In this document: piece after piece, positions 1-64,000 of the stretch
Position numbering within the stretch: position 1 is the first letter of the stretch
How the letters are laid out: the number at the start of each line of letters is the position of its first letter
DNA from: Escherichia coli
GTDB taxonomy: Bacteria > Pseudomonadota > Gammaproteobacteria > Enterobacterales > Enterobacteriaceae
DNA: 64,000 bases
Strand: one strand, 5' to 3'
NCBI RefSeq assembly: GCF_003334405.1
Contig: NZ_QOWM01000001.1
Notes under the pieces: model-generated
What the model was told of the DNA's origin: nothing
Database searches by the model: none
What the model saw: only the letters and a program-made list of their open reading frames with translations
Position numbers and translations under genes: made by a program

Positions 1-10776: not shown

Positions 10777-12477
10777 TTACATTAACTGACTTTCCTCACC
10801 CTCCGCAGAGCGAAAGCTAATACTCACTAACGTGCCGCCGCCGGAAGGTTGTGAAAAAGTCAGCGTCCCACCTAGCCGTTCCGCGCGTTCGCGCATGATA
10901 TTCAGACCATAATGACCTTCGGGTTCTTTCGGTTCACCGATACCAATCCCGTTATCACGGATATAAACCGTGTGATTGCCGTCCGGCGCGGTGACGCAAC
11001 TGACGGCGATTTCGCTGGCGTTGGCGTGCTTCATCGCATTCAGCACCGCTTCGCGAATAATTTGCAACAAATGCACCTGCATTTGCGCATCCAGTGCCAG
11101 GGTTGGCAGACGGCAGTCGAGGGTCAGTTTGGCGCTGGTTTGATTTTGTAACGTATCCAGCATTTCCCTCAATGCGGAGGGGAGATCCGCCTGCTGCAGC
11201 GTCAGGCGGAAAGTAGTCAACAGCTCGCGTAACTGCCGATAAGCATCATTCAACGCCTGGGAAAAATCGGCCATGATACTTTGTGCGGTGGCGTTATCTT
11301 CCGGTATCGAACGCTTCAGTAACGTCAACTGGATACGTAAGTAAGAAAGTACCTGAGCCAGCGAGTCGTGCAATTCGCGGGCGATGGTCGCACGTTCTTC
11401 CATCAACAATAATTGCTGAAAATGCTTCTGCGCCTGATTAAAGTACAAACCGCGTCCCAGCATCGACGAAACGCTGTTAAGCAGCGGTTCTGATGATGAA
11501 ACGTGACTATTTTGCCAGTGCAGTTCGCCGTAAACCGTCTCTTGCATTGTCACCGGTAAAATCTGCATCGGCAATTCCGGGTTTGGTTGCCCTTCGCTAA
11601 TCCGCCAGTTTTCACCGACATTTAACTCCAGATATTCAGCCGCTTCATTGTCGCGAACAATCTGCAAAATATGGCGGAAACAATGCACATCAATCTGGCT
11701 AGTGTTCAGCGCCTGCGAACACTGATACAACACCTCCAGACGACGCTTGGCCTCGTGGAGATCGCGGGTCTTTTCTTCTACTGACGCTTCCAGCGAACGG
11801 TACAATTTATGCAGCTCGCTCGACATCTGGTTAAAGGTTTTTGCAAGCAGACCAAGCTCATTCGGCAGGTTGGTATCCAGCGGCGGCGAGTCGAACTGCC
11901 CGTGTTCAATACGCTGACTGGCGGTAACCAGCTGATTCAGCGGGGCAACCACCTGATGGCGTATGCGGCGCAAAGTAAAAAAGACCAGCGTGAAAATACC
12001 GATGCCGCCAGCCAGGGAAATCGCCACCACCAGCAGCATTTTGCGTTCAGCGTAGTGCTGTAAAGCCAGTACGAACAGGTCTATCTGATTAACATAATTA
12101 TTAATATTGGCCTGATACCACGGCAAATCGCCCTTGCTGAGCCGATTATTCATCTCCAGCCAGTTGGCATTCAGATGCGCATAGCGAGTTTTTACTGCTT
12201 CTGGCACATACCAGACGTTGAGGTTGGTTAATACCGGTGAATGCAGTGCCTGCTGAAATAACTGGCGATGTGCATTGAGTTGTGGACTGCCACTTTGCAA
12301 GTCGTAGCCCAGGCGGTAACTCTGCATACGCAGCGATCCGGCAATATTGATAGCCTCAGCGTCGCGCAAACTGCTCGCCAGAGTTAGCAGAGCGATACCC
12401 GTGGAAAGAATCGACAGCAGCACAATGTAAAAAAAGGCCCGGGCCAGACTGGCCGAGACGGGTCGTTTAACAATCAC
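10777..12477 (-). CDS. narQ: Nitrate/nitrite sensor histidine kinase NarQ
   Basis: Two N-terminal TM segments, H-box (ELHDSLAQ) and ATPase motifs (DNGIGI); start set at the GTG giving MIVKRPVSA... Confidence 0.9.
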   Translation of the reverse strand: MIVKRPVSASLARAFFYIVLLSILSTGIALLTLASSLRDAEAINIAGSLRMQSYRLGYDLQSGSPQLNAHRQLFQQALHSPVLTNLNVWYVPEAVKTRYAHLNANWLEMNNRLSKGDLPWYQANINNYVNQIDLFVLALQHYAERKMLLVVAISLAGGIGIFTLVFFTLRRIRHQVVAPLNQLVTASQRIEHGQFDSPPLDTNLPNELGLLAKTFNQMSSELHKLYRSLEASVEEKTRDLHEAKRRLEVLYQCSQALNTSQIDVHCFRHILQIVRDNEAAEYLELNVGENWRISEGQPNPELPMQILPVTMQETVYGELHWQNSHVSSSEPLLNSVSSMLGRGLYFNQAQKHFQQLLLMEERATIARELHDSLAQVLSYLRIQLTLLKRSIPEDNATAQSIMADFSQALNDAYRQLRELLTTFRLTLQQADLPSALREMLDTLQNQTSAKLTLDCRLPTLALDAQMQVHLLQIIREAVLNAMKHANASEIAVSCVTAPDGNHTVYIRDNGIGIGEPKEPEGHYGLNIMRERAERLGGTLTFSQPSGGGTLVSISFRSAEGEESQLM

Positions 12478-12682
12478 ACGCGTCTTCTCCACAAAAAATC
12501 ATTAATGTTCCAGTTCGCTGAAACGCAATTTAGTCAGTGATGGGATTATTTGATCTGCCACAGTTTATAGCGAAATAGTTACTTATTCTGGGCACATGAA
12601 CATTGCCGATTCCCCTGTAAGTCGGGTAATAACAACACTCATATAAAGAATAAGGTTTTTACAACCAAAAAAGAAGGTCGTT

Positions 12683-14662
12683 ATGAATCGTTTTATTATG
12701 GCCAACAGTCAGCAATGTCTGGGTTGTCATGCTTGTGAAATCGCCTGTGTCATGGCTCACAATGATGAGCAACATGTCCTGAGCCAACACCATTTTCATC
12801 CCCGAATTACGGTTATCAAACATCAACAGCAACGTAGTGCAGTGACCTGTCACCATTGTGAAGATGCGCCCTGCGCCCGTAGCTGCCCTAATGGCGCAAT
12901 CAGCCACGTTGATGACAGCATTCAGGTCAATCAGCAAAAGTGTATTGGCTGTAAATCCTGCGTGGTGGCCTGTCCTTTTGGTACGATGCAAATCGTCCTG
13001 ACACCCGTCGCGGCAGGAAAAGTAAAAGCCACGGCGCATAAATGCGACCTTTGTGCGGGGCGCGAAAACGGTCCTGCCTGTGTTGAGAATTGCCCGGCGG
13101 ACGCGCTGCAACTGGTCACTGACGTCGCACTCTCCGGCATGGCGAAATCCCGCCGCTTGCGCACCGCGCGTCAGGAACATCAACCGTGGCATGCCAGTAC
13201 CGCGGCGCAAGAAATGCCGGTAATGAGTAAAGTCGAACAAATGCAGGCAACGCCCGCGCGTGGCGAGCCGGATAAACTGGCGATTGAAGCGCGCAAAACC
13301 GGTTTTGATGAAATTTATCTGCCATTTCGCGCCGACCAGGCACAACGGGAAGCCTCGCGCTGCCTTAAGTGCGGCGAGCACAGCGTTTGTGAATGGACCT
13401 GCCCGCTGCATAACCATATACCGCAGTGGATTGAACTGGTGAAAGCCGGAAACATCGACGCCGCCGTCGAGCTTTCTCACCAGACCAACACCCTGCCGGA
13501 AATTACCGGACGCGTTTGTCCGCAAGACCGTTTGTGTGAAGGTGCCTGTACTATTCGCGATGAGCACGGCGCGGTAACTATCGGCAACATTGAACGCTAC
13601 ATTTCAGATCAGGCGTTGGCGAAAGGTTGGCGTCCTGACTTAAGCCATGTCACCAAAGTGGACAAGCGGGTGGCGATTATCGGTGCAGGTCCGGCAGGGC
13701 TGGCCTGTGCGGATGTTCTGACCCGCAATGGCGTGGGGGTGACGGTGTACGATCGCCATCCAGAAATCGGTGGCTTGCTCACTTTCGGCATTCCTTCTTT
13801 CAAACTGGATAAATCCCTGCTGGCACGCCGTCGGGAAATCTTCAGCGCGATGGGGATTCACTTCGAACTCAATTGTGAAGTGGGTAAAGATGTCTCTTTG
13901 GATTCGCTTTTGGAACAATACGACGCGGTCTTCGTTGGCGTAGGCACTTACCGTTCCATGAAAGCGGGTTTACCCAATGAAGATGCGCCGGGCGTTTATG
14001 ACGCGCTGCCGTTCCTCATTGCCAACACTAAACAGGTGATGGGGCTCGAAGAGCTACCGGAAGAGCCGTTTATCAATACCGCCGGACTTAACGTCGTGGT
14101 ACTGGGCGGCGGCGACACCGCGATGGACTGTGTGCGTACCGCACTGCGCCACGGCGCGAGTAACGTCACCTGCGCTTATCGTCGTGATGAAGCTAACATG
14201 CCAGGCTCGAAGAAAGAAGTGAAGAACGCCCGCGAAGAGGGGGCCAACTTCGAATTTAACGTCCAGCCGGTGGCGCTTGAGCTGAATGAACAAGGTCACG
14301 TCTGCGGGATTCGTTTCCTGCGCACGCGTCTTGGAGAGCCGGATGCCCAGGGGCGTCGGCGTCCAGTGCCGGTGGAAGGCAGTGAATTTGTCATGCCAGC
14401 CGACGCGGTGATTATGGCGTTTGGCTTCAATCCGCACGGGATGCCGTGGCTGGAGTCGCACGGTGTAACGGTAGACAAATGGGGCCGCATCATCGCGGAT
14501 GTGGAAAGCCAGTACCGTTACCAGACCACCAATCCGAAAATCTTCGCTGGTGGTGACGCCGTGCGTGGTGCGGATCTGGTGGTTACCGCAATGGCAGAAG
14601 GACGTCATGCGGCACAGGGGATTATTGACTGGCTGGGGGTAAAATCAGTCAAATCTCACTGA
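12683..14662 (+). CDS. aegA: Putative Fe-S/flavin oxidoreductase AegA
   Basis: 659-aa ORF with multiple CxxCxxCxxxCP ferredoxin motifs at the N-terminus and a GAGPAG dinucleotide-binding motif. Confidence 0.9.
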   Translation: MNRFIMANSQQCLGCHACEIACVMAHNDEQHVLSQHHFHPRITVIKHQQQRSAVTCHHCEDAPCARSCPNGAISHVDDSIQVNQQKCIGCKSCVVACPFGTMQIVLTPVAAGKVKATAHKCDLCAGRENGPACVENCPADALQLVTDVALSGMAKSRRLRTARQEHQPWHASTAAQEMPVMSKVEQMQATPARGEPDKLAIEARKTGFDEIYLPFRADQAQREASRCLKCGEHSVCEWTCPLHNHIPQWIELVKAGNIDAAVELSHQTNTLPEITGRVCPQDRLCEGACTIRDEHGAVTIGNIERYISDQALAKGWRPDLSHVTKVDKRVAIIGAGPAGLACADVLTRNGVGVTVYDRHPEIGGLLTFGIPSFKLDKSLLARRREIFSAMGIHFELNCEVGKDVSLDSLLEQYDAVFVGVGTYRSMKAGLPNEDAPGVYDALPFLIANTKQVMGLEELPEEPFINTAGLNVVVLGGGDTAMDCVRTALRHGASNVTCAYRRDEANMPGSKKEVKNAREEGANFEFNVQPVALELNEQGHVCGIRFLRTRLGEPDAQGRRRPVPVEGSEFVMPADAVIMAFGFNPHGMPWLESHGVTVDKWGRIIADVESQYRYQTTNPKIFAGGDAVRGADLVVTAMAEGRHAAQGIIDWLGVKSVKSH

Positions 14663-14729
14663 TAGCCTGCGCAGACAAACCCGACTTCACAGCGTAAGAT
14701 AATTGTTCATTTCGCGCTGTGGAGTCGGT

Positions 14730-15305
14730 ATGACGCAACAAATCACCCTCATTAAAGACAAAATTCTCTCCGATAACTATTTCACCCTGCACAACATTAC
14801 TTACGATCTCACGCGCAAAGACGGCGAAGTTATCCGCCATAAACGTGAAGTGTACGATCGCGGCAATGGTGCGACGATCCTCCTGTACAACACGAAGAAA
14901 AAGACCGTGGTTCTGATTCGTCAGTTCCGTGTCGCTACCTGGGTTAATGGCAATGAAAGCGGGCAGCTGATTGAAAGCTGCGCCGGGCTGCTGGATAACG
15001 ACGAACCGGAAGTGTGTATTCGCAAAGAAGCGATTGAAGAGACGGGCTATGAAGTGGGTGAAGTGCGCAAATTATTTGAACTGTATATGTCGCCAGGCGG
15101 TGTGACTGAGCTAATCCACTTTTTTATCGCCGAATACAGTGACAATCAGCGCGCTAACGCCGGTGGCGGTGTCGAAGATGAAGATATTGAAGTGCTCGAG
15201 CTGCCGTTCAGCCAGGCGCTGGAGATGATCAAAACCGGCGAGATACGTGACGGTAAGACGGTGTTATTGCTTAACTATTTGCAAACGTCACATTTAATGG
15301 ACTGA
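14730..15305 (+). CDS. nudK: GDP-mannose pyrophosphatase NudK (Nudix hydrolase)
   Basis: Product [18 protein letters not shown]... with Nudix box ([22 protein letters not shown]); ATG at 14730. Confidence 0.85.
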
Positions 15306-15430
15306 AAAATAACAATAATATTTCGTTGTTTATTATTGGCTCAATCCGACAAATCCGATTGAGCCGCGCTACCTGCGCAACGAAGATACGACTTGTGCTG
15401 TTTGTTTGAACTTCTGGGGTCGTACCGTCC

Positions 15431-16474
15431 ATGCGCTATCGCATTTTCCTTCTCTTTTTTTTCGCTTTGTTGCCGACGTCTTTGGTGTGGGCGGCACCAG
15501 CGCAACGGGCGTTTTCCGACTGGCAGGTCACCTGTAATAACCAAAATTTCTGCGTGGCGCGTAATACGGGCGATCATAATGGACTGGTGATGACCCTGAG
15601 CCGCAGCGCCGGGGCGCATACCGATGCCGTTTTACGTATTGAGCGCGGCGGATTGAAGTCGCCGGAGGCGTCAGAAGGGGAGATAGCGCCACGGCTGCTG
15701 TTAGATGGCGAGCCGTTGGCGTTAAGTGGTGACAAGTGGCGGATTTCACCATGGTTATTAGTAACCGATGATACGGCAACCATCACCGCGTTTTTGCAGA
15801 TGATTCAGGAAGGGAAGGCAATCACCTTACGCGATGGCGATCAGACCATTTCTCTGAGTGGCTTAAAAGCAGCGTTGTTGTTTATTGATGCTCAGCAAAA
15901 GCGCGTTGGCAGTGAAACCGCGTGGATCAAGAAAGGGGACGAACCGCCGCTCAGCGTACCGCCCGCGCCTGCGCTGAAAGAGGTCGCGGTGGTTAACCCA
16001 ACGCCGACGCCACTCTCACTCGAAGAACGCAACGATTTGCTGGATTATGGAAACTGGCGGATGAATGGTCTGCGCTGCTCGCTTGATCCATTGCGTCGTG
16101 AGGTGAATGTCACTGCGCTGACTGATGATAAAGCGCTGATGATGATTAGCTGTGAGGCAGGGGCCTATAACACCATTGATTTGGCATGGATTGTGTCGCG
16201 TAAAAAGCCACTAGCTTCGCGCCCGGTTCGGTTGCGTTTGCCGTTCAACAACGGTCAGGAGACGAATGAACTGGAACTGATGAACGCAACATTTGATGAG
16301 AAATCGCGTGAACTGGTGACCTTAGCGAAAGGGCGCGGATTAAGCGATTGTGGCATTCAGGCGCGCTGGCGCTTTGACGGTCAGCGTTTTCGCCTGGTGC
16401 GTTACGCCGCAGAACCCACCTGCGATAACTGGCATGGGCCAGACGCCTGGCCCACGTTGTGGATCACCCGTTAA
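15431..16474 (+). CDS. ypfG: DUF1176-family secreted protein YpfG
   Basis: 347-aa ORF with a clear N-terminal signal peptide (MRYRIFLLFFFALLPTSLVWA); function unknown. Confidence 0.8.
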   Translation: MRYRIFLLFFFALLPTSLVWAAPAQRAFSDWQVTCNNQNFCVARNTGDHNGLVMTLSRSAGAHTDAVLRIERGGLKSPEASEGEIAPRLLLDGEPLALSGDKWRISPWLLVTDDTATITAFLQMIQEGKAITLRDGDQTISLSGLKAALLFIDAQQKRVGSETAWIKKGDEPPLSVPPAPALKEVAVVNPTPTPLSLEERNDLLDYGNWRMNGLRCSLDPLRREVNVTALTDDKALMMISCEAGAYNTIDLAWIVSRKKPLASRPVRLRLPFNNGQETNELELMNATFDEKSRELVTLAKGRGLSDCGIQARWRFDGQRFRLVRYAAEPTCDNWHGPDAWPTLWITR

Positions 16475-16489
16475 ACAAAATGGCGGGAC

Positions 16490-16562
16490 ATGTAGGCCGG
16501 ATAAGACGCTGTAGGCCGGATAAGACGCGTCAGCGTCGCATCCGGCAATCAGCATCCGGCAA
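16490..16562. repeat. REP cluster with internal direct repeats
   Basis: gtaggccggataagacgc occurs twice in tandem (16492-16509, 16511-16528), followed by a duplicated gcatccggcaatca; between the convergent ypfG and tktB. Confidence 0.65.
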
Positions 16563-16568
16563 TCACCA

Positions 16569-18572
16569 TCAGGCACCTTTCACTCCCAGCACCTTATGCG
16601 CTTTTGCCACAATATTCTCGGCGGTAAAGCCAAAGAACGGGAACAGCTTATCCGCCGGAGCAGATTCCCCGTAACCCGTCATCCCGACAATTGCCCCTTT
16701 CAGACCAACATACTTGTACCAGTAATCGGCAATACCTGCTTCCACCGCCACGCGAGCCGCAACGTTAGAAGGCAACACCGACTCCCGATATTCCTCATCC
16801 TGGGCGTCGAAAATATCGGTCGAGGGCAGGGAAACTACGCGTACATTGCGACCTTCTCCTGCTAATTTCTCTGCCGCTTGCAGGGTAATTTCCATCTCTG
16901 AACCGGTGGCAATCAGAATAATATCTGGCTTACCGCCGCTGTCTTTCAGCACATAACCGCCACGAGCAATCTCTTTAACCTGATCCGGCGTACGTTCCAC
17001 CTGGGCCAGATTCTGCCTTGAGAGGATCAGTGCCGTCGGTCCGTTGTGGCGCTCAACCGCCAGCTTCCAGCCCACCGCCGCTTCCACCTGATCGCACGGT
17101 CGCCAGGTGCTGAAATTTGGCGTTAAGCGCAGGCTGGCCAGTTGCTCAACAGCCTGGTGCGTCGGACCATCTTCGCCCAGGCCAATTGAGTCGTGGGTAT
17201 AAACCATAATCTGCCGCGCTTTCATCAGTGCCGCCATCCGCGCGGCGTTACGGGCGTATTCAACAAACATCAGGAACGTCGCGGTATACGGCACAAAGCC
17301 GCCGTGGTGCGCGATGCCGTTGGCGATAGCGGTCATGCCAAATTCACGCACCCCGTAGTGAATGTAGTTGCCCGCTGGATCTTCCTTCAGCGAAACAGAA
17401 CCTTTCCAGATGGTCAGGTTGCTGGGAGCCAGATCCGCCGAACCGCCGAGCAACTCAGGCAGCATCGGCCCGTAAGCGTTAAGCGTATTTTGCGAAGCCT
17501 TACGGGTAGCGATTTTCGCCGGATTTGCCTGTAACTCATTGATATATTTCTGAGTCGTTTTCTCCCAGTCCTTCGGTAAACCACCGCTCATCCGTCGGGT
17601 AAACTCTTCTGCCAGTTGCGGATGAGCCTTTTTATAGGCGGCAAACTTCTCATTCCAGCTCTGCTGCGCTTTTTCGCCTTTTTCACGGGCATCCCAGGCG
17701 TGATAAATCTCTTTAGGGATCTCAAATGGCGGATGGTGCCAGCCCAGTTTTTGCCGTGCCAGCGCCACTTCTTCTTCCCCCAGTGGTGCGCCGTGCGCCT
17801 CTTCCTTACCTGCTTTATTCGGCGAACCAAAGCCAATCACCGTACGGCAGATAATCAGCGACGGCTTATCTTTCACGCTTTGCGCTTCAAGGATCGCTTC
17901 CTTCACCGCCTGCGGATCGTGACCGTCGATTTCATGGATCACATGCCAGTGATAGGCTTCAAAACGTTTTGCCGTATCGTCGGTAAACCAGCCTTCTGTT
18001 TCACCGTCGATGGAAATACCGTTGTGATCGTAAAAACCAATCAGCTTGCCCAGTCCCAGCGTGCCTGCCAGCGAACAGACTTCGTGGGAAATACCTTCCA
18101 TCAGGCAGCCGTCGCCCATAAACACATAGGTGAAGTGATCGACGATCTCATGGTCTGGCTGGTTAAACTGCGCCGCCAGTGTACGCTCTGCTATCGCCAG
18201 CCCGACGGCGTTCGCCAAACCTTGTCCAAGCGGGCCGGTGGTGGTTTCAACGCCTGGCGTATAGCCAATCTCCGGGTGGCCTGGGGTTTTCGAATGCAAC
18301 TGACGGAAGTTCTTCAGTTCTTCCAGCGGCAGGTCGTAACCGGTCAGATGTAGCAAACTGTAGAGCAGCATCGACGCGTGACCGTTGGAAAGAATAAAGC
18401 GGTCGCGATCATACCAGGTTGGGTCGGTAGGGTTATGTTTAAGAAAATCGTTCCACAGCACTTCGGCAATATCAGCCATGCCCATCGGCGCGCCGGGATG
18501 ACCAGAGTTGGCTTTTTGTACCGCATCCATACTGAGTGCGCGAATCGCATTGGCAAGGTCTTTTCGGGACAT
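16569..18572 (-). CDS. tktB: Transketolase 2
   Basis: 667-aa product [31 protein letters not shown]...; start set at the ATG matching the TktB N-terminus rather than the ORF-track start. Confidence 0.95.
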
Positions 18573-18591
18573 ATAACACTCCGTGGCTGGT

Positions 18592-19542
18592 TTATAGTTT
18601 GGCGGCAAGAAGATCTTCCAGTTTGCGTTGATCAACGGCGAACAGACGAATGCCTTCAGACAGTTTTTCTACCGCCATCGCATCCTGATTGTGCTCCCAA
18701 CGGAACTCCGCTTCGCTCATGGGAGCTGGGCGTGGGAACGTCTGAGAAGGTGGGATTAATTTACGTACCACTGGCGAAACTTTTTCCTGCAGCTCCTTCA
18801 GTAAATTCGGTGCGATAGTCAGTCGATCGCAGCCGGTTAAGGCGAGGATTTGTTCGGTGCGACGGAAGCTCGCGCCCATCACAATGGTTTCATAGTGGTG
18901 TTGCTTATAGTAGTCGTAGATATTGCGCACCGATTTAACGCCCGGATCTTCTTCCACCACATACGGGTCCATCGGCTTGCGTGCCTGATACCAGTCATAA
19001 ATACGCCCGACAAACGGCGAAATCAGAAAAACGCCTGCTTCCGCACAGGCCCGTGCCTGTGCAAAAGAAAACAGCAGCGTCAGGTTGCAGTTAATACCTT
19101 CTTTTTCCAGCTCTTCTGCCGCGCGAATTCCTTCCCAGGTCGAAGCCAGCTTGATCAGAATGCGTGATTTCTCAACGCCTTGTTGCTGATACAAGTCCAC
19201 CAGATGGCGCGCCTTCTCAATACTCTTTTCTTTATCAAAAGAGAGGCGTGCATCAACTTCTGTTGACACGCGACCGGGTACGATTTTGAGGATTTCAGCA
19301 CCGAAATTGACCGCCAGTTTGTCACACGCTGCGACCACCTGTTGTTCCTGGGTCTTGCCATTTTTTTTACCCCAGGCGATAGCATCGTCTATTAAATGCT
19401 CATATTGTGATAATCCGGCAGCTTTGAGTAACAGCGAAGGATTGGTGGTGGCATCCTGGGGATGATAATGGCGAATGGACTCAATATCGCCGCTGTCTGC
19501 CACGACAGTGGTGAACTGTTTGATGCCGTCTAACTCGTTCAT
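18592..19542 (-). CDS. talA: Transaldolase A
   Basis: 316-aa product [23 protein letters not shown]...; 19 bp upstream of tktB on the same strand (talA-tktB operon). Confidence 0.95.
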
Positions 19543-19830
19543 AGGAAATACTCCTTGAAAAGTAAAGTGTTAGATGAGTGCGTTAATTCACACTTCTGAG
19601 AAATTTCGCTAAACGCATCAAAAAAGCATAGCAGACAGGCATGGTATTGCTGGATTAAGCAGGTAACATCAGTGTTATAGGATTATTACCAAAACATTAT
19701 ATTAATGGTGAGAGTTTGGACTTGCTCAAAGTCTGTAGACTCCGGCAGGGTAATAATGTGCGCCACGTTGTGGGCAGGGGCTGTTGCCCACACACTTTAT
19801 TTGTGAACGTTACGTGAAAGGAACAACCAA

Positions 19831-22110
19831 ATGGATGACCAGTTAAAACAAAGTGCACTTGATTTCCATGAATTTCCAGTTCCAGGGAAAATCCAGGTTT
19901 CTCCAACCAAGCCTCTGGCAACACAGCGCGATCTGGCGCTGGCCTACTCACCAGGCGTTGCCGCACCTTGTCTTGAAATCGAAAAAGACCCGTTAAAAGC
20001 CTACAAATATACCGCCCGCGGTAACCTGGTGGCGGTGATCTCTAACGGTACGGCGGTGCTGGGGTTAGGCAACATTGGCGCGCTGGCAGGCAAACCGGTG
20101 ATGGAAGGCAAGGGCGTTCTGTTTAAGAAATTCGCCGGGATTGATGTATTTGACATTGAAGTTGACGAACTCGACCCGGACAAATTTATTGAAGTTGTCG
20201 CCGCGCTCGAACCAACCTTCGGCGGCATCAACCTCGAAGACATTAAAGCGCCAGAATGTTTCTATATTGAACAGAAACTGCGCGAGCGGATGAATATTCC
20301 GGTATTCCACGACGATCAGCACGGCACGGCAATTATCAGCACTGCCGCCATCCTCAACGGCTTGCGCGTGGTGGAGAAAAACATCTCCGACGTGCGGATG
20401 GTGGTTTCCGGCGCGGGTGCCGCAGCAATCGCCTGTATGAACCTGCTGGTAGCGCTGGGTCTGCAAAAACATAACATCGTGGTTTGCGATTCAAAAGGCG
20501 TTATCTATCAGGGCCGTGAGCCAAACATGGCGGAAACCAAAGCCGCATATGCGGTGGTGGATGACGGCAAACGTACCCTCGATGATGTGATTGAAGGCGC
20601 GGATATTTTCCTGGGCTGTTCCGGCCCGAAAGTGCTGACCCAGGAAATGGTGAAGAAAATGGCTCGTGCGCCAATGATCCTGGCGCTGGCGAACCCGGAA
20701 CCGGAAATTCTGCCGCCGCTGGCGAAAGAAGTGCGTCCGGATGCCATCATTTGCACCGGTCGTTCTGACTATCCGAACCAGGTGAACAACGTCCTGTGCT
20801 TCCCGTTCATCTTCCGTGGCGCGCTGGACGTTGGCGCAACCGCCATCAACGAAGAGATGAAACTGGCGGCGGTACGTGCGATTGCAGAACTCGCCCATGC
20901 GGAACAGAGCGAAGTGGTGGCTTCAGCGTATGGCGATCAGGATCTGAGCTTTGGTCCGGAATACATCATTCCAAAACCGTTTGATCCGCGCTTGATCGTT
21001 AAGATCGCTCCTGCGGTCGCTAAAGCCGCGATGGAGTCGGGCGTGGCGACTCGTCCGATTGCTGATTTCGACGTCTACATCGACAAGCTGACTGAGTTCG
21101 TTTACAAAACCAACCTGTTTATGAAGCCGATTTTCTCCCAGGCTCGCAAAGCGCCGAAGCGCGTTGTTCTGCCGGAAGGGGAAGAGGCGCGCGTTCTGCA
21201 TGCCACTCAGGAACTGGTAACGCTGGGACTGGCGAAACCGATCCTTATCGGTCGTCCGAACGTGATCGAAATGCGCATTCAGAAACTGGGCTTGCAGATC
21301 AAAGCGGGCGTTGATTTTGAGATCGTCAATAACGAATCCGATCCGCGCTTTAAAGAGTACTGGACCGAATACTTCCAGATCATGAAGCGTCGCGGCGTCA
21401 CTCAGGAACAGGCGCAGCGGGCGCTGATCAGTAACCCGACAGTGATCGGCGCGATCATGGTTCAGCGTGGGGAAGCCGATGCAATGATTTGCGGTACGGT
21501 GGGTGATTATCATGAACATTTTAGCGTGGTGAAAAATGTCTTTGGTTATCGCGATGGCGTTCACACCGCAGGTGCCATGAACGCGCTGCTGCTGCCGAGT
21601 GGTAACACCTTTATTGCCGATACATATGTTAATGATGAACCGGATGCAGAAGAGCTGGCGGAGATCACCTTGATGGCGGCAGAAACTGTCCGTCGTTTTG
21701 GTATTGAGCCGCGCGTTGCTTTGTTGTCGCACTCCAACTTTGGTTCTTCTGACTGCCCGTCGTCGAGCAAAATGCGTCAGGCGCTGGAACTGGTCAGGGA
21801 ACGTGCACCAGAACTGATGATTGATGGTGAAATGCACGGCGATGCAGCGCTGGTGGAAGCGATTCGCAACGACCGTATGCCGGACAGCTCTTTGAAAGGT
21901 TCCGCCAATATTCTGGTGATGCCGAACATGGAAGCTGCCCGCATTAGTTACAACTTACTGCGTGTTTCCAGCTCGGAAGGTGTGACTGTCGGCCCGGTGC
22001 TGATGGGTGTGGCGAAACCGGTTCACGTGTTAACGCCGATCGCATCGGTGCGTCGTATCGTCAACATGGTGGCGCTGGCCGTGGTAGAAGCGCAAACCCA
22101 ACCGCTGTAA
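19831..22110 (+). CDS. maeB: NADP-dependent malic enzyme with C-terminal phosphotransacetylase-like domain
   Basis: 759-aa product [28 protein letters not shown]...; divergent from talA. Confidence 0.95.
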
Positions 22111-22126
22111 TTTTTTTTAACTCTCA

Positions 22127-22152
22127 CGCTTACCCTGAATATTCAGGGTAAG
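22127..22152 (+). terminator. Putative maeB terminator hairpin
   Basis: Perfect palindrome cttaccctgaatattcagggtaag 17 nt after the maeB stop; the downstream T-run is weak. Confidence 0.4.
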
Positions 22153-22402
22153 CAGTTTAGCTGCAATATATTAGTAAAGCTTATTACTGAGTTTGCGAAT
22201 AATAAAAAAAAGCAGTCTATATAATATCTCGATATTATTTTATTTATATTCATGCGTTGCATATGAAAGTTTATGCACCACAGCGAATATCTCTCCATTC
22301 TTAGTGATCTACCTCACCTTTTAAACGCGCTTGCCGAATTTTGTTATTTACTCTGACGAAAAATTGTCACGATACACGAAAGTTTTTCACAGGCGGCGAC
22401 TC

Positions 22403-22738
22403 ATGGATAAAGAACGCATCATTCAGGAATTTGTGCCCGGCAAACAGGTCACACTGGCGCATCTCATCGCGCATCCCGGTGAGGAACTGGCGAAGAAAAT
22501 CGGCGTTCCGGATGCGGGCGCAATTGGCATTATGACGCTAACTCCCGGCGAAACGGCGATGATCGCCGGTGATTTAGCGCTGAAAGCCGCTGATGTGCAT
22601 ATCGGTTTTCTCGACCGATTCAGCGGTGCATTGGTGATTTATGGCTCGGTGGGCGCAGTAGAAGAAGCGTTATCACAAACCGTCAGCGGTTTAGGTCGCT
22701 TATTAAATTATACGCTTTGTGAAATGACCAAAAGTTAA
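22403..22738 (+). CDS. eutS: Ethanolamine-utilisation microcompartment shell protein EutS
   Basis: 111-aa product [21 protein letters not shown]...; ATG at 22403, the ORF-track start being an upstream extension. Confidence 0.9.
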
Positions 22739-22750
22739 TACGAGGCATTC

Positions 22751-23230
22751 ATGAAACGAATTGCGTTTGTGGGTAGCGTCGGGGCAGGAAAAACAACGTT
22801 ATTTAATGCGTTGCAGGGGAATTATACCCTCGCCAGAAAAACACAGGCCGTGGAATTTAATGATAAGGGCGATATTGATACGCCGGGTGAATATTTTAAC
22901 CATCCCCGCTGGTATCACGCCTTAATTACCACGCTACAGGATGTAGACATGCTGATCTATGTCCATGGCGCAAATGACCCGGAAAGTCGGTTGCCTGCCG
23001 GGTTGCTGGATATTGGCGTCAGCAAACGGCAAATCGCCGTCATCAGTAAAACGGACATGCCAGATGCTGACGTCGCCGCAACGCGAAAGTTATTGCTTGA
23101 GACGGGCTTCGAAGAGCCGATTTTCGAGCTAAACAGCCACGACCCGCAAAGCGTGCAGCAACTGGTGGATTATCTGGCATCTCTCACCAAACAGGAGGAA
23201 GCAGGTGAAAAAACTCATCACAGCGAATGA
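22751..23230 (+). CDS. eutP: Eut GTPase/acetate-kinase-like protein EutP
   Basis: 159-aa ORF with a P-loop (GSVGAGKTT). Confidence 0.9.
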   Translation: MKRIAFVGSVGAGKTTLFNALQGNYTLARKTQAVEFNDKGDIDTPGEYFNHPRWYHALITTLQDVDMLIYVHGANDPESRLPAGLLDIGVSKRQIAVISKTDMPDADVAATRKLLLETGFEEPIFELNSHDPQSVQQLVDYLASLTKQEEAGEKTHHSE

Positions 23231-23906
23231 TATTCGTGAAGCACACGCGCGCGGCGAACAGGCAATGTCCGTGGTTCTGCGCGCCAGCATTATTACCCCG
23301 GAAGCCCGTGAAGTGGCGGATCTACTGGGTTTTACCATCACCGAATGTGATGAATCGATCCCGGTAACGGCGTCCGTGCCCGCCAGCGTGCCAGCCGACA
23401 AAACCGAAAGCCAGCGCATCCGCGAAACCATCATTGCCCAGCTGCCGGAAGGCCAGTTTACCGAAAGCCTGGTCGCACAGCTGATGGAAAAAGTGATGAA
23501 GGAAAAACAGTCGCTGGAGCAGGGCGCAATGCAGCCGAGCTTCAAATCGGTGACCGGCAAAGGCGGCATCAAAGTGATTGATGGCAGTAGCGTCAAGTTT
23601 GGTCGTTTCGACGGCGCAGAGCCGCATTGCGTGGGCTTGACTGATCTTGTGACCGGAGACGACGGCAGCAGCATGGCCGCCGGTTTTATGCAGTGGGAGA
23701 ACGCATTCTTCCCGTGGACCCTGAACTACGACGAAATCGACATGGTGCTGGAAGGGGAGCTGCATGTTCGCCACGAAGGCCAAACCATGATCGCCAAAGC
23801 AGGCGACGTGATGTTTATCCCGAAAGGCTCCAGCATCGAATTTGGTACGACATCCAGCGTGAAATTCCTGTATGTCGCCTGGCCGGCTAACTGGCAATCC
23901 CTATGA
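23205..23906 (+). CDS. eutQ: Cupin-fold protein EutQ
   Basis: 233-aa ORF with a GTG start preceded by aggagg; overlaps the eutP 3' end by 26 nt. Confidence 0.9.
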   Translation: MKKLITANDIREAHARGEQAMSVVLRASIITPEAREVADLLGFTITECDESIPVTASVPASVPADKTESQRIRETIIAQLPEGQFTESLVAQLMEKVMKEKQSLEQGAMQPSFKSVTGKGGIKVIDGSSVKFGRFDGAEPHCVGLTDLVTGDDGSSMAAGFMQWENAFFPWTLNYDEIDMVLEGELHVRHEGQTMIAKAGDVMFIPKGSSIEFGTTSSVKFLYVAWPANWQSL

Positions 23907-24706
23907 AAGATTTCATCACCGAAGCATGGCTAAGAGCGAACCATACGCTCAGCGAAGGCGCAGAGATCCATCTCCCTGCGGACAGTCGCCTGACGCCCTC
24001 TGCCCGGGAGTTGCTGGAAAGCCGCCATCTGCGCATCAAGTTTATTGACGAGCAGGGCCGCCTGTTTGTTGACGATGAACAGCAGCAGCCGCAGCCCGTT
24101 CATGGGCTGACCAGTAGCGATGAACATCCGCAGGCGTGCTGCGAACTGTGTCGCCAGCCGGTGGCAAAAAAGCCGGATACGCTGACTCACCTGTCGGCGG
24201 AAAAAATGGTCGCCAAAAGCGATCCGCGTCTGGGTTTTCGCGCGGTTCTCGACAGCACCATTGCGCTGGCAGTGTGGCTGCAAATTGAACTGGCGGAACC
24301 GTGGCAGCCGTGGCTGGCGGATATCCGTTCGCGTCTTGGCAACATTATGCGCGCCGATGCGCTGGGGGAACCGCTGGGCTGCCAGGCGATTGTCGGGCTT
24401 TCTGACGAAGATCTGCATCGGCTTTCTCATCAGCCGCTGCGCTATCTCGACCACGATCATCTGGTGCCGGAAGCCAGCCACGGGCGCGATGCTGCGTTGC
24501 TCAATCTGCTACGCACCAAAGTGCGGGAAACCGAAACCGTAGCGGCGCAGGTCTTTATCACCCGCAGCTTTGAAGTATTACGCCCGGACATTTTGCAGGC
24601 GCTGAACCGCCTTTCGAGCACGGTCTACGTGATGATGATCCTGAGCGTAACGAAGCAGCCGCTAACGGTGAAGCAGATCCAACAACGACTGGGGGAAACG
24701 CAATGA
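23903..24706 (+). CDS. eutT: Cobalamin adenosyltransferase EutT
   Basis: 267-aa ORF; its start overlaps the eutQ stop (ATGA). Confidence 0.9.
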
Positions 24707-25719
24707 TTATTGAACGTTGTCGTGAACTGGCGTTGCGAGCGCCCGCCAGAGTGGTTTTTCCGGATGCGTTAGACCAACGTGTGCTGAAAGCCGCGCAATA
24801 TTTACATCAACAAGGTCTGGCAACGCCCATTCTGGTCGCCAATCCGTTTGAACTTCGTCAGTTTGCGCTCAGTCACGGCGTGGCGATGGACGGGCTACAG
24901 GTGATTGATCCGCATGGCAACCTCGCAATGCGGGAAGAATTTGCTCATCGCTGGCTGGCCCGCGCGGGCGAAAAAACGCCGCCGGATGCGCTGGAAAAAC
25001 TTACCGACCCTCTGATGTTCGCCGCAGCAATGGTCAGCGCCGGTAAAGCGGATGTCTGTATCGCGGGCAACCTCTCTTCCACGGCAAATGTGCTGCGTGC
25101 CGGATTACGCATTATCGGCTTGCAGCCAGGCTGTAAAACGCTCTCTTCCATTTTCCTGATGTTGCCACAGTACAGCGGCCCGGCGTTGGGCTTTGCCGAT
25201 TGCAGCGTGGTGCCACAGCCGACGGCGGCGCAGCTGGCGGATATCGCGCTTGCCAGTGCCGAAACCTGGCGCGCCATCACCGGAGAAGAGCCGCGCGTGG
25301 CGATGCTGTCGTTTTCCAGCAATGGTAGCGCCCGTCACCCCTGTGTTGCTAACGTCCAGCAGGCGACAGAAATCGTCCGTGAGCGCGCACCAAAGCTGGT
25401 GGTGGATGGCGAGTTACAGTTTGACGCCGCCTTCGTGCCGGAAGTGGCGGCGCAAAAAGCGCCTGCCAGCCCGCTACAGGGCAAGGCCAATGTGATGGTT
25501 TTTCCGTCGCTGGAAGCCGGAAATATTGGTTACAAAATCGCACAACGACTCGGCGGATATCGTGCCGTCGGGCCACTGATACAAGGACTTGCCGCGCCGA
25601 TGCACGATCTCTCTCGTGGTTGTAGCGTGCAGGAAATTATCGAGCTGGCGCTGGTGGCAGCTGTGCCGCGTCAGACAGAAGTGAACCGCGAAAGCAGTTT
25701 ACAAACACTGGTTGAATGA
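24703..25719 (+). CDS. eutD: Phosphotransacetylase EutD
   Basis: 338-aa PTA-family ORF; its start overlaps the eutT stop. Confidence 0.9.
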
Positions 25720-25757
25720 ACGGTCCCGTTCTGGACCCTGATAAAGAGGAAAGCACA

Positions 25758-26051
25758 ATGGAAGCATTAGGAATGATCGAAACCCGGGGCCTGGTTGCAC
25801 TGATTGAGGCTTCTGACGCGATGGTGAAAGCTGCGCGCGTCAAGCTGGTTGGTGTTAAGCAGATTGGCGGCGGCCTGTGTACTGCCATGGTTCGTGGTGA
25901 TGTTGCAGCCTGTAAAGCCGCGACCGATGCAGGTGCCGCAGCGGCACAGCGTATCGGCGAGCTGGTATCTGTACACGTTATCCCGCGTCCGCACGGCGAC
26001 CTGGAAGAAGTCTTCCCGATCGGCCTGAAAGGCGATAGCAGCAACCTGTAA
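25758..26051 (+). CDS. eutM: Microcompartment shell protein EutM
   Basis: BMC-domain product [28 protein letters not shown]...; start set at the internal ATG. Confidence 0.9.
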
Positions 26052-26157
26052 TCACCCTGTGTGACGTCGATTCGGGCGTCACGCTCTCTCCTTTTTCATT
26101 TTACCTTCTGCGGAGGGTAGGGGGAGCTTTTACCTGAAATACGCCACGGAGGCGGGT

Positions 26158-26445
26158 ATGAAACTGGCAGTCGTCACTGGACAAATTGTTTGTACCGTAC
26201 GCCATCACGGACTGGCGCATGACAAATTGCTGATGGTGGAAATGATTGATCCACAAGGTAATCCTGACGGGCAATGCGCCGTCGCCATCGACAATATTGG
26301 CGCGGGAACCGGGGAGTGGGTGTTACTGGTGAGTGGCAGTTCCGCCCGCCAGGCGCATAAAAGCGAAACGTCACCGGTCGATCTGTGCGTGATTGGCATT
26401 GTCGATGAGGTGGTGTCTGGCGGTCAGGTAATTTTCCACAAATAA
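26158..26445 (+). CDS. eutN: Microcompartment vertex protein EutN
   Basis: 95-aa product MKLAVVTGQIVCTVRHHGL... (EutN/CcmL family). Confidence 0.9.
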   Translation: MKLAVVTGQIVCTVRHHGLAHDKLLMVEMIDPQGNPDGQCAVAIDNIGAGTGEWVLLVSGSSARQAHKSETSPVDLCVIGIVDEVVSGGQVIFHK

Positions 26446-26456
26446 GGCAGAACATC

Positions 26457-27860
26457 ATGAATCAACAGGATATTGAACAGGTGGTGAAAGCGGTACTGCT
26501 GAAAATGCAAAGCAGTGACACGCCGTCCGCCGCCGTTCATGAGATGGGCGTTTTCGCGTCCCTGGATGACGCCGTTGCGGCAGCCAAAGTCGCCCAGCAA
26601 GGGTTAAAAAGCGTGGCAATGCGCCAGTTAGCCATTGCTGCCATTCGTGAAGCAGGCGAAAAACACGCCAGAGATTTAGCGGAACTTGCCGTCAGTGAAA
26701 CCGGCATGGGGCGCGTTGAAGATAAATTTGCAAAAAACGTCGCTCAGGCGCGCGGCACACCAGGCGTTGAGTGCCTCTCTCCGCAAGTGCTGACTGGCGA
26801 CAACGGCCTGACCCTAATTGAAAACGCACCCTGGGGCGTGGTGGCTTCGGTGACGCCTTCCACTAACCCGGCGGCAACCGTAATTAACAACGCCATCAGC
26901 CTGATTGCCGCGGGCAACAGCGTCATTTTTGCCCCGCATCCGGCGGCGAAAAAAGTCTCCCAGCGGGCGATTACGCTGCTCAACCAGGCGATTGTTGCCG
27001 CAGGTGGGCCGGAAAACTTACTGGTTACTGTGGCAAATCCGGATATCGAAACCGCGCAACGCTTGTTCAAGTTTCCGGGTATCGGCCTGCTGGTGGTAAC
27101 CGGCGGCGAAGCGGTAGTAGAAGCGGCGCGTAAACACACCAATAAACGTCTGATTGCCGCAGGCGCTGGCAACCCGCCGGTAGTGGTGGATGAAACCGCC
27201 GACCTCGCCCGTGCCGCTCAGTCCATCGTCAAAGGCGCTTCTTTCGATAACAACATCATTTGTGCCGACGAAAAGGTACTGATTGTTGTTGATAGCGTAG
27301 CCGATGAACTGATGCGTCTGATGGAAGGCCAGCACGCGGTGAAACTGACCGCAGAACAGGCGCAGCAGCTGCAACCGGTGTTGCTGAAAAATATCGACGA
27401 GCGCGGAAAAGGCACCGTCAGCCGTGACTGGGTTGGTCGCGACGCAGGCAAAATCGCGGCGGCAATCGGCCTTAAAGTTCCGCAAGAAACGCGCCTGCTG
27501 TTTGTGGAAACCACCGCAGAACATCCGTTTGCCGTGACTGAACTGATGATGCCGGTGTTGCCCGTCGTGCGCGTCGCCAACGTGGCGGATGCCATTGCGC
27601 TAGCGGTGAAACTGGAAGGCGGTTGCCACCACACGGCGGCAATGCACTCGCGCAACATCGAAAACATGAACCAGATGGCGAATGCTATTGATACCAGCAT
27701 TTTCGTTAAGAACGGACCGTGCATTGCCGGGCTGGGGCTGGGCGGGGAAGGCTGGACCACCATGACCATCACCACGCCAACCGGTGAAGGGGTAACCAGC
27801 GCGCGTACGTTTGTCCGTCTGCGTCGCTGTGTATTAGTCGATGCGTTTCGCATTGTTTAA
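26457..27860 (+). CDS. eutE: CoA-acylating acetaldehyde dehydrogenase EutE
   Basis: 467-aa aldehyde dehydrogenase-family ORF. Confidence 0.95.
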   Translation: MNQQDIEQVVKAVLLKMQSSDTPSAAVHEMGVFASLDDAVAAAKVAQQGLKSVAMRQLAIAAIREAGEKHARDLAELAVSETGMGRVEDKFAKNVAQARGTPGVECLSPQVLTGDNGLTLIENAPWGVVASVTPSTNPAATVINNAISLIAAGNSVIFAPHPAAKKVSQRAITLLNQAIVAAGGPENLLVTVANPDIETAQRLFKFPGIGLLVVTGGEAVVEAARKHTNKRLIAAGAGNPPVVVDETADLARAAQSIVKGASFDNNIICADEKVLIVVDSVADELMRLMEGQHAVKLTAEQAQQLQPVLLKNIDERGKGTVSRDWVGRDAGKIAAAIGLKVPQETRLLFVETTAEHPFAVTELMMPVLPVVRVANVADAIALAVKLEGGCHHTAAMHSRNIENMNQMANAIDTSIFVKNGPCIAGLGLGGEGWTTMTITTPTGEGVTSARTFVRLRRCVLVDAFRIV

Positions 27861-27870
27861 GGAGTAACAG

Positions 27871-28707
27871 ATGGCGCACGACGAACAATGGCTCACCCCA
27901 CGTCTGCAAACGGCGGCAACGCTGTGTAACCAGACGCCCGCCGCGACGGAATCTCCGCTGTGGCTGGGGGTGGATCTGGGCACCTGCGATGTGGTGTCGA
28001 TGGTTGTCGACCGCGACGGTCAGCCAGTGGCGGTATGCCTCGACTGGGCCGATGTGGTTCGCGACGGCATCGTCTGGGATTTCTTCGGCGCTGTCACCAT
28101 TGTTCGTCGCCATCTCGACACGCTCGAGCAGCAATTCGGTCGTCGTTTTAGCCATGCGGCGACTTCATTTCCTCCAGGTACGGACCCGCGTATTTCCATC
28201 AACGTGCTGGAATCTGCCGGACTGGAAGTGAGCCATGTGCTGGATGAGCCAACCGCAGTTGCGGATCTGCTGCAACTGGACAACGCCGGTGTAGTGGATA
28301 TCGGCGGCGGCACTACCGGCATTGCCATCGTGAAAAAGGGCAAGGTGACGTACTCGGCGGATGAAGCCACCGGCGGACATCACATCTCTCTGACTCTCGC
28401 CGGAAATCGCCGTATTTCGCTGGAAGAGGCGGAGCAGTACAAGCGCGGTCACGGTGAAGAGATTTGGCCTGCGGTGAAACCGGTGTACGAAAAAATGGCG
28501 GACATTGTCGCCCGGCATATTGAAGGGCAGGGCATTACTGATTTATGGCTGGCGGGCGGCTCTTGTATGCAACCGGGCGTGGCGGAACTGTTTCGCAAAC
28601 AATTCCCGGCGTTACAGGTGCATTTACCGCAGCACAGTTTGTTTATGACCCCGCTGGCGATCGCCAGTAGTGGGCGAGAGAAAGCGGAGGGGCTATATGC
28701 AAAATGA
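27871..28707 (+). CDS. eutJ: Actin/Hsp70-fold chaperone-like protein EutJ
   Basis: 278-aa ORF with DLGT and GGGTTG ATPase motifs. Confidence 0.9.
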   Translation: MAHDEQWLTPRLQTAATLCNQTPAATESPLWLGVDLGTCDVVSMVVDRDGQPVAVCLDWADVVRDGIVWDFFGAVTIVRRHLDTLEQQFGRRFSHAATSFPPGTDPRISINVLESAGLEVSHVLDEPTAVADLLQLDNAGVVDIGGGTTGIAIVKKGKVTYSADEATGGHHISLTLAGNRRISLEEAEQYKRGHGEEIWPAVKPVYEKMADIVARHIEGQGITDLWLAGGSCMQPGVAELFRKQFPALQVHLPQHSLFMTPLAIASSGREKAEGLYAK

Positions 28708-29884
28708 ATTGCAGACCGCGCTCTTTCAGGCGTTCGATACCCTGAATCTGCAACGGGTAAAAACATTTAGCGTTCCACCGGTGACGCTTTGCGGTCCGGG
28801 CTCGGTGAGCAGTTGCGGACAGCAAGCGCAAACGCGTGGGCTGAAACATCTGTTCGTGATGGCAGACAGCTTTTTGCATCAGGCAGGGATGACCGCCGGG
28901 CTGACGCGTAGCCTGACCGTTAAAGGTATCGCCATGACGCTCTGGCCATGTCCGGTGGGCGAACCGTGCATTACCGACGTGTGTGCAGCCGTGGCGCAGT
29001 TGCGTGAGTCAGGCTGTGATGGGGTGATCGCGTTTGGCGGCGGCTCGGTGCTGGATGCGGCGAAAGCCGTGACGTTGCTGGTGACGAACCCGGATAGCAC
29101 GCTGGCAGAGATGTCAGAAACCAGCGTTCTGCAACCGCGCTTGCCGCTGATTGCCATTCCAACTACCGCCGGAACCGGCTCTGAAACCACCAATGTAACG
29201 GTGATTATCGACGCGGTGAGCGGGCGCAAGCAGGTGTTAGCCCATGCCTCGCTGATGCCGGATGTGGCGATCCTCGACGCCGCATTGACCGAAGGTGTGC
29301 CGTCGCATGTCACGGCGATGACCGGCATTGATGCGTTAACCCATGCCATTGAAGCATACAGCGCCCTGAACGCTACACCGTTTACCGACAGTCTGGCGAT
29401 TGGTGCCATTGCGATGATTGGCAAATCGCTGCCGAAAGCGGTGGGCTACGGTCACGACCTTGCCGCGCGCGAGAGCATGTTGCTGGCTTCATGTATGGCG
29501 GGAATGGCGTTTTCCAGTGCGGGTCTTGGGTTGTGCCACGCGATGGCGCATCAGCCGGGCGCGGCGCTGCATATTCCGCACGGTCTCGCGAACGCCATGT
29601 TGCTGCCAACGGTGATGGAATTTAACCGGATGGTTTGTCGTGAACGCTTTAGTCAGATTGGTCGGGCACTGCGAACTAAAAAATCCGACGATCGTGACGC
29701 TATTAACGCGGTAAGTGAGCTGATTGCGGAAGTTGGGATTGGTAAACGACTGGGCGATGTTGGTGCGACATCTGCGCATTACGGCGCATGGGCGCAGGCC
29801 GCGCTGGAAGATATTTGTCTGCGCAGTAACCCGCGTACCGCCAGCCTGGAGCAGATTGTCGGCCTGTACGCAGCGGCGCAATAA
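28697..29884 (+). CDS. eutG: Iron-containing alcohol dehydrogenase EutG
   Basis: Product MQNELQTALFQAFDTLNLQ...; ATG at 28697 overlapping the eutJ 3' end. Confidence 0.9.
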   Translation: MQNELQTALFQAFDTLNLQRVKTFSVPPVTLCGPGSVSSCGQQAQTRGLKHLFVMADSFLHQAGMTAGLTRSLTVKGIAMTLWPCPVGEPCITDVCAAVAQLRESGCDGVIAFGGGSVLDAAKAVTLLVTNPDSTLAEMSETSVLQPRLPLIAIPTTAGTGSETTNVTVIIDAVSGRKQVLAHASLMPDVAILDAALTEGVPSHVTAMTGIDALTHAIEAYSALNATPFTDSLAIGAIAMIGKSLPKAVGYGHDLAARESMLLASCMAGMAFSSAGLGLCHAMAHQPGAALHIPHGLANAMLLPTVMEFNRMVCRERFSQIGRALRTKKSDDRDAINAVSELIAEVGIGKRLGDVGATSAHYGAWAQAALEDICLRSNPRTASLEQIVGLYAAAQ

Positions 29885-29886
29885 AT

Positions 29887-30070
<184 letters not shown>

Positions 30071-30100
30071 ATAAATAACAACTAACAGGGAGTAAAGGCG

Positions 30101-31327
30101 ATGGGAATTAACGAAATCATCATGTACATCATGATGTTCTTTATGCTGATAGCTGCCGTAGACAGGATCCTGTCGCAGTTCGGCGGTTCTGCTCGTTTCC
30201 TCGGTAAGTTCGGTAAAAGTATCGAAGGATCAGGCGGTCAGTTCGAAGAAGGCTTTATGGCAATGGGCGCACTGGGCCTGGCGATGGTCGGTATGACCGC
30301 GCTGGCACCGGTACTGGCTCACGTTCTCGGGCCGGTAATTATTCCGGTTTACGAAATGCTCGGCGCTAACCCATCGATGTTCGCCGGAACACTGCTGGCG
30401 TGCGATATGGGCGGCTTCTTCCTCGCCAAAGAGCTGGCGGGCGGCGACGTAGCCGCGTGGCTATACTCTGGGTTAATTCTCGGGTCGATGATGGGGCCAA
30501 CGATTGTGTTTTCCATTCCGGTGGCGCTCGGCATTATCGAACCTTCTGACCGTCGTTATCTGGCGCTCGGCGTGCTGGCGGGCATTGTGACCATTCCGAT
30601 TGGTTGTATCGCTGGTGGTCTGGTTGCTATGTACTCCGGTGTGCAGATCAACGGCCAGCCGGTGGAATTCACTTTCGCCCTGATCCTGATGAACATGATC
30701 CCGGTGATCATTGTTGCGATTCTGGTGGCGCTGGGGCTGAAATTCATCCCGGAAAAAATGATCAACGGCTTCCAGATCTTCGCCAAATTCCTCGTTGCAT
30801 TGATCACCCTCGGTCTTGCCGCTGCGGTAGTGAAATTCCTGCTTGGCTGGGAACTGATCCCCGGTCTGGATCCTATCTTTATGGCCCCTGGCGATAAACC
30901 CGGTGAGGTGATGCGCGCCATTGAAGTTATCGGTTCTATCTCCTGCGTTCTGTTAGGGGCGTATCCGATGGTGCTGCTGCTGACTCGCTGGTTTGAAAAA
31001 CCGCTGATGAGCGTCGGTAAAGTACTGAATATGAACAACATCGCGGCAGCCGGCATGGTGGCAACGCTTGCCAACAACATCCCGATGTTCGGCATGATGA
31101 AGCAGATGGATACCCGCGGCAAAGTCATCAACTGCGCCTTCGCCGTTTCCGCTGCTTTCGCCCTAGGCGACCACTTAGGCTTCGCCGCTGCCAACATGAA
31201 CGCCATGATCTTCCCGATGATTGTCGGCAAGTTGATCGGCGGCGTAACGGCGATTGGCGTGGCGATGATGCTGGTGCCAAAAGAAGACGCGACCGCGACT
31301 AAAACCGAAGCGGAGGCACAATCGTGA
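30101..31327 (+). CDS. eutH: Ethanolamine permease EutH
   Basis: 408-aa polytopic membrane protein. Confidence 0.9.
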   Translation: MGINEIIMYIMMFFMLIAAVDRILSQFGGSARFLGKFGKSIEGSGGQFEEGFMAMGALGLAMVGMTALAPVLAHVLGPVIIPVYEMLGANPSMFAGTLLACDMGGFFLAKELAGGDVAAWLYSGLILGSMMGPTIVFSIPVALGIIEPSDRRYLALGVLAGIVTIPIGCIAGGLVAMYSGVQINGQPVEFTFALILMNMIPVIIVAILVALGLKFIPEKMINGFQIFAKFLVALITLGLAAAVVKFLLGWELIPGLDPIFMAPGDKPGEVMRAIEVIGSISCVLLGAYPMVLLLTRWFEKPLMSVGKVLNMNNIAAAGMVATLANNIPMFGMMKQMDTRGKVINCAFAVSAAFALGDHLGFAAANMNAMIFPMIVGKLIGGVTAIGVAMMLVPKEDATATKTEAEAQS

Positions 31328-32727
31328 ACACTCGCCAGCTATTGAGCGTCGGTATCGATATCGGCACCACCACCACCCAGGTGATTTTCTCCCGGCTGGA
31401 GCTGGTTAACCGTGCGGCGGTGTCGCAGGTGCCGCGCTACGAATTCATTAAACGCGAAATTAGCTGGCAAAGTCCGGTGTTCTTTACCCCTGTCGATAAA
31501 CAGGGCGGTTTAAAAGAAGCGGAACTGAAAACCTTAATACTCGAGCAATATCATGCTGCGGGTATTGAGCCGGAAAGCGTTGATTCTGGTGCCATCATCA
31601 TCACCGGTGAAAGCGCGAAAACCCGCAATGCTCGCCCGGCGGTGATGGCGCTCTCTCAGTCGCTGGGCGATTTTGTCGTTGCCAGCGCCGGGCCGCACCT
31701 CGAATCCGTGATCGCCGGTCACGGAGCCGGGGCACAAACCCTTTCTGAACAACGGCTGTGTCGGGTACTGAATATCGACATCGGCGGTGGCACCGCGAAC
31801 TACGCCCTGTTCGATGCCGGAAAAATCAGCGGCACTGCCTGCCTCAACGTCGGTGGTCGCCTGCTGGAAACCGACAGCCACGGGCGCGTGGTTTACGCTC
31901 ATAAACCGGGGCAGATGATTGTGGATGAGTGCTTCGGTGCAGGCACCGACGCCCGTTCGCTGACCGGCGCGCAGCTGGTGCAGGTGACCCGGCGGATGGC
32001 AGAACTGATTGTCGAAGTGATTGACGGAACGCTCTCACCGCTCGCGCAGGCATTGATGCAAACCGGTTTGCTGCCCGCAGGTGTTACGCCCGAAATCATT
32101 ACGCTTTCTGGCGGCGTGGGCGAATGTTATCGCCACCAGCCCGCCGACCCGTTCTGTTTTGCCGATATTGGCCCGCTGCTGGCAACTGCGCTGCATGACC
32201 ATCCGCGCCTGCGTGAGATGAACGTACAGTTTCCGGCGCAAACCGTGCGCGCCACGGTGATTGGCGCGGGCGCGCATACCCTTTCGCTCTCTGGCAGCAC
32301 AATCTGGCTTGAGGGCGTACAACTGCCGCTGCGCAATTTGCCGGTGGCGATCCCGATTGATGAAACGGATCTGGTGGGGGCCTGGCAACAGGCGCTGATT
32401 CAGCTGGATCTTGATCCCAAAACTGACGCGTACGTGCTGGCGCTTCCCGCCTCGCTGCCTGTGCGTTACGCCGCGGTACTGACGGTCATCAACGCGTTGG
32501 TCGATTTCGTCGCGCGTTTTCCGAATCCGCATCCCCTGCTGGTGGTGGCCGGGCAGGACTTTGGTAAAGCTCTGGGCATGTTGTTGCGCCCACAGCTACA
32601 ACAACTCCCGTTGGCAGTCATTGACGAAGTGATTGTCCGCGCGGGGGACTATATCGACATTGGTACGCCTCTTTTTGGCGGATCGGTTGTGCCGGTGACG
32701 GTGAAATCACTCGCATTTCCTTCCTGA
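31324..32727 (+). CDS. eutA: Ethanolamine ammonia-lyase reactivase EutA
   Basis: 467-aa ORF with a GTG start overlapping the eutH stop; product MNTRQLLSVGIDIGTTTTQ... Confidence 0.9.
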   Translation: MNTRQLLSVGIDIGTTTTQVIFSRLELVNRAAVSQVPRYEFIKREISWQSPVFFTPVDKQGGLKEAELKTLILEQYHAAGIEPESVDSGAIIITGESAKTRNARPAVMALSQSLGDFVVASAGPHLESVIAGHGAGAQTLSEQRLCRVLNIDIGGGTANYALFDAGKISGTACLNVGGRLLETDSHGRVVYAHKPGQMIVDECFGAGTDARSLTGAQLVQVTRRMAELIVEVIDGTLSPLAQALMQTGLLPAGVTPEIITLSGGVGECYRHQPADPFCFADIGPLLATALHDHPRLREMNVQFPAQTVRATVIGAGAHTLSLSGSTIWLEGVQLPLRNLPVAIPIDETDLVGAWQQALIQLDLDPKTDAYVLALPASLPVRYAAVLTVINALVDFVARFPNPHPLLVVAGQDFGKALGMLLRPQLQQLPLAVIDEVIVRAGDYIDIGTPLFGGSVVPVTVKSLAFPS

Positions 32728-32738
32728 GGGAACGACTT

Positions 32739-34100
32739 ATGAAACTAAAGACCACATTGTTCGGCAATGTATATCAGTTTAAGGATGTAAAAGAGGTGCT
32801 GGCTAAAGCCAACGAACTGCGTTCGGGGGATGTGCTGGCGGGCGTCGCAGCGGCAAGCTCACAGGAGCGCGTGGCGGCAAAGCAGGTGTTGTCGGAAATG
32901 ACCGTAGCGGACATCCGCAATAATCCGGTGATTGCCTATGAAGATGACTGCGTGACGCGGCTGATTCAGGACGATGTTAACGAAACGGCCTACAACCAGA
33001 TTAAAAACTGGAGCATCAGCGAACTGCGTGAGTATGTGCTGAGCGATGAAACCAGCGTGGACGACATTGCCTTTACCCGCAAAGGGCTGACCTCGGAAGT
33101 GGTCGCGGCGGTAGCGAAGATTTGCTCCAACGCGGACCTGATCTACGGCGCGAAGAAAATGCCGGTAATCAAAAAGGCCAATACCACCATCGGTATTCCG
33201 GGCACCTTTAGCGCCCGTTTGCAGCCAAATGACACCCGTGACGACGTGCAAAGTATCGCCGCGCAAATCTACGAAGGGCTTTCCTTCGGGGTGGGCGATG
33301 CGGTGATCGGCGTTAACCCGGTGACTGACGACGTGGAAAACTTAAGCCGCGTGTTGGATACCATCTATGGCGTGATCGACAAATTCAACATCCCAACTCA
33401 GGGCTGTGTACTGGCGCACGTCACCACCCAGATCGAAGCGATCCGTCGTGGCGCACCGGGCGGGCTGATTTTCCAGAGTATCTGTGGCAGCGAAAAAGGG
33501 CTGAAAGAGTTTGGCGTGGAGCTGGCGATGCTCGACGAAGCGCGCGCAGTGGGCGCGGAGTTCAACCGTATCGCCGGGGAAAACTGCCTCTACTTCGAAA
33601 CCGGACAAGGCTCTGCGCTATCCGCTGGCGCTAACTTCGGCGCAGACCAGGTAACGATGGAAGCACGTAACTACGGGCTGGCGCGTCATTACGATCCGTT
33701 TATCGTCAACACCGTGGTCGGCTTTATTGGGCCGGAGTATCTCTACAACGACCGCCAGATTATCCGTGCTGGCTTAGAAGATCACTTTATGGGCAAGCTG
33801 AGCGGCATCTCTATGGGCTGTGACTGCTGTTATACCAACCACGCTGACGCTGACCAGAACCTCAACGAAAACCTGATGATCCTGCTCGCCACCGCAGGCT
33901 GCAACTACATCATGGGGATGCCGCTGGGTGATGACATCATGCTCAACTACCAGACCACCGCATTCCACGATACCGCCACTGTGCGTCAGTTACTCAACCT
34001 GCGCCCGTCACCGGAGTTTGAACGCTGGCTGGAAAGCATGGGCATTATGGCAAACGGTCGCCTGACCAAACGGGCGGGCGATCCGTCACTGTTCTTCTGA
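32739..34100 (+). CDS. eutB: Ethanolamine ammonia-lyase large subunit EutB
   Basis: 453-aa ORF starting 11 bp after the eutA stop, with no intervening insertion. Confidence 0.95.
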   Translation: MKLKTTLFGNVYQFKDVKEVLAKANELRSGDVLAGVAAASSQERVAAKQVLSEMTVADIRNNPVIAYEDDCVTRLIQDDVNETAYNQIKNWSISELREYVLSDETSVDDIAFTRKGLTSEVVAAVAKICSNADLIYGAKKMPVIKKANTTIGIPGTFSARLQPNDTRDDVQSIAAQIYEGLSFGVGDAVIGVNPVTDDVENLSRVLDTIYGVIDKFNIPTQGCVLAHVTTQIEAIRRGAPGGLIFQSICGSEKGLKEFGVELAMLDEARAVGAEFNRIAGENCLYFETGQGSALSAGANFGADQVTMEARNYGLARHYDPFIVNTVVGFIGPEYLYNDRQIIRAGLEDHFMGKLSGISMGCDCCYTNHADADQNLNENLMILLATAGCNYIMGMPLGDDIMLNYQTTAFHDTATVRQLLNLRPSPEFERWLESMGIMANGRLTKRAGDPSLFF

Positions 34101-34120
34101 TGACGCGGAGATAACATATC

Positions 34121-35008
34121 ATGGATCAAAAACAGATTGAAGAAATTGTACGCAGCGTGATGGCGTCAATGGGACAAGCGGCCCCCGCGCCGTCAGAAGC
34201 AAAGTGCGCCACCACCAACTGTGCGGCACCGGTGACCTCGGAAAGCTGTGCGCTGGATTTAGGTTCCGCTGAAGCAAAAGCGTGGATTGGTGTTGAAAAT
34301 CCGCATCGCGCAGACGTATTAACAAAACTGCGCCGCAGCACCGTGGCCCGCGTTTGTACCGGTCGTGCCGGTCCGCGTCCACGTACGCAGGCGCTGCTGC
34401 GTTTCCTGGCCGATCACTCTCGTTCGAAAGATACCGTACTGAAAGAAGTGCCGGAAGAGTGGGTGAAAGCGCAGGGCTTGCTGGAAGTACGCTCTGAAAT
34501 TAGCGACAAAAATCTCTACCTGACTCGCCCGGATATGGGCCGCCGCCTGTGTGCAGAAGCTGTTGAAGCGCTGAAAGCGCAGTGTGTTGCCAATCCGGAC
34601 GTACAGGTCGTTATTTCTGATGGCCTGTCAACTGATGCGATCACCGTGAACTACGAAGAGATCCTGCCACCGCTGATGGCGGGCCTGAAACAGGCCGGGC
34701 TGAAAGTCGGTACACCATTCTTTGTTCGTTATGGTCGCGTGAAGATTGAAGATCAGATCGGTGAGATCCTCGGCGCGAAAGTAGTGATCCTGCTGGTGGG
34801 CGAACGTCCGGGGTTGGGTCAGTCAGAAAGCCTCTCCTGCTACGCCGTTTACTCGCCGCGTATGGCGACCACCGTTGAGGCCGATCGCACCTGTATCTCT
34901 AACATTCACCAGGGCGGCACGCCGCCGGTTGAAGCCGCAGCCGTCATTGTGGATTTGGCGAAACGTATGCTGGAGCAGAAAGCATCCGGCATCAACATGA
35001 CCCGATAA
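34121..35008 (+). CDS. eutC: Ethanolamine ammonia-lyase small subunit EutC
   Basis: 295-aa ORF. Confidence 0.95.
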
Positions 35009-35017
35009 GGAGGCATC

Positions 35018-35677
35018 ATGCCAGCTTTAGATTTGATTCGACCGTCTGTCACCGCTATGCGGGTGATTGCCTCCGTTAACGCCGATTTTGCGCGTGAACT
35101 GAAATTGCCGCCGCATATTCGTAGCCTCGGTCTGATTTCTGCCGACTCCGATGACGTCACCTACATTGCCGCTGATGAAGCGACCAAGCAGGCGATGGTG
35201 GAAGTGGTGTATGGCCGCTCGCTATATGCGGGCGCTGCACACGGCCCGTCACCGACTGCCGGTGAAGTGCTGATTATGCTTGGTGGGCCAAACCCGGCGG
35301 AAGTGCGTGCAGGTCTGGATGCGATGATTGCGCATATTGAAAATGGCGCAGCTTTCCAGTGGGCTAATGACGCGCAAGATACGGCATTCCTGGCACATGT
35401 AGTTTCGCGTACCGGTTCTTATCTCTCATCAACCGCCGGGATCACGCTTGGCGATCCGATGGCGTATCTGGTGGCACCGCCGCTGGAAGCGACCTATGGC
35501 ATTGATGCAGCCCTGAAGTCTGCCGACGTACAGCTGGCGACCTATGTCCCGCCACCGTCTGAAACCAACTACTCGGCAGCATTTTTAACCGGTAGCCAGG
35601 CAGCGTGTAAAGCAGCCTGTAACGCCTTTACCGATGCAGTGCTGGAAATCGCGCGTAATCCAATCCAGCGTGCGTAA
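35018..35677 (+). CDS. eutL: Microcompartment shell protein EutL
   Basis: 219-aa tandem-BMC-domain ORF. Confidence 0.9.
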
Positions 35678-35689
35678 CGGAGGTTGCCG

Positions 35690-36190
35690 ATGATCAATGC
35701 ACTGGGATTGCTGGAAGTGGACGGCATGGTCGCCGCGATAGATGCAGCGGATGCCATGCTCAAAGCAGCTAACGTTCGTCTGCTCAGTCACGAAGTGCTT
35801 GACCCTGGTCGCTTAACGCTGGTGGTGGAAGGCGATCTGGCGGCGTGTCGTGCGGCGCTGGACGCAGGTTGTGCTGCCGCGATGCGTACCGGGCGTGTCA
35901 TCAGCCGCAAGGAGATCGGTCGGCCAGACGATGACACCCAGTGGCTGGTTACTGGCTTTAACCGCCAGCCGAAGCAACCCGTAAGGGAACCCGACGCGCC
36001 AGTTATCGTCGCGGAATCTGCTGACGAGTTGTTGGCGCTGTTAACATCAGTACGTCAGGGAATGACGGCAGGAGAAGTGGCTGCCCACTTTGGCTGGCCG
36101 CTGGAAAAAGCCAGAAATGCGCTCGAACAGCTCTTTTCTGCCGGGACGTTACGTAAACGCAGTAGTCGTTATCGTCTCAAGCCCCATTAA
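35690..36190 (+). CDS. eutK: Microcompartment shell protein EutK
   Basis: BMC domain followed by a C-terminal basic/helix-turn-helix-like tail; ATG at 35690 preceded by ggagg, the ORF-track start being an upstream TTG. Confidence 0.85.
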   Translation: MINALGLLEVDGMVAAIDAADAMLKAANVRLLSHEVLDPGRLTLVVEGDLAACRAALDAGCAAAMRTGRVISRKEIGRPDDDTQWLVTGFNRQPKQPVREPDAPVIVAESADELLALLTSVRQGMTAGEVAAHFGWPLEKARNALEQLFSAGTLRKRSSRYRLKPH

Positions 36191-36235
36191 CCTGTCGGAG
36201 GTGCCGGGTGTCCTACAACACCCGGCATTAACATC

Positions 36236-37288
36236 ATGAAAAAGACCCGTACAGCCAATTTGCACCATCTTTATCATGAACCCTTACCCGAAAACCTGAA
36301 GCTCACGCCGAAGGTCGAAGTGGATAATGTTCATCAACGACAGACAACGGATGTCTATGAACATGCTTTAACGATTACCGCCTGGCAGCAGATTTACGAT
36401 CAGCTGCATCCGGGCAAGTTTCATGGTGAATTTACGGAAATTCTACTCGATGATATTCAGGTTTTTCGTGAATACACCGGTCTGGCGCTGCGTCAGTCGT
36501 GCCTGGTCTGGCCGAACTCGTTCTGGTTTGGCATTCCGGCGACGCGCGGTGAGCAGGGATTTATCGGTTCGCAATGTCTGGGAAGCGCGGAAATCGCCAC
36601 CCGCCCTGGTGGCACTGAATTTGAACTGAGCACGCCGGATGATTACACGATCCTGGGCGTGGTGCTTTCTGAAGATGTCATCACCCGGCAGGCTAACTTT
36701 TTGCATAACCCGGATCGGGTATTACATATGTTGCGTAACCAGTCGGCGCTGGAAGTGAAAGAGCAGCATAAAGCCGCGCTGTGGGGCTTTGTCCAACAGG
36801 CGCTGGCGACGTTTTGCGAGAATCCGGAAAATCTCCATCAGCCTGCAGTGCGAAAAGTGCTGGGGGATAATTTGCTAATGGCGATGGGGGCCATGCTGGA
36901 AGAAGCGCAACCAATGGTGACGGCGGAAAGCATCAGTCATCAGAGTTACCGTCGATTGCTTTCCCGCGCCCGTGAATATGTGCTGGAAAACATGTCCGAA
37001 CCGGTGACGGTGCTGGATTTGTGTAATCAACTGCATGTCAGCCGCCGCACGCTACAAAACGCGTTTCACGCTATTTTAGGCATTGGCCCGAACGCGTGGC
37101 TGAAACGCATTCGCCTGAACGCCGTACGCCGCGAACTGATAAGTCCGTGGTCGCAAAGTATGACGGTAAAAGACGCCGCCATGCAGTGGGGATTCTGGCA
37201 TCTGGGGCAATTTGCCACGGATTACCAGCAGCTGTTTTCCGAGAAGCCGTCACTGACGCTGCATCAGCGGATGCGGGAGTGGGGGTGA
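36236..37288 (+). CDS. eutR: AraC-family transcriptional activator EutR
   Basis: 350-aa ORF with a C-terminal AraC-type HTH region; a GC hairpin (36204-36225) lies between eutK and eutR. Confidence 0.9.
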
Positions 37289-37293
37289 GGGAG

Positions 37294-38196
<903 letters not shown>

Positions 38197-39066
38197 TTAT
38201 CGCTTTTTCGAATGTGCTTTCTGGTTGTCGAACCAGTGGAAATAACTGATCACGCCTTCAGCAATCGCTGTGGCGATTTTCTGACGAAACGCCGCCGTGC
38301 CTAACAGCCGTTCTTCTTCCGGGTTGGTGATAAACGAGGTTTCCACCAGCACCGAAGGAACCGACGGTGATTTCAACACCACAAATGCCGCTTGTTCGGT
38401 GTTGCGGCTGTGCAGTTTATGCACCGGCTTAATCTTCTTCAGAATATGCGAGCCGAGCGTCAGACTATTTTTAATGGTATCTGTTTGCACCAGATCAAAC
38501 AGCACTTGTTGCAATAGGTGATCCTTGTCAGTCGCCTTTTTACCGGCAACTTCATCGGCGCGGTTTTCGCGTTCAGACAGGTATTTCGCCATTGCGCTAC
38601 TTGCCCCACGGTTAGAGAGGGCAAATACCGAAGCACCGGCAGCTTTCGGGTTGGTAAAGCCATCGGCATGAATTGACATAAACAGATCTGCGCCATGTTT
38701 ATGGGCGATTTCAACGCGATCGTAAAGTGGGATAAACGTATCGCCAGAACGCGTTAAACGCGCATCAATCCCATGATTACGCAAAATGGAACGGACGTTT
38801 TTAGCAATCGCCAGCACCACATGTTTTTCTTTCGAACCGTTGCGTCCGATCGCTCCGGTATCAATTCCGCCGTGACCTGGATCGAGAACAACGACACGTT
38901 TGCCGCCAGATTTTTTGGCTTTCGGCTTGCTGTGTCCGTTGCTGGTTTTTAAAAGTTCGTCTTTGGCGATGGCTTGCGACATTCCTGACAACGTCAGGGC
39001 AGCCAAACCGGCTTTCAGCACCTGGCGGCGCGAAGTGAGTGTTTTTAGTGGTTTAAAAGTGCTCAT
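38197..39066 (-). CDS. amiA: N-acetylmuramoyl-L-alanine amidase AmiA
   Basis: 289-aa ORF with a twin-arginine signal (SRRQVLKAG); 3 bp upstream of hemF. Confidence 0.95.
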   Translation of the reverse strand: MSTFKPLKTLTSRRQVLKAGLAALTLSGMSQAIAKDELLKTSNGHSKPKAKKSGGKRVVVLDPGHGGIDTGAIGRNGSKEKHVVLAIAKNVRSILRNHGIDARLTRSGDTFIPLYDRVEIAHKHGADLFMSIHADGFTNPKAAGASVFALSNRGASSAMAKYLSERENRADEVAGKKATDKDHLLQQVLFDLVQTDTIKNSLTLGSHILKKIKPVHKLHSRNTEQAAFVVLKSPSVPSVLVETSFITNPEEERLLGTAAFRQKIATAIAEGVISYFHWFDNQKAHSKKR

Positions 39067-39279
39067 ACGGCCTGAGTTGTAATAATAAAGTTCCAGATGT
39101 TATATCGTATCGCGTAATCCGTTACGACGGTTTGCTGTTGAGAATTGTTTTACTTTTCATTTCAATAGTTGACAACTCCCCATTATGCCACTTTTTCAAC
39201 CGATTTTCGTCAGATATTGGCTAATTCGACCGTTCACGCCATAATCAGCCTTTTAACCCGCAAAAAGGTAACGAATACC

Positions 39280-39705
39280 ATGGAGATACGCGTATTTCGC
39301 CAGGAAGATTTCGAAGAGGTCATCACCCTTTGGGAGCGTTGCGACTTGCTGCGTCCGTGGAACGATCCGGAAATGGACATCGAGCGTAAGATGAACCATG
39401 ACGTCAGTTTGTTTTTGGTCGCTGAGGTAAACGGTGACGTGGTCGGAACGGTGATGGGCGGTTATGACGGGCATCGCGGGTCTGCTTATTATCTTGGCGT
39501 GCATCCAGAGTTTCGTGGGCGTGGGATTGCCAATGCGTTGCTTAATCGGCTGGAGAAAAAGCTGATTGCTCGTGGCTGCCCGAAAATTCAGATCAATGTG
39601 CCGGAAGATAACGACATGGTGCTCGGAATGTATGAACGCCTGGGATATGAACACGCCGACGTGCTGAGTCTGGGTAAGCGTTTGATTGAAGATGAAGAGT
39701 ACTGA
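39280..39705 (+). CDS. ypeA: GNAT-family acetyltransferase YpeA
   Basis: 141-aa product [24 protein letters not shown]...; start set at the ATG matching the known N-terminus. Confidence 0.85.
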
Positions 39706-40141
39706 GTTTCATCCTGTCCATTATGATGCGCACGGTCGCCTGCGTTTACCCTTGCTCTTCTGGCTTGTGCTATTGCTTCAGGCGCGAACCTGGGTGCTGT
39801 TTGTCATTGCCGGTGCGTCGCGCGAGCAGGGTACTGCGCTGCTAAATCTGTTTTATCCCGATCACGATAATTTCTGGCTGGGGCTGATTCCTGGCATTCC
39901 GGCGGTGCTGGCGTTTTTGTTGAGCGGTCGGCGGGCTACGTTTCCTCGCACCTGGCGTGTACTCTATTTTCTGTTGCTGTTGGCGCAGGTGGTTTTACTT
40001 TGCTGGCAACCGTGGCTGTGGCTGAACGGTGAATCCGTTAGCGGTATCGGTCTGGCGCTGGTAGTGGCGGATATTGTGGCGTTAATCTGGCTGCTGACCA
40101 ATCGACGTTTACGCGCTTGTTTTAATGAAGTAAAAGAATAA
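39692..40141 (+). CDS. yfeZ: Inner membrane protein YfeZ
   Basis: 149-aa hydrophobic product [17 protein letters not shown]...; overlaps the ypeA 3' end. Confidence 0.8.
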
Positions 40142-40142
40142 C

Positions 40143-40170
40143 GGCACTTTTTGGTGAATTTGCACTCCAA
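40143..40170 (+). promoter_or_regulatory. Candidate sigma-E-type promoter upstream of yfeY
   Basis: GGCACTT, a 16-nt spacer, then TCCAA resembles the sigma-E consensus GGAACTT-N16-TCAAA; about 30 bp upstream of yfeY. Confidence 0.3.
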
Positions 40171-40201
40171 GCAACGTTATTGAATAACCAAAGGAAGTGA
40201 C

Positions 40202-40777
40202 ATGAAATCGCTGCGTTTAATGTTATGCGCTATGCCATTGATGCTGACCGGCTGTTCCACGATGTCGTCAGTTAACTGGTCTGCCGCTAACCCGTGGAAC
40301 TGGTTTGGGTCGTCCACCAAAGTGAGCGAGCAGGGCGTGGGTGAATTAACGGCGTCCACACCACTGCAAGAACAAGCCATTGCCGATGCGCTTGATGGCG
40401 ATTATCGCCTGCGCAGCGGAATGAAAACCGCGAACGGCAACGTGGTGCGCTTTTTTGAAGTGATGAAGGGCGACAACGTGGCGATGGTGATTAACGGCGA
40501 TCAAGGCACGATCAGTCGCATTGACGTGCTGGATAGCGATATTCCTGCTGACACCGGTGTTAAAATCGGTACACCGTTTAGCGACCTTTACAGCAAAGCA
40601 TTTGGCAATTGCCAAAAAGCTGATGGTGATGATAATCGTGCCGTCGAATGTAAAGCCGAAGGCAGTCAACATATTAGCTACCAGTTCAGCGGGGAATGGC
40701 GTGGTCCTGAAGGGTTAATGCCTTCGGACGATACCCTGAAAAACTGGAAAGTCAGTAAAATTATCTGGCGGCGTTAA
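40202..40777 (+). CDS. yfeY: Lipoprotein YfeY
   Basis: 191-aa ORF with a signal peptide and lipobox (LTGC). Confidence 0.8.
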   Translation: MKSLRLMLCAMPLMLTGCSTMSSVNWSAANPWNWFGSSTKVSEQGVGELTASTPLQEQAIADALDGDYRLRSGMKTANGNVVRFFEVMKGDNVAMVINGDQGTISRIDVLDSDIPADTGVKIGTPFSDLYSKAFGNCQKADGDDNRAVECKAEGSQHISYQFSGEWRGPEGLMPSDDTLKNWKVSKIIWRR

Positions 40778-40788
40778 TTTGCGTCTGA

Positions 40789-41772
<984 letters not shown>

Positions 41773-41795
41773 GCGTTTCTGATTCATTGATTAAA

Positions 41796-41823
41796 GGCCA
41801 GGCAGTAACATTACTGACTGGCC
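41796..41823. terminator. Hairpin downstream of yfeX (copy A of a duplicated 28-nt element)
   Basis: ggccaggcagtaacattactgactggcc forms a stem-loop (ccag..cagtaa / ttactg..ctgg); no clean T-run on the plus strand. Confidence 0.4.
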
Positions 41824-41827
41824 TCAG

Positions 41828-41975
41828 ATTGTTGACCAAGTGCGCGTTGTACACGCCGGATGCGGCGTGAACGCCTTATCCGGCCTACGAAATCGTGCTA
41901 ATTCAATATATTGTGGGCTCCACGTAGGCCTGATAAGCGTAGCGCATCAGGCAGTTTTGCGTTTGTCAGCACTCT
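41828..41975. repeat. REP/BIME cluster
   Basis: gccggatgcggcgtgaacgccttatccggcctac and gtaggcctgataagcgtagcgcatcaggc around an attcaatatattg spacer motif. Confidence 0.7.
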
Positions 41976-41978
41976 CAG

Positions 41979-42010
41979 ACCAGCCAGTAACATTACTGAC
42001 TGGCCTTTTT
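41979..42010. terminator. Hairpin plus T-run adjacent to the yfeW stop (copy B of the duplicated 28-nt element)
   Basis: gaccagccagtaacattactgactggcc followed by ttttt; 26 of 28 nt identical to copy A. Confidence 0.5.
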
Positions 42011-42011
42011 A

Positions 42012-43316
42012 TTACTTCTGCTTTAACGCCGCATACACCTGATCAACTACCCAACCATAAGTTGCAATCGGCAACTGACCGCTTTCGAACATATTGGGAT
42101 TCTTTTGCGGATCGGCAACCGGCGAATGTGGCTTGTTGCTTAACATCACAATCGTCATATGATTCACCGGATCGATAACGGTCACCGTTCCGGTCCAGCC
42201 AGTGTGACCGTAGGTTTGCGGGCTTGCCAGCGTGCCAAACGTCGGCGTCATGGTGGCATTACCATTCACGCGCCAGCCGAGGCCAAAAGTGGCATCTTCC
42301 TTAGAGCTGGTGGTGAACATCTTCACCGTTTCCGCATTGAACAGCTGCACATCACCATAGCCCCCGCCGTTCAGCATCGTTTGCATTAACACCGCAATAT
42401 CGCCGGTATTGGAAAACAAACCTGCGTGCCCGGAAACGCCGCCCATCGAATAAAAGGCTTTTTCATCGTGCACCTGACCCCAGAGAGTGGAGGTGCGGAT
42501 ATTCGGGAAATGGATCACGCCATCGCGGGTATTGCCGTTCAATTCCGTGGCGGCAATTTGTTGCGGTTTAAAGCCTTTCAGCAGCGGGTTAAATACCGTA
42601 TGTGTCAGGCCGAGCGGGCGATAAATCGACTCTTCAACATAGCGGTCAAGCGGCTGACCGGTAACCGACTCGACGATAAATCCAAGCAGCATATAATCGA
42701 CATCGCTGTAGATATGTTTGCTGCCGGGCTGATATTCCAGCGGCGTGCGCTTGATCATCTCCAGCGTCTGGCCTTTATCCTGGGAATATAACGCGCCCGC
42801 GACCGCTTTATTCGGGTATTGCGGATCTGCCGGGAAACCGCCGCTGTGATGCAGCAGGTCAGAAATCCGCAGGGTGTTTTTGCCTTTAATGGTGTCATTT
42901 GGACTATCGGCAAACCCCGGAATATATTTCGCAATCCGATCGTCAGGATGCAGTTTGCCTTCGCTCATCAGCTTTTGCAGGGCGAAGTTCGTGGCGTACA
43001 TTTTGGTGTTTGAGGCCAGGTCATACAGCGTCCCGGTGGTGGCTTTGACAGGCTGTTCCATCAACACGCTGCCATCGTACTTTTTCGCCGCTCCCCAGGC
43101 TTTGCGATACACAATCTGATTATCTTTAATGATCAGCAGGTTTACGCTGGGATAACCGACATCAACTTGCTGGCTAATCCAGCGATCCATCTGGTTAAGC
43201 CGTTCGACGTTAAACCCTGCTTTCTCTGGCGAGCTTTCTGTCAGAACAGGGTATTTTGCGGCGCTGACGCTACAACTAACAGCCAGCAGAGAAAGATAGA
43301 GCATTGTCCGTTTCAT
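42012..43316 (-). CDS. yfeW: Penicillin-binding protein 4B-like serine hydrolase YfeW
   Basis: Product MKRTMLYLSLLAVSCSVSAAK... with a signal peptide and an S-x-x-K motif (SNTK); start set at the internal ATG. Confidence 0.85.
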   Translation of the reverse strand: MKRTMLYLSLLAVSCSVSAAKYPVLTESSPEKAGFNVERLNQMDRWISQQVDVGYPSVNLLIIKDNQIVYRKAWGAAKKYDGSVLMEQPVKATTGTLYDLASNTKMYATNFALQKLMSEGKLHPDDRIAKYIPGFADSPNDTIKGKNTLRISDLLHHSGGFPADPQYPNKAVAGALYSQDKGQTLEMIKRTPLEYQPGSKHIYSDVDYMLLGFIVESVTGQPLDRYVEESIYRPLGLTHTVFNPLLKGFKPQQIAATELNGNTRDGVIHFPNIRTSTLWGQVHDEKAFYSMGGVSGHAGLFSNTGDIAVLMQTMLNGGGYGDVQLFNAETVKMFTTSSKEDATFGLGWRVNGNATMTPTFGTLASPQTYGHTGWTGTVTVIDPVNHMTIVMLSNKPHSPVADPQKNPNMFESGQLPIATYGWVVDQVYAALKQK

Positions 43317-43320
43317 GATA

Positions 43321-44745
<1,425 letters not shown>

Positions 44746-44748
44746 GGG

Positions 44749-45645
44749 TTATTCCTTGTCTAAAACCTGACGAATAAAGCCGCCGTGTTGATCCAGGCGT
44801 TTTTTAGCTTCTGCGGCATCGAGATTTTTCAGCACCATCACAATGGCCGTTTTACAGTTGCGCTCGCAAGCAATTAACGCCGCTTCCGCTTGCTCTGCGC
44901 TACATCCGGTGGCGTTTTTAACAATATTGACCTGTCGCACATGCAGTTTTTCGTTGGTGGCGACCACATCGACCATCAGGTTGCCGAACACTTTGCCGGA
45001 TTTAATCATCAGCCCGGTGGAAAGCATATTGAGCACCAGTTTCTGCGCTGTACCTGCTTTCATCCGCGAAGAACCGGTAACAACTTCGGCACCTACAATC
45101 GGTGTAATGGCAAACTCAGCGGTGGTTGAAACGGCGCTCCCCGGATTACAGGAAATTCCCACTGTGCGGCAGCCGAGCTGGCGTGCGTATTCCAGTCCGG
45201 CAATCACATACGGCGTGCGACCGCTGGCAGCAATGCCAACCACCACATCCTGTGCCGTTAAATTAATATTTTTCAGATCATTAACACCGCCTTCCCGGCT
45301 ATCTTCCGCGCCTTCCACCGCGTGCTGAATGGCATATTCGCCGCCAGCAATCAAACCAACCACCAGACCCGGTTTCACGCCGTAGGTGGGCGGACATTCG
45401 CTGGCATCCAGAATCCCCAGACGACCGGATGTTCCCGCACCGAGGTAAATCAGACGCCCGCCGCCGCTTACCTGGGCGTGGATAACATCGATCGCCGCGG
45501 CGATATCCGGCAGTACGCGCTCAACGGCAAGCGGTACGGTTTTATCTTCATCGTTGATAATCCGGCACATTTCCAGCGTCGATACGCGGTCAATTTCAGC
45601 CGAGGCGGTGTTCGAGCCTTCAGTAATCATCTTTTCAAATTGCAT
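44749..45645 (-). CDS. murQ: N-acetylmuramic acid 6-phosphate etherase
   Basis: 298-aa SIS-domain ORF; 3 bp upstream of murP. Confidence 0.95.
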
Positions 45646-45748
45646 CGGTGGTGACCTTACTATTTACGATCAAATAATTGCAGATGTATGGAATCATATA
45701 TCCCGAATTGACAGGCTTAAAGGAATCATTGAGTCTACACTCGCAGAG

Positions 45749-45764
45749 TGTGAAGAGCGTCATA
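45749..45764. promoter_or_regulatory. Candidate CRP site in the murQ-murR divergent region
   Basis: tgtgaagagcgtcata matches TGTGA-N6-TCACA with one mismatch. Confidence 0.4.
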
Positions 45765-45808
45765 AGAACTTAAGCGGAATTTATGCTGCCAGCCCAGGAG
45801 AGTGGAAG

Positions 45809-46666
45809 ATGTTGTACCTGACGAAAATAAGCAATGCGGGGAGTGAATTCACCGAAAACGAGCAAAAAATCGCTGACTTTCTGCAGGCCAACGTGAGTGA
45901 GCTGCAATCCGTTTCTTCACGGCAGATGGCGAAACAGCTCGGCATTAGCCAGTCGAGCATAGTGAAATTTGCCCAAAAACTCGGCGCGCAAGGATTTACT
46001 GAATTGCGTATGGCGTTAATAGGCGAATACAGTGCCAGCCGGGAGAAAACGAATGCCACGGCACTGCACCTGCACAGTTCGATTACCAGTGATGATTCGC
46101 TGGAAGTGATCGCGCGCAAACTGAATCGCGAAAAAGAGCTGGCGCTGGAGCAAACCTGCGCGTTGCTCGATTACGCGCGGCTGCAAAAAATCATTGAGGT
46201 CATCAGTAAAGCACCGTTTATCCAGATAACGGGCCTGGGCGGATCGGCGCTGGTGGGGCGCGATCTGTCGTTCAAACTGATGAAAATTGGCTATCGCGTG
46301 GCCTGCGAAGCCGACACGCACGTACAAGCCACCGTTTCCCAGGCGTTGAAAAAAGGCGATGTACAAATCGCTATCTCTTACAGCGGCAGTAAAAAAGAGA
46401 TTGTCTTGTGCGCAGAAGCGGCACGAAAGCAGGGGGCAACGGTGATTGCCATTACTTCTCTGACTGACTCTCCGCTGCGGCGGCTGGCGCATTTCACCCT
46501 CGATACCGTTTCCGGAGAAACCGAATGGCGTAGCTCGTCGATGTCTACCCGCACGGCGCAAAATTCTGTTACCGATTTACTGTTTGTTGGCCTTGTGCAA
46601 CTCAATGATGTGGAGTCATTGAAAATGATTCAGCGCAGCAGTGAGCTAACACAACGCCTGAAATGA
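45809..46666 (+). CDS. murR: RpiR-family transcriptional repressor MurR
   Basis: 285-aa product [25 protein letters not shown]... with an N-terminal HTH and C-terminal SIS domain; start set at the internal ATG. Confidence 0.9.
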
Positions 46667-46794
46667 TGCATAAAGCAGCGACTGGATTGAGATTTTCCTG
46701 AATTAGTGAGCTGATCCGCAGCAATATTTTGTTTATCCTGTATTTTCAGAGGGAATGGAGTGTAACGCTCTGTATTAACAAGGAGAGCATTAAA

Positions 46795-47586
46795 ATGGGT
46801 AAACTCACGGGCAAGACAGCACTGATTACGGGCGCATTGCAGGGAATTGGCGAAGGAATTGCCAGAACTTTTGCACGTCATGGCGCGAACCTAATCTTGC
46901 TGGATATCTCCCCTGAGATCGAAAAGCTGGCGGACGAACTGTGTGGTCGTGGTCATCGCTGTACGGCGGTTGTCGCCGATGTGCGTGACCCGGCGTCGGT
47001 AGCCGCAGCTATCAAACGCGCGAAGGAAAAAGAAGGGCGCATTGATATCCTGGTGAATAACGCAGGCGTTTGTCGTCTGGGCAGTTTCCTCGATATGAGC
47101 GATGACGATCGCGATTTCCATATTGACATCAATATTAAAGGCGTATGGAACGTCACGAAGGCGGTGCTGCCGGAGATGATTGCCCGCAAAGATGGTCGCA
47201 TTGTGATGATGTCTTCAGTCACTGGTGATATGGTGGCCGATCCTGGCGAAACGGCGTACGCCTTAACGAAAGCGGCGATTGTTGGCCTGACAAAATCGCT
47301 GGCGGTGGAGTACGCGCAGTCTGGTATTCGCGTTAACGCCATTTGCCCGGGATACGTGCGCACACCAATGGCGGAAAGCATTGCCCGCCAGTCGAACCCG
47401 GAAGATCCAGAGTCGGTGCTGACTGAAATGGCGAAAGCAATCCCGATGCGTCGCCTCGCCGATCCGCTGGAAGTCGGCGAACTGGCGGCCTTCCTCGCAT
47501 CGGATGAATCCAGCTATTTAACCGGTACACAGAATGTGATTGATGGCGGCAGCACACTGCCGGAGACGGTTAGCGTCGGTATCTGA
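46795..47586 (+). CDS. ucpA: Short-chain dehydrogenase/reductase UcpA
   Basis: Product MGKLTGKTALITGALQGIGEG... with TGxxxGxG and YxxxK SDR motifs; ATG at 46795 preceded by aaggagag. Confidence 0.85.
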   Translation: MGKLTGKTALITGALQGIGEGIARTFARHGANLILLDISPEIEKLADELCGRGHRCTAVVADVRDPASVAAAIKRAKEKEGRIDILVNNAGVCRLGSFLDMSDDDRDFHIDINIKGVWNVTKAVLPEMIARKDGRIVMMSSVTGDMVADPGETAYALTKAAIVGLTKSLAVEYAQSGIRVNAICPGYVRTPMAESIARQSNPEDPESVLTEMAKAIPMRRLADPLEVGELAAFLASDESSYLTGTQNVIDGGSTLPETVSVGI

Positions 47587-47600
47587 TTCACCTCTGTTTC

Positions 47601-47630
47601 CTCCCTGCATTTGTGGGGAGGATTTCGTCT
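47601..47630 (+). terminator. Putative ucpA terminator
   Basis: Imperfect hairpin cctccc...ggggagg followed by a T-rich tract, 15 nt after the ucpA stop. Confidence 0.35.
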
Positions 47631-47889
47631 TGAACTAAGTTCACCAGGCTATTTTATTTGTCATTTTGGCCCCGGGCAGTGCTCGAAATCCTCACGTACT
47701 ATGTGTACGCTCCGGTTTCTCCGCGCTGTTCGTGTCCAAACTGACTGCAACAATTACGCCTGTTGAACCAAGTTCTTATTCCCTTTTCAACTTCCAAATC
47801 ACCAAACGGTATATAAAACCGTTACTCCTTTCACGTCCGTTATAAATATGATGGCTATTAGAAAGTCATTAAATTTATAAGGGTGCGCA

Positions 47890-48906
47890 ATGGCCGTTAA
47901 CTTACTGAAAAAGAACTCACTCGCGCTGGTCGCTTCTCTGCTGCTGGCGGGCCATGTACAGGCAACGGAACTGCTGAACAGTTCTTATGACGTCTCCCGC
48001 GAGCTGTTTGCCGCCCTGAATCCGCCGTTTGAGCAACAATGGGCAAAAGATAACGGCGGCGACAAACTGACGATAAAACAATCTCATGCCGGGTCATCAA
48101 AACAGGCGCTGGCGATTTTACAGGGCTTAAAAGCCGACGTTGTCACTTATAACCAGGTGACCGACGTACAAATCCTGCACGATAAAGGCAAGCTGATCCC
48201 GGCCGACTGGCAGTCGCGCCTGCCGAATAATAGCTCGCCGTTCTACTCCACCATGGGCTTCCTGGTGCGTAAGGGTAACCCGAAGAATATCCACGATTGG
48301 AACGACCTGGTGCGCTCCGACGTGAAGCTGATTTTCCCGAACCCGAAAACGTCGGGTAACGCGCGTTATACCTATCTGGCGGCATGGGGCGCAGCGGATA
48401 AAGCTGACGGTGGTGACAAAGGCAAAACCGAACAGTTTATGACCCAGTTCCTGAAAAACGTTGAAGTGTTCGATACTGGCGGTCGTGGCGCGACCACCAC
48501 TTTTGCCGAGCGCGGCCTGGGCGATGTGCTGATTAGCTTCGAATCGGAAGTGAACAACATCCGTAAACAGTATGAAGCGCAGGGCTTTGAAGTGGTGATT
48601 CCGAAAACCAACATTCTGGCGGAATTCCCGGTGGCGTGGGTTGATAAAAACGTGCAGGCCAACGGTACGGAAAAAGCCGCCAAAGCCTATCTGAACTGGC
48701 TCTATAGCCCGCAGGCGCAAACCATCATCACCGACTATTACTACCGCGTGAATAACCCGGAGGTGATGGACAAACTGAAAGACAAATTCCCGCAGACCGA
48801 GCTGTTCCGCGTGGAAGACAAATTTGGCTCCTGGCCGGAAGTGATGAAAACCCACTTCACCAGCGGCGGCGAGTTAGACAAGCTGTTAGCGGCGGGGCGT
48901 AACTGA
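47890..48906 (+). CDS. cysP: Thiosulfate-binding periplasmic protein CysP
   Basis: 338-aa ORF with a signal peptide; first gene of cysPUWAM. Confidence 0.95.
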
Positions 48907-49739
48907 TGTTTGCTGTCTCCTCCAGACGCGTGCTGCCGGGCTTTACCTTAAGCCTCGGCACCAGTCTGCTGTTTGTGTGCCTGATTTTGCTGCTGCCGCT
49001 CTCCGCGCTGGTGATGCAACTGGCCCAGATGAGCTGGGCGCAGTACTGGGAGGTGATCACCAACCCGCAGGTGGTCGCGGCCTACAAAGTAACGCTGCTG
49101 TCGGCGTTTGTGGCATCGATTTTTAACGGCGTTTTCGGTCTGCTGATGGCGTGGATCCTAACCCGCTATCGCTTCCCAGGCCGCACGCTGCTTGATGCGC
49201 TGATGGATTTACCCTTTGCGCTGCCAACGGCTGTCGCCGGTTTAACGCTGGCCTCGCTCTTTTCCGTAAACGGTTTTTACGGTGAATGGCTGGCGAAGTT
49301 TGATATCAAAGTCACCTATACATGGCTGGGGATTGCGGTGGCTATGGCCTTTACCAGCATTCCGTTTGTGGTGCGTACCGTGCAGCCGGTGCTGGAAGAG
49401 TTAGGCCCGGAATATGAAGAAGCGGCGGAAACGCTTGGTGCAACGCGCTGGCAGAGTTTCTGCAAAGTGGTGCTGCCGGAGCTTTCTCCGGCGCTGGTGG
49501 CGGGCGTGGCGCTGTCGTTTACCCGTAGTCTTGGTGAATTTGGCGCGGTGATTTTTATCGCCGGAAATATCGCGTGGAAGACGGAAGTGACGTCGCTGAT
49601 GATTTTTGTGCGCTTACAGGAGTTTGATTACCCGGCAGCGAGCGCGATTGCTTCGGTGATCCTCGCGGCATCTCTGCTGCTGCTGTTCTCAATTAACACT
49701 CTGCAAAGTCGCTTTGGTCGGCGTGTGGTAGGTCATTAA
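48906..49739 (+). CDS. cysU: Sulfate/thiosulfate ABC transporter permease CysU (CysT)
   Basis: 277-aa membrane ORF; start overlaps the cysP stop. Confidence 0.95.
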   Translation: MFAVSSRRVLPGFTLSLGTSLLFVCLILLLPLSALVMQLAQMSWAQYWEVITNPQVVAAYKVTLLSAFVASIFNGVFGLLMAWILTRYRFPGRTLLDALMDLPFALPTAVAGLTLASLFSVNGFYGEWLAKFDIKVTYTWLGIAVAMAFTSIPFVVRTVQPVLEELGPEYEEAAETLGATRWQSFCKVVLPELSPALVAGVALSFTRSLGEFGAVIFIAGNIAWKTEVTSLMIFVRLQEFDYPAASAIASVILAASLLLLFSINTLQSRFGRRVVGH

Positions 49740-50614
49740 TGGCGGAAGTTACCCAATTGAAGCGTTATGACGCGCGCCCGATTAACTGGGGCAAATGGTT
49801 TCTGATTGGCATCGGGATGCTGGTTTCGGCGTTCATCCTGCTGGTGCCGATGATTTACATCTTCGTGCAGGCATTCAGCAAGGGGCTGATGCCGGTTTTA
49901 CAGAATCTGGCCGATCCGGACATGCTGCACGCCATCTGGCTGACGGTGATGATCGCGCTGATTGCCGTACCGGTAAACCTGGTGTTCGGCATTCTGCTGG
50001 CCTGGCTGGTGACGCGCTTTAACTTCCCTGGACGCCAGTTACTGCTGACGCTACTGGACATTCCGTTTGCCGTATCGCCGGTGGTTGCCGGTCTGGTGTA
50101 TTTGCTGTTCTACGGCTCTAACGGCCCGCTCGGCGGTTGGCTCGACGAGCATAACCTGCAAATTATGTTCTCCTGGCCGGGAATGGTGCTGGTCACCATC
50201 TTCGTGACGTGTCCGTTTGTGGTGCGCGAACTGGTGCCGGTGATGTTAAGCCAGGGCAGCCAGGAAGACGAAGCGGCGATTTTGCTTGGCGCGTCCGGCT
50301 GGCAGATGTTCCGTCGCGTCACATTACCGAACATCCGCTGGGCGCTGCTTTATGGCGTGGTGTTGACCAACGCCCGCGCAATTGGCGAGTTTGGCGCGGT
50401 GTCGGTGGTTTCCGGCTCGATTCGCGGCGAAACCCTGTCGCTGCCGTTACAGATTGAATTGCTGGAGCAGGACTACAACACCGTCGGCTCCTTTACCGCT
50501 GCGGCGCTGTTAACGCTGATGGCGATTATCACCCTGTTTTTAAAAAGTATGTTGCAGTGGCGCCTGGAGAATCAGGAAAAACGCGCACAGCAGGAGGAAC
50601 ATCATGAGCATTGA
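49739..50614 (+). CDS. cysW: Sulfate/thiosulfate ABC transporter permease CysW
   Basis: 291-aa membrane ORF; start overlaps the cysU stop. Confidence 0.95.
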
Positions 50615-51701
50615 GATTGCCAATATTAAGAAGTCGTTTGGTCGCACCCAGGTGCTGAACGATATCTCACTGGATATTCCTTCAGGTCAGATGGTCGCGT
50701 TGCTGGGGCCGTCCGGTTCCGGGAAAACCACGCTGCTGCGCATTATCGCCGGGCTGGAGCATCAAACCAGCGGGCATATTCGCTTCCACGGCACCGACGT
50801 GAGCCGCCTGCACGCACGTGATCGTAAAGTCGGTTTCGTGTTCCAGCATTACGCGCTGTTCCGCCATATGACGGTGTTCGACAATATCGCTTTTGGCCTG
50901 ACGGTGCTGCCGCGTCGCGAGCGCCCGAATGCCGCAGCCATCAAAGCGAAAGTGACAAAATTGCTGGAAATGGTCCAGCTTGCCCATCTGGCGGATCGTT
51001 ATCCGGCGCAGCTTTCCGGCGGCCAGAAACAGCGCGTGGCGCTGGCGCGCGCGCTGGCTGTGGAACCGCAAATTCTGCTGCTTGATGAACCGTTTGGCGC
51101 GCTGGATGCGCAGGTGCGTAAAGAGCTGCGTCGCTGGCTGCGTCAACTCCATGAAGAACTAAAATTCACCAGCGTTTTTGTGACCCACGATCAGGAAGAA
51201 GCGACCGAAGTAGCTGATCGTGTAGTTGTGATGAGCCAGGGCAATATTGAACAGGCTGACGCGCCGGATCAGGTATGGCGCGAACCGGCGACCCGTTTTG
51301 TGCTCGAATTTATGGGCGAAGTGAACCGCCTGCAGGGAACCATTCGCGGCGGGCAGTTCCATGTTGGCGCGCATCGCTGGCCGCTGGGCTACACACCTGC
51401 GTATCAGGGGCCGGTGGATCTCTTCCTGCGCCCTTGGGAAGTGGATATCAGCCGCCGTACCAGCCTCGATTCGCCGCTGCCGGTACAGGTACTGGAAGTC
51501 AGCCCGAAAGGTCACTACACCCAATTAGTGGTGCAGCCGCTGGGGTGGTACAACGAACCGCTGACGGTCGTGATGCATGGCGACGATGCCCCGCAGCGTG
51601 GCGAGCGTTTATTCGTTGGTCTGCAACATGCGCGGCTGTATAACGGCGACGAGCGTATCGAAACCCGCGATGAGGAACTTGCTCTCGCACAAAGCGCCTG
51701 A
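50604..51701 (+). CDS. cysA: Sulfate/thiosulfate ABC transporter ATPase CysA
   Basis: 365-aa ORF with Walker A (GPSGSGKTT) and ABC signature (LSGGQKQR); overlaps cysW by 11 nt. Confidence 0.95.
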
Positions 51702-51722
51702 TAGGTTGAGTGAATGTTAAAC

Positions 51723-51756
51723 GCCCGGAGGCGCTTCCCGCGATCCGGGCTTTTTA
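51723..51756 (+). terminator. Putative terminator/attenuator hairpin after cysA
   Basis: Stem gcccgga/tccgggc followed by ttttt, 22 nt after the cysA stop. Confidence 0.5.
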
Positions 51757-51775
51757 ATGGCAAGGTTTGTAACCT

Positions 51776-51814
51776 GTAGACCTGATAAGACGCGCAAGCG
51801 TCGCATCAGGCAAC
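51776..51814. repeat. REP element
   Basis: gtagacctgataagacgcgcaagcgtcgcatcaggcaac between cysA and cysM. Confidence 0.6.
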
Positions 51815-51834
51815 ACCACGTATGGATAGAGATC

Positions 51835-52746
51835 GTGAGTACATTAGAACAAACAATAGGCAATACGCCTCTGGTGAAGTTGCAGCGAATGGGGCCGGAT
51901 AACGGCAGTGAAGTGTGGTTAAAACTGGAAGGCAATAACCCGGCAGGTTCGGTGAAAGATCGTGCGGCACTTTCGATGATCGTCGAGGCGGAAAAGCGCG
52001 GGGAAATTAAACCGGGTGATGTCTTAATCGAAGCCACCAGTGGTAACACCGGCATTGCGCTGGCAATGATTGCCGCGCTGAAAGGCTATCGCATGAAATT
52101 GCTGATGCCCGACAACATGAGCCAGGAACGCCGTGCGGCGATGCGTGCTTATGGTGCGGAACTGATTCTTGTCACCAAAGAGCAGGGCATGGAAGGTGCG
52201 CGCGATCTGGCGCTGGAGATGGCGAATCGTGGCGAAGGAAAGCTGCTCGATCAGTTCAATAATCCCGATAACCCTTATGCGCATTACACCACCACTGGGC
52301 CGGAAATCTGGCAGCAAACCGGCGGGCGCATCACTCATTTTGTCTCCAGCATGGGGACGACCGGCACTATCACCGGCGTCTCACGCTTTATGCGCGAACA
52401 ATCCAAACCGGTGACCATTGTCGGCCTGCAACCGGAAGAGGGCAGCAGCATTCCCGGCATTCGCCGCTGGCCTACGGAATATCTGCCGGGGATTTTCAAC
52501 GCTTCTCTGGTGGATGAGGTGCTGGATATTCATCAGCGCGATGCGGAAAACACCATGCGCGAACTGGCGGTGCGGGAAGGAATATTCTGTGGCGTCAGCT
52601 CCGGCGGCGCGGTTGCCGGAGCACTGCGGGTGGCAAAAGCTAACCCTGACGCGGTGGTGGTGGCGATCATCTGCGATCGTGGCGATCGCTACCTTTCTAC
52701 CGGGGTGTTTGGGGAAGAGCATTTTAGCCAGGGGGCGGGGATTTAA
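51835..52746 (+). CDS. cysM: Cysteine synthase B
   Basis: 303-aa PLP-enzyme product (M)STLEQTIGNTPLVKLQRMGPDNGSEVW...; start set at the GTG. Confidence 0.9.
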   Translation: MSTLEQTIGNTPLVKLQRMGPDNGSEVWLKLEGNNPAGSVKDRAALSMIVEAEKRGEIKPGDVLIEATSGNTGIALAMIAALKGYRMKLLMPDNMSQERRAAMRAYGAELILVTKEQGMEGARDLALEMANRGEGKLLDQFNNPDNPYAHYTTTGPEIWQQTGGRITHFVSSMGTTGTITGVSRFMREQSKPVTIVGLQPEEGSSIPGIRRWPTEYLPGIFNASLVDEVLDIHQRDAENTMRELAVREGIFCGVSSGGAVAGALRVAKANPDAVVVAIICDRGDRYLSTGVFGEEHFSQGAGI

Positions 52747-52785
52747 GGATTAATAGCATCGGAGACTGATGACAAACGCAAAACT

Positions 52786-52884
<99 letters not shown>

Positions 52885-52934
52885 TAAACAAAGCGCACTT
52901 TTTTAACAGTTGTTGCTGCCGACAAATGCAGTAT

Positions 52935-53669
52935 TTAATTTTCGTGAGGAAACGCCGTAAGGTCATCAATCATTTTTTGAAGTATTGGTGAGTCCTGACC
53001 GTCACCCCATTGAAGAATTTTTGCGGTAAGCTGATGACGCGCTAGTGCATTGAGTCCCATCTTTTTAAGTTTATGGGAGATTTTACCCATGACTTTAATC
53101 TGACCGAATGCAGTTGCGTAGGTAATCATATTGCTCTGGATAGTGCTCATTTCATCGACTAGTAATTGCGCACGAACATCCTCTTCAAGAATACTGTCCA
53201 TAGCGATGTATTTCATACCCCACATAGTTTCAATTAACATTTGAGGGAAATCAGCACAGTCCAGATCCGGCTCTTTACGGAGGCTATTTTCAAGAACGTT
53301 TAGAGCATCAGCACCTTCATCGCTGCCAAAAGGAGATTCTTCATCCCAGCAACACATATAAAGTGGATCAGTAAAATGGCACTGGAAGTTTGGGTGTGAC
53401 GTTTTAACATGTAACCCAATTTCTTCATCATCAAAATAGTAGCGATCCATGAAGTTAAACTTTGGATCTTCTTGATAGCCTTTCTTCATTTTTGCGGCAA
53501 TCAATTTACTGGCTTCTTTCAGACACTGTTCTTCATTATCGAACTCTTTTGTCTGGAATTTACCAATACTACCTACCTTGCCATAGTTGACAGCTAAACT
53601 ATCCCCTTCGTAATCTATCCACCAAAATTTATTCGATTTTTCATCGTGATAAATAAAGCGTTTTTTCAT
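52935..53669 (-). CDS. yfeS: WGR-domain protein YfeS
   Basis: 244-aa product MKKRFIYHDEKSNKFWWIDYEGDSLAVNYGKVGSIGKFQTK... (WGR-like N-terminus); AT-rich codon usage. Confidence 0.8.
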   Translation of the reverse strand: MKKRFIYHDEKSNKFWWIDYEGDSLAVNYGKVGSIGKFQTKEFDNEEQCLKEASKLIAAKMKKGYQEDPKFNFMDRYYFDDEEIGLHVKTSHPNFQCHFTDPLYMCCWDEESPFGSDEGADALNVLENSLRKEPDLDCADFPQMLIETMWGMKYIAMDSILEEDVRAQLLVDEMSTIQSNMITYATAFGQIKVMGKISHKLKKMGLNALARHQLTAKILQWGDGQDSPILQKMIDDLTAFPHEN

Positions 53670-53701
53670 GTTACCTCCTGTAAATGCCTTCCCAAAGCGG
53701 A

Positions 53702-54076
53702 TTAATTTCCTTCCGCAGGCACCGTTTTATCCGTCTGCGCAATTAACGCATGTAAAAAAGGCTGTGCGTTCTCATCGCTCTTACCGGGGATCTTCACAAT
53801 ATACGGCTTCCCAGTAATCGATGACGACGAAGCAACCTTATCAATAAACTGCTCGGCAGTGTCAATGCGGTTACGGGTATTGCCGAGCTTCAGACGCAGA
53901 TGAGAAACCGCTTCATAGCAGGTATGTTCATCACCGTTGCGCACAAATATCAAATCCTTTTTCTGTGCTAATCCCTCCAGCATGGCGTTGATGCGGGCTT
54001 CTTCATGGGCAGTTAACTTCGCGTAAACGGGGAGTGTCATTAGTAGTGTAATGACCAGACAAATGATTTTCTTCAT
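53702..54076 (-). CDS. yfeK: Secreted protein YfeK
   Basis: 124-aa ORF with an N-terminal signal peptide ([19 protein letters not shown]). Confidence 0.8.
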
Positions 54077-54101
54077 TGAATTACCTTATCCTTGTTTTGT
54101 G

Positions 54102-54144
<43 letters not shown>

Positions 54145-54180
54145 TTACGATGAGGATCATCGGCAAGGAGAAAAAATTAA

Positions 54181-55032
54181 ATGAGTAGTTTGTTGTTGTT
54201 TAACGATAAGAGTAGGGCACTGCAGGCGGATATCGTCGCCGTGCAGTCGCAGGTGGTTTACGGCAGCGTGGGCAACAGCATTGCCGTGCCTGCTATCAAA
54301 CAGAACGGCCTGAATGTCTTTGCCGTGCCGACGGTATTGCTGAGCAATACGCCGCATTATGACACTTTCTACGGTGGTGCGATTCCGGACGAATGGTTTA
54401 GCGGCTATTTGCGTGCGCTTCAGGAGCGTGATGCGCTGCGCCAACTTCGTGCTGTAACCACGGGCTATATGGGAACGGCATCGCAAATCAAAATCCTTGC
54501 CGAGTGGCTGACTGCGCTACGCAAAGACCATCCTGACCTATTGATCATGGTCGATCCGGTGATTGGCGATATTGATAGCGGAATTTATGTCAAACCTGAC
54601 CTTCCCGAAGCGTATCGACAATATTTACTGCCGCTGGCGCAGGGAATTACCCCCAATATCTTTGAGTTGGAAATCCTGACCGGTAAAAATTGCCGCGATC
54701 TCGACAGTGCCATTGCTGCCGCAAAAAGTCTGCTTTCAGACACATTAAAATGGGTGGTGGTTACCAGCGCCTCCGGTAATGAAGAAAATCAGGAGATGCA
54801 GGTTGTGGTGGTCACTGCCGACAGCGTGAATGTCATTTCCCATTCACGGGTAAAAACCGACCTGAAAGGGACTGGCGACCTGTTTTGTGCTCAGCTCATC
54901 AGTGGCTTGCTGAAAGGGAAGGCGTTAACCGATGCAGTGCACCGAGCGGGGTTGCGCGTACTGGAAGTGATGCGCTACACCCAGCAGCATGAGAGCGATG
55001 AATTGATTTTGCCGCCGCTGGCGGAAGCATAA
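54181..55032 (+). CDS. pdxK: Pyridoxal/pyridoxine/pyridoxamine kinase
   Basis: 283-aa ribokinase-family ORF. Confidence 0.9.
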
Positions 55033-55062
55033 AAAAATGGCGCCGATGGGCGCCATTTTTCA
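55031..55062. terminator. Bidirectional rho-independent terminator (pdxK and crr)
   Basis: aaaaaaatggcgcc-gatg-ggcgccattttt: perfect GC stem flanked by an A-run and a T-run between the convergent genes. Confidence 0.7.
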
Positions 55063-55074
55063 CTGCGGCAAGAA

Positions 55075-55584
55075 TTACTTCTTGATGCGGATAACCGGGG
55101 TTTCACCCACGGTTACGCTACCGGACAGTTTGATCAGTTCTTTGATTTCGTCCATGTTGGAGATAACAACCGGAGTCAGGGTAGACTTGGCTTTCTCTTC
55201 CAGCAGCGGCAGATCAAATTCAATGACAGTATCGCCAACTTTCACGCGCTGACCTTCTTCAGCAATACGCTTGAAGCCTTCGCCTTTCAGTTCAACGGTG
55301 TCGATACCGAAGTGGACGAACAGTTCAACGCCGCTATCAGATTCGATAGAGAATGCGTGGTTGGTTTCAAAGATTTTACCAATGGTGCCGTCTACTGGCG
55401 CGACCATTTTGTTACCCGTTGGTTTGATAGCAATACCATCACCAACGATTTTTTCCGCAAAAACGACATCCGGCACGTCTTCGATATTGACGATCTCGCC
55501 AGAGAGCGGAGCAATGATCTCAATAGTTCCGGTATCCTTCTTGTCGTCGGAAACCAGAGATTTCAGTTTATCGAACAAACCCAT
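55075..55584 (-). CDS. crr: PTS glucose-specific EIIA component
   Basis: 169-aa product [39 protein letters not shown]... Confidence 0.97.
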
Positions 55585-55624
55585 GATCTTCTCCTAAGCA
55601 GTAAATTGGGCCGCATCTCGTGGA

Positions 55625-57352
55625 TTAGCAGATTGTTTTTTCTTCAATGAACTTGTTAACCAGCGTCATTAACTCGTCCGTTGTCGGTTGAGCAAGAGCC
55701 TGCTCTGCTAACACCTTCGCATCTTCGAAGTTCGTGTTACGGATAATCTTCTTAATGCGCGGGATAGAAATGGCGCTCATAGAGAATTCGTCCAGACCCA
55801 TCCCCAGCAACAGAAGTGTAGCACGTTCATCGCCAGCAAGCTCACCACACATGCCAGTCCATTTGCCTTCAGCATGAGAAGCATCAATAACTTGCTTGAT
55901 CAAGTTCAGCACGGACGGTGACATTGGCTGGTAAAGGTGTGAAATCATATCATTACCACGGTCAACTGCCAGAGTGTACTGCGTTAAATCATTGGTGCCG
56001 ATACTAAAGAAATCAACTTCTTTGGCTAAATGACGTGCAATTGTTGCGGCAGCCGGTGTTTCCACCATTACGCCGATTTCAATTGACTCGTCAAACGCTT
56101 TACCTTCGTCGCGCAGTTCCTGTTTGTAGATTTCGATCTCTTTGCGCAGTGCACGCACTTCTTCAACAGAGATGATCATCGGGAACATAATGCGCAATTT
56201 ACCGAAAGCCGAGGCACGCAGGATAGCGCGGAGCTGATCGCGCAGGATCTCTCTACGATCCATCGCGATACGGATAGCGCGCCAGCCGAGGAACGGGTTC
56301 TCTTCTTTCGGGAAGTTCATGTATGGCAGCTCTTTGTCGCCGCCGATGTCCATGGTACGAACGATAACCGCTTGCGAGCCACACGCTTCAGCCACTGCTT
56401 TGTAAGCAGCAAACTGTTCTTCTTCAGTGGGCAGTGCGTCGCGGTCCATGAACAGGAACTCAGTACGATACAGACCAACGCCTTCAGCGCCGTTACGCTC
56501 TGCACCTTCAACGTCACGAACCGTACCAATGTTAGCGCATACTTCTACCTGGTGACCGTCCAGCGTAATAGCTGGCAGATCTTTCAGTTTAGCAAGCTCT
56601 GCTTTTTCAGAAGCCACTTGCTCCTGAACAGCGCGCATTTTATCAATAACTTCGTTGGTTGGATTGACGTAAACCTGATTATTTACGGCATCCAGAATCA
56701 GATAGTCGTCATTTTTCACCTGAGAGGTGACGCTACCGGTACCCACGATAGCAGGTAGTTCCAGAGAACGCGCCATGATAGAGGTGTGGGAAGTACGGCC
56801 ACCCGCGTCGGTGATGAAACCCAGCACCTTCTTCAGGTTCAGCTGTGCGGTTTCGGACGGCGTCAGGTCAGCGGCAACCAGAATGACTTCATCCTGAATG
56901 GCGCTCAGGTCGATAATCTTCAGGCCCAGGATGTTGCGCAGCAGGCGCTTACCGATATCACGTACGTCAGCCGCACGTTCTTTCAGGTATTCATCATCCA
57001 GCTCTTCCAGGGCAGAAGCCTGACCTTCGATAACTTCATGAGCAGCTGCGTCAGCTGTCATGTGCTTATCTTTAATCAGGGCTATGATTTCCTGCTCCAG
57101 CTCCTCATCTTCGAGCAGCATAATATGCCCTTCAAAGATGGCTTCTTTTTCTTCACCGAACGTTTCACCAGCTTTCGTTTTGATCGTTTCCAGCTGGGCT
57201 GATGCCTTGGCACGACCGCTCAGAAAACGTTCAACTTCCTGATCAACCTGGTCGGCAGAAATTTTTTTCCGGTCAATGACAATTTCGTCTTCTTTCAGAA
57301 GCAGAGCTTTACCGAAAGCGATACCCGGGGATGCTAAAATGCCTGAAATCAT
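55625..57352 (-). CDS. ptsI: PTS Enzyme I
   Basis: 575-aa product [29 protein letters not shown]... Confidence 0.97.
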
Positions 57353-57396
57353 AACCCTACCTTACTTGTGACTGATTTTTAAAAGAACCCGGGAAA

Positions 57397-57654
57397 TTAC
57401 TCGAGTTCCGCCATCAGTTTAACCAGATGTTCAACCGCTTTCTGCTCGTCTTCGCCTTCTGCGGAGATAGTCACAACGGTACCTTGAGTCAGGCCCAGAG
57501 TCTGCAGTTTAAACAGGCTTTTCGCGCTGGCGCTTTTGCCGTTGGAAGTCACAGTAATTTCAGAAGTGAAGCCCTTAGCTTCTTTTACAAACTGGGCAGC
57601 AGGGCGGGTGTGCAGACCGTTCGGAGCGGTAATGGTAACTTCTTGCTGGAACAT
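57397..57654 (-). CDS. ptsH: PTS phosphocarrier protein HPr
   Basis: 85-aa product [29 protein letters not shown]... with the active-site His15 context. Confidence 0.97.
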
Positions 57655-57894
57655 TGTATTTCCCCAACTTATAGGTTTAGTGTTGTGGAACTAAAGTCTA
57701 GCCTGGCGGTTCGACTTTAGCCTGTATTGTTAGCGCCAGTTTTTAACAGACGCGACGCACGAAGAGCGCAATACAGTCCATTGCTGGCGGGTGTTGACCG
57801 CTGACGTTTCGTACGTCATTAAACATTATGCCGCTAAAGGAAGAATTGAACCAAATCATAAAATCGATTCAGCTTTGGCTTTTCCTGTAACGAT

Positions 57895-57916
57895 TAATTT
57901 CGCGCATCAAAATAAT
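57895..57916. promoter_or_regulatory. Candidate Mlc/NagC-type operator in the ptsH promoter region
   Basis: ttaatttcgcgcatcaaaataa: AT-rich arms with dyad symmetry around a central GC core, about 240-260 bp upstream of the ptsH start. Confidence 0.35.
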
Positions 57917-57986
57917 TAGTCTGGTTAAATACCAGTTCCGACAGGCTGAATCAATGCCAGGAGGGGCGAAAGTTTGAAGCAGGCCA

Positions 57987-58016
57987 CAAAAAAGCACCTA
58001 AAAAGGTGCTTTTTTA
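57987..58016. terminator. Rho-independent terminator of cysK (bidirectional-looking)
   Basis: aaaaaagcacc-taaaaa-ggtgctttttt immediately 3' of the cysK stop on the minus strand. Confidence 0.6.
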
Positions 58017-58037
58017 CGCATTTTTAACAAGCTGGCA

Positions 58038-59009
58038 TTACTGTTGCAATTCTTTCTCAGTGAAGAGATCGGCAAACAATGCGGTGCTTAAATAACGCTC
58101 ACCCGATGATGGTAGAATAACCACAATATTCTTGTTGGTAAAGCTTTCATCTTCTTGTAGTTTCAACGCCGCGGCAACAGCTGCTCCAGAAGAGATACCT
58201 GCAAGAATACCTTCTTCTTCCATCAGACGACGCGCGGTAGAAATCGCTTCTTCATTGGTGATGCCAATGACTTTATCGACCAGCTTGAGATCGAGGTTAG
58301 CCGGGATAAAACCAGCGCCAATACCCTGAATTTTATGCGGGCCAGGTTTAATCTCTTCACCTGCCAGCGCCTGGGCGATAACTGGAGAATCGGTTGGCTC
58401 AACGGCGACAGAGATAAGATCGGTCTTGCCTTTGGTGCCTTTAATGTAGCGGCTGACGCCAGTCAGCGTACCGCCAGTCCCAACGCCAGCAATAAATACA
58501 TCAACCTGACCGTCGGTATCTTCCCATATCTCCGGACCGGTGGTCTTTTCGTGAATTTCAGGGTTTGCCGGATTGCTGAATTGTTGCAGCAGCAGGTATT
58601 TCTCTGGATTGCTGGCGACAATTTCTTCTGCTTTTTGGATTGCGCCTTTCATGCCTTTAGCACCTTCCGTCAGCACCAGGTTTGCACCTAACGCTTTCAG
58701 CAGCTTGCGGCGTTCAATACTCATGGTTTCTGGCATGGTCAGGGTGAGTTTGTAACCGCGAGCGGCAGCTACATAGGCCAGTGCAATCCCGGTATTACCG
58801 CTGGTCGGTTCAACCAGTTCAACGCCTGGTTTCAGCACGCCGCGCTTTTCGGCATCCCAAATCATGTTGGCACCGATACGGCACTTAACGCTGAAGCTGG
58901 GGTTACGAGATTCCACCTTCGCCAGAATGCGTCCGTTACCGATGCGATTCAGGCGAACCAGCGGCGTGTGACCGATAGTCAGCGAGTTATCTTCAAAAAT
59001 CTTACTCAT
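58038..59009 (-). CDS. cysK: Cysteine synthase A (O-acetylserine sulfhydrylase A)
   Basis: 323-aa product [42 protein letters not shown]... Confidence 0.97.
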
Positions 59010-59193
59010 GGCCTGTCCTTAACTGTATGAAATTGGGATACAACAGGTAGCATACCCGCTCAGAGAATATGCGGAAGTAAGGATTTAGCATATCTATATA
59101 CAGAAGGGAAATAATGACATGCAAGATGGAATAAGGGGCGGCATAAGCCACCCCTGTTTCACACAAACGGTTTACAAAATAACCGGTAGATTG

Positions 59194-59955
59194 TTACCGC
59201 CACATCGCGTGTTTATCGCGATAGCAATCGACCCACATCGCCGTCGCGCCACAAACGGCAACGGGCATGATGAACAGATTAAGCAGCGGGATCATCGTAA
59301 ACAGGCTGGTTAAAGCACCAAACTGCATATTGGTGATTTTGCGTGTGCGCAGGGCGGTGCGCATCTCTTTAAACGGCACTTTGTGGTTATCGAAGGGGTA
59401 ATCGCAATACTGGATGGCTAACATCCAGGCGCTAAACAGGAACCACAGTACCGGCGCGACGGTTTGCCCAATACCAGGGATGAAGTAAAGAATTAGTAAT
59501 ACAATTGCGCGCGGCAGATACCAGGCAAATTTTTGCCATTCGCGTTTCATGATTCGCGGCACATCTTTCATGATACCGAAAATCCCGGTATCTGGCGGTG
59601 TAGCGCCAGTCAATCGTGCTTCCAGTTGTTCAGCCAATAAACCGTTAAACGGAGCGGCAATCCAGTTAGCAATCGTGGAGAAGAAATAGCCAAACACTAA
59701 CAGCACAGAGATGACAGCCAGAGGCCACAACAGATAACTCAGCCATTGTAGCCAGTCCGGAACGTAACTCATGAGAGTCGGGATCCAGACATCGAGCTGT
59801 GTAAAGAGCCACCAGAATGCGCCCCCCATCAACAAAATATTGACCAGCAGCGGTAAAATAACGAAACGCCGAATCCCAGGTTGCGAGACGAGCTTCCAGC
59901 CTTGCGCAAAATAGTAAAAACCGCTGCGTGGGGCAGATGTGAATGATGAAACCAT
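59194..59955 (-). CDS. cysZ: Sulfate transporter CysZ
   Basis: 253-aa polytopic membrane ORF. Confidence 0.9.
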
Positions 59956-60184
59956 AATCAGGATGAGCTCCTTTTGACCAATCCCAGGAAAATTCTGCGT
60001 ATTTTACCGGGTAATTGCGCAATGGACAGTTAGGATATGTTCGAAAAAACAGCAAAAAGCACGATTTCATCTATCTTTGTGCTGTGAAAGTTAATAGTGC
60101 ACTTGCACTTGAGGTAATCGGCAAATACTCTTAGTGAGTAAATGTTTGCCGTGGTGGCAAGGTGTTAGAACAACAGAGAATATA

Positions 60185-64000: not shown

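Follow-up and report, generated by a model that had tools for sequence, protein, structure and literature searches.

An uninterrupted 17-gene eut operon with an unoccupied CPZ-55 site in an Escherichia coli strain very close to K-12

The stretch of Escherichia coli DNA analysed here, 64,000 nucleotides in length and referred to throughout as the window, very probably carries the canonical enterobacterial EUT1-type eut operon of a very close natural relative of K-12, in which the site used by intZ-type elements is unoccupied and the use of ethanolamine is to be expected. It should be stressed that the region is an ordinary and already well understood E. coli arrangement; as a first-pass annotation of the same DNA had remarked, this is not novel biology. 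The uninterrupted junction occurs in about nine of ten sequenced E. coli genomes, and the finding matters little beyond annotation.

Seventeen co-directional ORFs on the plus strand, spanning positions 22403-37288, correspond to eutS-P-Q-T-D-M-N-E-J-G-H-A-B-C-L-K-R and are flanked by maeB and hemF, as they are in MG1655. Their order and strand follow the 17-gene EUT1-type arrangement with the AraC-type activator EutR encoded last, and the RefSeq annotation gives the same picture. The gene coordinates equal the RefSeq PGAP calls in the near-identical genome CP8-3_Sichuan; the raw longest ORFs of eutS, eutM, eutG and eutK start upstream of the annotated ATGs, and position 22403 is the annotated ATG of eutS.

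22403..22738, plus strand: eutS, BMC shell protein, 111 aa (NF012012, 246 bits, model positions 1-111 of 111; equal to the PGAP coordinates)
22751..23230, plus strand: eutP, acetate kinase/EutP-PduV family, 159 aa (NF012011, 350 bits, full length)
23205..23906, plus strand: eutQ, 233 aa, GTG start, 26-nt overlap with eutP (NF012001, 502 bits, 1-233 of 233)
23903..24706, plus strand: eutT, corrinoid adenosyltransferase, 267 aa (NF011595, 571 bits, full length)
24703..25719, plus strand: eutD, phosphotransacetylase, 338 aa (NF007233, 411 bits; identical to MG1655 eutD)
25758..26051, plus strand: eutM, major BMC-H shell protein, 97 aa (NF012018, 212 bits, 1-97 of 97; PGAP start 25758)
26158..26445, plus strand: eutN, BMC-P vertex protein, 95 aa (NF011992, 210 bits, full length)
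26457..27860, plus strand: eutE, acylating acetaldehyde dehydrogenase, 467 aa (NF011927, 738 bits, full length)
27871..28707, plus strand: eutJ, chaperone-like protein, 278 aa (NF011660, 402 bits)
28697..29884, plus strand: eutG, alcohol dehydrogenase, 395 aa (NF011998, 888 bits, model positions 1-395 of 395; PGAP start 28697)
30101..31327, plus strand: eutH, ethanolamine transporter, 408 aa (NF011665, 874 bits, full length)
31324..32727, plus strand: eutA, ethanolamine ammonia-lyase reactivase, 467 aa (NF007991, 1069 bits, full length)
32739..34100, plus strand: eutB, ethanolamine ammonia-lyase large subunit, 453 aa (NF011649, 665 bits; identical to MG1655)
34121..35008, plus strand: eutC, ethanolamine ammonia-lyase small subunit, 295 aa (NF003971, 340 bits)
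35018..35677, plus strand: eutL, BMC-T shell protein, 219 aa (NF011934, 400 bits)
35690..36190, plus strand: eutK, BMC-H shell protein with a C-terminal nucleic-acid-binding-type domain, 166 aa (NF012010, 361 bits, model positions 1-166 of 166; PGAP start 35690)
36236..37288, plus strand: eutR, AraC-family operon activator, 350 aa (NF007522, 789 bits, full length)

Each of these ORFs is intact and full length, running from a single start to a single stop codon without any stop in between. All 17 proteins match NCBIfam Eut models end to end and above the curated cut-off, the models being dedicated Eut equivalogs for 12 of the 17, Eut-specific subfamily models for EutS and EutB, and generic phosphotransacetylase and aldehyde dehydrogenase models for EutD and EutE; the EutC model, an equivalog, spans residues 52-294. 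Frameshifts and truncations, sought in all 17 genes by ORF inspection and NCBIfam coverage, were not found, and the first-pass description of a complete operon of intact, co-directional genes stands. The model matches identify the signature enzyme, the AdoCbl-dependent ethanolamine ammonia-lyase EutB and EutC, together with its reactivase EutA. Shell proteins of the classes BMC-H (EutM, EutK and EutS), BMC-T (EutL) and BMC-P (EutN) are all five matched full length above cut-off, and the aldehyde core (EutE, EutD and EutG) and the accessory proteins EutT, EutH, EutJ, EutP and EutQ are all present, full length and intact.

The eutA stop codon ends at 32727 and the eutB ATG begins at 32739, leaving the 11-nt spacer that had been pointed out at first reading. 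The junction contains the following feature:

32720..32738, plus strand: empty attachment site, a single core CTTCCTGA (32720-32727) followed by the 11-nt spacer GGGAACGACTT

The 8-bp core is the very end of eutA, with the TGA stop codon, and the spacer bears the ribosome-binding site of eutB; with up to two mismatches allowed, the window contains a single copy of the 22-nt junction that runs from the core through the spacer to the eutB ATG. In MG1655, CPZ-55 (2558691-2565480; 6,790 bp, intZ to yffS) lies exactly between eutA and eutB, as the annotation had stated for the K-12 reference. The element starts directly after the eutA stop codon and has the core at both of its ends, and its insertion with an 8-bp duplication has been reported (PMC6379469). 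Where MG1655 has two copies of the core around CPZ-55, the window has one; the attachment site is therefore empty, and the place at the eutA stop codon where CPZ-55 and its intZ-type relatives insert is unoccupied. No ORF, be it an integrase or otherwise phage-like, and no repeat lies between eutA and eutB in the window sequence, in line with the first reading, and a search of the junction for a prophage scar or remnant (a second core copy, repeats or ORFs) found none.

How informative is an empty site? Of 5,426 complete E. coli genomes, 4,964 (91.5%), across phylogroups, have nothing inserted between eutA and eutB; in the species this arrangement is the usual and presumably also the ancestral one. 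Among the roughly 460 complete genomes with an interrupted junction, 213 have CPZ-55 proper and about 200 others a relative of intZ with 80-90% identity; an example is the 12.4-kb element of the pig strain 1504D004. The literature recognises this site as a hot spot for insertion (PMC6652756). The prophage is also absent from the K-12 derivatives XL1-Blue, whose junction is identical to that of the window, and AG100, and a laboratory stock of W3110 is described as being eut+ and having its operon intact (PMC11334477). Because so large a share of genomes is uninterrupted, the empty site discriminates strain background very little, and the earlier proposal that it fixes the background has to be given up. 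In annotation and strain typing alike, an empty CPZ-55 site by itself is a poor criterion for a non-K-12 call and should not be used as the sole one, being the norm (about 91%) and found in K-12 laboratory derivatives.

The same data qualify the description of the junction as ancestral and un-inserted, which is sound for the species; for this lineage ancestry cannot be shown, since precise excision regenerates the same sequence and a never-occupied site and an excised one look alike. The lineage could thus once have been host to CPZ-55, or to an intZ element related to it, which the integrase later excised precisely, the empty site being secondary. The standing of the site as an insertion hot spot, the many occupied genomes (1504D004 included) and XL1-Blue, in which loss has regenerated exactly the junction of the window, lend this history some plausibility. 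We nevertheless consider it improbable: a never-occupied site would yield an identical sequence, and parsimony favours the latter, given that most genomes are empty and that the closest relatives found likewise have an empty site.

The strain background is better judged from point differences. The window is 99.98% identical to MG1655 over 64 kb and otherwise collinear, with 10 SNPs. Membership of the K-12 lineage would entail CPZ-55 and, over tens of kilobases, near-zero SNPs relative to MG1655; the window lacks the former and shows ten of the latter. The missing prophage is not decisive, as it is absent from some K-12 stocks too (PMC11334477), and the non-K-12 call holds only because of the SNPs, several of which are common to natural isolates; the non-K-12 background proposed at first reading is thus retained on the strength of these SNPs, not of the empty site from which it had been argued. 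The alleles at 4944, 20019, 23107 and 23122 are common to eight natural or collection isolates, among them ML35, A14 and NCTC9041, whose genomes match positions 1-25000 perfectly. A genome search of the kind that had been suggested turned up no complete RefSeq genome identical to the window over its full length: the best hits for the operon differ at 2 sites, and those for the last 25 kb at 1 or more. The MLST loci lie outside the 64-kb window.

Four of the SNPs fall in the operon. Two are in eutP, one synonymous (23107) and one (23122) giving I124 in place of the M124 of MG1655; an exact copy of the I124 protein is present on at least 1000 contigs. The other two are rare: a synonymous change in eutH at 31165 (Leu355, CTA here versus CTG in MG1655) and the charge-reversing EutC E69K at 34325. 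Both are absent from the complete genomes checked, but exact copies exist in public read-set assemblies, and one Logan contig, ERR4578754, matches the window at 100% identity along 6,888 bp with both alleles included. It is conceivable, if doubtful, that the strain represents a sister lineage of K-12 that has seldom been sampled and never acquired CPZ-55, its markers being EutC E69K and the synonymous eutH change. Such a lineage could bracket the time at which the ancestor of K-12 gained the prophage, and E69K might then subtly alter the behaviour of ethanolamine ammonia-lyase in the compartment.

A structurally intact operon could still be functionally impaired if E69K disturbed the assembly or encapsulation of ethanolamine ammonia-lyase. 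The exchange reverses a charge, is the sole difference (K69 for E69) from crystallised E. coli EutC (PDB 5YSN/3ABO chain B, 294 of 295 residues identical), and its 61-nt context has no exact match in the 2,643 complete genomes where the query matched. On the other hand, residue 69 lies outside the N-terminal targeting peptide, EutC 1-20-GFP being in use as a compartment tag (PMC11334477), and the allele is met again in a number of public assemblies that are independent of one another, and hence persists in nature. The notion that E69K affects a conserved residue was rejected, as position 69 is poorly conserved among 47 diverse EutC homologues, 20 of which have R (13) or K (7) there, 9 A and 3 E. 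Impairment by this route is accordingly very unlikely. Also very unlikely is an origin from a laboratory strain of K-12 descent whose CPZ-55 was cured or precisely excised, to which the near-identity and collinearity with MG1655 and the prophage-free XL1-Blue, AG100 and W3110 stocks might point: XL1-Blue equals MG1655 at all nine SNP sites within its span, four alleles of the window are shared with the eight natural or collection isolates, and the ten SNPs bear no single mutagen signature.

For the very close natural relative of K-12 that we favour, the organisation of the transcription unit can be sketched from two non-coding regions:

22111..22402, plus strand: maeB-eutS intergenic region, without any SNP relative to MG1655
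29886..30070, plus strand: two tandem 100-bp REP/BIME-type units in the 216-nt eutG-eutH spacer (Tandem Repeats Finder: period 100, 1.9 copies, 97% match)

The first contains a maeB-distal hairpin (about 22131-22152) and an A/T-rich stretch, in which the EutR-dependent main promoter PI is expected, a position that we infer. A promoter scan upstream of eutS gave no match to the sigma-70 consensus, an outcome to be expected of a promoter that depends on an activator and one that is uninformative here. A weak promoter of its own, PII, has been reported for eutR besides (PMC7617246). Gene spacing ranges from a 26-nt overlap to a 45-nt gap, save for two spacers of 106 and 216 nt, and terminator-like sites show no enrichment (21 observed; expectation 17.4 +/- 4.6). 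Gene spacing and published work together suggest a single intact polycistron. Hairpins in the eutM-eutN spacer and the eutG-eutH REP units could modulate read-through, and the notion of one uniform polycistron may therefore be too simple. The REP region matches Rfam naRNA4 (RF02564) at 29939-30020 with 71.8 bits, and MG1655 has the same arrangement; in strain 1504D004 the eutG-eutH gap is 116 nt, which fits a single REP unit. A scan for known RNA elements returned only REP-type naRNA4 and ES036 matches, and no riboswitch.

The probable function of the locus can be outlined from established work in Salmonella and E. coli, carried over by sequence identity. EutR, together with ethanolamine and adenosylcobalamin, would activate the main promoter upstream of eutS, and the transcript would pass through all 17 tightly packed genes. 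EutS, EutM, EutN, EutL and EutK are predicted to build the shell, and EutH to import the substrate. EutBC, for which EutA serves as reactivase and EutT provides the cofactor, would split ethanolamine into ammonia and acetaldehyde, the latter being converted inside the compartment to acetyl-CoA, acetyl-phosphate and ethanol via EutE, EutD and EutG. Published work on K-12 shows that ethanolamine use needs an uninterrupted operon: in BW25113, ethanolamine elicits a response from eutS and eutR but not from eutB, and the cells form no compartments (PMC7617246). K-12 strains that bear CPZ-55, BW25113 and the common reference strains among them, are unable to use ethanolamine, as the element severs eutBCLK from the promoter that is induced. 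Here nothing separates eutA from eutB, so eutBCLK would stay on the induced transcript, and the strain should consequently be able to use ethanolamine, with added B12 at the very least as a source of nitrogen; in some E. coli whose operons are intact it serves as a nitrogen source only, not as one of carbon (PMC11334477). Induction by ethanolamine and B12 via EutR and the formation of microcompartments are likewise suggested by near-identity to tested K-12 eut+ strains (PMC11334477). An uninterrupted eutA-eutB junction thus predicts Eut microcompartments and use of ethanolamine, a gut- and urine-derived nutrient.

The MG1655 eut locus (b2437-b2462) has the same 17 genes in the same order between the same flanks, with an identical promoter region, REP spacer and 15 of 17 proteins, and differs in its 6,790-bp CPZ-55 (intZ, yffL to yffS) and second copy of CTTCCTGA. 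The same uninterrupted structure is known from BW25113 eut+ and W3110 eut+ (PMC11334477), Nissle 1917 (PMC7617246) and UPEC isolates (PMC6652756). In RefSeq it is shared by CP8-3_Sichuan and XL1-Blue, which differ from the window in point differences only (2 of 18,001 and 9 of 40,601 bases, respectively), and the genomes named here lack its rare alleles at 31165 (eutH) and 34325 (EutC E69K). Further afield lies Salmonella, which makes B12 anaerobically, whereas E. coli does not. The 17-gene eut operon of Salmonella enterica LT2 is said to have been described by Kofoid et al. in 1999 in J Bacteriol 181:5317. Likened here from the literature, this operon belongs to a different species and has diverged substantially in sequence, but gene content, gene order, EutR control via PI and PII and microcompartment function are alike (PMC7617246, PMC11334477), and the Salmonella Eut proteins are reported to be individually >73% identical to their E. 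coli counterparts (PMC11334477).

The eut operon of the window is intact. In an ORF listing of 21000-39000, plus-strand ORFs run unbroken from 22331/22403 to 37288, and an NCBIfam scan recovers the gene order EutS, EutP, EutQ, EutT, EutD (phosphotransacetylase), EutM, EutN, EutE, EutJ, EutG, EutH, EutA, EutB, EutC, EutL, EutK and EutR, each protein spanning its model essentially over the full length with a score far over the curated cut-off. With start codons set as in the RefSeq PGAP calls of a near-identical genome, all 17 genes have a length that is a multiple of three and a single, terminal stop. The operon and the coordinates proposed in the first-pass annotation are thereby borne out by ORF listing, models and start-site check together, and no eut gene is frameshifted. 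Neighbouring genes overlap or lie at most 45 nt apart, except eutM-eutN (106 nt) and eutG-eutH (216 nt); the upstream neighbour of the operon is maeB, and downstream come hemF and amiA, encoded on the other strand.

The eutA-eutB junction is where K-12 MG1655 carries its insertion. In the window eutA ends at 32727 (…TTCCTTCCTGA), eutB starts at 32739, and the 11 nt GGGAACGACTT separate the two, exactly the gap read from the sequence earlier. The ORF listing and a search of the junction found no further coding content in this gap; an integrase or phage-like ORF is absent. In MG1655 (NC_000913.3), the 'cryptic prophage CPZ-55' occupies 2558691-2565480 (6,790 bp, intZ to yffS) between eutB and eutA; its eutA-side boundary reads …GCATTTCCTTCCTGA followed by ATGCGG…, and its eutB-side boundary …GATTCTTCCTGA followed by GGGAACGACTTATG. 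Because the 8-bp CTTCCTGA is present at both boundaries, it is duplicated at the ends of CPZ-55, as reported by Ramisetty and Sudhakari (PMC6379469). The window holds a single copy of CTTCCTGA with the eutB leader directly after it; comparison with the K-12 region therefore identifies the attachment site as unoccupied. The duplicated core includes the eutA stop codon and adjoins the GGGA of the eutB ribosome-binding region, and the K-12 insertion thus interrupts neither reading frame and spares the signals for eutB translation, while separating the two genes by 6.8 kb of oppositely oriented DNA. Since recombination within the core restores the original sequence, an excised site and a never-occupied one are indistinguishable.

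An empty site is the rule in E. coli. When 5,426 complete genomes were searched with a 601-bp probe that has the junction at its centre, the junction was uninterrupted in 4,964, among them O157:H7, O111:H8, O145 and many isolates from humans, animals and the environment; in roughly 460 it is interrupted. CPZ-55 is present at 80% coverage or more in 213 genomes, the carriers among the matches listed being overwhelmingly laboratory K-12 derivatives, and about 200 further genomes hold only an intZ-like integrase (80-90% identity). Pig strain 1504D004 (NZ_CP149565.1), one of these, has a 12.4-kb element between eutA and eutB (3607-16032 in the extracted comparison stretch). Its genes include yffS and those for an intZ-type integrase, an HTH regulator and a protein resembling a terminase small subunit, besides many hypothetical ones; the element seems to be a larger CPZ-55 relative and is possibly a phage satellite. 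This fits an earlier account of the site as a hot spot for prophage insertion (PMC6652756), and the published figure of 8% of 638 genomes (PMC6379469) is consistent with the occupancy counted here. The locus is an ordinary, uninterrupted eut operon of the kind that most E. coli genomes have, a system that is well characterised.

The first-pass annotation had also argued from the junction to the strain: the un-inserted arrangement stands, but the step from there to a fixed, non-K-12 background does not, as prophage-less K-12 strains exist and an empty site by itself does not rule out K-12. The RefSeq genome of XL1-Blue (NZ_CP081007.1; ~20298-20310 of its comparison stretch) lacks CPZ-55, has a junction identical to that of the window and equals MG1655 at all nine window-versus-MG1655 SNP sites within its span, which implies that this laboratory lineage lost the prophage precisely. 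K-12 AG100 (NZ_LN832404.1) is also without CPZ-55; at its junction (3222-3401 of its comparison stretch) a 90-bp segment is duplicated in tandem, made up of the terminal 77 nt of eutA, the spacer and 'AT' from the eutB start codon. This duplication is annotated as a 25-aa EutA fragment and may be a scar of excision or engineering, or else an artefact of assembly. The laboratory W3110 of Jallet et al. is likewise described by them as eut+ with an intact operon (PMC11334477). Another uninterrupted junction occurs in NZ_CP026085.1 (4.83 Mb), labelled 'DH5alpha'; at only 99.3% identity to the window, low for a K-12 derivative, the label would seem to be wrong.

From purC to yfeH, window and MG1655 are collinear, and over the 64 kb only 10 positions differ once the prophage is set aside, which makes the background very similar to K-12. 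Evidence for a natural, non-K-12 strain nevertheless comes from the SNPs, not from the empty site. Eight isolates (ML35, A14, NCTC9041 and others), each a perfect match to window 1-25000, share the alleles at 4944, 20019, 23107 and 23122, and across the operon the best matches come from natural isolates (pig, human, chicken and water). The window as a whole has no match among complete genomes, and the MLST genes lie outside it.

Nor does any complete genome match the 15-kb operon query perfectly. Two operon positions set the window apart from MG1655, XL1-Blue and the near-identical CP8-3_Sichuan genome alike: 31165, synonymous in eutH (Leu355, CTA versus CTG), and 34325, which changes EutC Glu69 to Lys (E69K). 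Neither allele occurs in the complete RefSeq genomes examined; a 61-nt query around the eutC change hit 2,643 complete genomes, none of them exactly. The exact EutC protein is all the same present in a handful of public assemblies, and window 31121-38008 (6,888 bp), with both rare alleles, is reproduced at 100% identity by a Logan contig of run ERR4578754. Being on record there, these alleles are real, rare lineage markers and not errors. Residue 69 is the one difference between this EutC and the crystallised E. coli protein. Among 47 diverse aligned homologues that position is variable (R 13, A 9, K 7, E 3), for which reason E69K is probably neutral; positions 74, 76 and 77 are nearly invariant. 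EutP residue 124 is I in the window and M in MG1655, the I124 version being the common one, on at least 1000 contigs.

The two long spacers carry the following elements:
29886-30070, two tandem REP/BIME-type units of 100 bp (97% identity) in the 216-nt eutG-eutH spacer
29939-30020, naRNA4 (Rfam match), eutG-eutH spacer
26059-26084, 10-bp GC-rich hairpin followed by a U-rich run, in the eutM-eutN spacer (26052-26157)

MG1655 likewise has two REP/BIME-type units, whereas the 116-nt gap of 1504D004 fits a single one; copy number seems to differ between strains. The eutM-eutN spacer contains a second hairpin, and 26045-26160 (116 nt, spacer included) has a folding energy of -43.5 kcal/mol (z = -2.8 relative to shuffled sequences). 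These hairpins might terminate transcription in part or stabilise the mRNA, and so set the ratio of EutM, the major shell protein, to downstream gene products. Across the eut region, terminator-like hairpins show no excess over shuffled sequence. Outside the operon, Rfam gathering-level matches are naRNA4 (REP-type, both strands) at 5151-5227 between ypfH and dapE/ypfN and ES036/CssrF at 52807-52849 between cysM and yfeS, both with the MG1655 sequence.

The mechanism is that established in Salmonella and E. coli, transferred by near-identity; the window sequence adds nothing new to it. With ethanolamine and adenosylcobalamin, EutR would switch on PI, the promoter ahead of eutS; PII, a weak promoter, is described as maintaining eutR expression (PMC7617246). 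EutS, EutM, EutN, EutL and EutK would form the shell around EutBC, EutE, EutD and EutG, with EutA and EutT predicted to maintain the cofactor and EutH to import the substrate. Experiments in K-12 have directly tested what an uninterrupted junction does (PMC11334477, PMC7617246). BW25113, in which CPZ-55 is present, has the phenotype of a eut deletion mutant (PMC11334477); it responds to ethanolamine in eutS and eutR and not in eutB, and compartments are not seen (PMC7617246). After scarless removal of CPZ-55, BW25113 grows again with ethanolamine as its nitrogen source (PMC11334477). Because the restored BW25113 eut+ operon should differ from that of the window at four bases, the window strain is expected to show the BW25113 eut+ phenotype.

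Follow-up and report, generated by a model that had tools for sequence, protein, structure and literature searches.

The stretch of Escherichia coli DNA analysed here (the window, 64,000 nucleotides) carries the eut operon followed, tail to tail, by the genes hemF and amiA on the other strand. The last gene of the operon, eutR, and the gene hemF converge on a spacer of a few base pairs, so that the stop codons of the two genes almost touch (Table 1). Positions 37280-37299 of the window read TGGGGGTGAGGGAGTTACAC, and written out as codons the wider segment at 37268-37302 reads ...CGG ATG CGG GAG TGG GGG TGA GGGAG TTA CAC CCA..., in which the TTA at 37294-37296 is the reverse complement of the TAA stop codon of hemF. 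The EutR protein matches the NCBIfam equivalog NF007522 over the whole profile (positions 1-350 of 350; 789 bits, cut-off 319), and both HemF (NF003727, 474 bits against a cut-off of 297) and AmiA (NF007652, 578 bits against 400) are full-length equivalogs as well. Since EutR and HemF match full-length profiles, neither gene end is an artefact of annotation. The sequence-only reading had described the eutR and hemF stop codons as convergent and 5 bp apart, and the sequence at 37286-37296, the list of open reading frames, the NCBIfam matches and the RefSeq annotation all bear this out.

Table 1. Features of the eutR/hemF junction, in window coordinates.
Feature	Position	Strand	Description	Evidence
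eutR CDS	36236..37288	+	350 aa, AraC-type activator, last gene of the eut operon; stop TGA at 37286-37288	ORF list, NCBIfam, RefSeq annotation of identical DNA
hemF CDS	37294..38193	-	299 aa, oxygen-dependent coproporphyrinogen III oxidase; stop TAA at 37296->37294	ORF list, NCBIfam, annotation
amiA CDS	38197..39066	-	same strand as hemF, 3 bp upstream of hemF, operon-like spacing	ORF list, NCBIfam
Spacer GGGAG between both stop codons	37289..37293		5 bp, without terminator, palindrome or REP	
GGGGG run	37281..37285	+	last eutR codons; indel hotspot	
First 30 nt of hemF read-through RNA (CTCCCTCACCCCCACTCCCGCATCCGCTGA)	37264..37293	-	18 C, 3 G; candidate Rho loading (rut-like) tract, complementary to the last eutR codons	
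First 45 nt of eut read-through past the spacer	37294..37338	+	antisense to the hemF 3' end; 17 C, 3 G; candidate Rho loading tract	
Region homologous to the K-12 2554640 apex	36763..36807	-	weak hairpin, then T-rich run	Adams 2021 and hairpin scans

The tight junction is the normal annotated layout in E. coli and is already known. In the RefSeq annotation of K-12 MG1655 the gap is the same 5 bp (hemF at 2553225-2554124, eutR at 2554130-2555182), and RefSeq annotation gives it in other E. coli strains too. An 801-base query spanning the junction found a match in 5425 of 5426 complete E. coli genomes, and a search with allele probes of 49-50 nt, designed to make every 28-mer seed cross the terminal G-run, placed the window's 5-G junction allele in at least 5174 of the 5426. 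A miscalled ORF, with its stop or frame wrongly assigned or the end of a pseudogene taken for a real one, could in principle mimic such close spacing, and strain 720632, which is 100% identical over the junction, does have its eutR flagged as a pseudogene. That flag, however, traces to a nonsense codon at EutR residue 94 that the window lacks; both proteins fit the curated full-length profiles as far as the final residue, and their C-terminal peptides are conserved across genera. With these profile matches, the conserved C-termini and an intact eutR in the window, an artefactual or pseudogene end is rejected, and we give it practically no credence.

The 5-bp gap is real, but statistically it is not really unusual, as far as the small sample of eight convergent pairs in the 64-kb window allows (gaps of 109, 98, 94, 5, 239, 188, 42 and -4 bp, from annotated 3' ends mapped onto the window). 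The coding sequences of eutR and hemF share no nucleotides, the gap being +5 bp. A second and tighter convergent junction is found at 63474-63477, where ypeB (+) and yfeH (-) share 4 nt of their stop codons (TTAA).

No terminator was found at or near the eutR/hemF junction by any of the approaches used. A consensus terminator scan of 35500-39500 returned 4 sites against 4.9 expected from shuffled sequence, no site on either strand lying closer to the junction than about 270 nt, and a permissive scan for a hairpin with a T-tract found none within about 200 nt downstream of either stop, the nearest candidates being weak. The predicted folds of the two read-through RNAs are not significant (z -1.43 and -1.22), and a search of 37150-37450 gave no inverted repeat of at least 7 bp. 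A G+C-rich hairpin with a U-tract soon after the stop, the mark of an intrinsic (Rho-independent) terminator, is thus missing from the junction; there is no hairpin-encoding palindrome between the genes, as in an overlapping bidirectional terminator of the hairpin type reported from the Liu laboratory (bioRxiv 10.1101/2022.10.23.513370), the spacer being only 5 bp; and the window's spacer holds no REP/BIME 3' UTR element. An Rfam search of 30000-45000 placed no RNA family at the junction and gave only sub-threshold REP-related matches elsewhere, and the REP-tail motif (conserved tail ...CTTATCCGGCCTAC) is absent from every Escherichia eutR/hemF junction checked. The claim of the sequence-only reading that the genes leave no room for separate terminators therefore agrees with the scans, the folds and the inverted-repeat search alike. 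Its further claim, that the 3' UTRs must overlap, is supported by the lack of a nearby terminator and, for the hemF strand, by the published K-12 data described below. With no intrinsic terminator close to the two stops, a complete eutR or hemF mRNA must enter the opposite gene as antisense RNA, and on the sequence the overlap of the two transcripts is obligatory.

How these transcripts end is best seen on the hemF strand. In the first 30 nt of the hemF read-through RNA, C exceeds G by 15, a value at the 99.99th percentile when every 30-nt window of the 64 kb is counted on either strand, and this C-over-G skew is the most extreme among the 87 long-ORF ends of the window. The same C-rich tract is found, identical, in K-12. 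A C-rich, G-poor untranslated segment of the rut-like kind associated with Rho follows the stop codon on both strands of the junction. Rho-dependent termination of untranslated and antisense read-through was reportedly described by Peters and colleagues in 2012. For the present locus, a Rho region at K-12 2554640 on the + strand, there the strand of hemF, and antisense to eutR, is listed in supplementary file 2 of Adams et al. 2021 (eLife, PMC7815308). Without bicyclomycin, reads upstream and downstream of this position number 78 and 18, and with bicyclomycin 102 and 106, giving a Rho score of 4.5 (p = 8.9e-8; Adams et al. 2021, PMC7815308). This apex lies 516 nt beyond the hemF stop and corresponds, via the K-12 locus, to about 36778 in the window; it was derived from 800-nt windows, and so has a coarse resolution, in one data set with modest read counts from K-12 grown in LB. 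So in K-12 in LB, according to these published data, hemF transcripts run about 0.5 kb into antisense eutR and are stopped there by Rho, and under Rho inhibition they continue for at least 800 nt further. Rho-terminated antisense entries are numerous in the same table (PMC7815308). The Term-seq tables of that study have no 3'-end entry for hemF or amiA, with eutR appearing only as the single Rho-region entry, and the SMRT-Cappable-seq supplements have no entry for the junction locus.

The ends could instead be set without Rho, by cryptic hairpins in the opposite coding sequence, by an overlapping bidirectional terminator or by collision of the converging polymerases. On the hemF strand, weak hairpins with a T-rich run at 36777->36763 (tail TCTTTCACTT) and 36807->36773 do coincide with the apex of the published region, and collision-driven termination has been documented for convergent pairs (bioRxiv 10.1101/2022.10.23.513370). 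Nevertheless, the published site responds to bicyclomycin, terminator-like sites around the junction are fewer than expected by shuffling, and the junction has neither an inverted repeat nor a stable hairpin, although the bidirectional terminators that have been described encode an intergenic hairpin. Collision, moreover, can occur only when both units are transcribed, and in LB eut is not. We therefore regard intrinsic or collision-based ends as unlikely; the hairpin at 36777->36763 might be a pause site or a chance coincidence.

On the eut strand, read-through is presumed to be ended by Rho within antisense hemF. We found no published eut-strand 3'-end data for the locus, a lack explained by the silence of the eut operon in LB. 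That transcription of the operon reaches and passes the eutR stop follows from work in E. coli 536, in which lacZ placed directly after this stop serves as a transcriptional reporter of the eut operon (PMC10710832). The C skew on the eut side is common to all Escherichia lineages and to some relatives with long spacers, and so is not specific to the tight junction. The last hemF codons in Escherichia (37297-37338) are nearly free of C (GCG, TTA, AGT, AAG, AGG, GAT), whereas Citrobacter encodes a near-identical peptide, with one residue differing (K in Escherichia, Q in Citrobacter), by GCC, CTT, AGC, CAG, CGC and GAC. The 45 nt at the 3' end of hemF hold 17 G and 3 C in Escherichia versus about 13 G and 11 C in Citrobacter. 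The C-poor hemF end tracks phylogeny (Escherichia, Pseudocitrobacter, Pluralibacter) and not spacer length. The idea that C-depleted codons at the hemF 3' end are an adaptation to the tight junction was rejected, since Pseudocitrobacter with its long spacer and island-bearing Escherichia show the same depletion. The C-rich tracts are dictated in part by the codons of conserved protein ends and are shared with long-spacer relatives, and for these reasons they are not evidence of adaptation; we treat them as enabling features.

The tight junction looks different when it is set beside those of related genera. Scanning species-representative genomes for EutR yielded 63 loci, and the convergence of eutR and hemF is conserved in 34 species-level loci, covering Escherichia, Citrobacter, the Klebsiella oxytoca group, Salmonella enterica subsp. 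arizonae, Pseudocitrobacter, Pluralibacter and Intestinirhabdus. In every island-free Escherichia lineage the spacer is exactly 5 bp, with differing bases (gggag, ggtaa, ataaa) and varying stop codons. In the other genera it mostly measures 54-150 bp (as in the majority of Citrobacter, Klebsiella and Salmonella arizonae loci) and reaches 973 bp in a few; a Pluralibacter MAG has a gap of 8 bp and Intestinirhabdus one of 19 bp. The spacers of the relatives are made of REP/BIME palindromes, for example GCCGGATGCGACGC...GCGTCTTATCCGGCCTAC. Rfam naRNA4, used as a proxy for REPs in these spacers, gave one weak match only and was replaced by a direct count of the REP-tail motif, which turned up in 24 of the 27 non-Escherichia spacers of at least 54 bp and nowhere else in those loci of about 9 kb. 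Two Citrobacter loci carry REP arrays with 7 and 16 copies of the motif. The simplest reading of this sequence comparison is that the 5-bp junction reflects an Escherichia-specific loss of the REP spacer, the direction (loss here or gain elsewhere) being judged from the distribution only.

REPs are not rare in this setting. About 30% of E. coli convergent spacers hold one (207 of 704), and in convergent pairs such REPs are regarded as 3' UTR elements that work in both directions (bioRxiv 10.64898/2026.03.23.713779). Within the window, the REP-tail motif is present in four of the seven other convergent spacers (ypfH/ypfN, ypfG/tkt, yfeX/pbp4b and cysM/yfeS). REP-like palindromes, recognized as sub-threshold Rfam naRNA4/ES036 matches and REP-tail motifs, lie at 30039-30079, 41849-41931, 5218, 16494-16513 and 52802-52852, and one sub-threshold naRNA4 match falls within the eut operon itself, between eutG and eutH. 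The genome scan also turned up probable contamination: contigs of 411-457 bp with a 95-99% E. coli-like EutR in Bacillus hominis and Prolixibacteraceae assemblies, and one "Citrobacter sp." MAG with both an E. coli-type (5-bp) junction and a Citrobacter-type junction with its 54-bp REP spacer.

Within Escherichia the junction also varies. The run of five G in the last eutR codons is a site of insertion and deletion, and when one G is lost the resulting frameshift adds 7 codons to EutR (GEGVTPNP) and gives the eutR and hemF coding sequences 17 nt in common. This 4-G allele is found in 36 of the 5426 complete genomes, several of them O145 strains (e.g. O145:H28 RM13514, positions 681-710 of locus L002). 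Other genomes carry DNA between the two genes. An insert of about 1.8 kb, encoding a DUF1963 protein and a 105-aa hydrophobic protein, is present in 29 E. coli genomes including E2348/69 (locus L004, 1161-2994), and E. whittamii has a different insert with a 223-aa ORF and a pair of genes for 171-aa and 97-aa proteins (locus L009, 5060-6843). By analogy, this pair looks like a putative GNAT toxin and a TacA-like antitoxin, and one E. coli strain is annotated with such a pair at the same spot. Both forms of island have a degenerate REP-like hairpin beside eutR and the same A+T-rich flank beside hemF. The eutR/hemF junction is thus a small insertion hotspot, with islands in about 0.5% of genomes. 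The overlapping and island-bearing variants indicate that a spacing of exactly 5 bp is not strictly required.

The eut operon upstream (22403-37288) appears uninterrupted, with 17 genes from eutS to eutR in the collinear annotation. The gene ends checked, from tkt (16569) to eutR, line up between the window and strain 720632, and hence there is no net insertion over this interval. In that strain (locus L070) the nonsense codon at EutR residue 94 falls at the equivalent of window 36515-36517, and the eutR of the window is intact. K-12 differs in carrying the CPZ-55 prophage at the eutB end of its eut operon. An intZ entry at K-12 2558861, just beyond eutB, in the table of Adams 2021 (PMC7815308) is consistent with this site. 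The same source lists a very strong Term-seq 3' end antisense to eutB at K-12 2557370 (+), with a score of 20368 (Adams 2021, supplementary file 1, PMC7815308), and, beyond it, a strong Rho region at K-12 2558053 (+), with a Rho score of 23 (Adams 2021, PMC7815308). The sequence of the 2557370 3' end is conserved exactly at window 34049-34083 (- strand), at the 3' end of eutB, which suggests abundant antisense RNA within the eut operon near eutB.

Taken as a whole, we think it likely that the tail-to-tail junction of eutR and amiA-hemF is an ordinary one, without a terminator, where read-through is ended by Rho. Each full mRNA would run on past its stop codon, and its untranslated tail would be antisense to the 3' part of the other gene. 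Ribosomes would leave at the stop codon, and the C-rich, G-poor RNA that follows would then be free for Rho, which would bring transcription to an end some hundreds of nucleotides into the facing gene, as shown for the hemF strand in K-12 and as supposed for the eut strand. In Escherichia the spacer would have been lost down to 5 bp, with a few strains carrying small islands in its place. Mutual interference of the two units when eut is induced is possible, and nothing points to a regulatory device.

A regulatory role can nonetheless be imagined. In an excludon or similar antisense device, read-through from an induced eut operon could lower amiA-hemF expression, or constitutive read-through from hemF could damp eutR, in either case by collision of polymerases or by RNase III cleavage of the RNA duplex. 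Such a role would suit the unavoidable overlap of the transcripts, the extent of the hemF read-through, which spans about half of eutR in K-12, and the stability of the 5-bp spacing over Escherichia lineages whose spacer bases differ. However, the constancy of the spacing is weakened by the 1.8-kb islands (29 genomes) and the 17-nt overlap of coding sequences (36 genomes), which indicate that it is not strictly constrained; relatives keep eutR and hemF apart with REPs; and Rho limits the hemF read-through. We found no literature on cross-talk between eut and hemF, and no expression data that link eut to amiA-hemF. In addition, Conway et al. 2014 (mBio, PMC4161252) reported overlapping 3' ends for 276 of 370 convergent E. 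coli operons, which shared 286 nt on average. Overlap at the 3' end is therefore a general rule in E. coli, one which in most convergent operons has no known consequence, and overlap alone does not imply regulation. For these reasons we find a dedicated antisense device improbable at this junction.

A bolder proposal, and one we hold to be a long shot, is that loss of the REP spacer left a compact two-way Rho terminator, with the gene ends themselves encoding opposing Rho loading sites, and that strong eut transcription induced by ethanolamine and B12 drives head-on into amiA-hemF and measurably lowers oxygen-dependent haem synthesis or the expression of AmiA. If true, this would couple the use of ethanolamine to tetrapyrrole metabolism. 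The ordinary Rho-ended junction that we favour has more limited implications: it would matter only if induction of eut changed hemF or amiA expression, or if hemF read-through changed that of eutR. The annotation of the junction, read-through at convergent pairs without a terminator and its clean-up by Rho, and the Rho region antisense to eutR, which stands in a published table, are all already known. The additions made here are modest and comparative, namely the Escherichia-specific loss of the REP spacer, the overlap created by a frameshift in the G-run, and the small islands.

The eutR/hemF junction shares features with several known arrangements of convergent genes. As in the operons described by Conway et al. 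2014 (PMC4161252), convergent units read into each other and have complementary 3' ends, although the example illustrated in that study involves leakage through an intergenic terminator, while at eutR/hemF there is no terminator and the overlap is obligatory. The hemF strand resembles the Rho-dependent type of Adams 2021 (PMC7815308), with a bicyclomycin-sensitive drop in coverage antisense to eutR and C-rich, G-poor RNA after the stop, but it has no precisely mapped 3' end, and the likeness holds for this one strand only. The bidirectional terminators of Ju et al. 2019, as far as they are presented in bioRxiv 10.1101/2022.10.23.513370, likewise serve a convergent pair with a shared zone of ending; in that account, though, they have an intergenic hairpin and are described as Rho-independent, whereas eutR/hemF has no hairpin and its sole mapped region is Rho-dependent. 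Convergently overlapping genes are represented by the O145:H28 allele (17 nt) and by ypeB/yfeH (4 nt), from which the window's eutR and hemF coding sequences differ in standing 5 bp apart. Finally, with respect to REP/BIME 3' UTR elements (bioRxiv 10.64898/2026.03.23.713779), the orthologous eutR/hemF spacer in Citrobacter, Klebsiella and Salmonella arizonae has REPs, and the Escherichia junction is the minimal, REP-less form of the same arrangement.

Follow-up and report, generated by a model that had tools for sequence, protein, structure and literature searches.

The window analyzed here, a stretch of 64,000 nucleotides, is E. coli chromosome, and the feature under study lies in its amiA / ypeA-yfeZ-yfeY-yfeX neighbourhood. 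Open reading frames and annotation place amiA at 38197-39066 on the minus strand and ypeA at 39280-39705 on the plus strand; downstream of ypeA and on the same strand follow yfeZ (39692-40141, with its TAA stop codon at 40139-40141), yfeY (40202-40777) and yfeX (40873-41772), the last encoding a Dyp-type peroxidase. The yfeY product, identified by open reading frame, annotation and NCBIfam, is a lipoprotein of 191 aa, and its lipobox LTGC (Cys18) with Ser at +2 fits an outer-membrane lipoprotein; YfeY has also served experimentally as an outer-membrane lipoprotein in earlier work. The end of ypeA and the beginning of yfeZ share 14 nt (39692-39705), which suggests translational coupling of the two genes, and yfeZ and yfeY are separated by a gap of 60 nt. 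Further downstream, between yfeX and yfeW, sub-threshold Rfam matches to the REP-derived RNAs naRNA4 and ES036 (41849-42001) correspond to ordinary REP elements.

The locus is nearly uniform within the species. Many E. coli chromosomes carry the 2 kb surrounding the motif described below with 100% identity, and this DNA was found in all complete E. coli genomes searched (5426/5426); a 75-nt promoter region was likewise positive in 5426/5426 complete genomes, with at least 99% identity in 5125 records. Over 39067-41772 just two positions (40124 and 41452) distinguish the window from MG1655, neither of them within the core promoter. Window positions (p) were converted to MG1655 coordinates as NC_000913.3 2551216 - (p - 40202).

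Upstream of yfeY, on the plus strand at 40143-40170, lies GGCACTTTTTGGTGAATTTGCACTCCAA, which consists of GGCACTT (40143-40149), a spacer of 16 nt (40150-40165) and TCCAA (40166-40170), exactly where the original prediction had placed these three parts. The first element matches the -35 consensus GGAACTT at 6/7 positions and is followed by a conserved TTT (40150-40152); the second matches the -10 consensus TCAAA at 4/5 positions and is preceded by an invariant AC (40164-40165). Each element thus carries one nonconsensus C (GGCACTT and TCCAA). The core promoter begins 2 nt past the yfeZ stop codon, lies 32 nt upstream of the yfeY ATG, and is fully intergenic. The earlier description of the promoter as embedded in the 3′ end of yfeZ therefore has to be corrected, since overlap with the gene is confined to an A/T-rich stretch upstream of the core (40113-40142, plus strand, 21/30 A/T), which covers the last yfeZ codons and the stop codon. 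This stretch is possibly an UP-like element.

These features agree with published sigma-E promoters. Rhodius 2006 gives a -35 consensus of GGAACTTTT and a -10 consensus of (T/C)GGTCAAAA, the latter of the TCAAA type, a spacer of 15-19 nt with a strong preference for 16, a discriminator of 5-6 nt, starts that are usually purines, and A/T-rich DNA upstream of the -35 element. The yfeY site conforms in its -35 and -10 elements, its spacer and its A/T-rich upstream DNA, and there is a purine at the predicted +1. That start, a G at 40176 (within the region 40176-40177, plus strand; NC_000913.3 2551242, minus strand), was positioned from the sigma-E geometry of Rhodius 2006 and from calibration on degP and yfeK, whose discriminators measure 5 nt and 6 nt, respectively. 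It would leave a 5-nt discriminator and a 5′-UTR of ~26 nt, within which the yfeY Shine-Dalgarno sequence AAAGGAA is found at 40190-40196 (plus strand; conservation of AAGGA 0.89-1.00). Taking all lines of evidence together, we assign a probability of roughly 0.93 to the reading that 40143-40170 is the sigma-E (RpoE, sigma-24) promoter of yfeY. It is the context of the motif that decides for this reading and not the bare match, namely a conserved motif with fixed spacing, its placement, and the regulon data.

How little the bare match says is seen in a scan of the 64-kb window for GGAACTT-N16-TCAAA with at most two mismatches (at least 10/12 bases), compared with 100 shuffles. The window contains six matches against 4.95 expected, and six or more were obtained in 38/100 shuffles, so that a consensus match of 10/12 bases, as at yfeY, is at chance level and not significant. 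This frequency is one of the points in favour of a chance motif, in which case upstream sigma-70 promoters would be the sole source of yfeY expression, yfeY being third in a ypeA-yfeZ-yfeY operon. Placement separates the six matches: three fall within long open reading frames and one has no same-strand ORF start within 1 kb, and the remaining two, at yfeY and yfeK, lie outside long open reading frames, each with a start codon on its own strand 32-34 nt downstream. Along the 1.1 kb of plus strand from amiA to the yfeY ATG, the yfeY motif is the sole site with at least 10/12 consensus bases. In position and conservation the yfeY motif is far beyond chance.

The yfeK match provides a positive control for the same scan, because it coincides with a published start. 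The site, GAAACTT-N16-TCAAA (54110-54137, minus strand), ends 33 nt upstream of the yfeK ATG (54076). Table S1 of Kim 2012 reports a yfeK start at 54103 with 11 reads, 6 nt past TCAAA and giving a 27-nt leader, and the 50 nt listed upstream of it are the sequence found in the scan. In addition, yfeK-yfeS has been reported as a sigma-E unit.

Conservation was examined in one genome per species, which yielded 79 yfeY loci; the best sigma-E-like site was sought within 140 nt upstream of each, and an alignment was made of 73 distinct sequences upstream of yfeY orthologues, drawn from three enterobacterial families. The best site is the same motif at nearly all of the 79 loci. Escherichia, Citrobacter, Salmonella, Klebsiella, Enterobacter, Raoultella, Kosakonia and Buttiauxella, among others, carry it as GGCACTT-N16-TCCAA at -58 to -62 from the ATG. 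In Pantoea it reads TAAACTT-N16-TCCAA and lies at about -67, in Winslowiella it reads AAAACTT-N16-TCAAA, and in Chimaeribacter GGCACTT-N16-TCCAA is found at -92. Among the 73 aligned sequences, ACTTTT (40146-40151) and ACTC (40164-40167) are invariant, position 40152 is conserved at 0.95, C40168, A40169 and A40170 are conserved at 0.96-1.00, and the -10 element TCCAA reaches a mean of 0.98. The spacer is 16 nt long in 73/73 sequences, a fixed length, and its sequence varies between genera: the mean top-base frequency is 0.60 in its middle (40153-40162) and likewise 0.60 in the leader. CGT at 40175-40177, which spans the predicted +1, is conserved at 0.85-0.89. When a 7-16-5 mask was moved over 85 alignment offsets, conservation was maximal at the true offset, 40143 (mean top-base frequency 0.965). 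An invariant motif with 16-nt spacing across three families, while the flanking DNA drifts, weighs against a chance motif in front of an operon gene.

The core also persists where its surroundings have changed. In E. albertii, E. whittamii and two cryptic Escherichia lineages (L003, L004, L005, L075), a REP-like palindrome (CTGATAAGCGTAGCGCATCAGGC...) is found between yfeZ and the -35 element, about 60-110 nt upstream of yfeY, and the core is unchanged. Because the core is kept where REP-like DNA replaces the yfeZ end, the promoter behaves as an independent module; and because the same DNA replaces the A/T-rich stretch in these Escherichia, that stretch is not strictly required. At two loci the promoter is absent, both putative cases that depend on the assembly: in Trabulsiella odontotermitis (L065, 1665-2453) the yfeZ frame continues into yfeY, an apparent deletion or fusion, and in Citrobacter amalonaticus S646 (L006, 2400-2500) unrelated hairpin-bearing DNA lies upstream of yfeY.

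A second sigma-E-like site in the window, upstream of ypeA at 39187 (9/12), was rejected for want of conservation in its ACTT core; what is conserved around 39187 belongs to the divergent amiA/ypeA promoter region. The failure of this look-alike as a conserved sigma-E motif indicates that the footprint test discriminates, which is a further point against reading the yfeY motif as accidental. The divergent region itself (39150-39250) contains strongly conserved blocks, among them TGGCATAAT, an extended -10-like sequence on the minus strand that faces amiA. Upstream of ypeA, a conserved sigma-70-like TTGGCT-17-CATAAT lies at 39217-39245, and a promoter of this kind is what transcription of yfeY solely from the operon calls for.

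Prior knowledge of yfeY regulation points in the same direction as the footprint. The RefSeq product name of yfeY is "RpoE-regulated lipoprotein", and YfeY matches the NCBIfam equivalog of that name (NF007990) with 337 bits against a cutoff of 207. Bury-Mone et al. 2009, in their sigma-E regulon table, include yfeY-yfeX as a unit that responds to rpoE overexpression, with yfeY raised 3.3-fold and yfeX not significantly; the table flags yfeY as known from three earlier studies (Rezuchova 2003, Kabir 2005, Rhodius 2006), and, on the same authority, Kabir 2005 and Rhodius 2006 also list yfeX. Rezuchova 2003 is a two-plasmid sigma-E promoter screen, and Rhodius 2006 describes the promoters of Rezuchova et al. 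as validated. The check in sigma-E regulon datasets that had been proposed with the original prediction thus came out in its favour. ypeA and yfeZ are absent from the Bury-Mone et al. 2009 table; this bears out the proposal that yfeY has envelope-stress control independent of these two genes, and it goes against expression of yfeY solely as their operon partner. Two further datasets agree: the transcriptome table of an autotransporter-inhibitor paper has yfeY regulated alongside rpoE, rseA, rseB, rseC, yeaY and yggN, and a study of 1805 native E. coli promoters places yfeY, by promoter activity, in one group with bacA and rpoE (envelope stress).

The yfeY sigma-E promoter is almost certainly already known; yfeY is a long-established member of the regulon. 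The site appears to be the yfeYp of E. coli K-12 (b2432; Rezuchova 2003, Kabir 2005, Rhodius 2006). Gene, locus and regulon membership were compared and are the same, with no detectable difference, and we infer that 40143-40170 is identical with the published mapped promoter. A full-text literature search with the yfeY promoter sequence returned no match, yfeY does not occur in the text of Rhodius 2012 (NAR), and neither yfeY nor its coordinates were matched in the available, possibly partial, TSS and ChIP supplementary files of Cho 2014 and Ettwiller 2016.

The other check proposed earlier was to look for the yfeY start in TSS maps. The TSS-seq data of Kim 2012, from unstressed MG1655 grown in M9, contain no start at the predicted +1 (40176); yfeY is credited there with a single start of 7 reads, 230 nt upstream of the ATG and inside yfeZ (39972). 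In the same data the sigma-E starts of degP and yfeK are detected, with 13 and 11 reads, respectively. The published ypeA start in these unstressed cells is at 39116, further upstream than the sigma-70-like elements. Starts at 39116 and 39972 with none at 40176, in front of a yfeZ-yfeY gap (40142-40201) in which no terminator-like site was found, are what one would expect if yfeY were merely the third gene of an operon and the motif an accident. Set against the footprint, the regulon table and the 39187 control, that explanation is very improbable. The missing start fits a weaker sigma-E promoter with two nonconsensus bases and does not conflict with induction under stress.

The weak start at 39972 could also be taken to mean that yfeY is sigma-E regulated from elsewhere, and that the conserved blocks at 40146-40152 and 40164-40170 are, say, a transcription-factor site or an mRNA element. 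This is equally improbable in our judgment. The DNA upstream of 39972 has no AACTT/TCAAA-type sigma-E motif, the 1.1 kb upstream of yfeY on the same strand offers no other site with at least 10/12 consensus bases, and the conserved blocks coincide with those sigma-E positions that carry most information, set at the favoured distance. An RNA element in the yfeZ-yfeY gap was rejected, since an Rfam search of 40100-40210 gave no match and predicted folding of the region is no better than that of shuffled sequences (z = +1.06).

A sigma-54 promoter, with its -24 GG and -12 GC elements, was weighed as well, because GGCAC (40143-40147) and TTGCA (40160-40164) superficially resemble TGGCAC-N5-TTGCA. 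The sigma-54 consensus has a GG-to-GC distance of 11 nt. G40144 and G40162 are 18 nt apart, an excess of 7 nt, and orthologues do not share TTGCA, which falls within the variable spacer; sigma-54 is refuted on spacing and retains only a negligible probability. The claim of a sigma-E promoter for yfeY was upheld by annotation, regulon literature, consensus geometry and the phylogenetic footprint.

Among known sigma-E promoters, those of degP, yfeK and yfeY are alike in having a GGAACTT-type -35 element, a 16-nt spacer, a TCnnA-type -10 element, a discriminator of 5-6 nt, a purine start and a short leader, the start being a predicted one in the case of yfeY. The yfeY promoter differs from the other two in its conserved nonconsensus C in each element and in the lack of a detected start in unstressed cells, which suggests a lower basal strength than that of degP or yfeK. 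A different kind of parallel is offered by bamA, whose sigma-E promoter lies within or after rseP. Both bamA and yfeY have a stress-sigma promoter near the end of the preceding gene, which adds induction of their own to read-through. Unlike internal promoters of the bamA type, however, the yfeY promoter has a fully intergenic core, and only its A/T-rich upstream part overlaps yfeZ.

Under envelope stress the anti-sigma factor RseA releases sigma-E. The sigma-E holoenzyme of RNA polymerase would then bind GGCACTT and TCCAA, 16 nt apart, and transcription would begin at about G40176, yielding a short-leader mRNA for YfeY. Because the promoter follows the yfeZ stop codon, yfeY would be inducible without ypeA or yfeZ, and because the yfeZ-yfeY gap lacks a terminator, basal read-through from ypeA-yfeZ is possible. 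Part of the yfeY transcription may continue into yfeX through a 9-bp hairpin with a T-run (40831-40853, plus strand), which lies between the two genes and extends into the approach to the yfeX ribosome-binding site. The hairpin is terminator-like and probably leaky. It could serve as a leaky terminator, as a leader structure or in both roles, as yfeX transcripts start on either side of it, shortly before (40828) and shortly after (40863), the two starts being given as 45 and 10 nt upstream of yfeX in Kim 2012. The hairpin may be the reason why induction of yfeX differs between studies.

Both nonconsensus cytosines are retained across Enterobacteriaceae, and one tentative explanation is selection for a weak, high-threshold sigma-E promoter that would fire only at high sigma-E activity. 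We consider this possible, with the balance tilting against it. The lack of a detected yfeY start in unstressed cells in which degP and yfeK starts are seen would fit such selection. Also in keeping with it, three loci of the Citrobacter amalonaticus type (L014, L015, L019) have, at about -59 from the ATG, the consensus -35 element GGAACTT together with a weaker -10 element, TCCAG, possibly a compensatory pair within a single lineage. Against selection for weakness, three loci have an improved -10 element, TCAAA, with no compensating change.

The finding at yfeY is a correct rediscovery, from raw sequence, of a documented promoter, and beyond confirmation it carries little weight; the role of YfeY itself is a matter that a promoter does not address. 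It does illustrate that a call of this kind can be verified without experiments, by a cross-genus footprint with fixed spacing and a positive control, here yfeK, within the same window. Only one angle is mildly new for the biology of yfeY in these enterobacteria, the conservation of two suboptimal bases; the paired changes in one Citrobacter clade hint, on still thin evidence, that selection may act on the strength of the promoter.

Follow-up and report, generated by a model that had tools for sequence, protein, structure and literature searches.

One terminator-like hairpin on both sides of a BIME-1 element between yfeX and yfeW of Escherichia coli, and the same layout at four other loci

Why should the gap between two convergent genes carry the same terminator-like hairpin twice, once on each side of a REP cluster? 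The question is raised by the region between yfeX (+ strand) and yfeW (- strand) in a 64,000-nt stretch of Escherichia coli DNA, here called the window. The 239-bp gap holds three flush segments, a hairpin (H1), a 154-nt element and a second hairpin (H2), followed by a run of five T residues (T5). Coordinates are collected in Table 1. A sequence-only reading of the window had proposed that a single ancestral bidirectional terminator was duplicated when the REP cluster inserted or expanded, and had taken this for a footprint of REP mobility.

Table 1. Features of the yfeX-yfeW region, and the second BIME-1 copy in the window
Feature	Position	Strand	Remarks
yfeX CDS (porphyrinogen peroxidase)	40873-41772	+	ORF list; RefSeq annotation of identical E. 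coli records
yfeX stop codon TAA	41770-41772	+	
AAA shoulder left of H1	41793-41795		on the - strand, start of TTTAAT, a weak U-tract of the yfeW transcript
Hairpin copy H1, GGCCAGGCAGTAACATTACTGACTGGCC	41796-41823		28-nt palindrome; stems of 7+5 bp, one internal mismatch, 4-nt loop
BIME-1 element, 154 nt	41824-41977	+	ends 5'-TCAGATTGTTGAC...GTCAGCACTCTCA-3'
Conserved left flank motif, 31 nt	41824-41854	+	outside the REPs; kept in paralogs
Y-type REP (GCCGGATGCGGCGTGAACGCCTTATCCGGCCTAC)	41855-41888	+	from sequence, inverted repeats and a sub-threshold Rfam naRNA4 match
Long (L) linker, 35 nt, with IHF-like site	41889-41923	+	
IHF-like site ATTCAATATATTG	41901-41913		one mismatch to WATCAANNNNTTR
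Inverted Z1-type REP (GTAGGCCTGATAAGCGTAGCGCATCAGGC as read on the + strand)	41924-41952	-	inverted repeat with the Y REP
Conserved right flank motif, 25 nt (AGTTTTGCGTTTGTCAGCACTCTCA)	41953-41977	+	kept in paralogs
Hairpin copy H2, GACCAGCCAGTAACATTACTGACTGGCC	41978-42005		26/28 identity with H1
T5 run (TTTTT), U-tract of the putative yfeX terminator	42006-42010	+	kept after H2 only
yfeW/pbp4B CDS, 434 aa	42012-43316	-	ORF list; RefSeq annotation of matching records
yfeW stop codon	42012-42014	-	
Second full-length BIME-1 copy	52762-52911	-	local blastn, 88-90% identity

The 28-nt cores of H1 and H2 share the same CA loop. Extended by one flanking base on each side, the direct repeat (41795-41824 and 41977-42006) matches at 28 of 30 positions with a spacing of 182 nt. 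The duplication described in the sequence-only reading, with 26 of 28 core positions identical, is borne out, and its range for the second copy, 41979-42006, was one base too high. Allowing up to three mismatches, the core occurs at two sites in the 64 kb, both of them here, with 0.00 expected from shuffled sequence. Its direct-repeat score of 24 compares with a maximum of 9 and a 99th percentile of 8.2 among 182 mismatched pairs of left and right flanks from different sites, and the allele is found in about 1,400 complete genomes, K-12 references included. Short palindromes are common in intergenic DNA, a caveat of a general kind; against these figures a chance match or an assembly artefact has practically no credibility as an explanation, and the similarity of the copies is not at chance level.

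The hairpin is present in 5,420 of 5,426 E. coli genomes, at this locus only, in one to three places per genome. That it might be a dispersed repeat, or part of the mobile unit, was considered and rejected: it is locus-specific, and other sites have hairpin sequences of their own. An origin by inverted duplication was likewise rejected, the inverted alignment of the hairpins showing five differences as against two in the direct alignment with its identical loop. A repeat search also detects a 47-nt inverted repeat, whose extra 17 nt derive from the imperfect terminal symmetry of the element itself, a property common to its paralogs.

Both copies form a hairpin on both strands when folded. The RNA folding energies (+ strand, then - strand) are -21.8 and -19.7 kcal/mol for H1 and -11.3 and -22.8 kcal/mol for H2, with z-scores between -2.7 and -6.6; as DNA the values lie between -5.7 and -12.6 kcal/mol. 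With G-U pairs counted, the - strand of H2 gives a perfect stem; on the + strand a C.A mismatch interrupts it. The whole 248-nt region folds at -98.8 kcal/mol (z = -6.8).

The earlier statement that only the second copy carries a T-run holds for the + strand, where TTTTT follows H2 only. It fails on the - strand, where H1 precedes the weak TTTAAT and H2 has no T-run. Each copy thus retains only the outer shoulder of the putative original terminator. The single-hairpin allele, AAAGGCCAG...CTGGCCTTTTT, shows T5 after the hairpin on the + strand and TTTAAT after it on the - strand; the AAA shoulder seen left of H1 occurs in single-hairpin alleles as well, and the same T5 run stands directly 3' of the single hairpin in alleles that are empty, that is, without the element. 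A simple terminator scanner returned no match, either for the window or for the empty allele of E. coli, the internal stem mismatch making it blind to the E. coli hairpin; the perfect orthologous hairpin of Citrobacter is terminator-like by the same scanner.

Judged from its sequence, the 154-nt segment is one defined repeat, a full-length BIME-1, and not a loose REP cluster. Elements of this kind are also called RIB or RIP elements. The REP cluster noted earlier between the hairpins consists of one Y REP and one inverted Z1 REP, whose arms pair at 93%, within the 154 nt. We take these REPs to be of the Y and Z1 types from the consensus sequences of those types. The labels draw also on PMC3333891, where a BIME-1 is defined by a Y REP, a long L linker with an IHF site and a Z1 REP. 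The IHF-like site ATTCAATATATTG is identical in the second copy in the window and in all paralogs; it is a predicted site, since IHF-type matches with a single mismatch are not significant alone (51 found, 46 expected). Matches to the REP-derived Rfam families naRNA4 (36 bits, gathering score 59.5) and ES036 (27 bits, gathering score 37.6) are all below threshold and add nothing past the label REP.

The boundaries of the element were set by alignment to 14 distinct family sites, collected by a metagenome scan with the right-end motif and by local BLAST over 1.5 Mb of DNA. The consensus termini are 5'-TCAGATTGTTGAC...GTCATCAGTCTCA-3'. Full-length paralogs occur at fepA-entD, cysM-yfeS, katE-chbG, ccmH-narP, lpdA-yacH, ysgA-metE and other loci, in addition to about 40 or more REP-level matches per genome. 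The fepA-entD paralog, 90% identical over its full length, is the best match of a 152-nt query in genomes without the element at yfeX-yfeW. The second copy in the window lies in a convergent gap that we take, from K-12 gene order, to be cysM-yfeS; its K-12-type allele has lost part of the adjacent hairpin together with the left tip of the element, and other strains retain ATTTGTCGGCAGcaacaaCTGCCGACAAAT^CAGATTA (here and below, ^ marks a junction or cut). Homology to the paralogs fills the interval between H1 and H2 to the base, without reaching into either hairpin. Bounded in this way by the hairpins, the duplicated unit at yfeX-yfeW is exactly the target hairpin. The family departs from MITEs in two respects: the termini TCAGATTG and TGAGACTG agree at 6 of 8 positions, and the duplications vary from 7 to 28 nt among sites.

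The element is present at yfeX-yfeW in 1,401-1,410 of 5,426 complete E. coli genomes, K-12 references included, and all copies are at least 99.6% identical. The figure of 1,410 comes from a junction-spanning query for which BLAST merged both pieces of the one-unit allele, so that it is uninformative on two-unit alleles. In about 74% of the 5,426 genomes the allele is shorter by approximately 182 bp, which is one repeat period. One-hairpin alleles free of REPs, sought in order to check the sequence-only reading, are therefore the majority state in E. coli. The usual short allele (...GATTAAAGGCCAGGCAGTAACATTACTGACTGGCCTTTTTATTAC...) lacks the BIME and has one hairpin, flanked by both shoulders. 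The hairpin takes the form GGCCAGCCAGTAACACAACTGACTGGCC in a haplotype that is more divergent, and in a third class part of yfeW is deleted internally with the single hairpin still in place. Both hairpin haplotypes are found filled as well as empty. The arrangement that would contradict the proposal, two hairpins with no REP between them, occurs in no genome compared.

Outside E. coli, a scan with YfeX as query against one genome per GTDB species shows a wider range of states. E. whittamii has hairpin, element and hairpin, a single unit. Two units and three hairpins are found in Escherichia sp. E1V33. The array of Escherichia sp. MOD1-EC7003 comprises seven 182-bp units in tandem, closed by an eighth hairpin and the T-run, in a draft assembly whose copy number of seven could be inexact. 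In E. albertii, H1 and the element are retained and a deletion that runs into yfeW comes after them; a divergent Escherichia record lacks yfeW, and its BIME-1 is degenerate. Citrobacter sp. R56 has no element and a single, perfect orthologous hairpin, AAAGGCCAGTCAGTGATGTCACTGACTGGCCTTTTT, with both A- and T-shoulders; Salmonella arizonae likewise lacks the element, and its hairpin is degenerate. The locus is a variable-number tandem repeat with 0, 1, 2 or 7 units of 182 bp across strains (at most three hairpins per E. coli genome), in which hairpins always number one more than elements and arrays end in a hairpin and the T-run. The empty alleles, this n+1 rule, and the element-free Citrobacter and Salmonella together indicate that the duplication arose with the insertion.

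Could there instead have been two separate terminators from the start, alike originally or homogenised by gene conversion, with the BIME between them and the single-hairpin alleles as deletions? The single-hairpin alleles of E. coli are indeed probably deletions, as argued below, and alone are no proof of the ancestral state. The direct identity of 26/28 nevertheless includes an asymmetric loop, with no spacer between hairpins and element, and the outgroup Citrobacter sp. R56 has one orthologous hairpin bearing both shoulders. The K-12 copies each keep the outer shoulder only, the signature of one terminator split in two, and the pattern recurs at four other loci with unrelated hairpin sequences. 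We regard two ancestral terminators as very improbable. The single ancestral terminator of the sequence-only reading, duplicated with the REP insertion, is supported by the lone Citrobacter hairpin and by the exact element boundaries.

All yfeX-yfeW units group in a single clade and differ from the K-12 unit by 2.6-5.2%, with paralogs at least 8.6% away, and a single insertion is indicated by that clade. A tree of 500 nt of yfeX places E. coli as one clade nested within element-bearing Escherichia, with Citrobacter R56 and Salmonella arizonae outside; within E. coli, the filled K-12 allele is sister to the empty BL21 and T2 alleles, and B2-like empty alleles lie on a separate branch. A recent insertion in the K-12 lineage, considered as a candidate, was rejected by the outgroups and by this flank tree. 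The most economical reading of these sequences would place insertion and duplication in an Escherichia ancestor common to E. albertii, E. whittamii and two unclassified Escherichia species. E. coli alleles with one hairpin are then most likely products of precise, secondary deletion across the hairpin repeats and not the pre-insertion state. The alleles are most economically explained if E. coli lost the unit precisely on at least two occasions and amplification took place elsewhere. The earlier proposal of duplication at insertion stands to this extent; the event is old, however, and the majority alleles of E. coli probably do not preserve the state that preceded it. Bachellier and colleagues reportedly described, in an abstract of 1997, excisions of whole BIME-1s among natural isolates, and the precise losses proposed here agree with that report.

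Taken together, these observations make it likely, in our judgement, that a single terminator hairpin was duplicated when a BIME-1 integrated in the Escherichia ancestor, and that slippage or unequal exchange later lost or multiplied the unit. Because every filled allele examined is old and no insertion was caught in the act, we infer, and do not observe, that duplication and integration were simultaneous.

The same layout, a hairpin, the element, and the same hairpin again in direct orientation, is found at five of the 14 family sites, with duplications of 19-28 nt that each comprise one whole stem-loop. The duplicated hairpins are GGCCAG...CTGGCC (28 nt) at yfeX-yfeW, CGGGTGG(C/T)GTT(G/A)CCACCCG (19 nt) at ysgA-metE, GGCGGCGCAATTGCGCCGCC (20 nt) at katE-chbG, GCCCGATG...CATCGGGC (23 nt) at ccmH-narP and AGCGGC...GCCGCT (19 nt) at lpdA-yacH. 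All five sites lie between convergent genes and have an A-shoulder left of the first hairpin copy and a T-run right of the last. A further site, L180, has a 9-nt direct repeat; best direct-repeat scores at L180 and the five sites range from 9 to 24. The suggestion of a footprint of REP mobility thus generalises to four further loci. In six other family sites only one terminus of the element abuts a terminator-like hairpin, and fepA-entD has no flanking hairpin on either side, which means that duplication is not obligatory or has often been erased.

Filled and empty alleles can be compared directly at three of the additional loci. At ysgA-metE, every E. coli genome is empty, with the single hairpin CCGGGTGGTATTACCACCCGG, and the filled allele occurs in eight complete NCBI genomes of another taxon. 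At lpdA-yacH, 494 E. coli genomes are filled and the rest, K-12 among them, have AAAAAAGCGGCtaaccacGCCGCTTTTTTT. At ccmH-narP the filled allele is found in 1,505 E. coli genomes and the others have AAAAGAGGCCCGATGGtgatgCCATCGGGCTATTTTT. The difference between filled and empty alleles equals the element plus one hairpin in each case (171 nt at ysgA-metE, 172 nt at lpdA-yacH, 176 nt at ccmH-narP). With yfeX-yfeW, this gives four sites at which both allelic states exist, and these are ready-made assay loci.

At two loci, ccmH-narP and lpdA-yacH, the stems of the hairpin copies are identical but four to five loop positions differ, and the empty allele equals one copy only, the left at ccmH-narP and the right at lpdA-yacH. 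Our own reading of the loop differences is that the duplications are old, that the stems are under selection, and that deletions occurred recently by crossover within one stem arm. An old age is supported by divergent metagenome variants of ccmH-narP that retain the same loop difference. An error burst during gap filling is an alternative source of the differences. Template switching in the loops was rejected, since the diverged loops, checked by eye, are not reverse complements. Faithful fill-in combined with a short divergence time would not predict the loop differences at these two sites.

The recurrence of the layout bears on two other routes to it. In one, BIME-1 would integrate beside a hairpin without any duplication, and a later local event, by slippage, tandem duplication or template switching, would copy the hairpin across to the far side. 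The six one-sided sites could represent such a first step, and the yfeX-yfeW locus, with its 0 to 7 units, is clearly prone to slippage or unequal exchange. A tandem copy of hairpin plus element would end in the element, whereas the arrays end in a hairpin and T-run, and five independent repeats of the second step would be needed, each placing exactly one stem-loop flush with the opposite terminus of the element. We think this succession of events unlikely.

The other route would do without a transposase. A break at the hairpin or its cruciform, made by a structure-specific nuclease or by collision of replication and transcription between convergent genes, would be repaired with an ectopic BIME-1 copied as filler, and hairpin-length overhangs would be filled. 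All five sites do lie at palindromic terminators between convergent genes, which are plausibly fragile, and the length of the duplication tracks that of the hairpin (19-28 nt), as if structure set the stagger. The element nevertheless has the same termini (TCAGATTG...GTCTCA) at nearly every site, and constant termini point to defined excision and joining rather than to arbitrary copying of filler; no microhomology is seen between the element ends and the hairpin flanks. For these reasons we give filler repair a rather poor chance.

Duplication of the hairpin in the course of integration, the reading we prefer, can be set out as a sequence of steps. The ancestral gap would have held a single bidirectional intrinsic terminator in which a GC-rich hairpin of 28 nt stood between an A-shoulder and a T-run. 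The 154-bp BIME-1 would then have integrated in the Escherichia ancestor with duplication of the entire stem-loop, giving hairpin, element and hairpin. The simplest route would be a staggered pair of nicks, one on each strand at the 3' foot of the hairpin, made while the hairpin is extruded as a cruciform or is single-stranded at a replication fork. The 5'-T ends of the element would be joined to the 3'-OH ends of the target, and the two hairpin-length gaps would be filled. The candidate nickase is the REP-associated tyrosine transposase (TnpA_REP, or RAYT). The resulting 28-bp direct repeats around a quasi-palindromic element would constitute the 182-bp variable tandem repeat, in which slippage or unequal exchange between hairpins could give precise loss of the unit, as in most E. 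coli, or amplification to two or seven units. This later loss and gain would need no special enzyme and may resemble transposase-independent precise excision.

What might make the nicks? TnpA_REP cuts single-stranded DNA at C^T only, with the consensus TGCC^TGAT or GGCC^TAC (Ton-Hoang et al. 2012, PMC3333891), and its products are a 3'-OH and a 5'-phosphotyrosine (PMC3333891). In the empty yfeX-yfeW site the top strand has GGCC^TTTTT and the bottom strand GGCC^TTTAAT. The junctions of the filled site are GGCC^TCAGATT and GGCC^TGAGAGT (GGTC^T in K-12 for the latter), and both strands of the element start with T, as 5'-TCAGATTG and 5'-TGAGAGTG. The polarity of the junctions fits an HUH/Y1 enzyme, since such enzymes leave a 3'-OH on the target and hold the 5' end of the element on a tyrosine. 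Of the five loci, yfeX-yfeW and katE-chbG obey the C^T rule on both strands, ccmH-narP on one strand only and ysgA-metE on neither; lpdA-yacH is ambiguous and compatible with it. Such a match is weak evidence, because any GC-closed stem followed by a T-run yields C^T, and the match of the junctions to TnpA_REP sites is only suggestive. The IS200/IS605 Y1 enzymes, which are relatives of RAYTs, move a single strand and make no target duplication (PMC3333891); the direct repeats of 19-28 nt at five of 14 sites depart from that behaviour. It is a tentative idea, and one we would not bet on, that BIME-1 (the E. coli REPIN) integrates through C^T nicks made on both strands by a domesticated transposase, with the hairpin setting the length of the duplication.

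The split of one terminator into two would have consequences for both genes. The K-12 yfeX transcript is predicted to pass H1, which has no U-tract, to cross both REPs and to meet the weaker H2 with its U5. The yfeW transcript would pass the perfect H2, again without a U-tract, and end, if at all, at H1 followed by UUUAAU. Since the U-tract is lost beside the hairpin proximal to each gene, termination is predicted at the distal copy. In the filled allele the predicted terminators of both convergent genes would thus be displaced outward by 182 nt, with a very stable 3' structure added.

REP, BIME and REPIN sequences are the most abundant repeats in E. coli. Presence or absence of BIME-1s between strains is already known, and duplication of the hairpin offers a mechanistic account of it for whole elements; such sites act as 182-bp tandem repeats and could serve as strain markers. 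Recurrent duplication of one stem-loop leads to a testable model with a staggered nick set by structure, a candidate enzyme and known substrates. If the nicking reading is true, these repeats would be the first genomic footprint of the mechanism of REPIN insertion, and would explain both the accumulation of REPs at bidirectional terminators between convergent genes and the precise loss or tandem amplification of whole BIME-1s. Insertion of REPs into new sites has been called unresolved (PMC3116915; preprint 10.64898/2026.03.23.713779), and 78 REPs have been counted within 306 bidirectional terminators (preprint 10.64898/2026.03.23.713779). Within our coverage of the literature, outside which Bachellier et al. 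1997 lies, we found no description of hairpin-length duplications around BIME-1, or of BIME-1 amplified in tandem together with a host hairpin.

The element shares with BIME-1s as known its extragenic position at the 3' ends of convergent genes, its dispersed multi-copy distribution and its strain-variable presence. BIME-1s are described as single copies, as in K-12 at this locus, whereas in some Escherichia the element stands in tandem with the hairpin. Excision of Tn10 and Tn5 is precise when it proceeds by slippage between the target duplications. Loss of the 182-bp unit similarly leaves exactly one copy of the direct repeat, and here too an element with inverted repeats should bring the flanking repeats together; the repeats differ in being 28 bp (9 bp in the transposons) and palindromic, and they also allow amplification to 2-7 units. 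Class C group II introns insert just after intrinsic terminators, targeting the DNA stem-loop rather than a sequence. Unlike the BIME-1 here, these are retroelements without REP content, and they are not known to duplicate the hairpin. The "peel and paste" elements of the IS200/IS605 type share with TnpA_REP/RAYT the use of HUH enzymes that recognise hairpins on single-stranded DNA, with a junction fit on both strands at yfeX-yfeW; a hairpin-length duplication, unlike IS200/IS605 movement, requires both strands to be nicked, or some equivalent process. REP and BIME sequences have been described as lacking MITE signatures and target duplications (PMC3184786, PMC3333891), whereas here a duplicated host hairpin brackets the element. 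The Yersinia YPAL/RU-2 elements are intergenic palindromic repeats of about 168 bp that belong to a different family and genus, and the summary in PMC2229807 reports no link between YPAL and REPs or RAYTs. According to that summary, they make target duplications of 3-26 bp, at targets that extend across dyad symmetries or lie next to them (De Gregorio et al. 2006, via PMC2229807). The BIME-1 sites are alike in this, with duplications of 7-28 nt that usually comprise one whole hairpin, and YPAL/RU-2, as summarised there, is the closest described behaviour.

The two hairpins that flank BIME-1, a dispersed repeat (154 nt at yfeX-yfeW), differ from each other at three other loci with the hairpin, BIME-1, hairpin layout. 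At ccmH-narP (loci L203 and L210) and at lpdA-yacH (L116 and L209), the stems of the two hairpins are identical and the loops are very different, reading tgatg versus ataaatc at the former and tattctg versus taacaac at the latter. At both loci, only one of the two copies agrees with the empty allele, the form with a single hairpin and no BIME-1. At ysgA-metE (L092 and L211-L218), a compensatory pair separates the copies, with CGGGTGGC...GCCACCCG in one becoming CGGGTGGT...ACCACCCG in the other. Because this pair leaves the 8-bp stem intact in both copies, the comparison of sequences suggests that the structure of both is under selection.

Besides the yfeX-yfeW copy, the window holds one more full-length member of this BIME-1 family, in a convergent gap that we take to be cysM-yfeS. 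In other strains a complete hairpin adjoins this element, with ATTTGTCGGCAGcaacaaCTGCCGACAAAT followed directly by CAGATTA. The K-12-type allele of the window carries a deletion of about 15 nt here, which removed the right arm of the hairpin and the left tip of BIME-1.

Coordinates of features in the window and in the comparison loci (local to each locus)
Feature	Location	Strand	Genome or context
Second full-length BIME-1	window 52762-52911	-	convergent gap
yfeW/pbp4B deletion	L003 1760-1890; also L004		BL21(DE3); Ecol_656
Segment corresponding to yfeW/pbp4B deletion	window ~42040-43300		
Tandem 182-bp units	L011 3452-4697		Escherichia sp. MOD1-EC7003
BIME-like cluster upstream of yfeX	L011 1371-1761		Escherichia sp. 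MOD1-EC7003
BIME-1/yfeW junction	L012 ~1118-1140		E. albertii NBRC 107761
Degenerate BIME-1	L007 3398-3560		divergent Escherichia

On the downstream side of yfeX, Escherichia sp. MOD1-EC7003 carries a tandem array of seven 182-bp units, each made up of a BIME-1 and a hairpin, and has eight hairpins in all, a copy number that may be inexact in this draft assembly; a few substitutions distinguish the units. Another BIME-like cluster lies on the upstream side of yfeX in this genome and in related loci, and its left half is internally duplicated (GAATAACGCAGAGGTGCGCTTTG occurs twice).

Many E. coli genomes, BL21 among them, have a near-total internal deletion of yfeW/pbp4B; only 87 nt of the gene persist, lying between murP and the single hairpin and carrying a pseudogene annotation. 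The deletion endpoints are identical on both hairpin haplotypes. In E. albertii NBRC 107761 a deletion took the second hairpin (H2) together with its T-run and truncated yfeW at the 3' end, joining the right end of BIME-1 directly to internal yfeW (...GTCAGTACTCTCA abutting ACTTCAACATAGCGG). In L007, a divergent Escherichia (record titled E. coli SCPM-O-B-8794; GTDB species representative), the YfeX protein matches the query at 100% identity. Downstream of yfeX in this genome only a degenerate BIME-1 is present; the hairpin and yfeW are absent and murP comes directly next.

Insertion sequences occur within or beside BIME-1 gaps in some E. coli strains (NZ_CP024260.1, NZ_CP163451.1, NZ_CP157090.1). 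IS1B and IS200C were found in the yfeX-yfeW gap, and IS621 adjoins the katE BIME in some strains; REPs are known targets of IS elements.

Follow-up and report, generated by a model that had tools for sequence, protein, structure and literature searches.

We identify yfeS as a dispensable accessory gene of Escherichia coli that does not belong to the species core. It is a single-gene cassette that fills, with a BIME, the slot that separates yfeK from cysM, and it is carried by 1387 of 5426 complete E. coli genomes (25.6%; megablast with yfeS alone). BIME and yfeS form a single presence/absence segment, and this segment rewrites the 3' end of yfeK. We propose, with a probability of roughly 0.55, that yfeS is an acquired accessory gene whose product serves as a stress-induced, WGR-based nucleic-acid-binding adaptor. 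The identity and evolution of the gene as proposed here are the part of this explanation in which we place high confidence; the mechanistic part, a stress-induced sensor or adaptor that combines ligand binding by the WGR domain with a helical output, is a tentative suggestion that may well prove wrong.

yfeS is among the few E. coli K-12 genes without an assigned function. The existence of the gene, its WGR domain, and its regulation had been described before. Added here are its accessory status, the anatomy of a cassette that is accompanied by a BIME and changes how yfeK ends, and the recognition that the C-terminal two thirds of the protein is a widespread domain present in no curated library, with DUF4253 and DUF4240 as recurrent partners. 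These additions are useful and unsurprising to a specialist, and amount to a tidy clarification of a known y-gene, not a discovery.

The yfeS locus and its base composition

The window, the whole 64-kb stretch of DNA that was analysed, comes from an E. coli chromosome of the K-12 type and includes, in this order, cysP-U-W-A-M, yfeS, yfeK, pdxK, crr, and ptsI. Its interval 52700-54200 is 100% identical to MG1655 and derivatives. The following features define the locus.

52935-53669, minus strand: yfeS coding sequence, 244 aa, GC 0.392, RefSeq label 'yfeS: WGR domain-containing protein'
53702-54076, minus strand: yfeK coding sequence, 124 aa, DUF5329, predicted Sec-type signal peptide at aa 1-19
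53674-53679, minus strand: Shine-Dalgarno sequence AGGAGG of yfeS, within the 32-nt yfeK-yfeS spacer, as read from the sequence
Ending at 52746, plus strand: cysM
Starting at 54181, plus strand: pdxK

The original prediction singled out yfeS as visibly AT-rich, and the windowed GC analysis bears this out. Among the 56 non-overlapping long ORFs of the window that served as the composition reference, yfeS has the lowest GC (0.392 versus a mean of 0.536, sd 0.038; about -3.8 sd) and the lowest GC3 (0.367 versus a mean of 0.587, sd 0.061; about -3.6 sd), and a 300-bp sliding profile dips to 0.36-0.43 across yfeS only. Codon adaptation of yfeS, with the genes of the window as the standard, is low-normal at 0.626 (mean 0.681, sd 0.047), so that the anomaly is one of base composition and not of codon adaptation; a GC analysis and a codon analysis had been proposed together, and only the former marks the gene out.

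yfeS and yfeK had been described jointly as the most foreign-looking genes in the window. This holds for yfeS, which is the sole compositionally foreign gene, and fails for yfeK, whose GC of 0.464 and GC3 of 0.512 are low but inside the range and make it no compositional outlier. YfeK matches DUF5329 (PF17263, E = 5.6e-31) and, over its full length, the NCBIfam equivalog NF007646 (276.7 bits; cut-off 171), and orthologues 70-85% identical to it occur in Pseudocitrobacter, Klebsiella, Superficieibacter, Salmonella, and Enterobacter. By these comparisons yfeK belongs to the vertically inherited core of the Enterobacteriaceae, and the idea that it is foreign falls. Its description as a small secreted protein fits its 124 residues and an N-terminus that, by inspection, appears to be a Sec signal peptide. 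Its ending differs by allele, ...PAEGN with yfeS and ...PAQ without.

A scan of the 32-nt spacer between yfeK and yfeS returned no terminator-like site; yfeS, for which no promoter of its own is detectable, follows yfeK by 32 nt and is preceded by a strong ribosome-binding site.

A strain-variable segment unites yfeS with a BIME

Four E. coli loci that lack yfeS, when aligned with the window, delimit the segment that varies among strains.

52748-53713: strain-variable segment, 966 bp, comprising the BIME, a marbox, yfeS with its ribosome-binding site, and the last three yfeK codons plus stop
52748-52755, plus strand: left copy of the 8-bp direct repeat GGATTAAT, containing the palindrome ATTAAT, 1 nt past the cysM stop, as read from the sequence
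53699-53706, plus strand: right copy of GGATTAAT, its TTA being the yfeK stop on the minus strand, as read from the sequence
52776-52891: BIME of the BIME-1/RIP type, with a left REP, an L motif of about 35 nt with a putative IHF core, and a right REP
52902-52916, minus strand: marbox GCAACAACTGTTAAA, between the yfeS stop and the BIME, an exact match to the published MarA site

In the empty allele, 7 nt (ATTATTG) stand in place of the 966-bp segment, in agreement with the 959-bp length difference, and the locus reads cysM-yfeK-pdxK, with the stop codons of the convergent cysM and yfeK 2 nt apart. The last three yfeK codons (E-G-N) are part of the variable segment: YfeK has 122 aa and ends ...TVPAQ without yfeS, and has 124 aa and ends ...TVPAEGN with it. 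The unity of BIME and yfeS, the altered 3' end of yfeK, and the published sigma-E operon had all escaped the earlier reading of this locus.

The clean junction expected from recombination of GGATTAAT with GGATTAAT is absent in 5426 of 5426 complete E. coli genomes, where the best full-length match to the clean-junction query, at 93.2% identity, is the ordinary empty allele; neither a precise-excision nor a clean pre-insertion junction occurs in this set, which weighs against the explanation that we favour. In Pseudocitrobacter only ATTAAT is common to both ends of the segment. The 966 bp contain no integrase, transposase, or other mobility gene. The marbox coincides with published data, as a MarA ChIP-seq site is listed as yfeS><cysM (PMC5684230).

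A BIME next to yfeS had been predicted, and its presence is borne out by two inverted REPs (52801-52816 and 52848-52863) that are 94% complementary and by matches of Rfam REP-derived models, including naRNA4, to this stretch. The right REP is itself a hairpin (52846-52891), and the L motif has a predicted IHF core TCAATATATTG (that is, TCAA-N4-TTG) on the minus strand within 52813-52849, a site read from the sequence. In all of this the element resembles the BIME-1/RIP elements of E. coli, which consist of inverted REPs around an IHF-core L motif, lie between convergent genes, are multicopy, and are targets of IS1397. The copy described here is extragenic, between the convergent yfeS and cysM; a 1.5-kb query that includes it has, at the median, 39 matches in an E. 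coli genome; and strain HYM1 has IS1397 inserted at this very BIME. The element itself is therefore ordinary, and the one notable point about this copy is its membership of a presence/absence segment.

Within the 5426 complete E. coli genomes, yfeS is always a single chromosomal copy in its carriers, at least 99% identical in 1223 genomes and 95-99% in 165, and its length coverage reaches 80% or more in 1383 of the 1387 carriers. Of 30 genomes sampled, 28 have the gene annotated as intact. Damaged copies occur in LR-03 (interrupted by IS1), in ET650 (truncated), and in Shigella flexneri (fragmented). A foreign gene would have been doubtful had yfeS shown normal GC and codon usage and been a universal housekeeping gene. 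Instead it is a GC outlier that 74% of complete E. coli genomes lack, and its slot is taken by another gene in Salmonella and Klebsiella. We also considered a mobile plasmid copy and rejected it: a 70% tblastn match on the 'plasmid' NZ_CP098226.1 is a frameshift-ridden, misassembled piece of chromosome that carries ptsI-crr-pdxK-yfeK-yfeS-cysM-cysA.

YfeS joins a WGR domain to a helical domain of its own family

YfeS had been predicted to begin with a WGR-like motif followed by an uncharacterized C-terminal domain, and both parts of this description stand.

53454-53669, minus strand: WGR domain of YfeS, aa 1-72, triad Y29-G30-K31, calculated pI 8.6
52938-53450, minus strand: C-terminal all-helical domain of YfeS, aa 74-244, pI 4.57, charge -15

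Pfam WGR (PF05406) matches residues 9-71 with E = 1.2e-17 and 64.2 bits, over model positions 11-78/79, and is the only Pfam family found on the protein. The fold of this part, a beta-sheet on one helix, superimposes on solved WGR domains, and profile comparison agrees. The signature of YfeS is Y29-G30-K31 in the W-G-R position, a conservative change, with F or W at the aromatic site in more distant homologues of the alignment. G30 is invariant and K31 at least 90% conserved, and an aromatic-Gly-basic triad is kept across the family.

The C-terminal domain has neither a Pfam family nor a PDB relative, and structure prediction, suggested at the outset as a check, returned a confident all-helical fold for it. 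The AlphaFold2 model, built with 53 homologues, has a pLDDT of 96.2 and a pTM of 0.92. It places a WGR sheet-plus-helix (residues 1-62) against an all-helical domain with helices predicted between residues 93 and 239, and the confidence of the full-length model suggests a fixed arrangement of the two domains. The whole protein has a pI of 4.98, with the WGR part weakly basic. The two-domain architecture is kept across phyla, as are 19 invariant residues, and the C-terminal domain has eleven invariant positions (G85, T90, H92, Y104, P113, G115, D117, G119, D121, K192, and G195).

A profile of the C-terminal domain matched 785 representative clusters in a set of 1.84 billion proteins. Stand-alone proteins of 165-210 aa are common among the matches, and database entries often label such copies 'MolR family'. 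The 'molybdate regulator' label was inherited from the older annotation of MolR and is no evidence of function.

Comparison with better-known WGR proteins delimits what can be carried over to YfeS. The likeness to PARP1, PARP2, and PARP3 lies in the WGR domain (PF05406) only: neither the PARP catalytic (ART) domain nor the PARP regulatory helical (HD) domain was found in YfeS, and the C-terminus is unlike the HD or any solved structure, which limits the PARP analogy to the WGR domain. MolR-type E. coli proteins (WGR plus DUF4132) share an N-terminal WGR domain that is 44-47% identical to YfeS residues 3-74, whereas past the WGR domain they have no detectable likeness to it. The Bacteroides fragilis WGR-LRR protein in the structural-genomics entry 2ra8, of the STM4015 family, differs in its C-terminal module, and its likeness to YfeS ends at about residue 70. 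Plasmid annotation uses the name STM4015 family for 2ra8-like WGR-LRR proteins.

Expression, phenotype, and a proposed function

Published work describes yfeK-yfeS as a sigma-E-dependent operon (PMC2685091, PMC3326320), and yfeK was among the sigma-E promoters assayed in vitro (PMC3326320). In the window, one candidate promoter fits this description.

54110-54135, minus strand: sigma-E-type promoter match AACTT-N16-TCAAA, upstream of yfeK, the sole match in the 64-kb window

About 0.4 matches to AACTT-N16-TCAAA would be expected by chance in the window, so that the match alone is weak, and the strict sigma-E pattern GAACTT-N15-17-TCAAA has no match in the window. Both genes rise with rpoE after the chromosome damage that follows loss of a restriction-modification system (PMC2685091), and both are induced by a jammed autotransporter, that is, by secretion stress (PMC6850105). 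Over-expressed yfeK stops growth and over-expressed yfeS is harmless (PMC2685091). In the Keio yfeS deletion the boric acid MIC drops from 100 mM to 45-50 mM, and complementation restores it in part, to 65 mM (PMC11502571). Transcription that runs out of the resistance cassette into the convergent cysM may contribute to this phenotype. Other bacterial WGR proteins are reported to belong to DNA-damage regulons, DR2173 under DdrO and MolR under LexA.

From these observations we propose the following mechanism. According to the published transcriptomes, yfeS would ride on the sigma-E promoter of yfeK and be made in envelope stress. Its product would be a cytoplasmic protein in which a mildly basic WGR domain packs against an acidic domain of six helices, where T90/H92, D117/D121, and K192 form an invariant polar cluster. 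The WGR domain may recognize a nucleic-acid end or a related polyanion, as in PARP1-3, and pass the signal to the helical domain, which would act as a protein-binding or output module. YfeS would accordingly be a small stress-induced sensor or adaptor and not an enzyme of central metabolism. Against this mechanism stand the acidity of the protein as a whole and a WGR domain that is basic only to a small degree. If bacterial WGR proteins sense nucleic-acid ends as PARPs do, YfeS would offer a minimal and tractable K-12 model, with the boric acid sensitivity of the mutant as one experimental handle and sigma-E as inducing signal as another.

Genomic neighbours and the immunity-type alternative

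The main rival to this proposal holds that YfeS is an orphan immunity-type protein or decoy, whose acidic helical domain neutralizes an incoming toxin, most likely a nucleic-acid-targeting one, and whose cassette spreads by protection against competitors. We regard this as somewhat unlikely. ORFs within 3.5 kb of yfeS homologues were clustered across 80 loci, and neighbours proved to be conserved only within genera, which rules out a conserved operon partner; since no partner gene is conserved across these loci, genomic context gives no clue to the output of the protein. The patchy, cross-phylum distribution of homologues, each a single cassette amid unrelated genes, is what an immunity-type gene would be expected to have, as is the strongly acidic C-terminal domain. 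The same-strand neighbours point in this direction too, as they include DUF4253 (2), DUF4272 (2), DUF4303, DUF4241, and ankyrin repeats, and in two scanned loci, one of them in Paenibacillus, a DUF4253 gene lies directly downstream of the yfeS homologue. DUF4303 and LRR proteins are predicted as cognate immunities of Rhs toxins (2026 preprint), and WGR fusions to the YwqG family, a family tied to polymorphic toxin systems, are on record (PMC4275035). The harmlessness of over-expressed yfeS (PMC2685091) would also suit an immunity protein. Against this, the link of these DUF families to immunity rests largely on prediction, and the 50 same-strand neighbours scanned contain no toxin, secretion, or mobility domain, nor a secretion-system marker. 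Of ten neighbours sampled with NCBIfam two could be named, one as TrpC and the other by acetyltransferase models only below cut-off.

Searches of YfeS itself weigh against immunity in the same way. No Imm or SUKH family of Pfam matches the protein, and a weak Imm26 match (E = 0.15) falls only on the fusion partner of one homologue. PADLOC returned no match for YfeS or YfeK at E <= 1, which removes a known anti-phage defence system from consideration and likewise speaks against an immunity function. Control by sigma-E beside a periplasmic protein is, moreover, an atypical setting for an immunity gene.

Domain shuffling, in turn, is favourable to immunity. Among 26 longer homologues of the C-terminal domain, a domain that also occurs alone, the added Pfam domains are WGR in 12, DUF4253 in 3, and DUF4240 in 1, and one 821-aa protein reads DUF4240-WGR-YfeS_C-DUF4253. 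A broader and more speculative idea, which we consider doubtful, is that the C-terminal domain represents an undescribed family that forms, with WGR, DUF4253, and DUF4240, a guild of shuffled, mobile single-gene conflict cassettes for nucleic-acid sensing or toxin neutralization, one of which became wired into the sigma-E regulon in Escherichia and Pseudocitrobacter as a polymorphism common to both genera.

Origin and inheritance of yfeS

On the acquired-adaptor explanation that we favour, a low-GC donor passed yfeS to an enterobacterial ancestor, and Escherichia and Pseudocitrobacter would since have kept, lost, or exchanged it as a presence/absence allele. Its relatives beyond E. coli suggest such a history. 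In a collection of 5.8 billion proteins, YfeS identity falls from about 90% (Escherichia, Shigella) to 65% (a third enteric lineage) and then to 58% or less (Paenibacillus, Dysgonomonas, Lysinibacillus, Clostridium, and others). When one genome from each of 100,044 species was scanned, close matches came only from a Pseudocitrobacter MAG and an Escherichia sp., the remaining matches, at 58% or less, coming from Paenibacillus, Bacteroides, Dysgonomonas, Bacillus, clostridia, Neisseria, Fusobacterium, and a few others. The nearest non-enteric relatives are from low-GC Paenibacillus, Bacteroides, and Dysgonomonas, and the closest by sequence have a gene GC of 0.32-0.40, like yfeS. At 76 homologue loci the gene tracks host GC (0.26-0.64) with a median deficit of 0.026, versus a deficit of 0.128 for the enteric copy, which supports acquisition from a low-GC donor. 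From these comparisons we conclude that yfeS was probably acquired horizontally. A phage origin was considered and set aside: in the phage collection, the C-terminal domain is matched by no more than four short 'Listeria phage' records, at 31-33%, while PHROGs matches only the WGR part of YfeS and nothing in six stand-alone C-terminal-domain proteins.

Comparison with Pseudocitrobacter suggests exchange between genera. Both states of the locus occur there with junctions as in E. coli: an occupied state, yfeK(...AEGN)-yfeS-BIME-cysM (L089, L009), and an empty state in which yfeK(...PAQ) is separated from cysM by 2 nt (L091). Between K-12 and Pseudocitrobacter, dS is 0.12-0.19 for yfeS, compared with 1.1-1.27 for yfeK, 0.45-0.55 for cysM, 0.59 for crr, and 0.47 for ptsI. 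As the value for yfeS lies far below those of its flanks, the cassette was shared between the genera more recently than the flanks diverged. The low dN/dS of yfeS in this comparison (0.13-0.20) signifies purifying selection.

A different history, in which yfeS is an ancestral enterobacterial gene, inherited vertically at yfeK-cysM and deleted many times, its AT-richness being intrinsic and due to amino-acid content, weak expression, or selection, seems to us improbable. Support for it comes from the third enteric lineage, known from a 1.1-kb contig (L096), where a 64% identical orthologue occupies the same yfeK-cysM position, without the BIME and with a similarly low GC (0.385). In a neighbour-joining tree this orthologue groups with E. 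coli YfeS as its sister, and on the explanation that we favour its slot and tree position point to one old entry. Further support lies in the occurrence of both yfeS alleles in two genera and in YfeK itself, since the form found with yfeS (124 aa, ...AEGN) is closer to that of Klebsiella (124 aa, ...AESQ or ...AENQ) than is the empty-site ...PAQ form. The BIME, an enterobacterial element, would likewise imply long residence. There is also a point against the explanation that we favour, and one for which a low-GC donor does not account, namely that enteric yfeS has stayed AT-rich (GC near 0.39-0.40) in three lineages with up to 36% protein divergence, which is odd for an old resident.

Vertical descent nevertheless fits poorly with what the other enterics have at this position. 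The slot behind yfeK lacks yfeS in Klebsiella, where it holds a SnoaL_3/DUF4440 gene, and in Salmonella, where it holds a 116-aa ORF; in Enterobacter the gene order differs, with a DsbA-like gene and pdxK between yfeK and cysM. No other Enterobacteriaceae appear among the best 80 matches in the 100,044 species genomes, and the nearest outgroups of yfeS are Firmicutes and Bacteroidota, not Proteobacteria. The tracking of host GC by homologues in other phyla means that low GC is not intrinsic to the protein, and a dS so far below that of the neighbours between genera is not what common vertical descent would leave.

A last reading, of yfeS as a decaying, functionless passenger that hitch-hikes in some lineages, was already disfavoured and is very improbable, because the absence of the gene from three quarters of E. 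coli and its broken copies in LR-03, ET650, and Shigella flexneri are outweighed by a dN/dS of 0.13-0.23, by the coverage of at least 80% in 1383 of 1387 carriers and the intact annotation in 28 of the 30 genomes sampled, by an architecture and 19 invariant residues kept across phyla, and by a deletion phenotype that is partly complemented (PMC11502571).

Variation at the crr-cysM interval

Across enteric genera, the interval between crr and cysM is a hot spot for rearrangement. A gene of the SnoaL_3/DUF4440 type lies behind yfeK in Klebsiella (locus L093, 3898-4293), yet stands in front of yfeK in Pseudocitrobacter, for which the stretch compared was 314-3388 of loci L089/L091. The slot between yfeK and cysM holds an unrelated ORF of 116 aa in Salmonella (L095, 3876-4226) and includes a DsbA-like gene in Enterobacter (L100), and either an EAL gene or GntR-aminotransferase and GATase genes are variably present upstream.

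Where the locus lacks yfeS, cysM and yfeK converge with only 2 nt between their ends, both in E. coli (L002, 1545-1552) and in Pseudocitrobacter (L091, 3867-3874), and this empty allele leaves no space for a terminator. In Pseudocitrobacter cyperus the two genes overlap by 12 nt (L101, 2861-2872).

GC content is 0.385-0.40 in all three enteric copies of yfeS, namely that of the window (52935-53669), that of Pseudocitrobacter (L089, 3909-4643), and that of a third enteric lineage (L096, 211-945), and their proteins diverge by up to 36%. Homologues from other phyla, in contrast, track the GC of their hosts. The three enteric copies show no amelioration.

Repeat elements and a marbox

Three short features lie on the minus strand of the window:

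51780-51812, minus strand, additional REP-like element in the cysA-cysM spacer (naRNA4, 34.1 bits, under the gathering score)
52807-52849, minus strand, Rfam match to ES036 (CssrF sRNA; 40.9 bits against a gathering threshold of 37.6)
52902-52916, minus strand, marbox GCAACAACTGTTAAA, identical to a published MarA ChIP-seq site

The above-threshold ES036 match corresponds precisely to the BIME's L-motif spacer, which separates its two REPs. Here the position of the ES036 'sRNA' family coincides with that of a repeat-element module.

The marbox has the same sequence as a MarA ChIP-seq site of ETEC H10407 that was entered as yfeS><cysM (PMC5684230). It sits between convergent genes and within the strain-variable segment, and is thus missing from three quarters of E. 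coli strains.

Disrupted copies and homologues in other contexts

Insertion sequences have entered the locus in two E. coli strains: IS1397 interrupts the BIME adjoining yfeS in HYM1 (L005, 1100-2449), and IS1A splits yfeS itself in LR-03 (H1). One O157:H7 genome, NE 1169-1, has yfeK annotated as a frameshifted pseudogene (L001, 1550-1917). A further ptsI-crr-pdxK-yfeK-yfeS-cysM-cysA copy, full of frameshifts, is carried by the 50-kb PLSDB 'plasmid' pZ0117EC0005-3 (NZ_CP098226.1; L006). Rather than a plasmid, this entry appears to be an error-rich chromosomal fragment that was misassembled.

A second DUF5329/YfeK-like gene occurs in a different context on a Citrobacter/Salmonella-type contig (L099, 954-2866), where it adjoins a gene with a weak match to Tli4_C (T6SS lipase immunity) and lies near a large helicase/PLD-type gene. 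In Neisseria sp. (L044, 5131-9626), gatC and gatA are separated by a YfeS homologue together with three small ORFs of 161, 210, and 198 aa, all three uncharacterised; of the six Neisseria loci, at least five share this order.

What the first reader, a model, noticed from the sequence alone, without database searches (positions are those of the whole stretch)
57895..57916. Dyad-symmetric AT-rich operator candidate (Mlc/NagC type) upstream of ptsH
ttaatttcgcgcatcaaaataa has AT-rich arms around a GC core and lies in the ptsH upstream region, where Mlc is known to act. The exact coordinates of the known operator are recalled from memory, not verified.
Basis: partly seen in the sequence, partly recalled or inferred. 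Interest (0 to 1): 0.12.

Follow-up and report, generated by a model that had tools for sequence, protein, structure and literature searches.

The report
Known Mlc operator of ptsH P0
This 23-bp AT-armed sequence upstream of E. coli ptsH is the already-described binding site through which the glucose-responsive repressor Mlc shuts off the upstream promoter of the sugar-transport (PTS) operon, so the finding is correct but ordinary.

Summary
The window is E. coli. cysK, ptsH, ptsI and crr lie on the minus strand. The full element is the 23-mer ATTATTTTGATGCGCGAAATTAA (minus strand, 57916..57894), centred 251 nt upstream of the ptsH ATG.

It meets every published sequence criterion for an Mlc/NagC operator:
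- TT/AA at positions ±5,6.
- AT-only arms at ±7 to ±11.
- A/T at ±11, the Mlc-type signature.

A weight matrix built from 10 NagC operators, none of them this site, ranks it first of 63,978 positions in the window. A published genome scan lists the identical 23-mer at ptsH.

In an alignment of 37 Enterobacterales it is the most conserved block of the cysK-ptsH intergenic region. Equivalent sites lie upstream of ptsH in Vibrionaceae, Aeromonas and some Pasteurellaceae, with invariant arms and lineage-specific cores.

It lies just downstream of conserved -35/-10-like hexamers and a CRP-like box, so bound Mlc would block the P0 promoter.

I could not read the original footprint papers. Direct binding therefore rests on reviews and on my recollection.

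Verdict: interpretation supported, already known, low interest.

The parts
57894..57916 (-). 23-bp Mlc-type operator ATTATTTTGATGCGCGAAATTAA, centre at 57905, 251 nt upstream of the ptsH ATG
   Evidence: Sequence. Weight-matrix rank 1 of 63,978. Only place in the window that meets the TT-N9-AA/AT-arm rule. Identical 23-mer listed for ptsH in PMC3098098. Most conserved 23-nt block of the intergenic region in 37 Enterobacterales, 0.89 against 0.61 identity.
57926..57931 (-). Inferred -10 hexamer TATTTA of the upstream ptsH promoter (P0)
   Evidence: Conserved block CTGGTATTTAACC in 37 Enterobacterales, 17 bp downstream of TTGATT. This is an inference. The consensus promoter scan reported no sigma-70 match at its threshold, as expected for a weak, activator-dependent promoter.
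57949..57954 (-). Inferred -35 hexamer TTGATT of P0
   Evidence: TTG.TT is conserved and lies 17 bp from TATTTA. Inference.
57973..57988 (-). CRP-like box TGTGGcctgctTCAAA, centred 60.5-61.5 bp upstream of the inferred P0 start (57919/57920)
   Evidence: Matches the CRP consensus with two mismatches. That match is not significant alone: 18 matches against 25 expected. Both half-sites are conserved across Enterobacterales. CRP sites in the ptsHI promoter region are mentioned in PMC8085971.
57397..57654 (-). ptsH (HPr), first gene of the regulated ptsHI-crr operon
   Evidence: The ORF translation is HPr. RefSeq annotates cysK and ptsH under 100%-identical E. coli matches.

Best explanation
This is the operator of the ROK-family repressor Mlc at the upstream (P0) promoter of the E. 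coli ptsHI-crr operon. An Mlc oligomer contacts the two AT-rich arms, whose invariant TT and AA lie 9 bp apart. The site spans roughly +4 to +26 relative to the inferred P0 start, immediately downstream of the -10 element. Bound Mlc would therefore block RNA polymerase binding or escape at P0.

When glucose is being transported, dephosphorylated EIICB-Glc (PtsG) sequesters Mlc, and P0, which is helped by CRP, is derepressed.

Shown here: the sequence match, its statistical exceptionality, its position, and its deep conservation. Taken from the literature: Mlc represses ptsHI and is sequestered by PtsG. Inferred: the exact transcription start and therefore the steric mechanism.
For: Operator criteria met:
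- All criteria published in PMC4288165 and PMC1874608 are met: 23-bp quasi-palindrome, TT at -6/-5, AA at +5/+6, AT-only ±7 to ±11, A/T at ±11.

Statistical exceptionality:
- A symmetrised matrix from 10 NagC operators that do not include this site scores it 18.2 bits (20.1 without ±11). That is rank 1 of 63,978 window positions and inside the training range of 17.0-24.7.
- The simple rule finds only this place, against 0.40 expected.

Literature:
- The identical 23-mer 'attattttgatgcgcgaaattaa' is assigned to ptsH in PMC3098098 Table 2.
- Mlc represses ptsHI and is titrated by dephosphorylated EIIB-Glc (PMC1156936; PMC10100716; PMC8085971).

Conservation:
- 79 of 105 ptsH upstream regions from gamma-proteobacterial species carry a site of at least 15 bits. 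Only 1.9% of 1,909 control 450-nt windows from the same loci do.
- In a MAFFT alignment made without reference to the motif, the operator is the most conserved 23-nt block of the intergenic region in 37 Enterobacterales (0.89 against 0.61).
- The arms are invariant while the central 9 bp differ by lineage: GATGCGCG in Enterobacterales, TAGCTTC in Vibrio, TCGTTAT in Aeromonas. This is the pattern expected of a dimeric HTH protein site.
- Positions ±11 are A/T in 45/46 and 46/46 Enterobacterales orthologues.
- The 51 nt around the site are 100% identical in 5,414 of 5,427 E. coli records.

Position:
- The site lies directly downstream of conserved -35-like and -10-like hexamers and a conserved CRP-like box at class-I spacing.
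Against: - Physical binding at exactly these bases rests on secondary statements and on my memory.
- The matrix was built from NagC sites, not Mlc sites, so it cannot by itself tell the two paralogues apart.
- The table of orthologous sites was selected by matrix score, which forces TT/AA to appear conserved. Only the alignment is free of that bias.
- The P0 start site is inferred, not measured, and the consensus promoter scan found no sigma-70 match.
- The dyad symmetry is weak, 6 of 11.
- Aeromonas orthologues carry G at -11, which is the NagC-like signature.
Confidence: 0.93

Rival explanations
1. The site is used mainly by NagC, the N-acetylglucosamine repressor and paralogue of Mlc, rather than by Mlc.
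For: It was picked up with a NagC-trained matrix both here and in PMC3098098. The Mlc and NagC logos are 'essentially indistinguishable' (PMC4288165).
Against: High-affinity NagC sites carry C/G at ±11. This site has A at both positions, and its Enterobacterales orthologues have A/T in 91 of 92 positions. PMC4288165 states there is no cross-regulation at physiological protein levels. The literature assigns ptsHI to the Mlc regulon.
Confidence: 0.04
2. The conserved block is an RNA element in the 5' leader of the P0 transcript, such as a hairpin or an sRNA or RNase target, and not a DNA operator.
For: By inference the block lies at +4 to +26 of the P0 transcript, so it would be transcribed. The arms can pair into a 6-bp A-U stem.
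Against: The predicted fold is no more stable than shuffled sequence: -6.3 kcal/mol, z = +0.58, and 139 of 200 shuffles fold at least as well. There is no Rfam match in the region, and the three weak hits lie elsewhere and far below gathering scores. What is conserved is a fixed TT-N9-AA spacing with AT arms, which matches a defined protein-binding motif.
Confidence: 0.02
3. It is a chance AT-rich near-palindrome in an intergenic region and has no function.
For: The palindromy is weak, 6 of 11, a level reached by 7.3% of AT-rich 23-mers. Intergenic DNA is AT-rich.
Against: It ranks first of 63,978 positions against an independent matrix. It is the most conserved block of the intergenic region across 37 genera-level relatives. 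Equivalent sites occur upstream of ptsH in other orders.
Confidence: 0.01

Closest known systems
Mlc operator at E. coli ptsH P0 (one of the six native Mlc sites counted in PMC4288165; footprinted, as I recall, by Kim et al. 1999 JBC 274:25398, Plumbridge 1999 Mol Microbiol 33:260 and Tanaka et al. 1999 Genes Cells 4:391)
   Same: Same organism and same intergenic region. The sequence is the same as the ptsH 23-mer printed in PMC3098098. The position relative to the inferred P0 start agrees with the recalled footprint.
   Different: Nothing detectable. This appears to be that site itself.
NagC operators (nagE, nagB, chbB, chiP, fimB and others; list in PMC3098098 Table 1)
   Same: Same 23-bp architecture, TT-N9-AA, AT-rich arms and often a CG-containing core. 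This site scores within the range of true NagC sites.
   Different: This site has A/T at ±11 instead of C/G. It controls a general PTS operon of the glucose (Mlc) regulon, not amino-sugar genes.
Mlc sites at Salmonella hilE P3 (PMC1874608)
   Same: Same consensus description (TT-9 bp-AA, AT-rich ±7 to ±11, imperfect dyad). One hilE site also overlaps the transcription start, at -10 to +12.
   Different: The hilE promoter has two sites 98 nt apart. At ptsH only one strong site is seen, plus a weak overlapping match at 57911..57933.

Membership tests
Mlc/NagC (ROK-family repressor) operator | 23-bp quasi-palindromic site | tested here: met
   The 23-mer at 57916..57894 has 6 of 11 self-complementary half-site positions. 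The literature describes these sites as imperfect dyads.
Mlc/NagC (ROK-family repressor) operator | Invariant TT at -6,-5 and AA at +5,+6 (TT-N9-AA) | tested here: met
   ATTAT-TT-TGATGCGCG-AA-ATTAA. The criterion comes from PMC4288165.
Mlc/NagC (ROK-family repressor) operator | AT-rich arms at ±7 to ±11 | tested here: met
   The arms ATTAT and ATTAA are all A/T. The criterion comes from PMC1874608. This is the only place in 64 kb that meets the combined rule.
Mlc/NagC (ROK-family repressor) operator | Score within the range of experimentally known sites under a matrix built without the candidate | tested here: met
   18.2 bits against a training range of 17.0-24.7, rank 1 of 63,978.
Mlc-specific (as opposed to NagC-specific) operator | A or T at positions ±11 (C/G marks high-affinity NagC sites) | tested here: met
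   A at -11 and A at +11. Orthologues in Enterobacterales have A/T at 45/46 and 46/46. The criterion comes from PMC4288165.
Mlc-specific (as opposed to NagC-specific) operator | Located at the promoter of a gene of the Mlc regulon (ptsG, ptsHI, manXYZ, malT, mlc) | tested here: met
   The site is upstream of ptsH. ptsHI is listed as Mlc-repressed in PMC1156936, PMC10100716 and PMC8085971. The overlap with the P0 start is inferred from conserved hexamers.
Mlc-specific (as opposed to NagC-specific) operator | Physical protection of these bases by purified Mlc (footprint or EMSA) | not testable with these tools
   The primary papers are not held. My recollection is a DNase I footprint at about +1 to +25 of P0.
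Mlc-specific (as opposed to NagC-specific) operator | Derepression in an mlc mutant or by glucose, dependent on this site | not testable with these tools
   Operon-level repression by Mlc is stated in the literature.

The most novel reading that the evidence does not exclude
The single strong operator may not act alone. A weak second TT-N9-AA match at 57911..57933 shares one arm with it and covers the inferred -10 element, so Mlc oligomers might occupy two overlapping registers at P0. Separately, the operator is an ancient element kept upstream of ptsH from Enterobacterales to Vibrionaceae, Aeromonas and some Pasteurellaceae. Its cores are lineage-specific, and Aeromonas has G at -11. That could track lineage-specific changes in the Mlc/NagC linker that reads position ±11.
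Probability: 0.1. Interest if true: 0.25.

Novelty: already known. Interest (0 to 1): 0.06.

Why it matters
The finding matters only as a check on the scan. A reader working from sequence alone located a textbook regulatory site to within one base.

The Mlc operator at ptsH P0 is part of the well-studied circuit that couples glucose transport to expression of the general PTS proteins. No new biology follows from finding it again.

The modest added value here is the quantitative picture. The site is the best NagC/Mlc-matrix match in 64 kb. It is the strongest phylogenetic footprint in the cysK-ptsH spacer. It has invariant arms and lineage-specific cores across several gamma-proteobacterial orders.

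Tried and rejected
**Primary footprint and sequence papers**
- I tried to read Plumbridge 2001 NAR (PMC29661, PMID 11139621), El Qaidi & Plumbridge 2008 (PMC2446801), Kim et al. 1999 (PMID 10464268), the Deutscher 2006 review (PMC1698508), De Reuse & Danchin 1988 (PMC211377) and Pickering 2014 (PMC4054158). None is held.
- Full-text searches for 'pts P0', 'ptsHp0' and similar terms found nothing.
- A search for the operator sequence itself found only the FITBAR paper.
- PMC4288165 has no supplementary text held.
- PMC6143558 and PMC2759082 gave no promoter-level information.

**Genome annotation**
- The MG1655 RefSeq record annotates no binding site or promoter here.

**Sequence tests that did not help**
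- The consensus sigma-70 scan found no promoter in 57600..58100, so the P0 hexamers are inferred from conservation only.
- The CRP consensus search with two mismatches is not enriched in the window, 18 matches against 25 expected. The CRP-like box therefore rests on conservation and spacing.
- Dyad symmetry as a criterion was rejected as uninformative, because 6 of 11 is reached by 3.9% of all 23-mers.
- The RNA-element reading was rejected on the fold z-score and the absence of an Rfam hit.

Full report
**Where we are**

The window is Escherichia coli. The 421-bp stretch 57640..58060 is 100% identical to many complete E. coli chromosomes and is present in 5,426 of 5,426 genomes, where the flanking genes are annotated cysK and ptsH. 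ORF listing gives these genes on the minus strand:
- cysK, 59009..58038
- ptsH (HPr, 85 aa), 57654..57397
- ptsI, 57352..55625
- crr, 55584..55075

The MG1655 RefSeq record shows the same order and annotates no regulatory feature in the spacer.

**The observation**

Read on the ptsH strand and extended to the 23 bp used in the literature, it is ATTATTTTGATGCGCGAAATTAA. This spans 57916..57894, with its centre at 57905, 251 nt upstream of the ptsH ATG.

The description 'AT-rich arms around a GC core' is accurate. 'Dyad-symmetric' holds only loosely: 6 of 11 half-site positions are self-complementary, which 3.9% of all 23-mers and 7.3% of AT-rich 23-mers in the window also reach. Symmetry is not what makes the site stand out.

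**Is it more than chance?**

Yes, on motif grounds. Plumbridge and colleagues define Mlc and NagC operators as similar quasi-palindromes in which only TT/AA at ±5,6 are invariant. [quoted passage not shown] The Salmonella hilE paper adds an AT-rich region at ±7 to ±11 (PMC1874608). The candidate meets all of these.

Two tests quantify this:
- The combined rule WWWWWTT-N9-AAWWWWW is met only at this place in 64 kb, against 0.40 expected from shuffles.
- I built a symmetrised weight matrix from the ten NagC operators in FITBAR Table 1 (PMC3098098), none of which is the ptsH site. The candidate scores 18.2 bits, or 20.1 without ±11. That is rank 1 of 63,978 positions and inside the training-site range of 17.0-24.7.

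**Literature identity**

Table 2 of the same FITBAR paper lists, as hit 15 of a genome-wide NagC-matrix scan of MG1655, 'ptsH attattttgatgcgcgaaattaa'. This is the identical 23-mer, and it is the only paper in the held library containing the sequence.

Reviews and expression studies state that Mlc represses ptsHI. They also state that dephosphorylated EIIB-Glc titrates Mlc when glucose is transported (PMC1156936; PMC10100716; PMC8085971). PMC4288165 counts six native Mlc sites.

The primary footprint papers are not held. From memory, Kim et al. 1999 reported protection at about +1 to +25 of P0.

**Comparative evidence**

A degenerate DNA pattern for the HPr peptide [14 protein letters not shown] retrieved 120 loci from one-genome-per-species contigs. 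They span Enterobacterales, Vibrionaceae, Aeromonadaceae, Pasteurellaceae, Orbaceae and others.
- Of 105 loci with 450 nt of upstream sequence, 79 carry a site of at least 15 bits. Only 1.9% of 1,909 control windows from the same loci do.
- A MAFFT alignment of the whole cysK-ptsH spacer from 37 Enterobacterales was made without reference to the motif. In it the operator is the most conserved 23-nt block, with mean identity to E. coli of 0.89 against 0.61 for the rest of the spacer.
- Across lineages the arms (±5 to ±10) are essentially invariant while the central nine bases differ by lineage: GATGCGCG in Enterobacterales, TAGCTTC in Vibrio and TCGTTAT in Aeromonas. That is the pattern expected of a dimeric DNA-binding protein contacting two half-sites.
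- Positions ±11 are A/T in 45/46 and 46/46 Enterobacterales orthologues. Aeromonas has G at -11.
- Within E. coli the 51 nt around the site are identical in 5,414 of 5,427 records.

One caveat applies. The orthologue table was selected by matrix score, so TT/AA conservation there is partly circular. One search does not have that problem.

**Promoter context and mechanism**

The same alignment shows further conservation islands upstream of the operator:
- TGTGG...TCAAA at 57988..57973, a CRP-like box with two mismatches. The consensus match is not significant on its own.
- TTGaTT at 57954..57949.
- After 17 bp, TATTTA at 57931..57926.

Reading these as CRP site, -35 and -10 places the P0 start at about 57919/57920. 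The CRP box then sits at -60.5 or -61.5, which is class-I spacing, and the operator at about +4 to +26. The generic sigma-70 scan found no promoter, which fits a weak, activator-dependent promoter but leaves the start site inferred.

On this layout Mlc bound at the operator would occlude RNA polymerase or block its escape. Glucose transport would relieve this through sequestration of Mlc by PtsG, a step taken from the literature.

Downstream there are two more conserved features:
- A conserved box GCTGAATCGATTTT at 57873..57860. It is the only window match to a Cra-type pattern that I wrote from memory.
- A conserved CATAAT around 57829..57824, which may be the -10 element of the downstream promoter.

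**Rivals**

- *NagC rather than Mlc.* This is disfavoured by A/T at ±11 and by the stated absence of cross-regulation.
- *An RNA element in the P0 leader.* This is disfavoured because the fold is no better than shuffles (z = +0.58) and there is no Rfam hit.
- *Chance.* This is excluded by rank and conservation.

**Verdict**

The element is the already-known Mlc operator of ptsH P0. Novelty: already known. Interest: low.

Noticed in passing
window 53635..53657: GATTTTTCATCGTGATAAATAAA is the second-best NagC/Mlc-matrix hit in the window (16.1 bits) and has TT/AA at ±5,6. It lies inside the first codons of the minus-strand ORF 52935..53669, just below its ATG. It could be chance or an unrecognised site at that gene's start.
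   Followed up: partly
window 22343..22365: GTTATTTACTCTGACGAAAAATT scores 12-13 bits. It is the same 23-mer listed as hit 19 ('eutS') in the FITBAR genome scan (PMC3098098). It sits at the start of ORF 22331..22738 (+), downstream of a 759-aa ORF.
   Followed up: no
window 57911..57933: A weak second TT-N9-AA match, AATAATTAGTCTGGTTAAATACC (12.8-14 bits, rank 3-4 in the window). It shares one arm with the main operator and covers the inferred P0 -10 element. The inverted repeat CTGGT-ATTTA-ACCAG (57935..57921) in the same place was flagged as terminator-like.
   Followed up: no
window 57860..57873 (- strand): The conserved box GCTGAATCGATTTT lies about 45 nt downstream of the inferred P0 start. 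It is the only window match to a Cra/FruR-type pattern written from memory and is conserved in 37 Enterobacterales. It is probably the known Cra site of the pts promoter region. Cra repression of ptsHI is mentioned in PMC2759082 and PMC8085971.
   Followed up: partly
window 57988..58015: The cysK terminator hairpin AAAAAAGCACCT-AAAA-AGGTGCTTTTTT is highly conserved. Its T-run on the minus strand abuts the upstream half (TGTGG) of the CRP-like box of ptsH P0.
   Followed up: partly
window ~57824..57834 (- strand): A conserved GCGGCATAATG block contains a good -10-like hexamer, CATAAT, about 100 bp downstream of the inferred P0 start. It is plausibly the -10 element of the downstream ptsH promoter, P1.
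   Followed up: no
loci L025, L038, L092, L100, L111, L112, L119 (Aeromonas), about 217 nt upstream of ptsH: Aeromonas species carry a very high-scoring site, GTTATTTTTCGTTATAAAATAAT (21-23 bits), upstream of ptsH. It has G at -11, the NagC-type signature, unlike the A/T seen in Enterobacterales and Vibrio.
   Followed up: no
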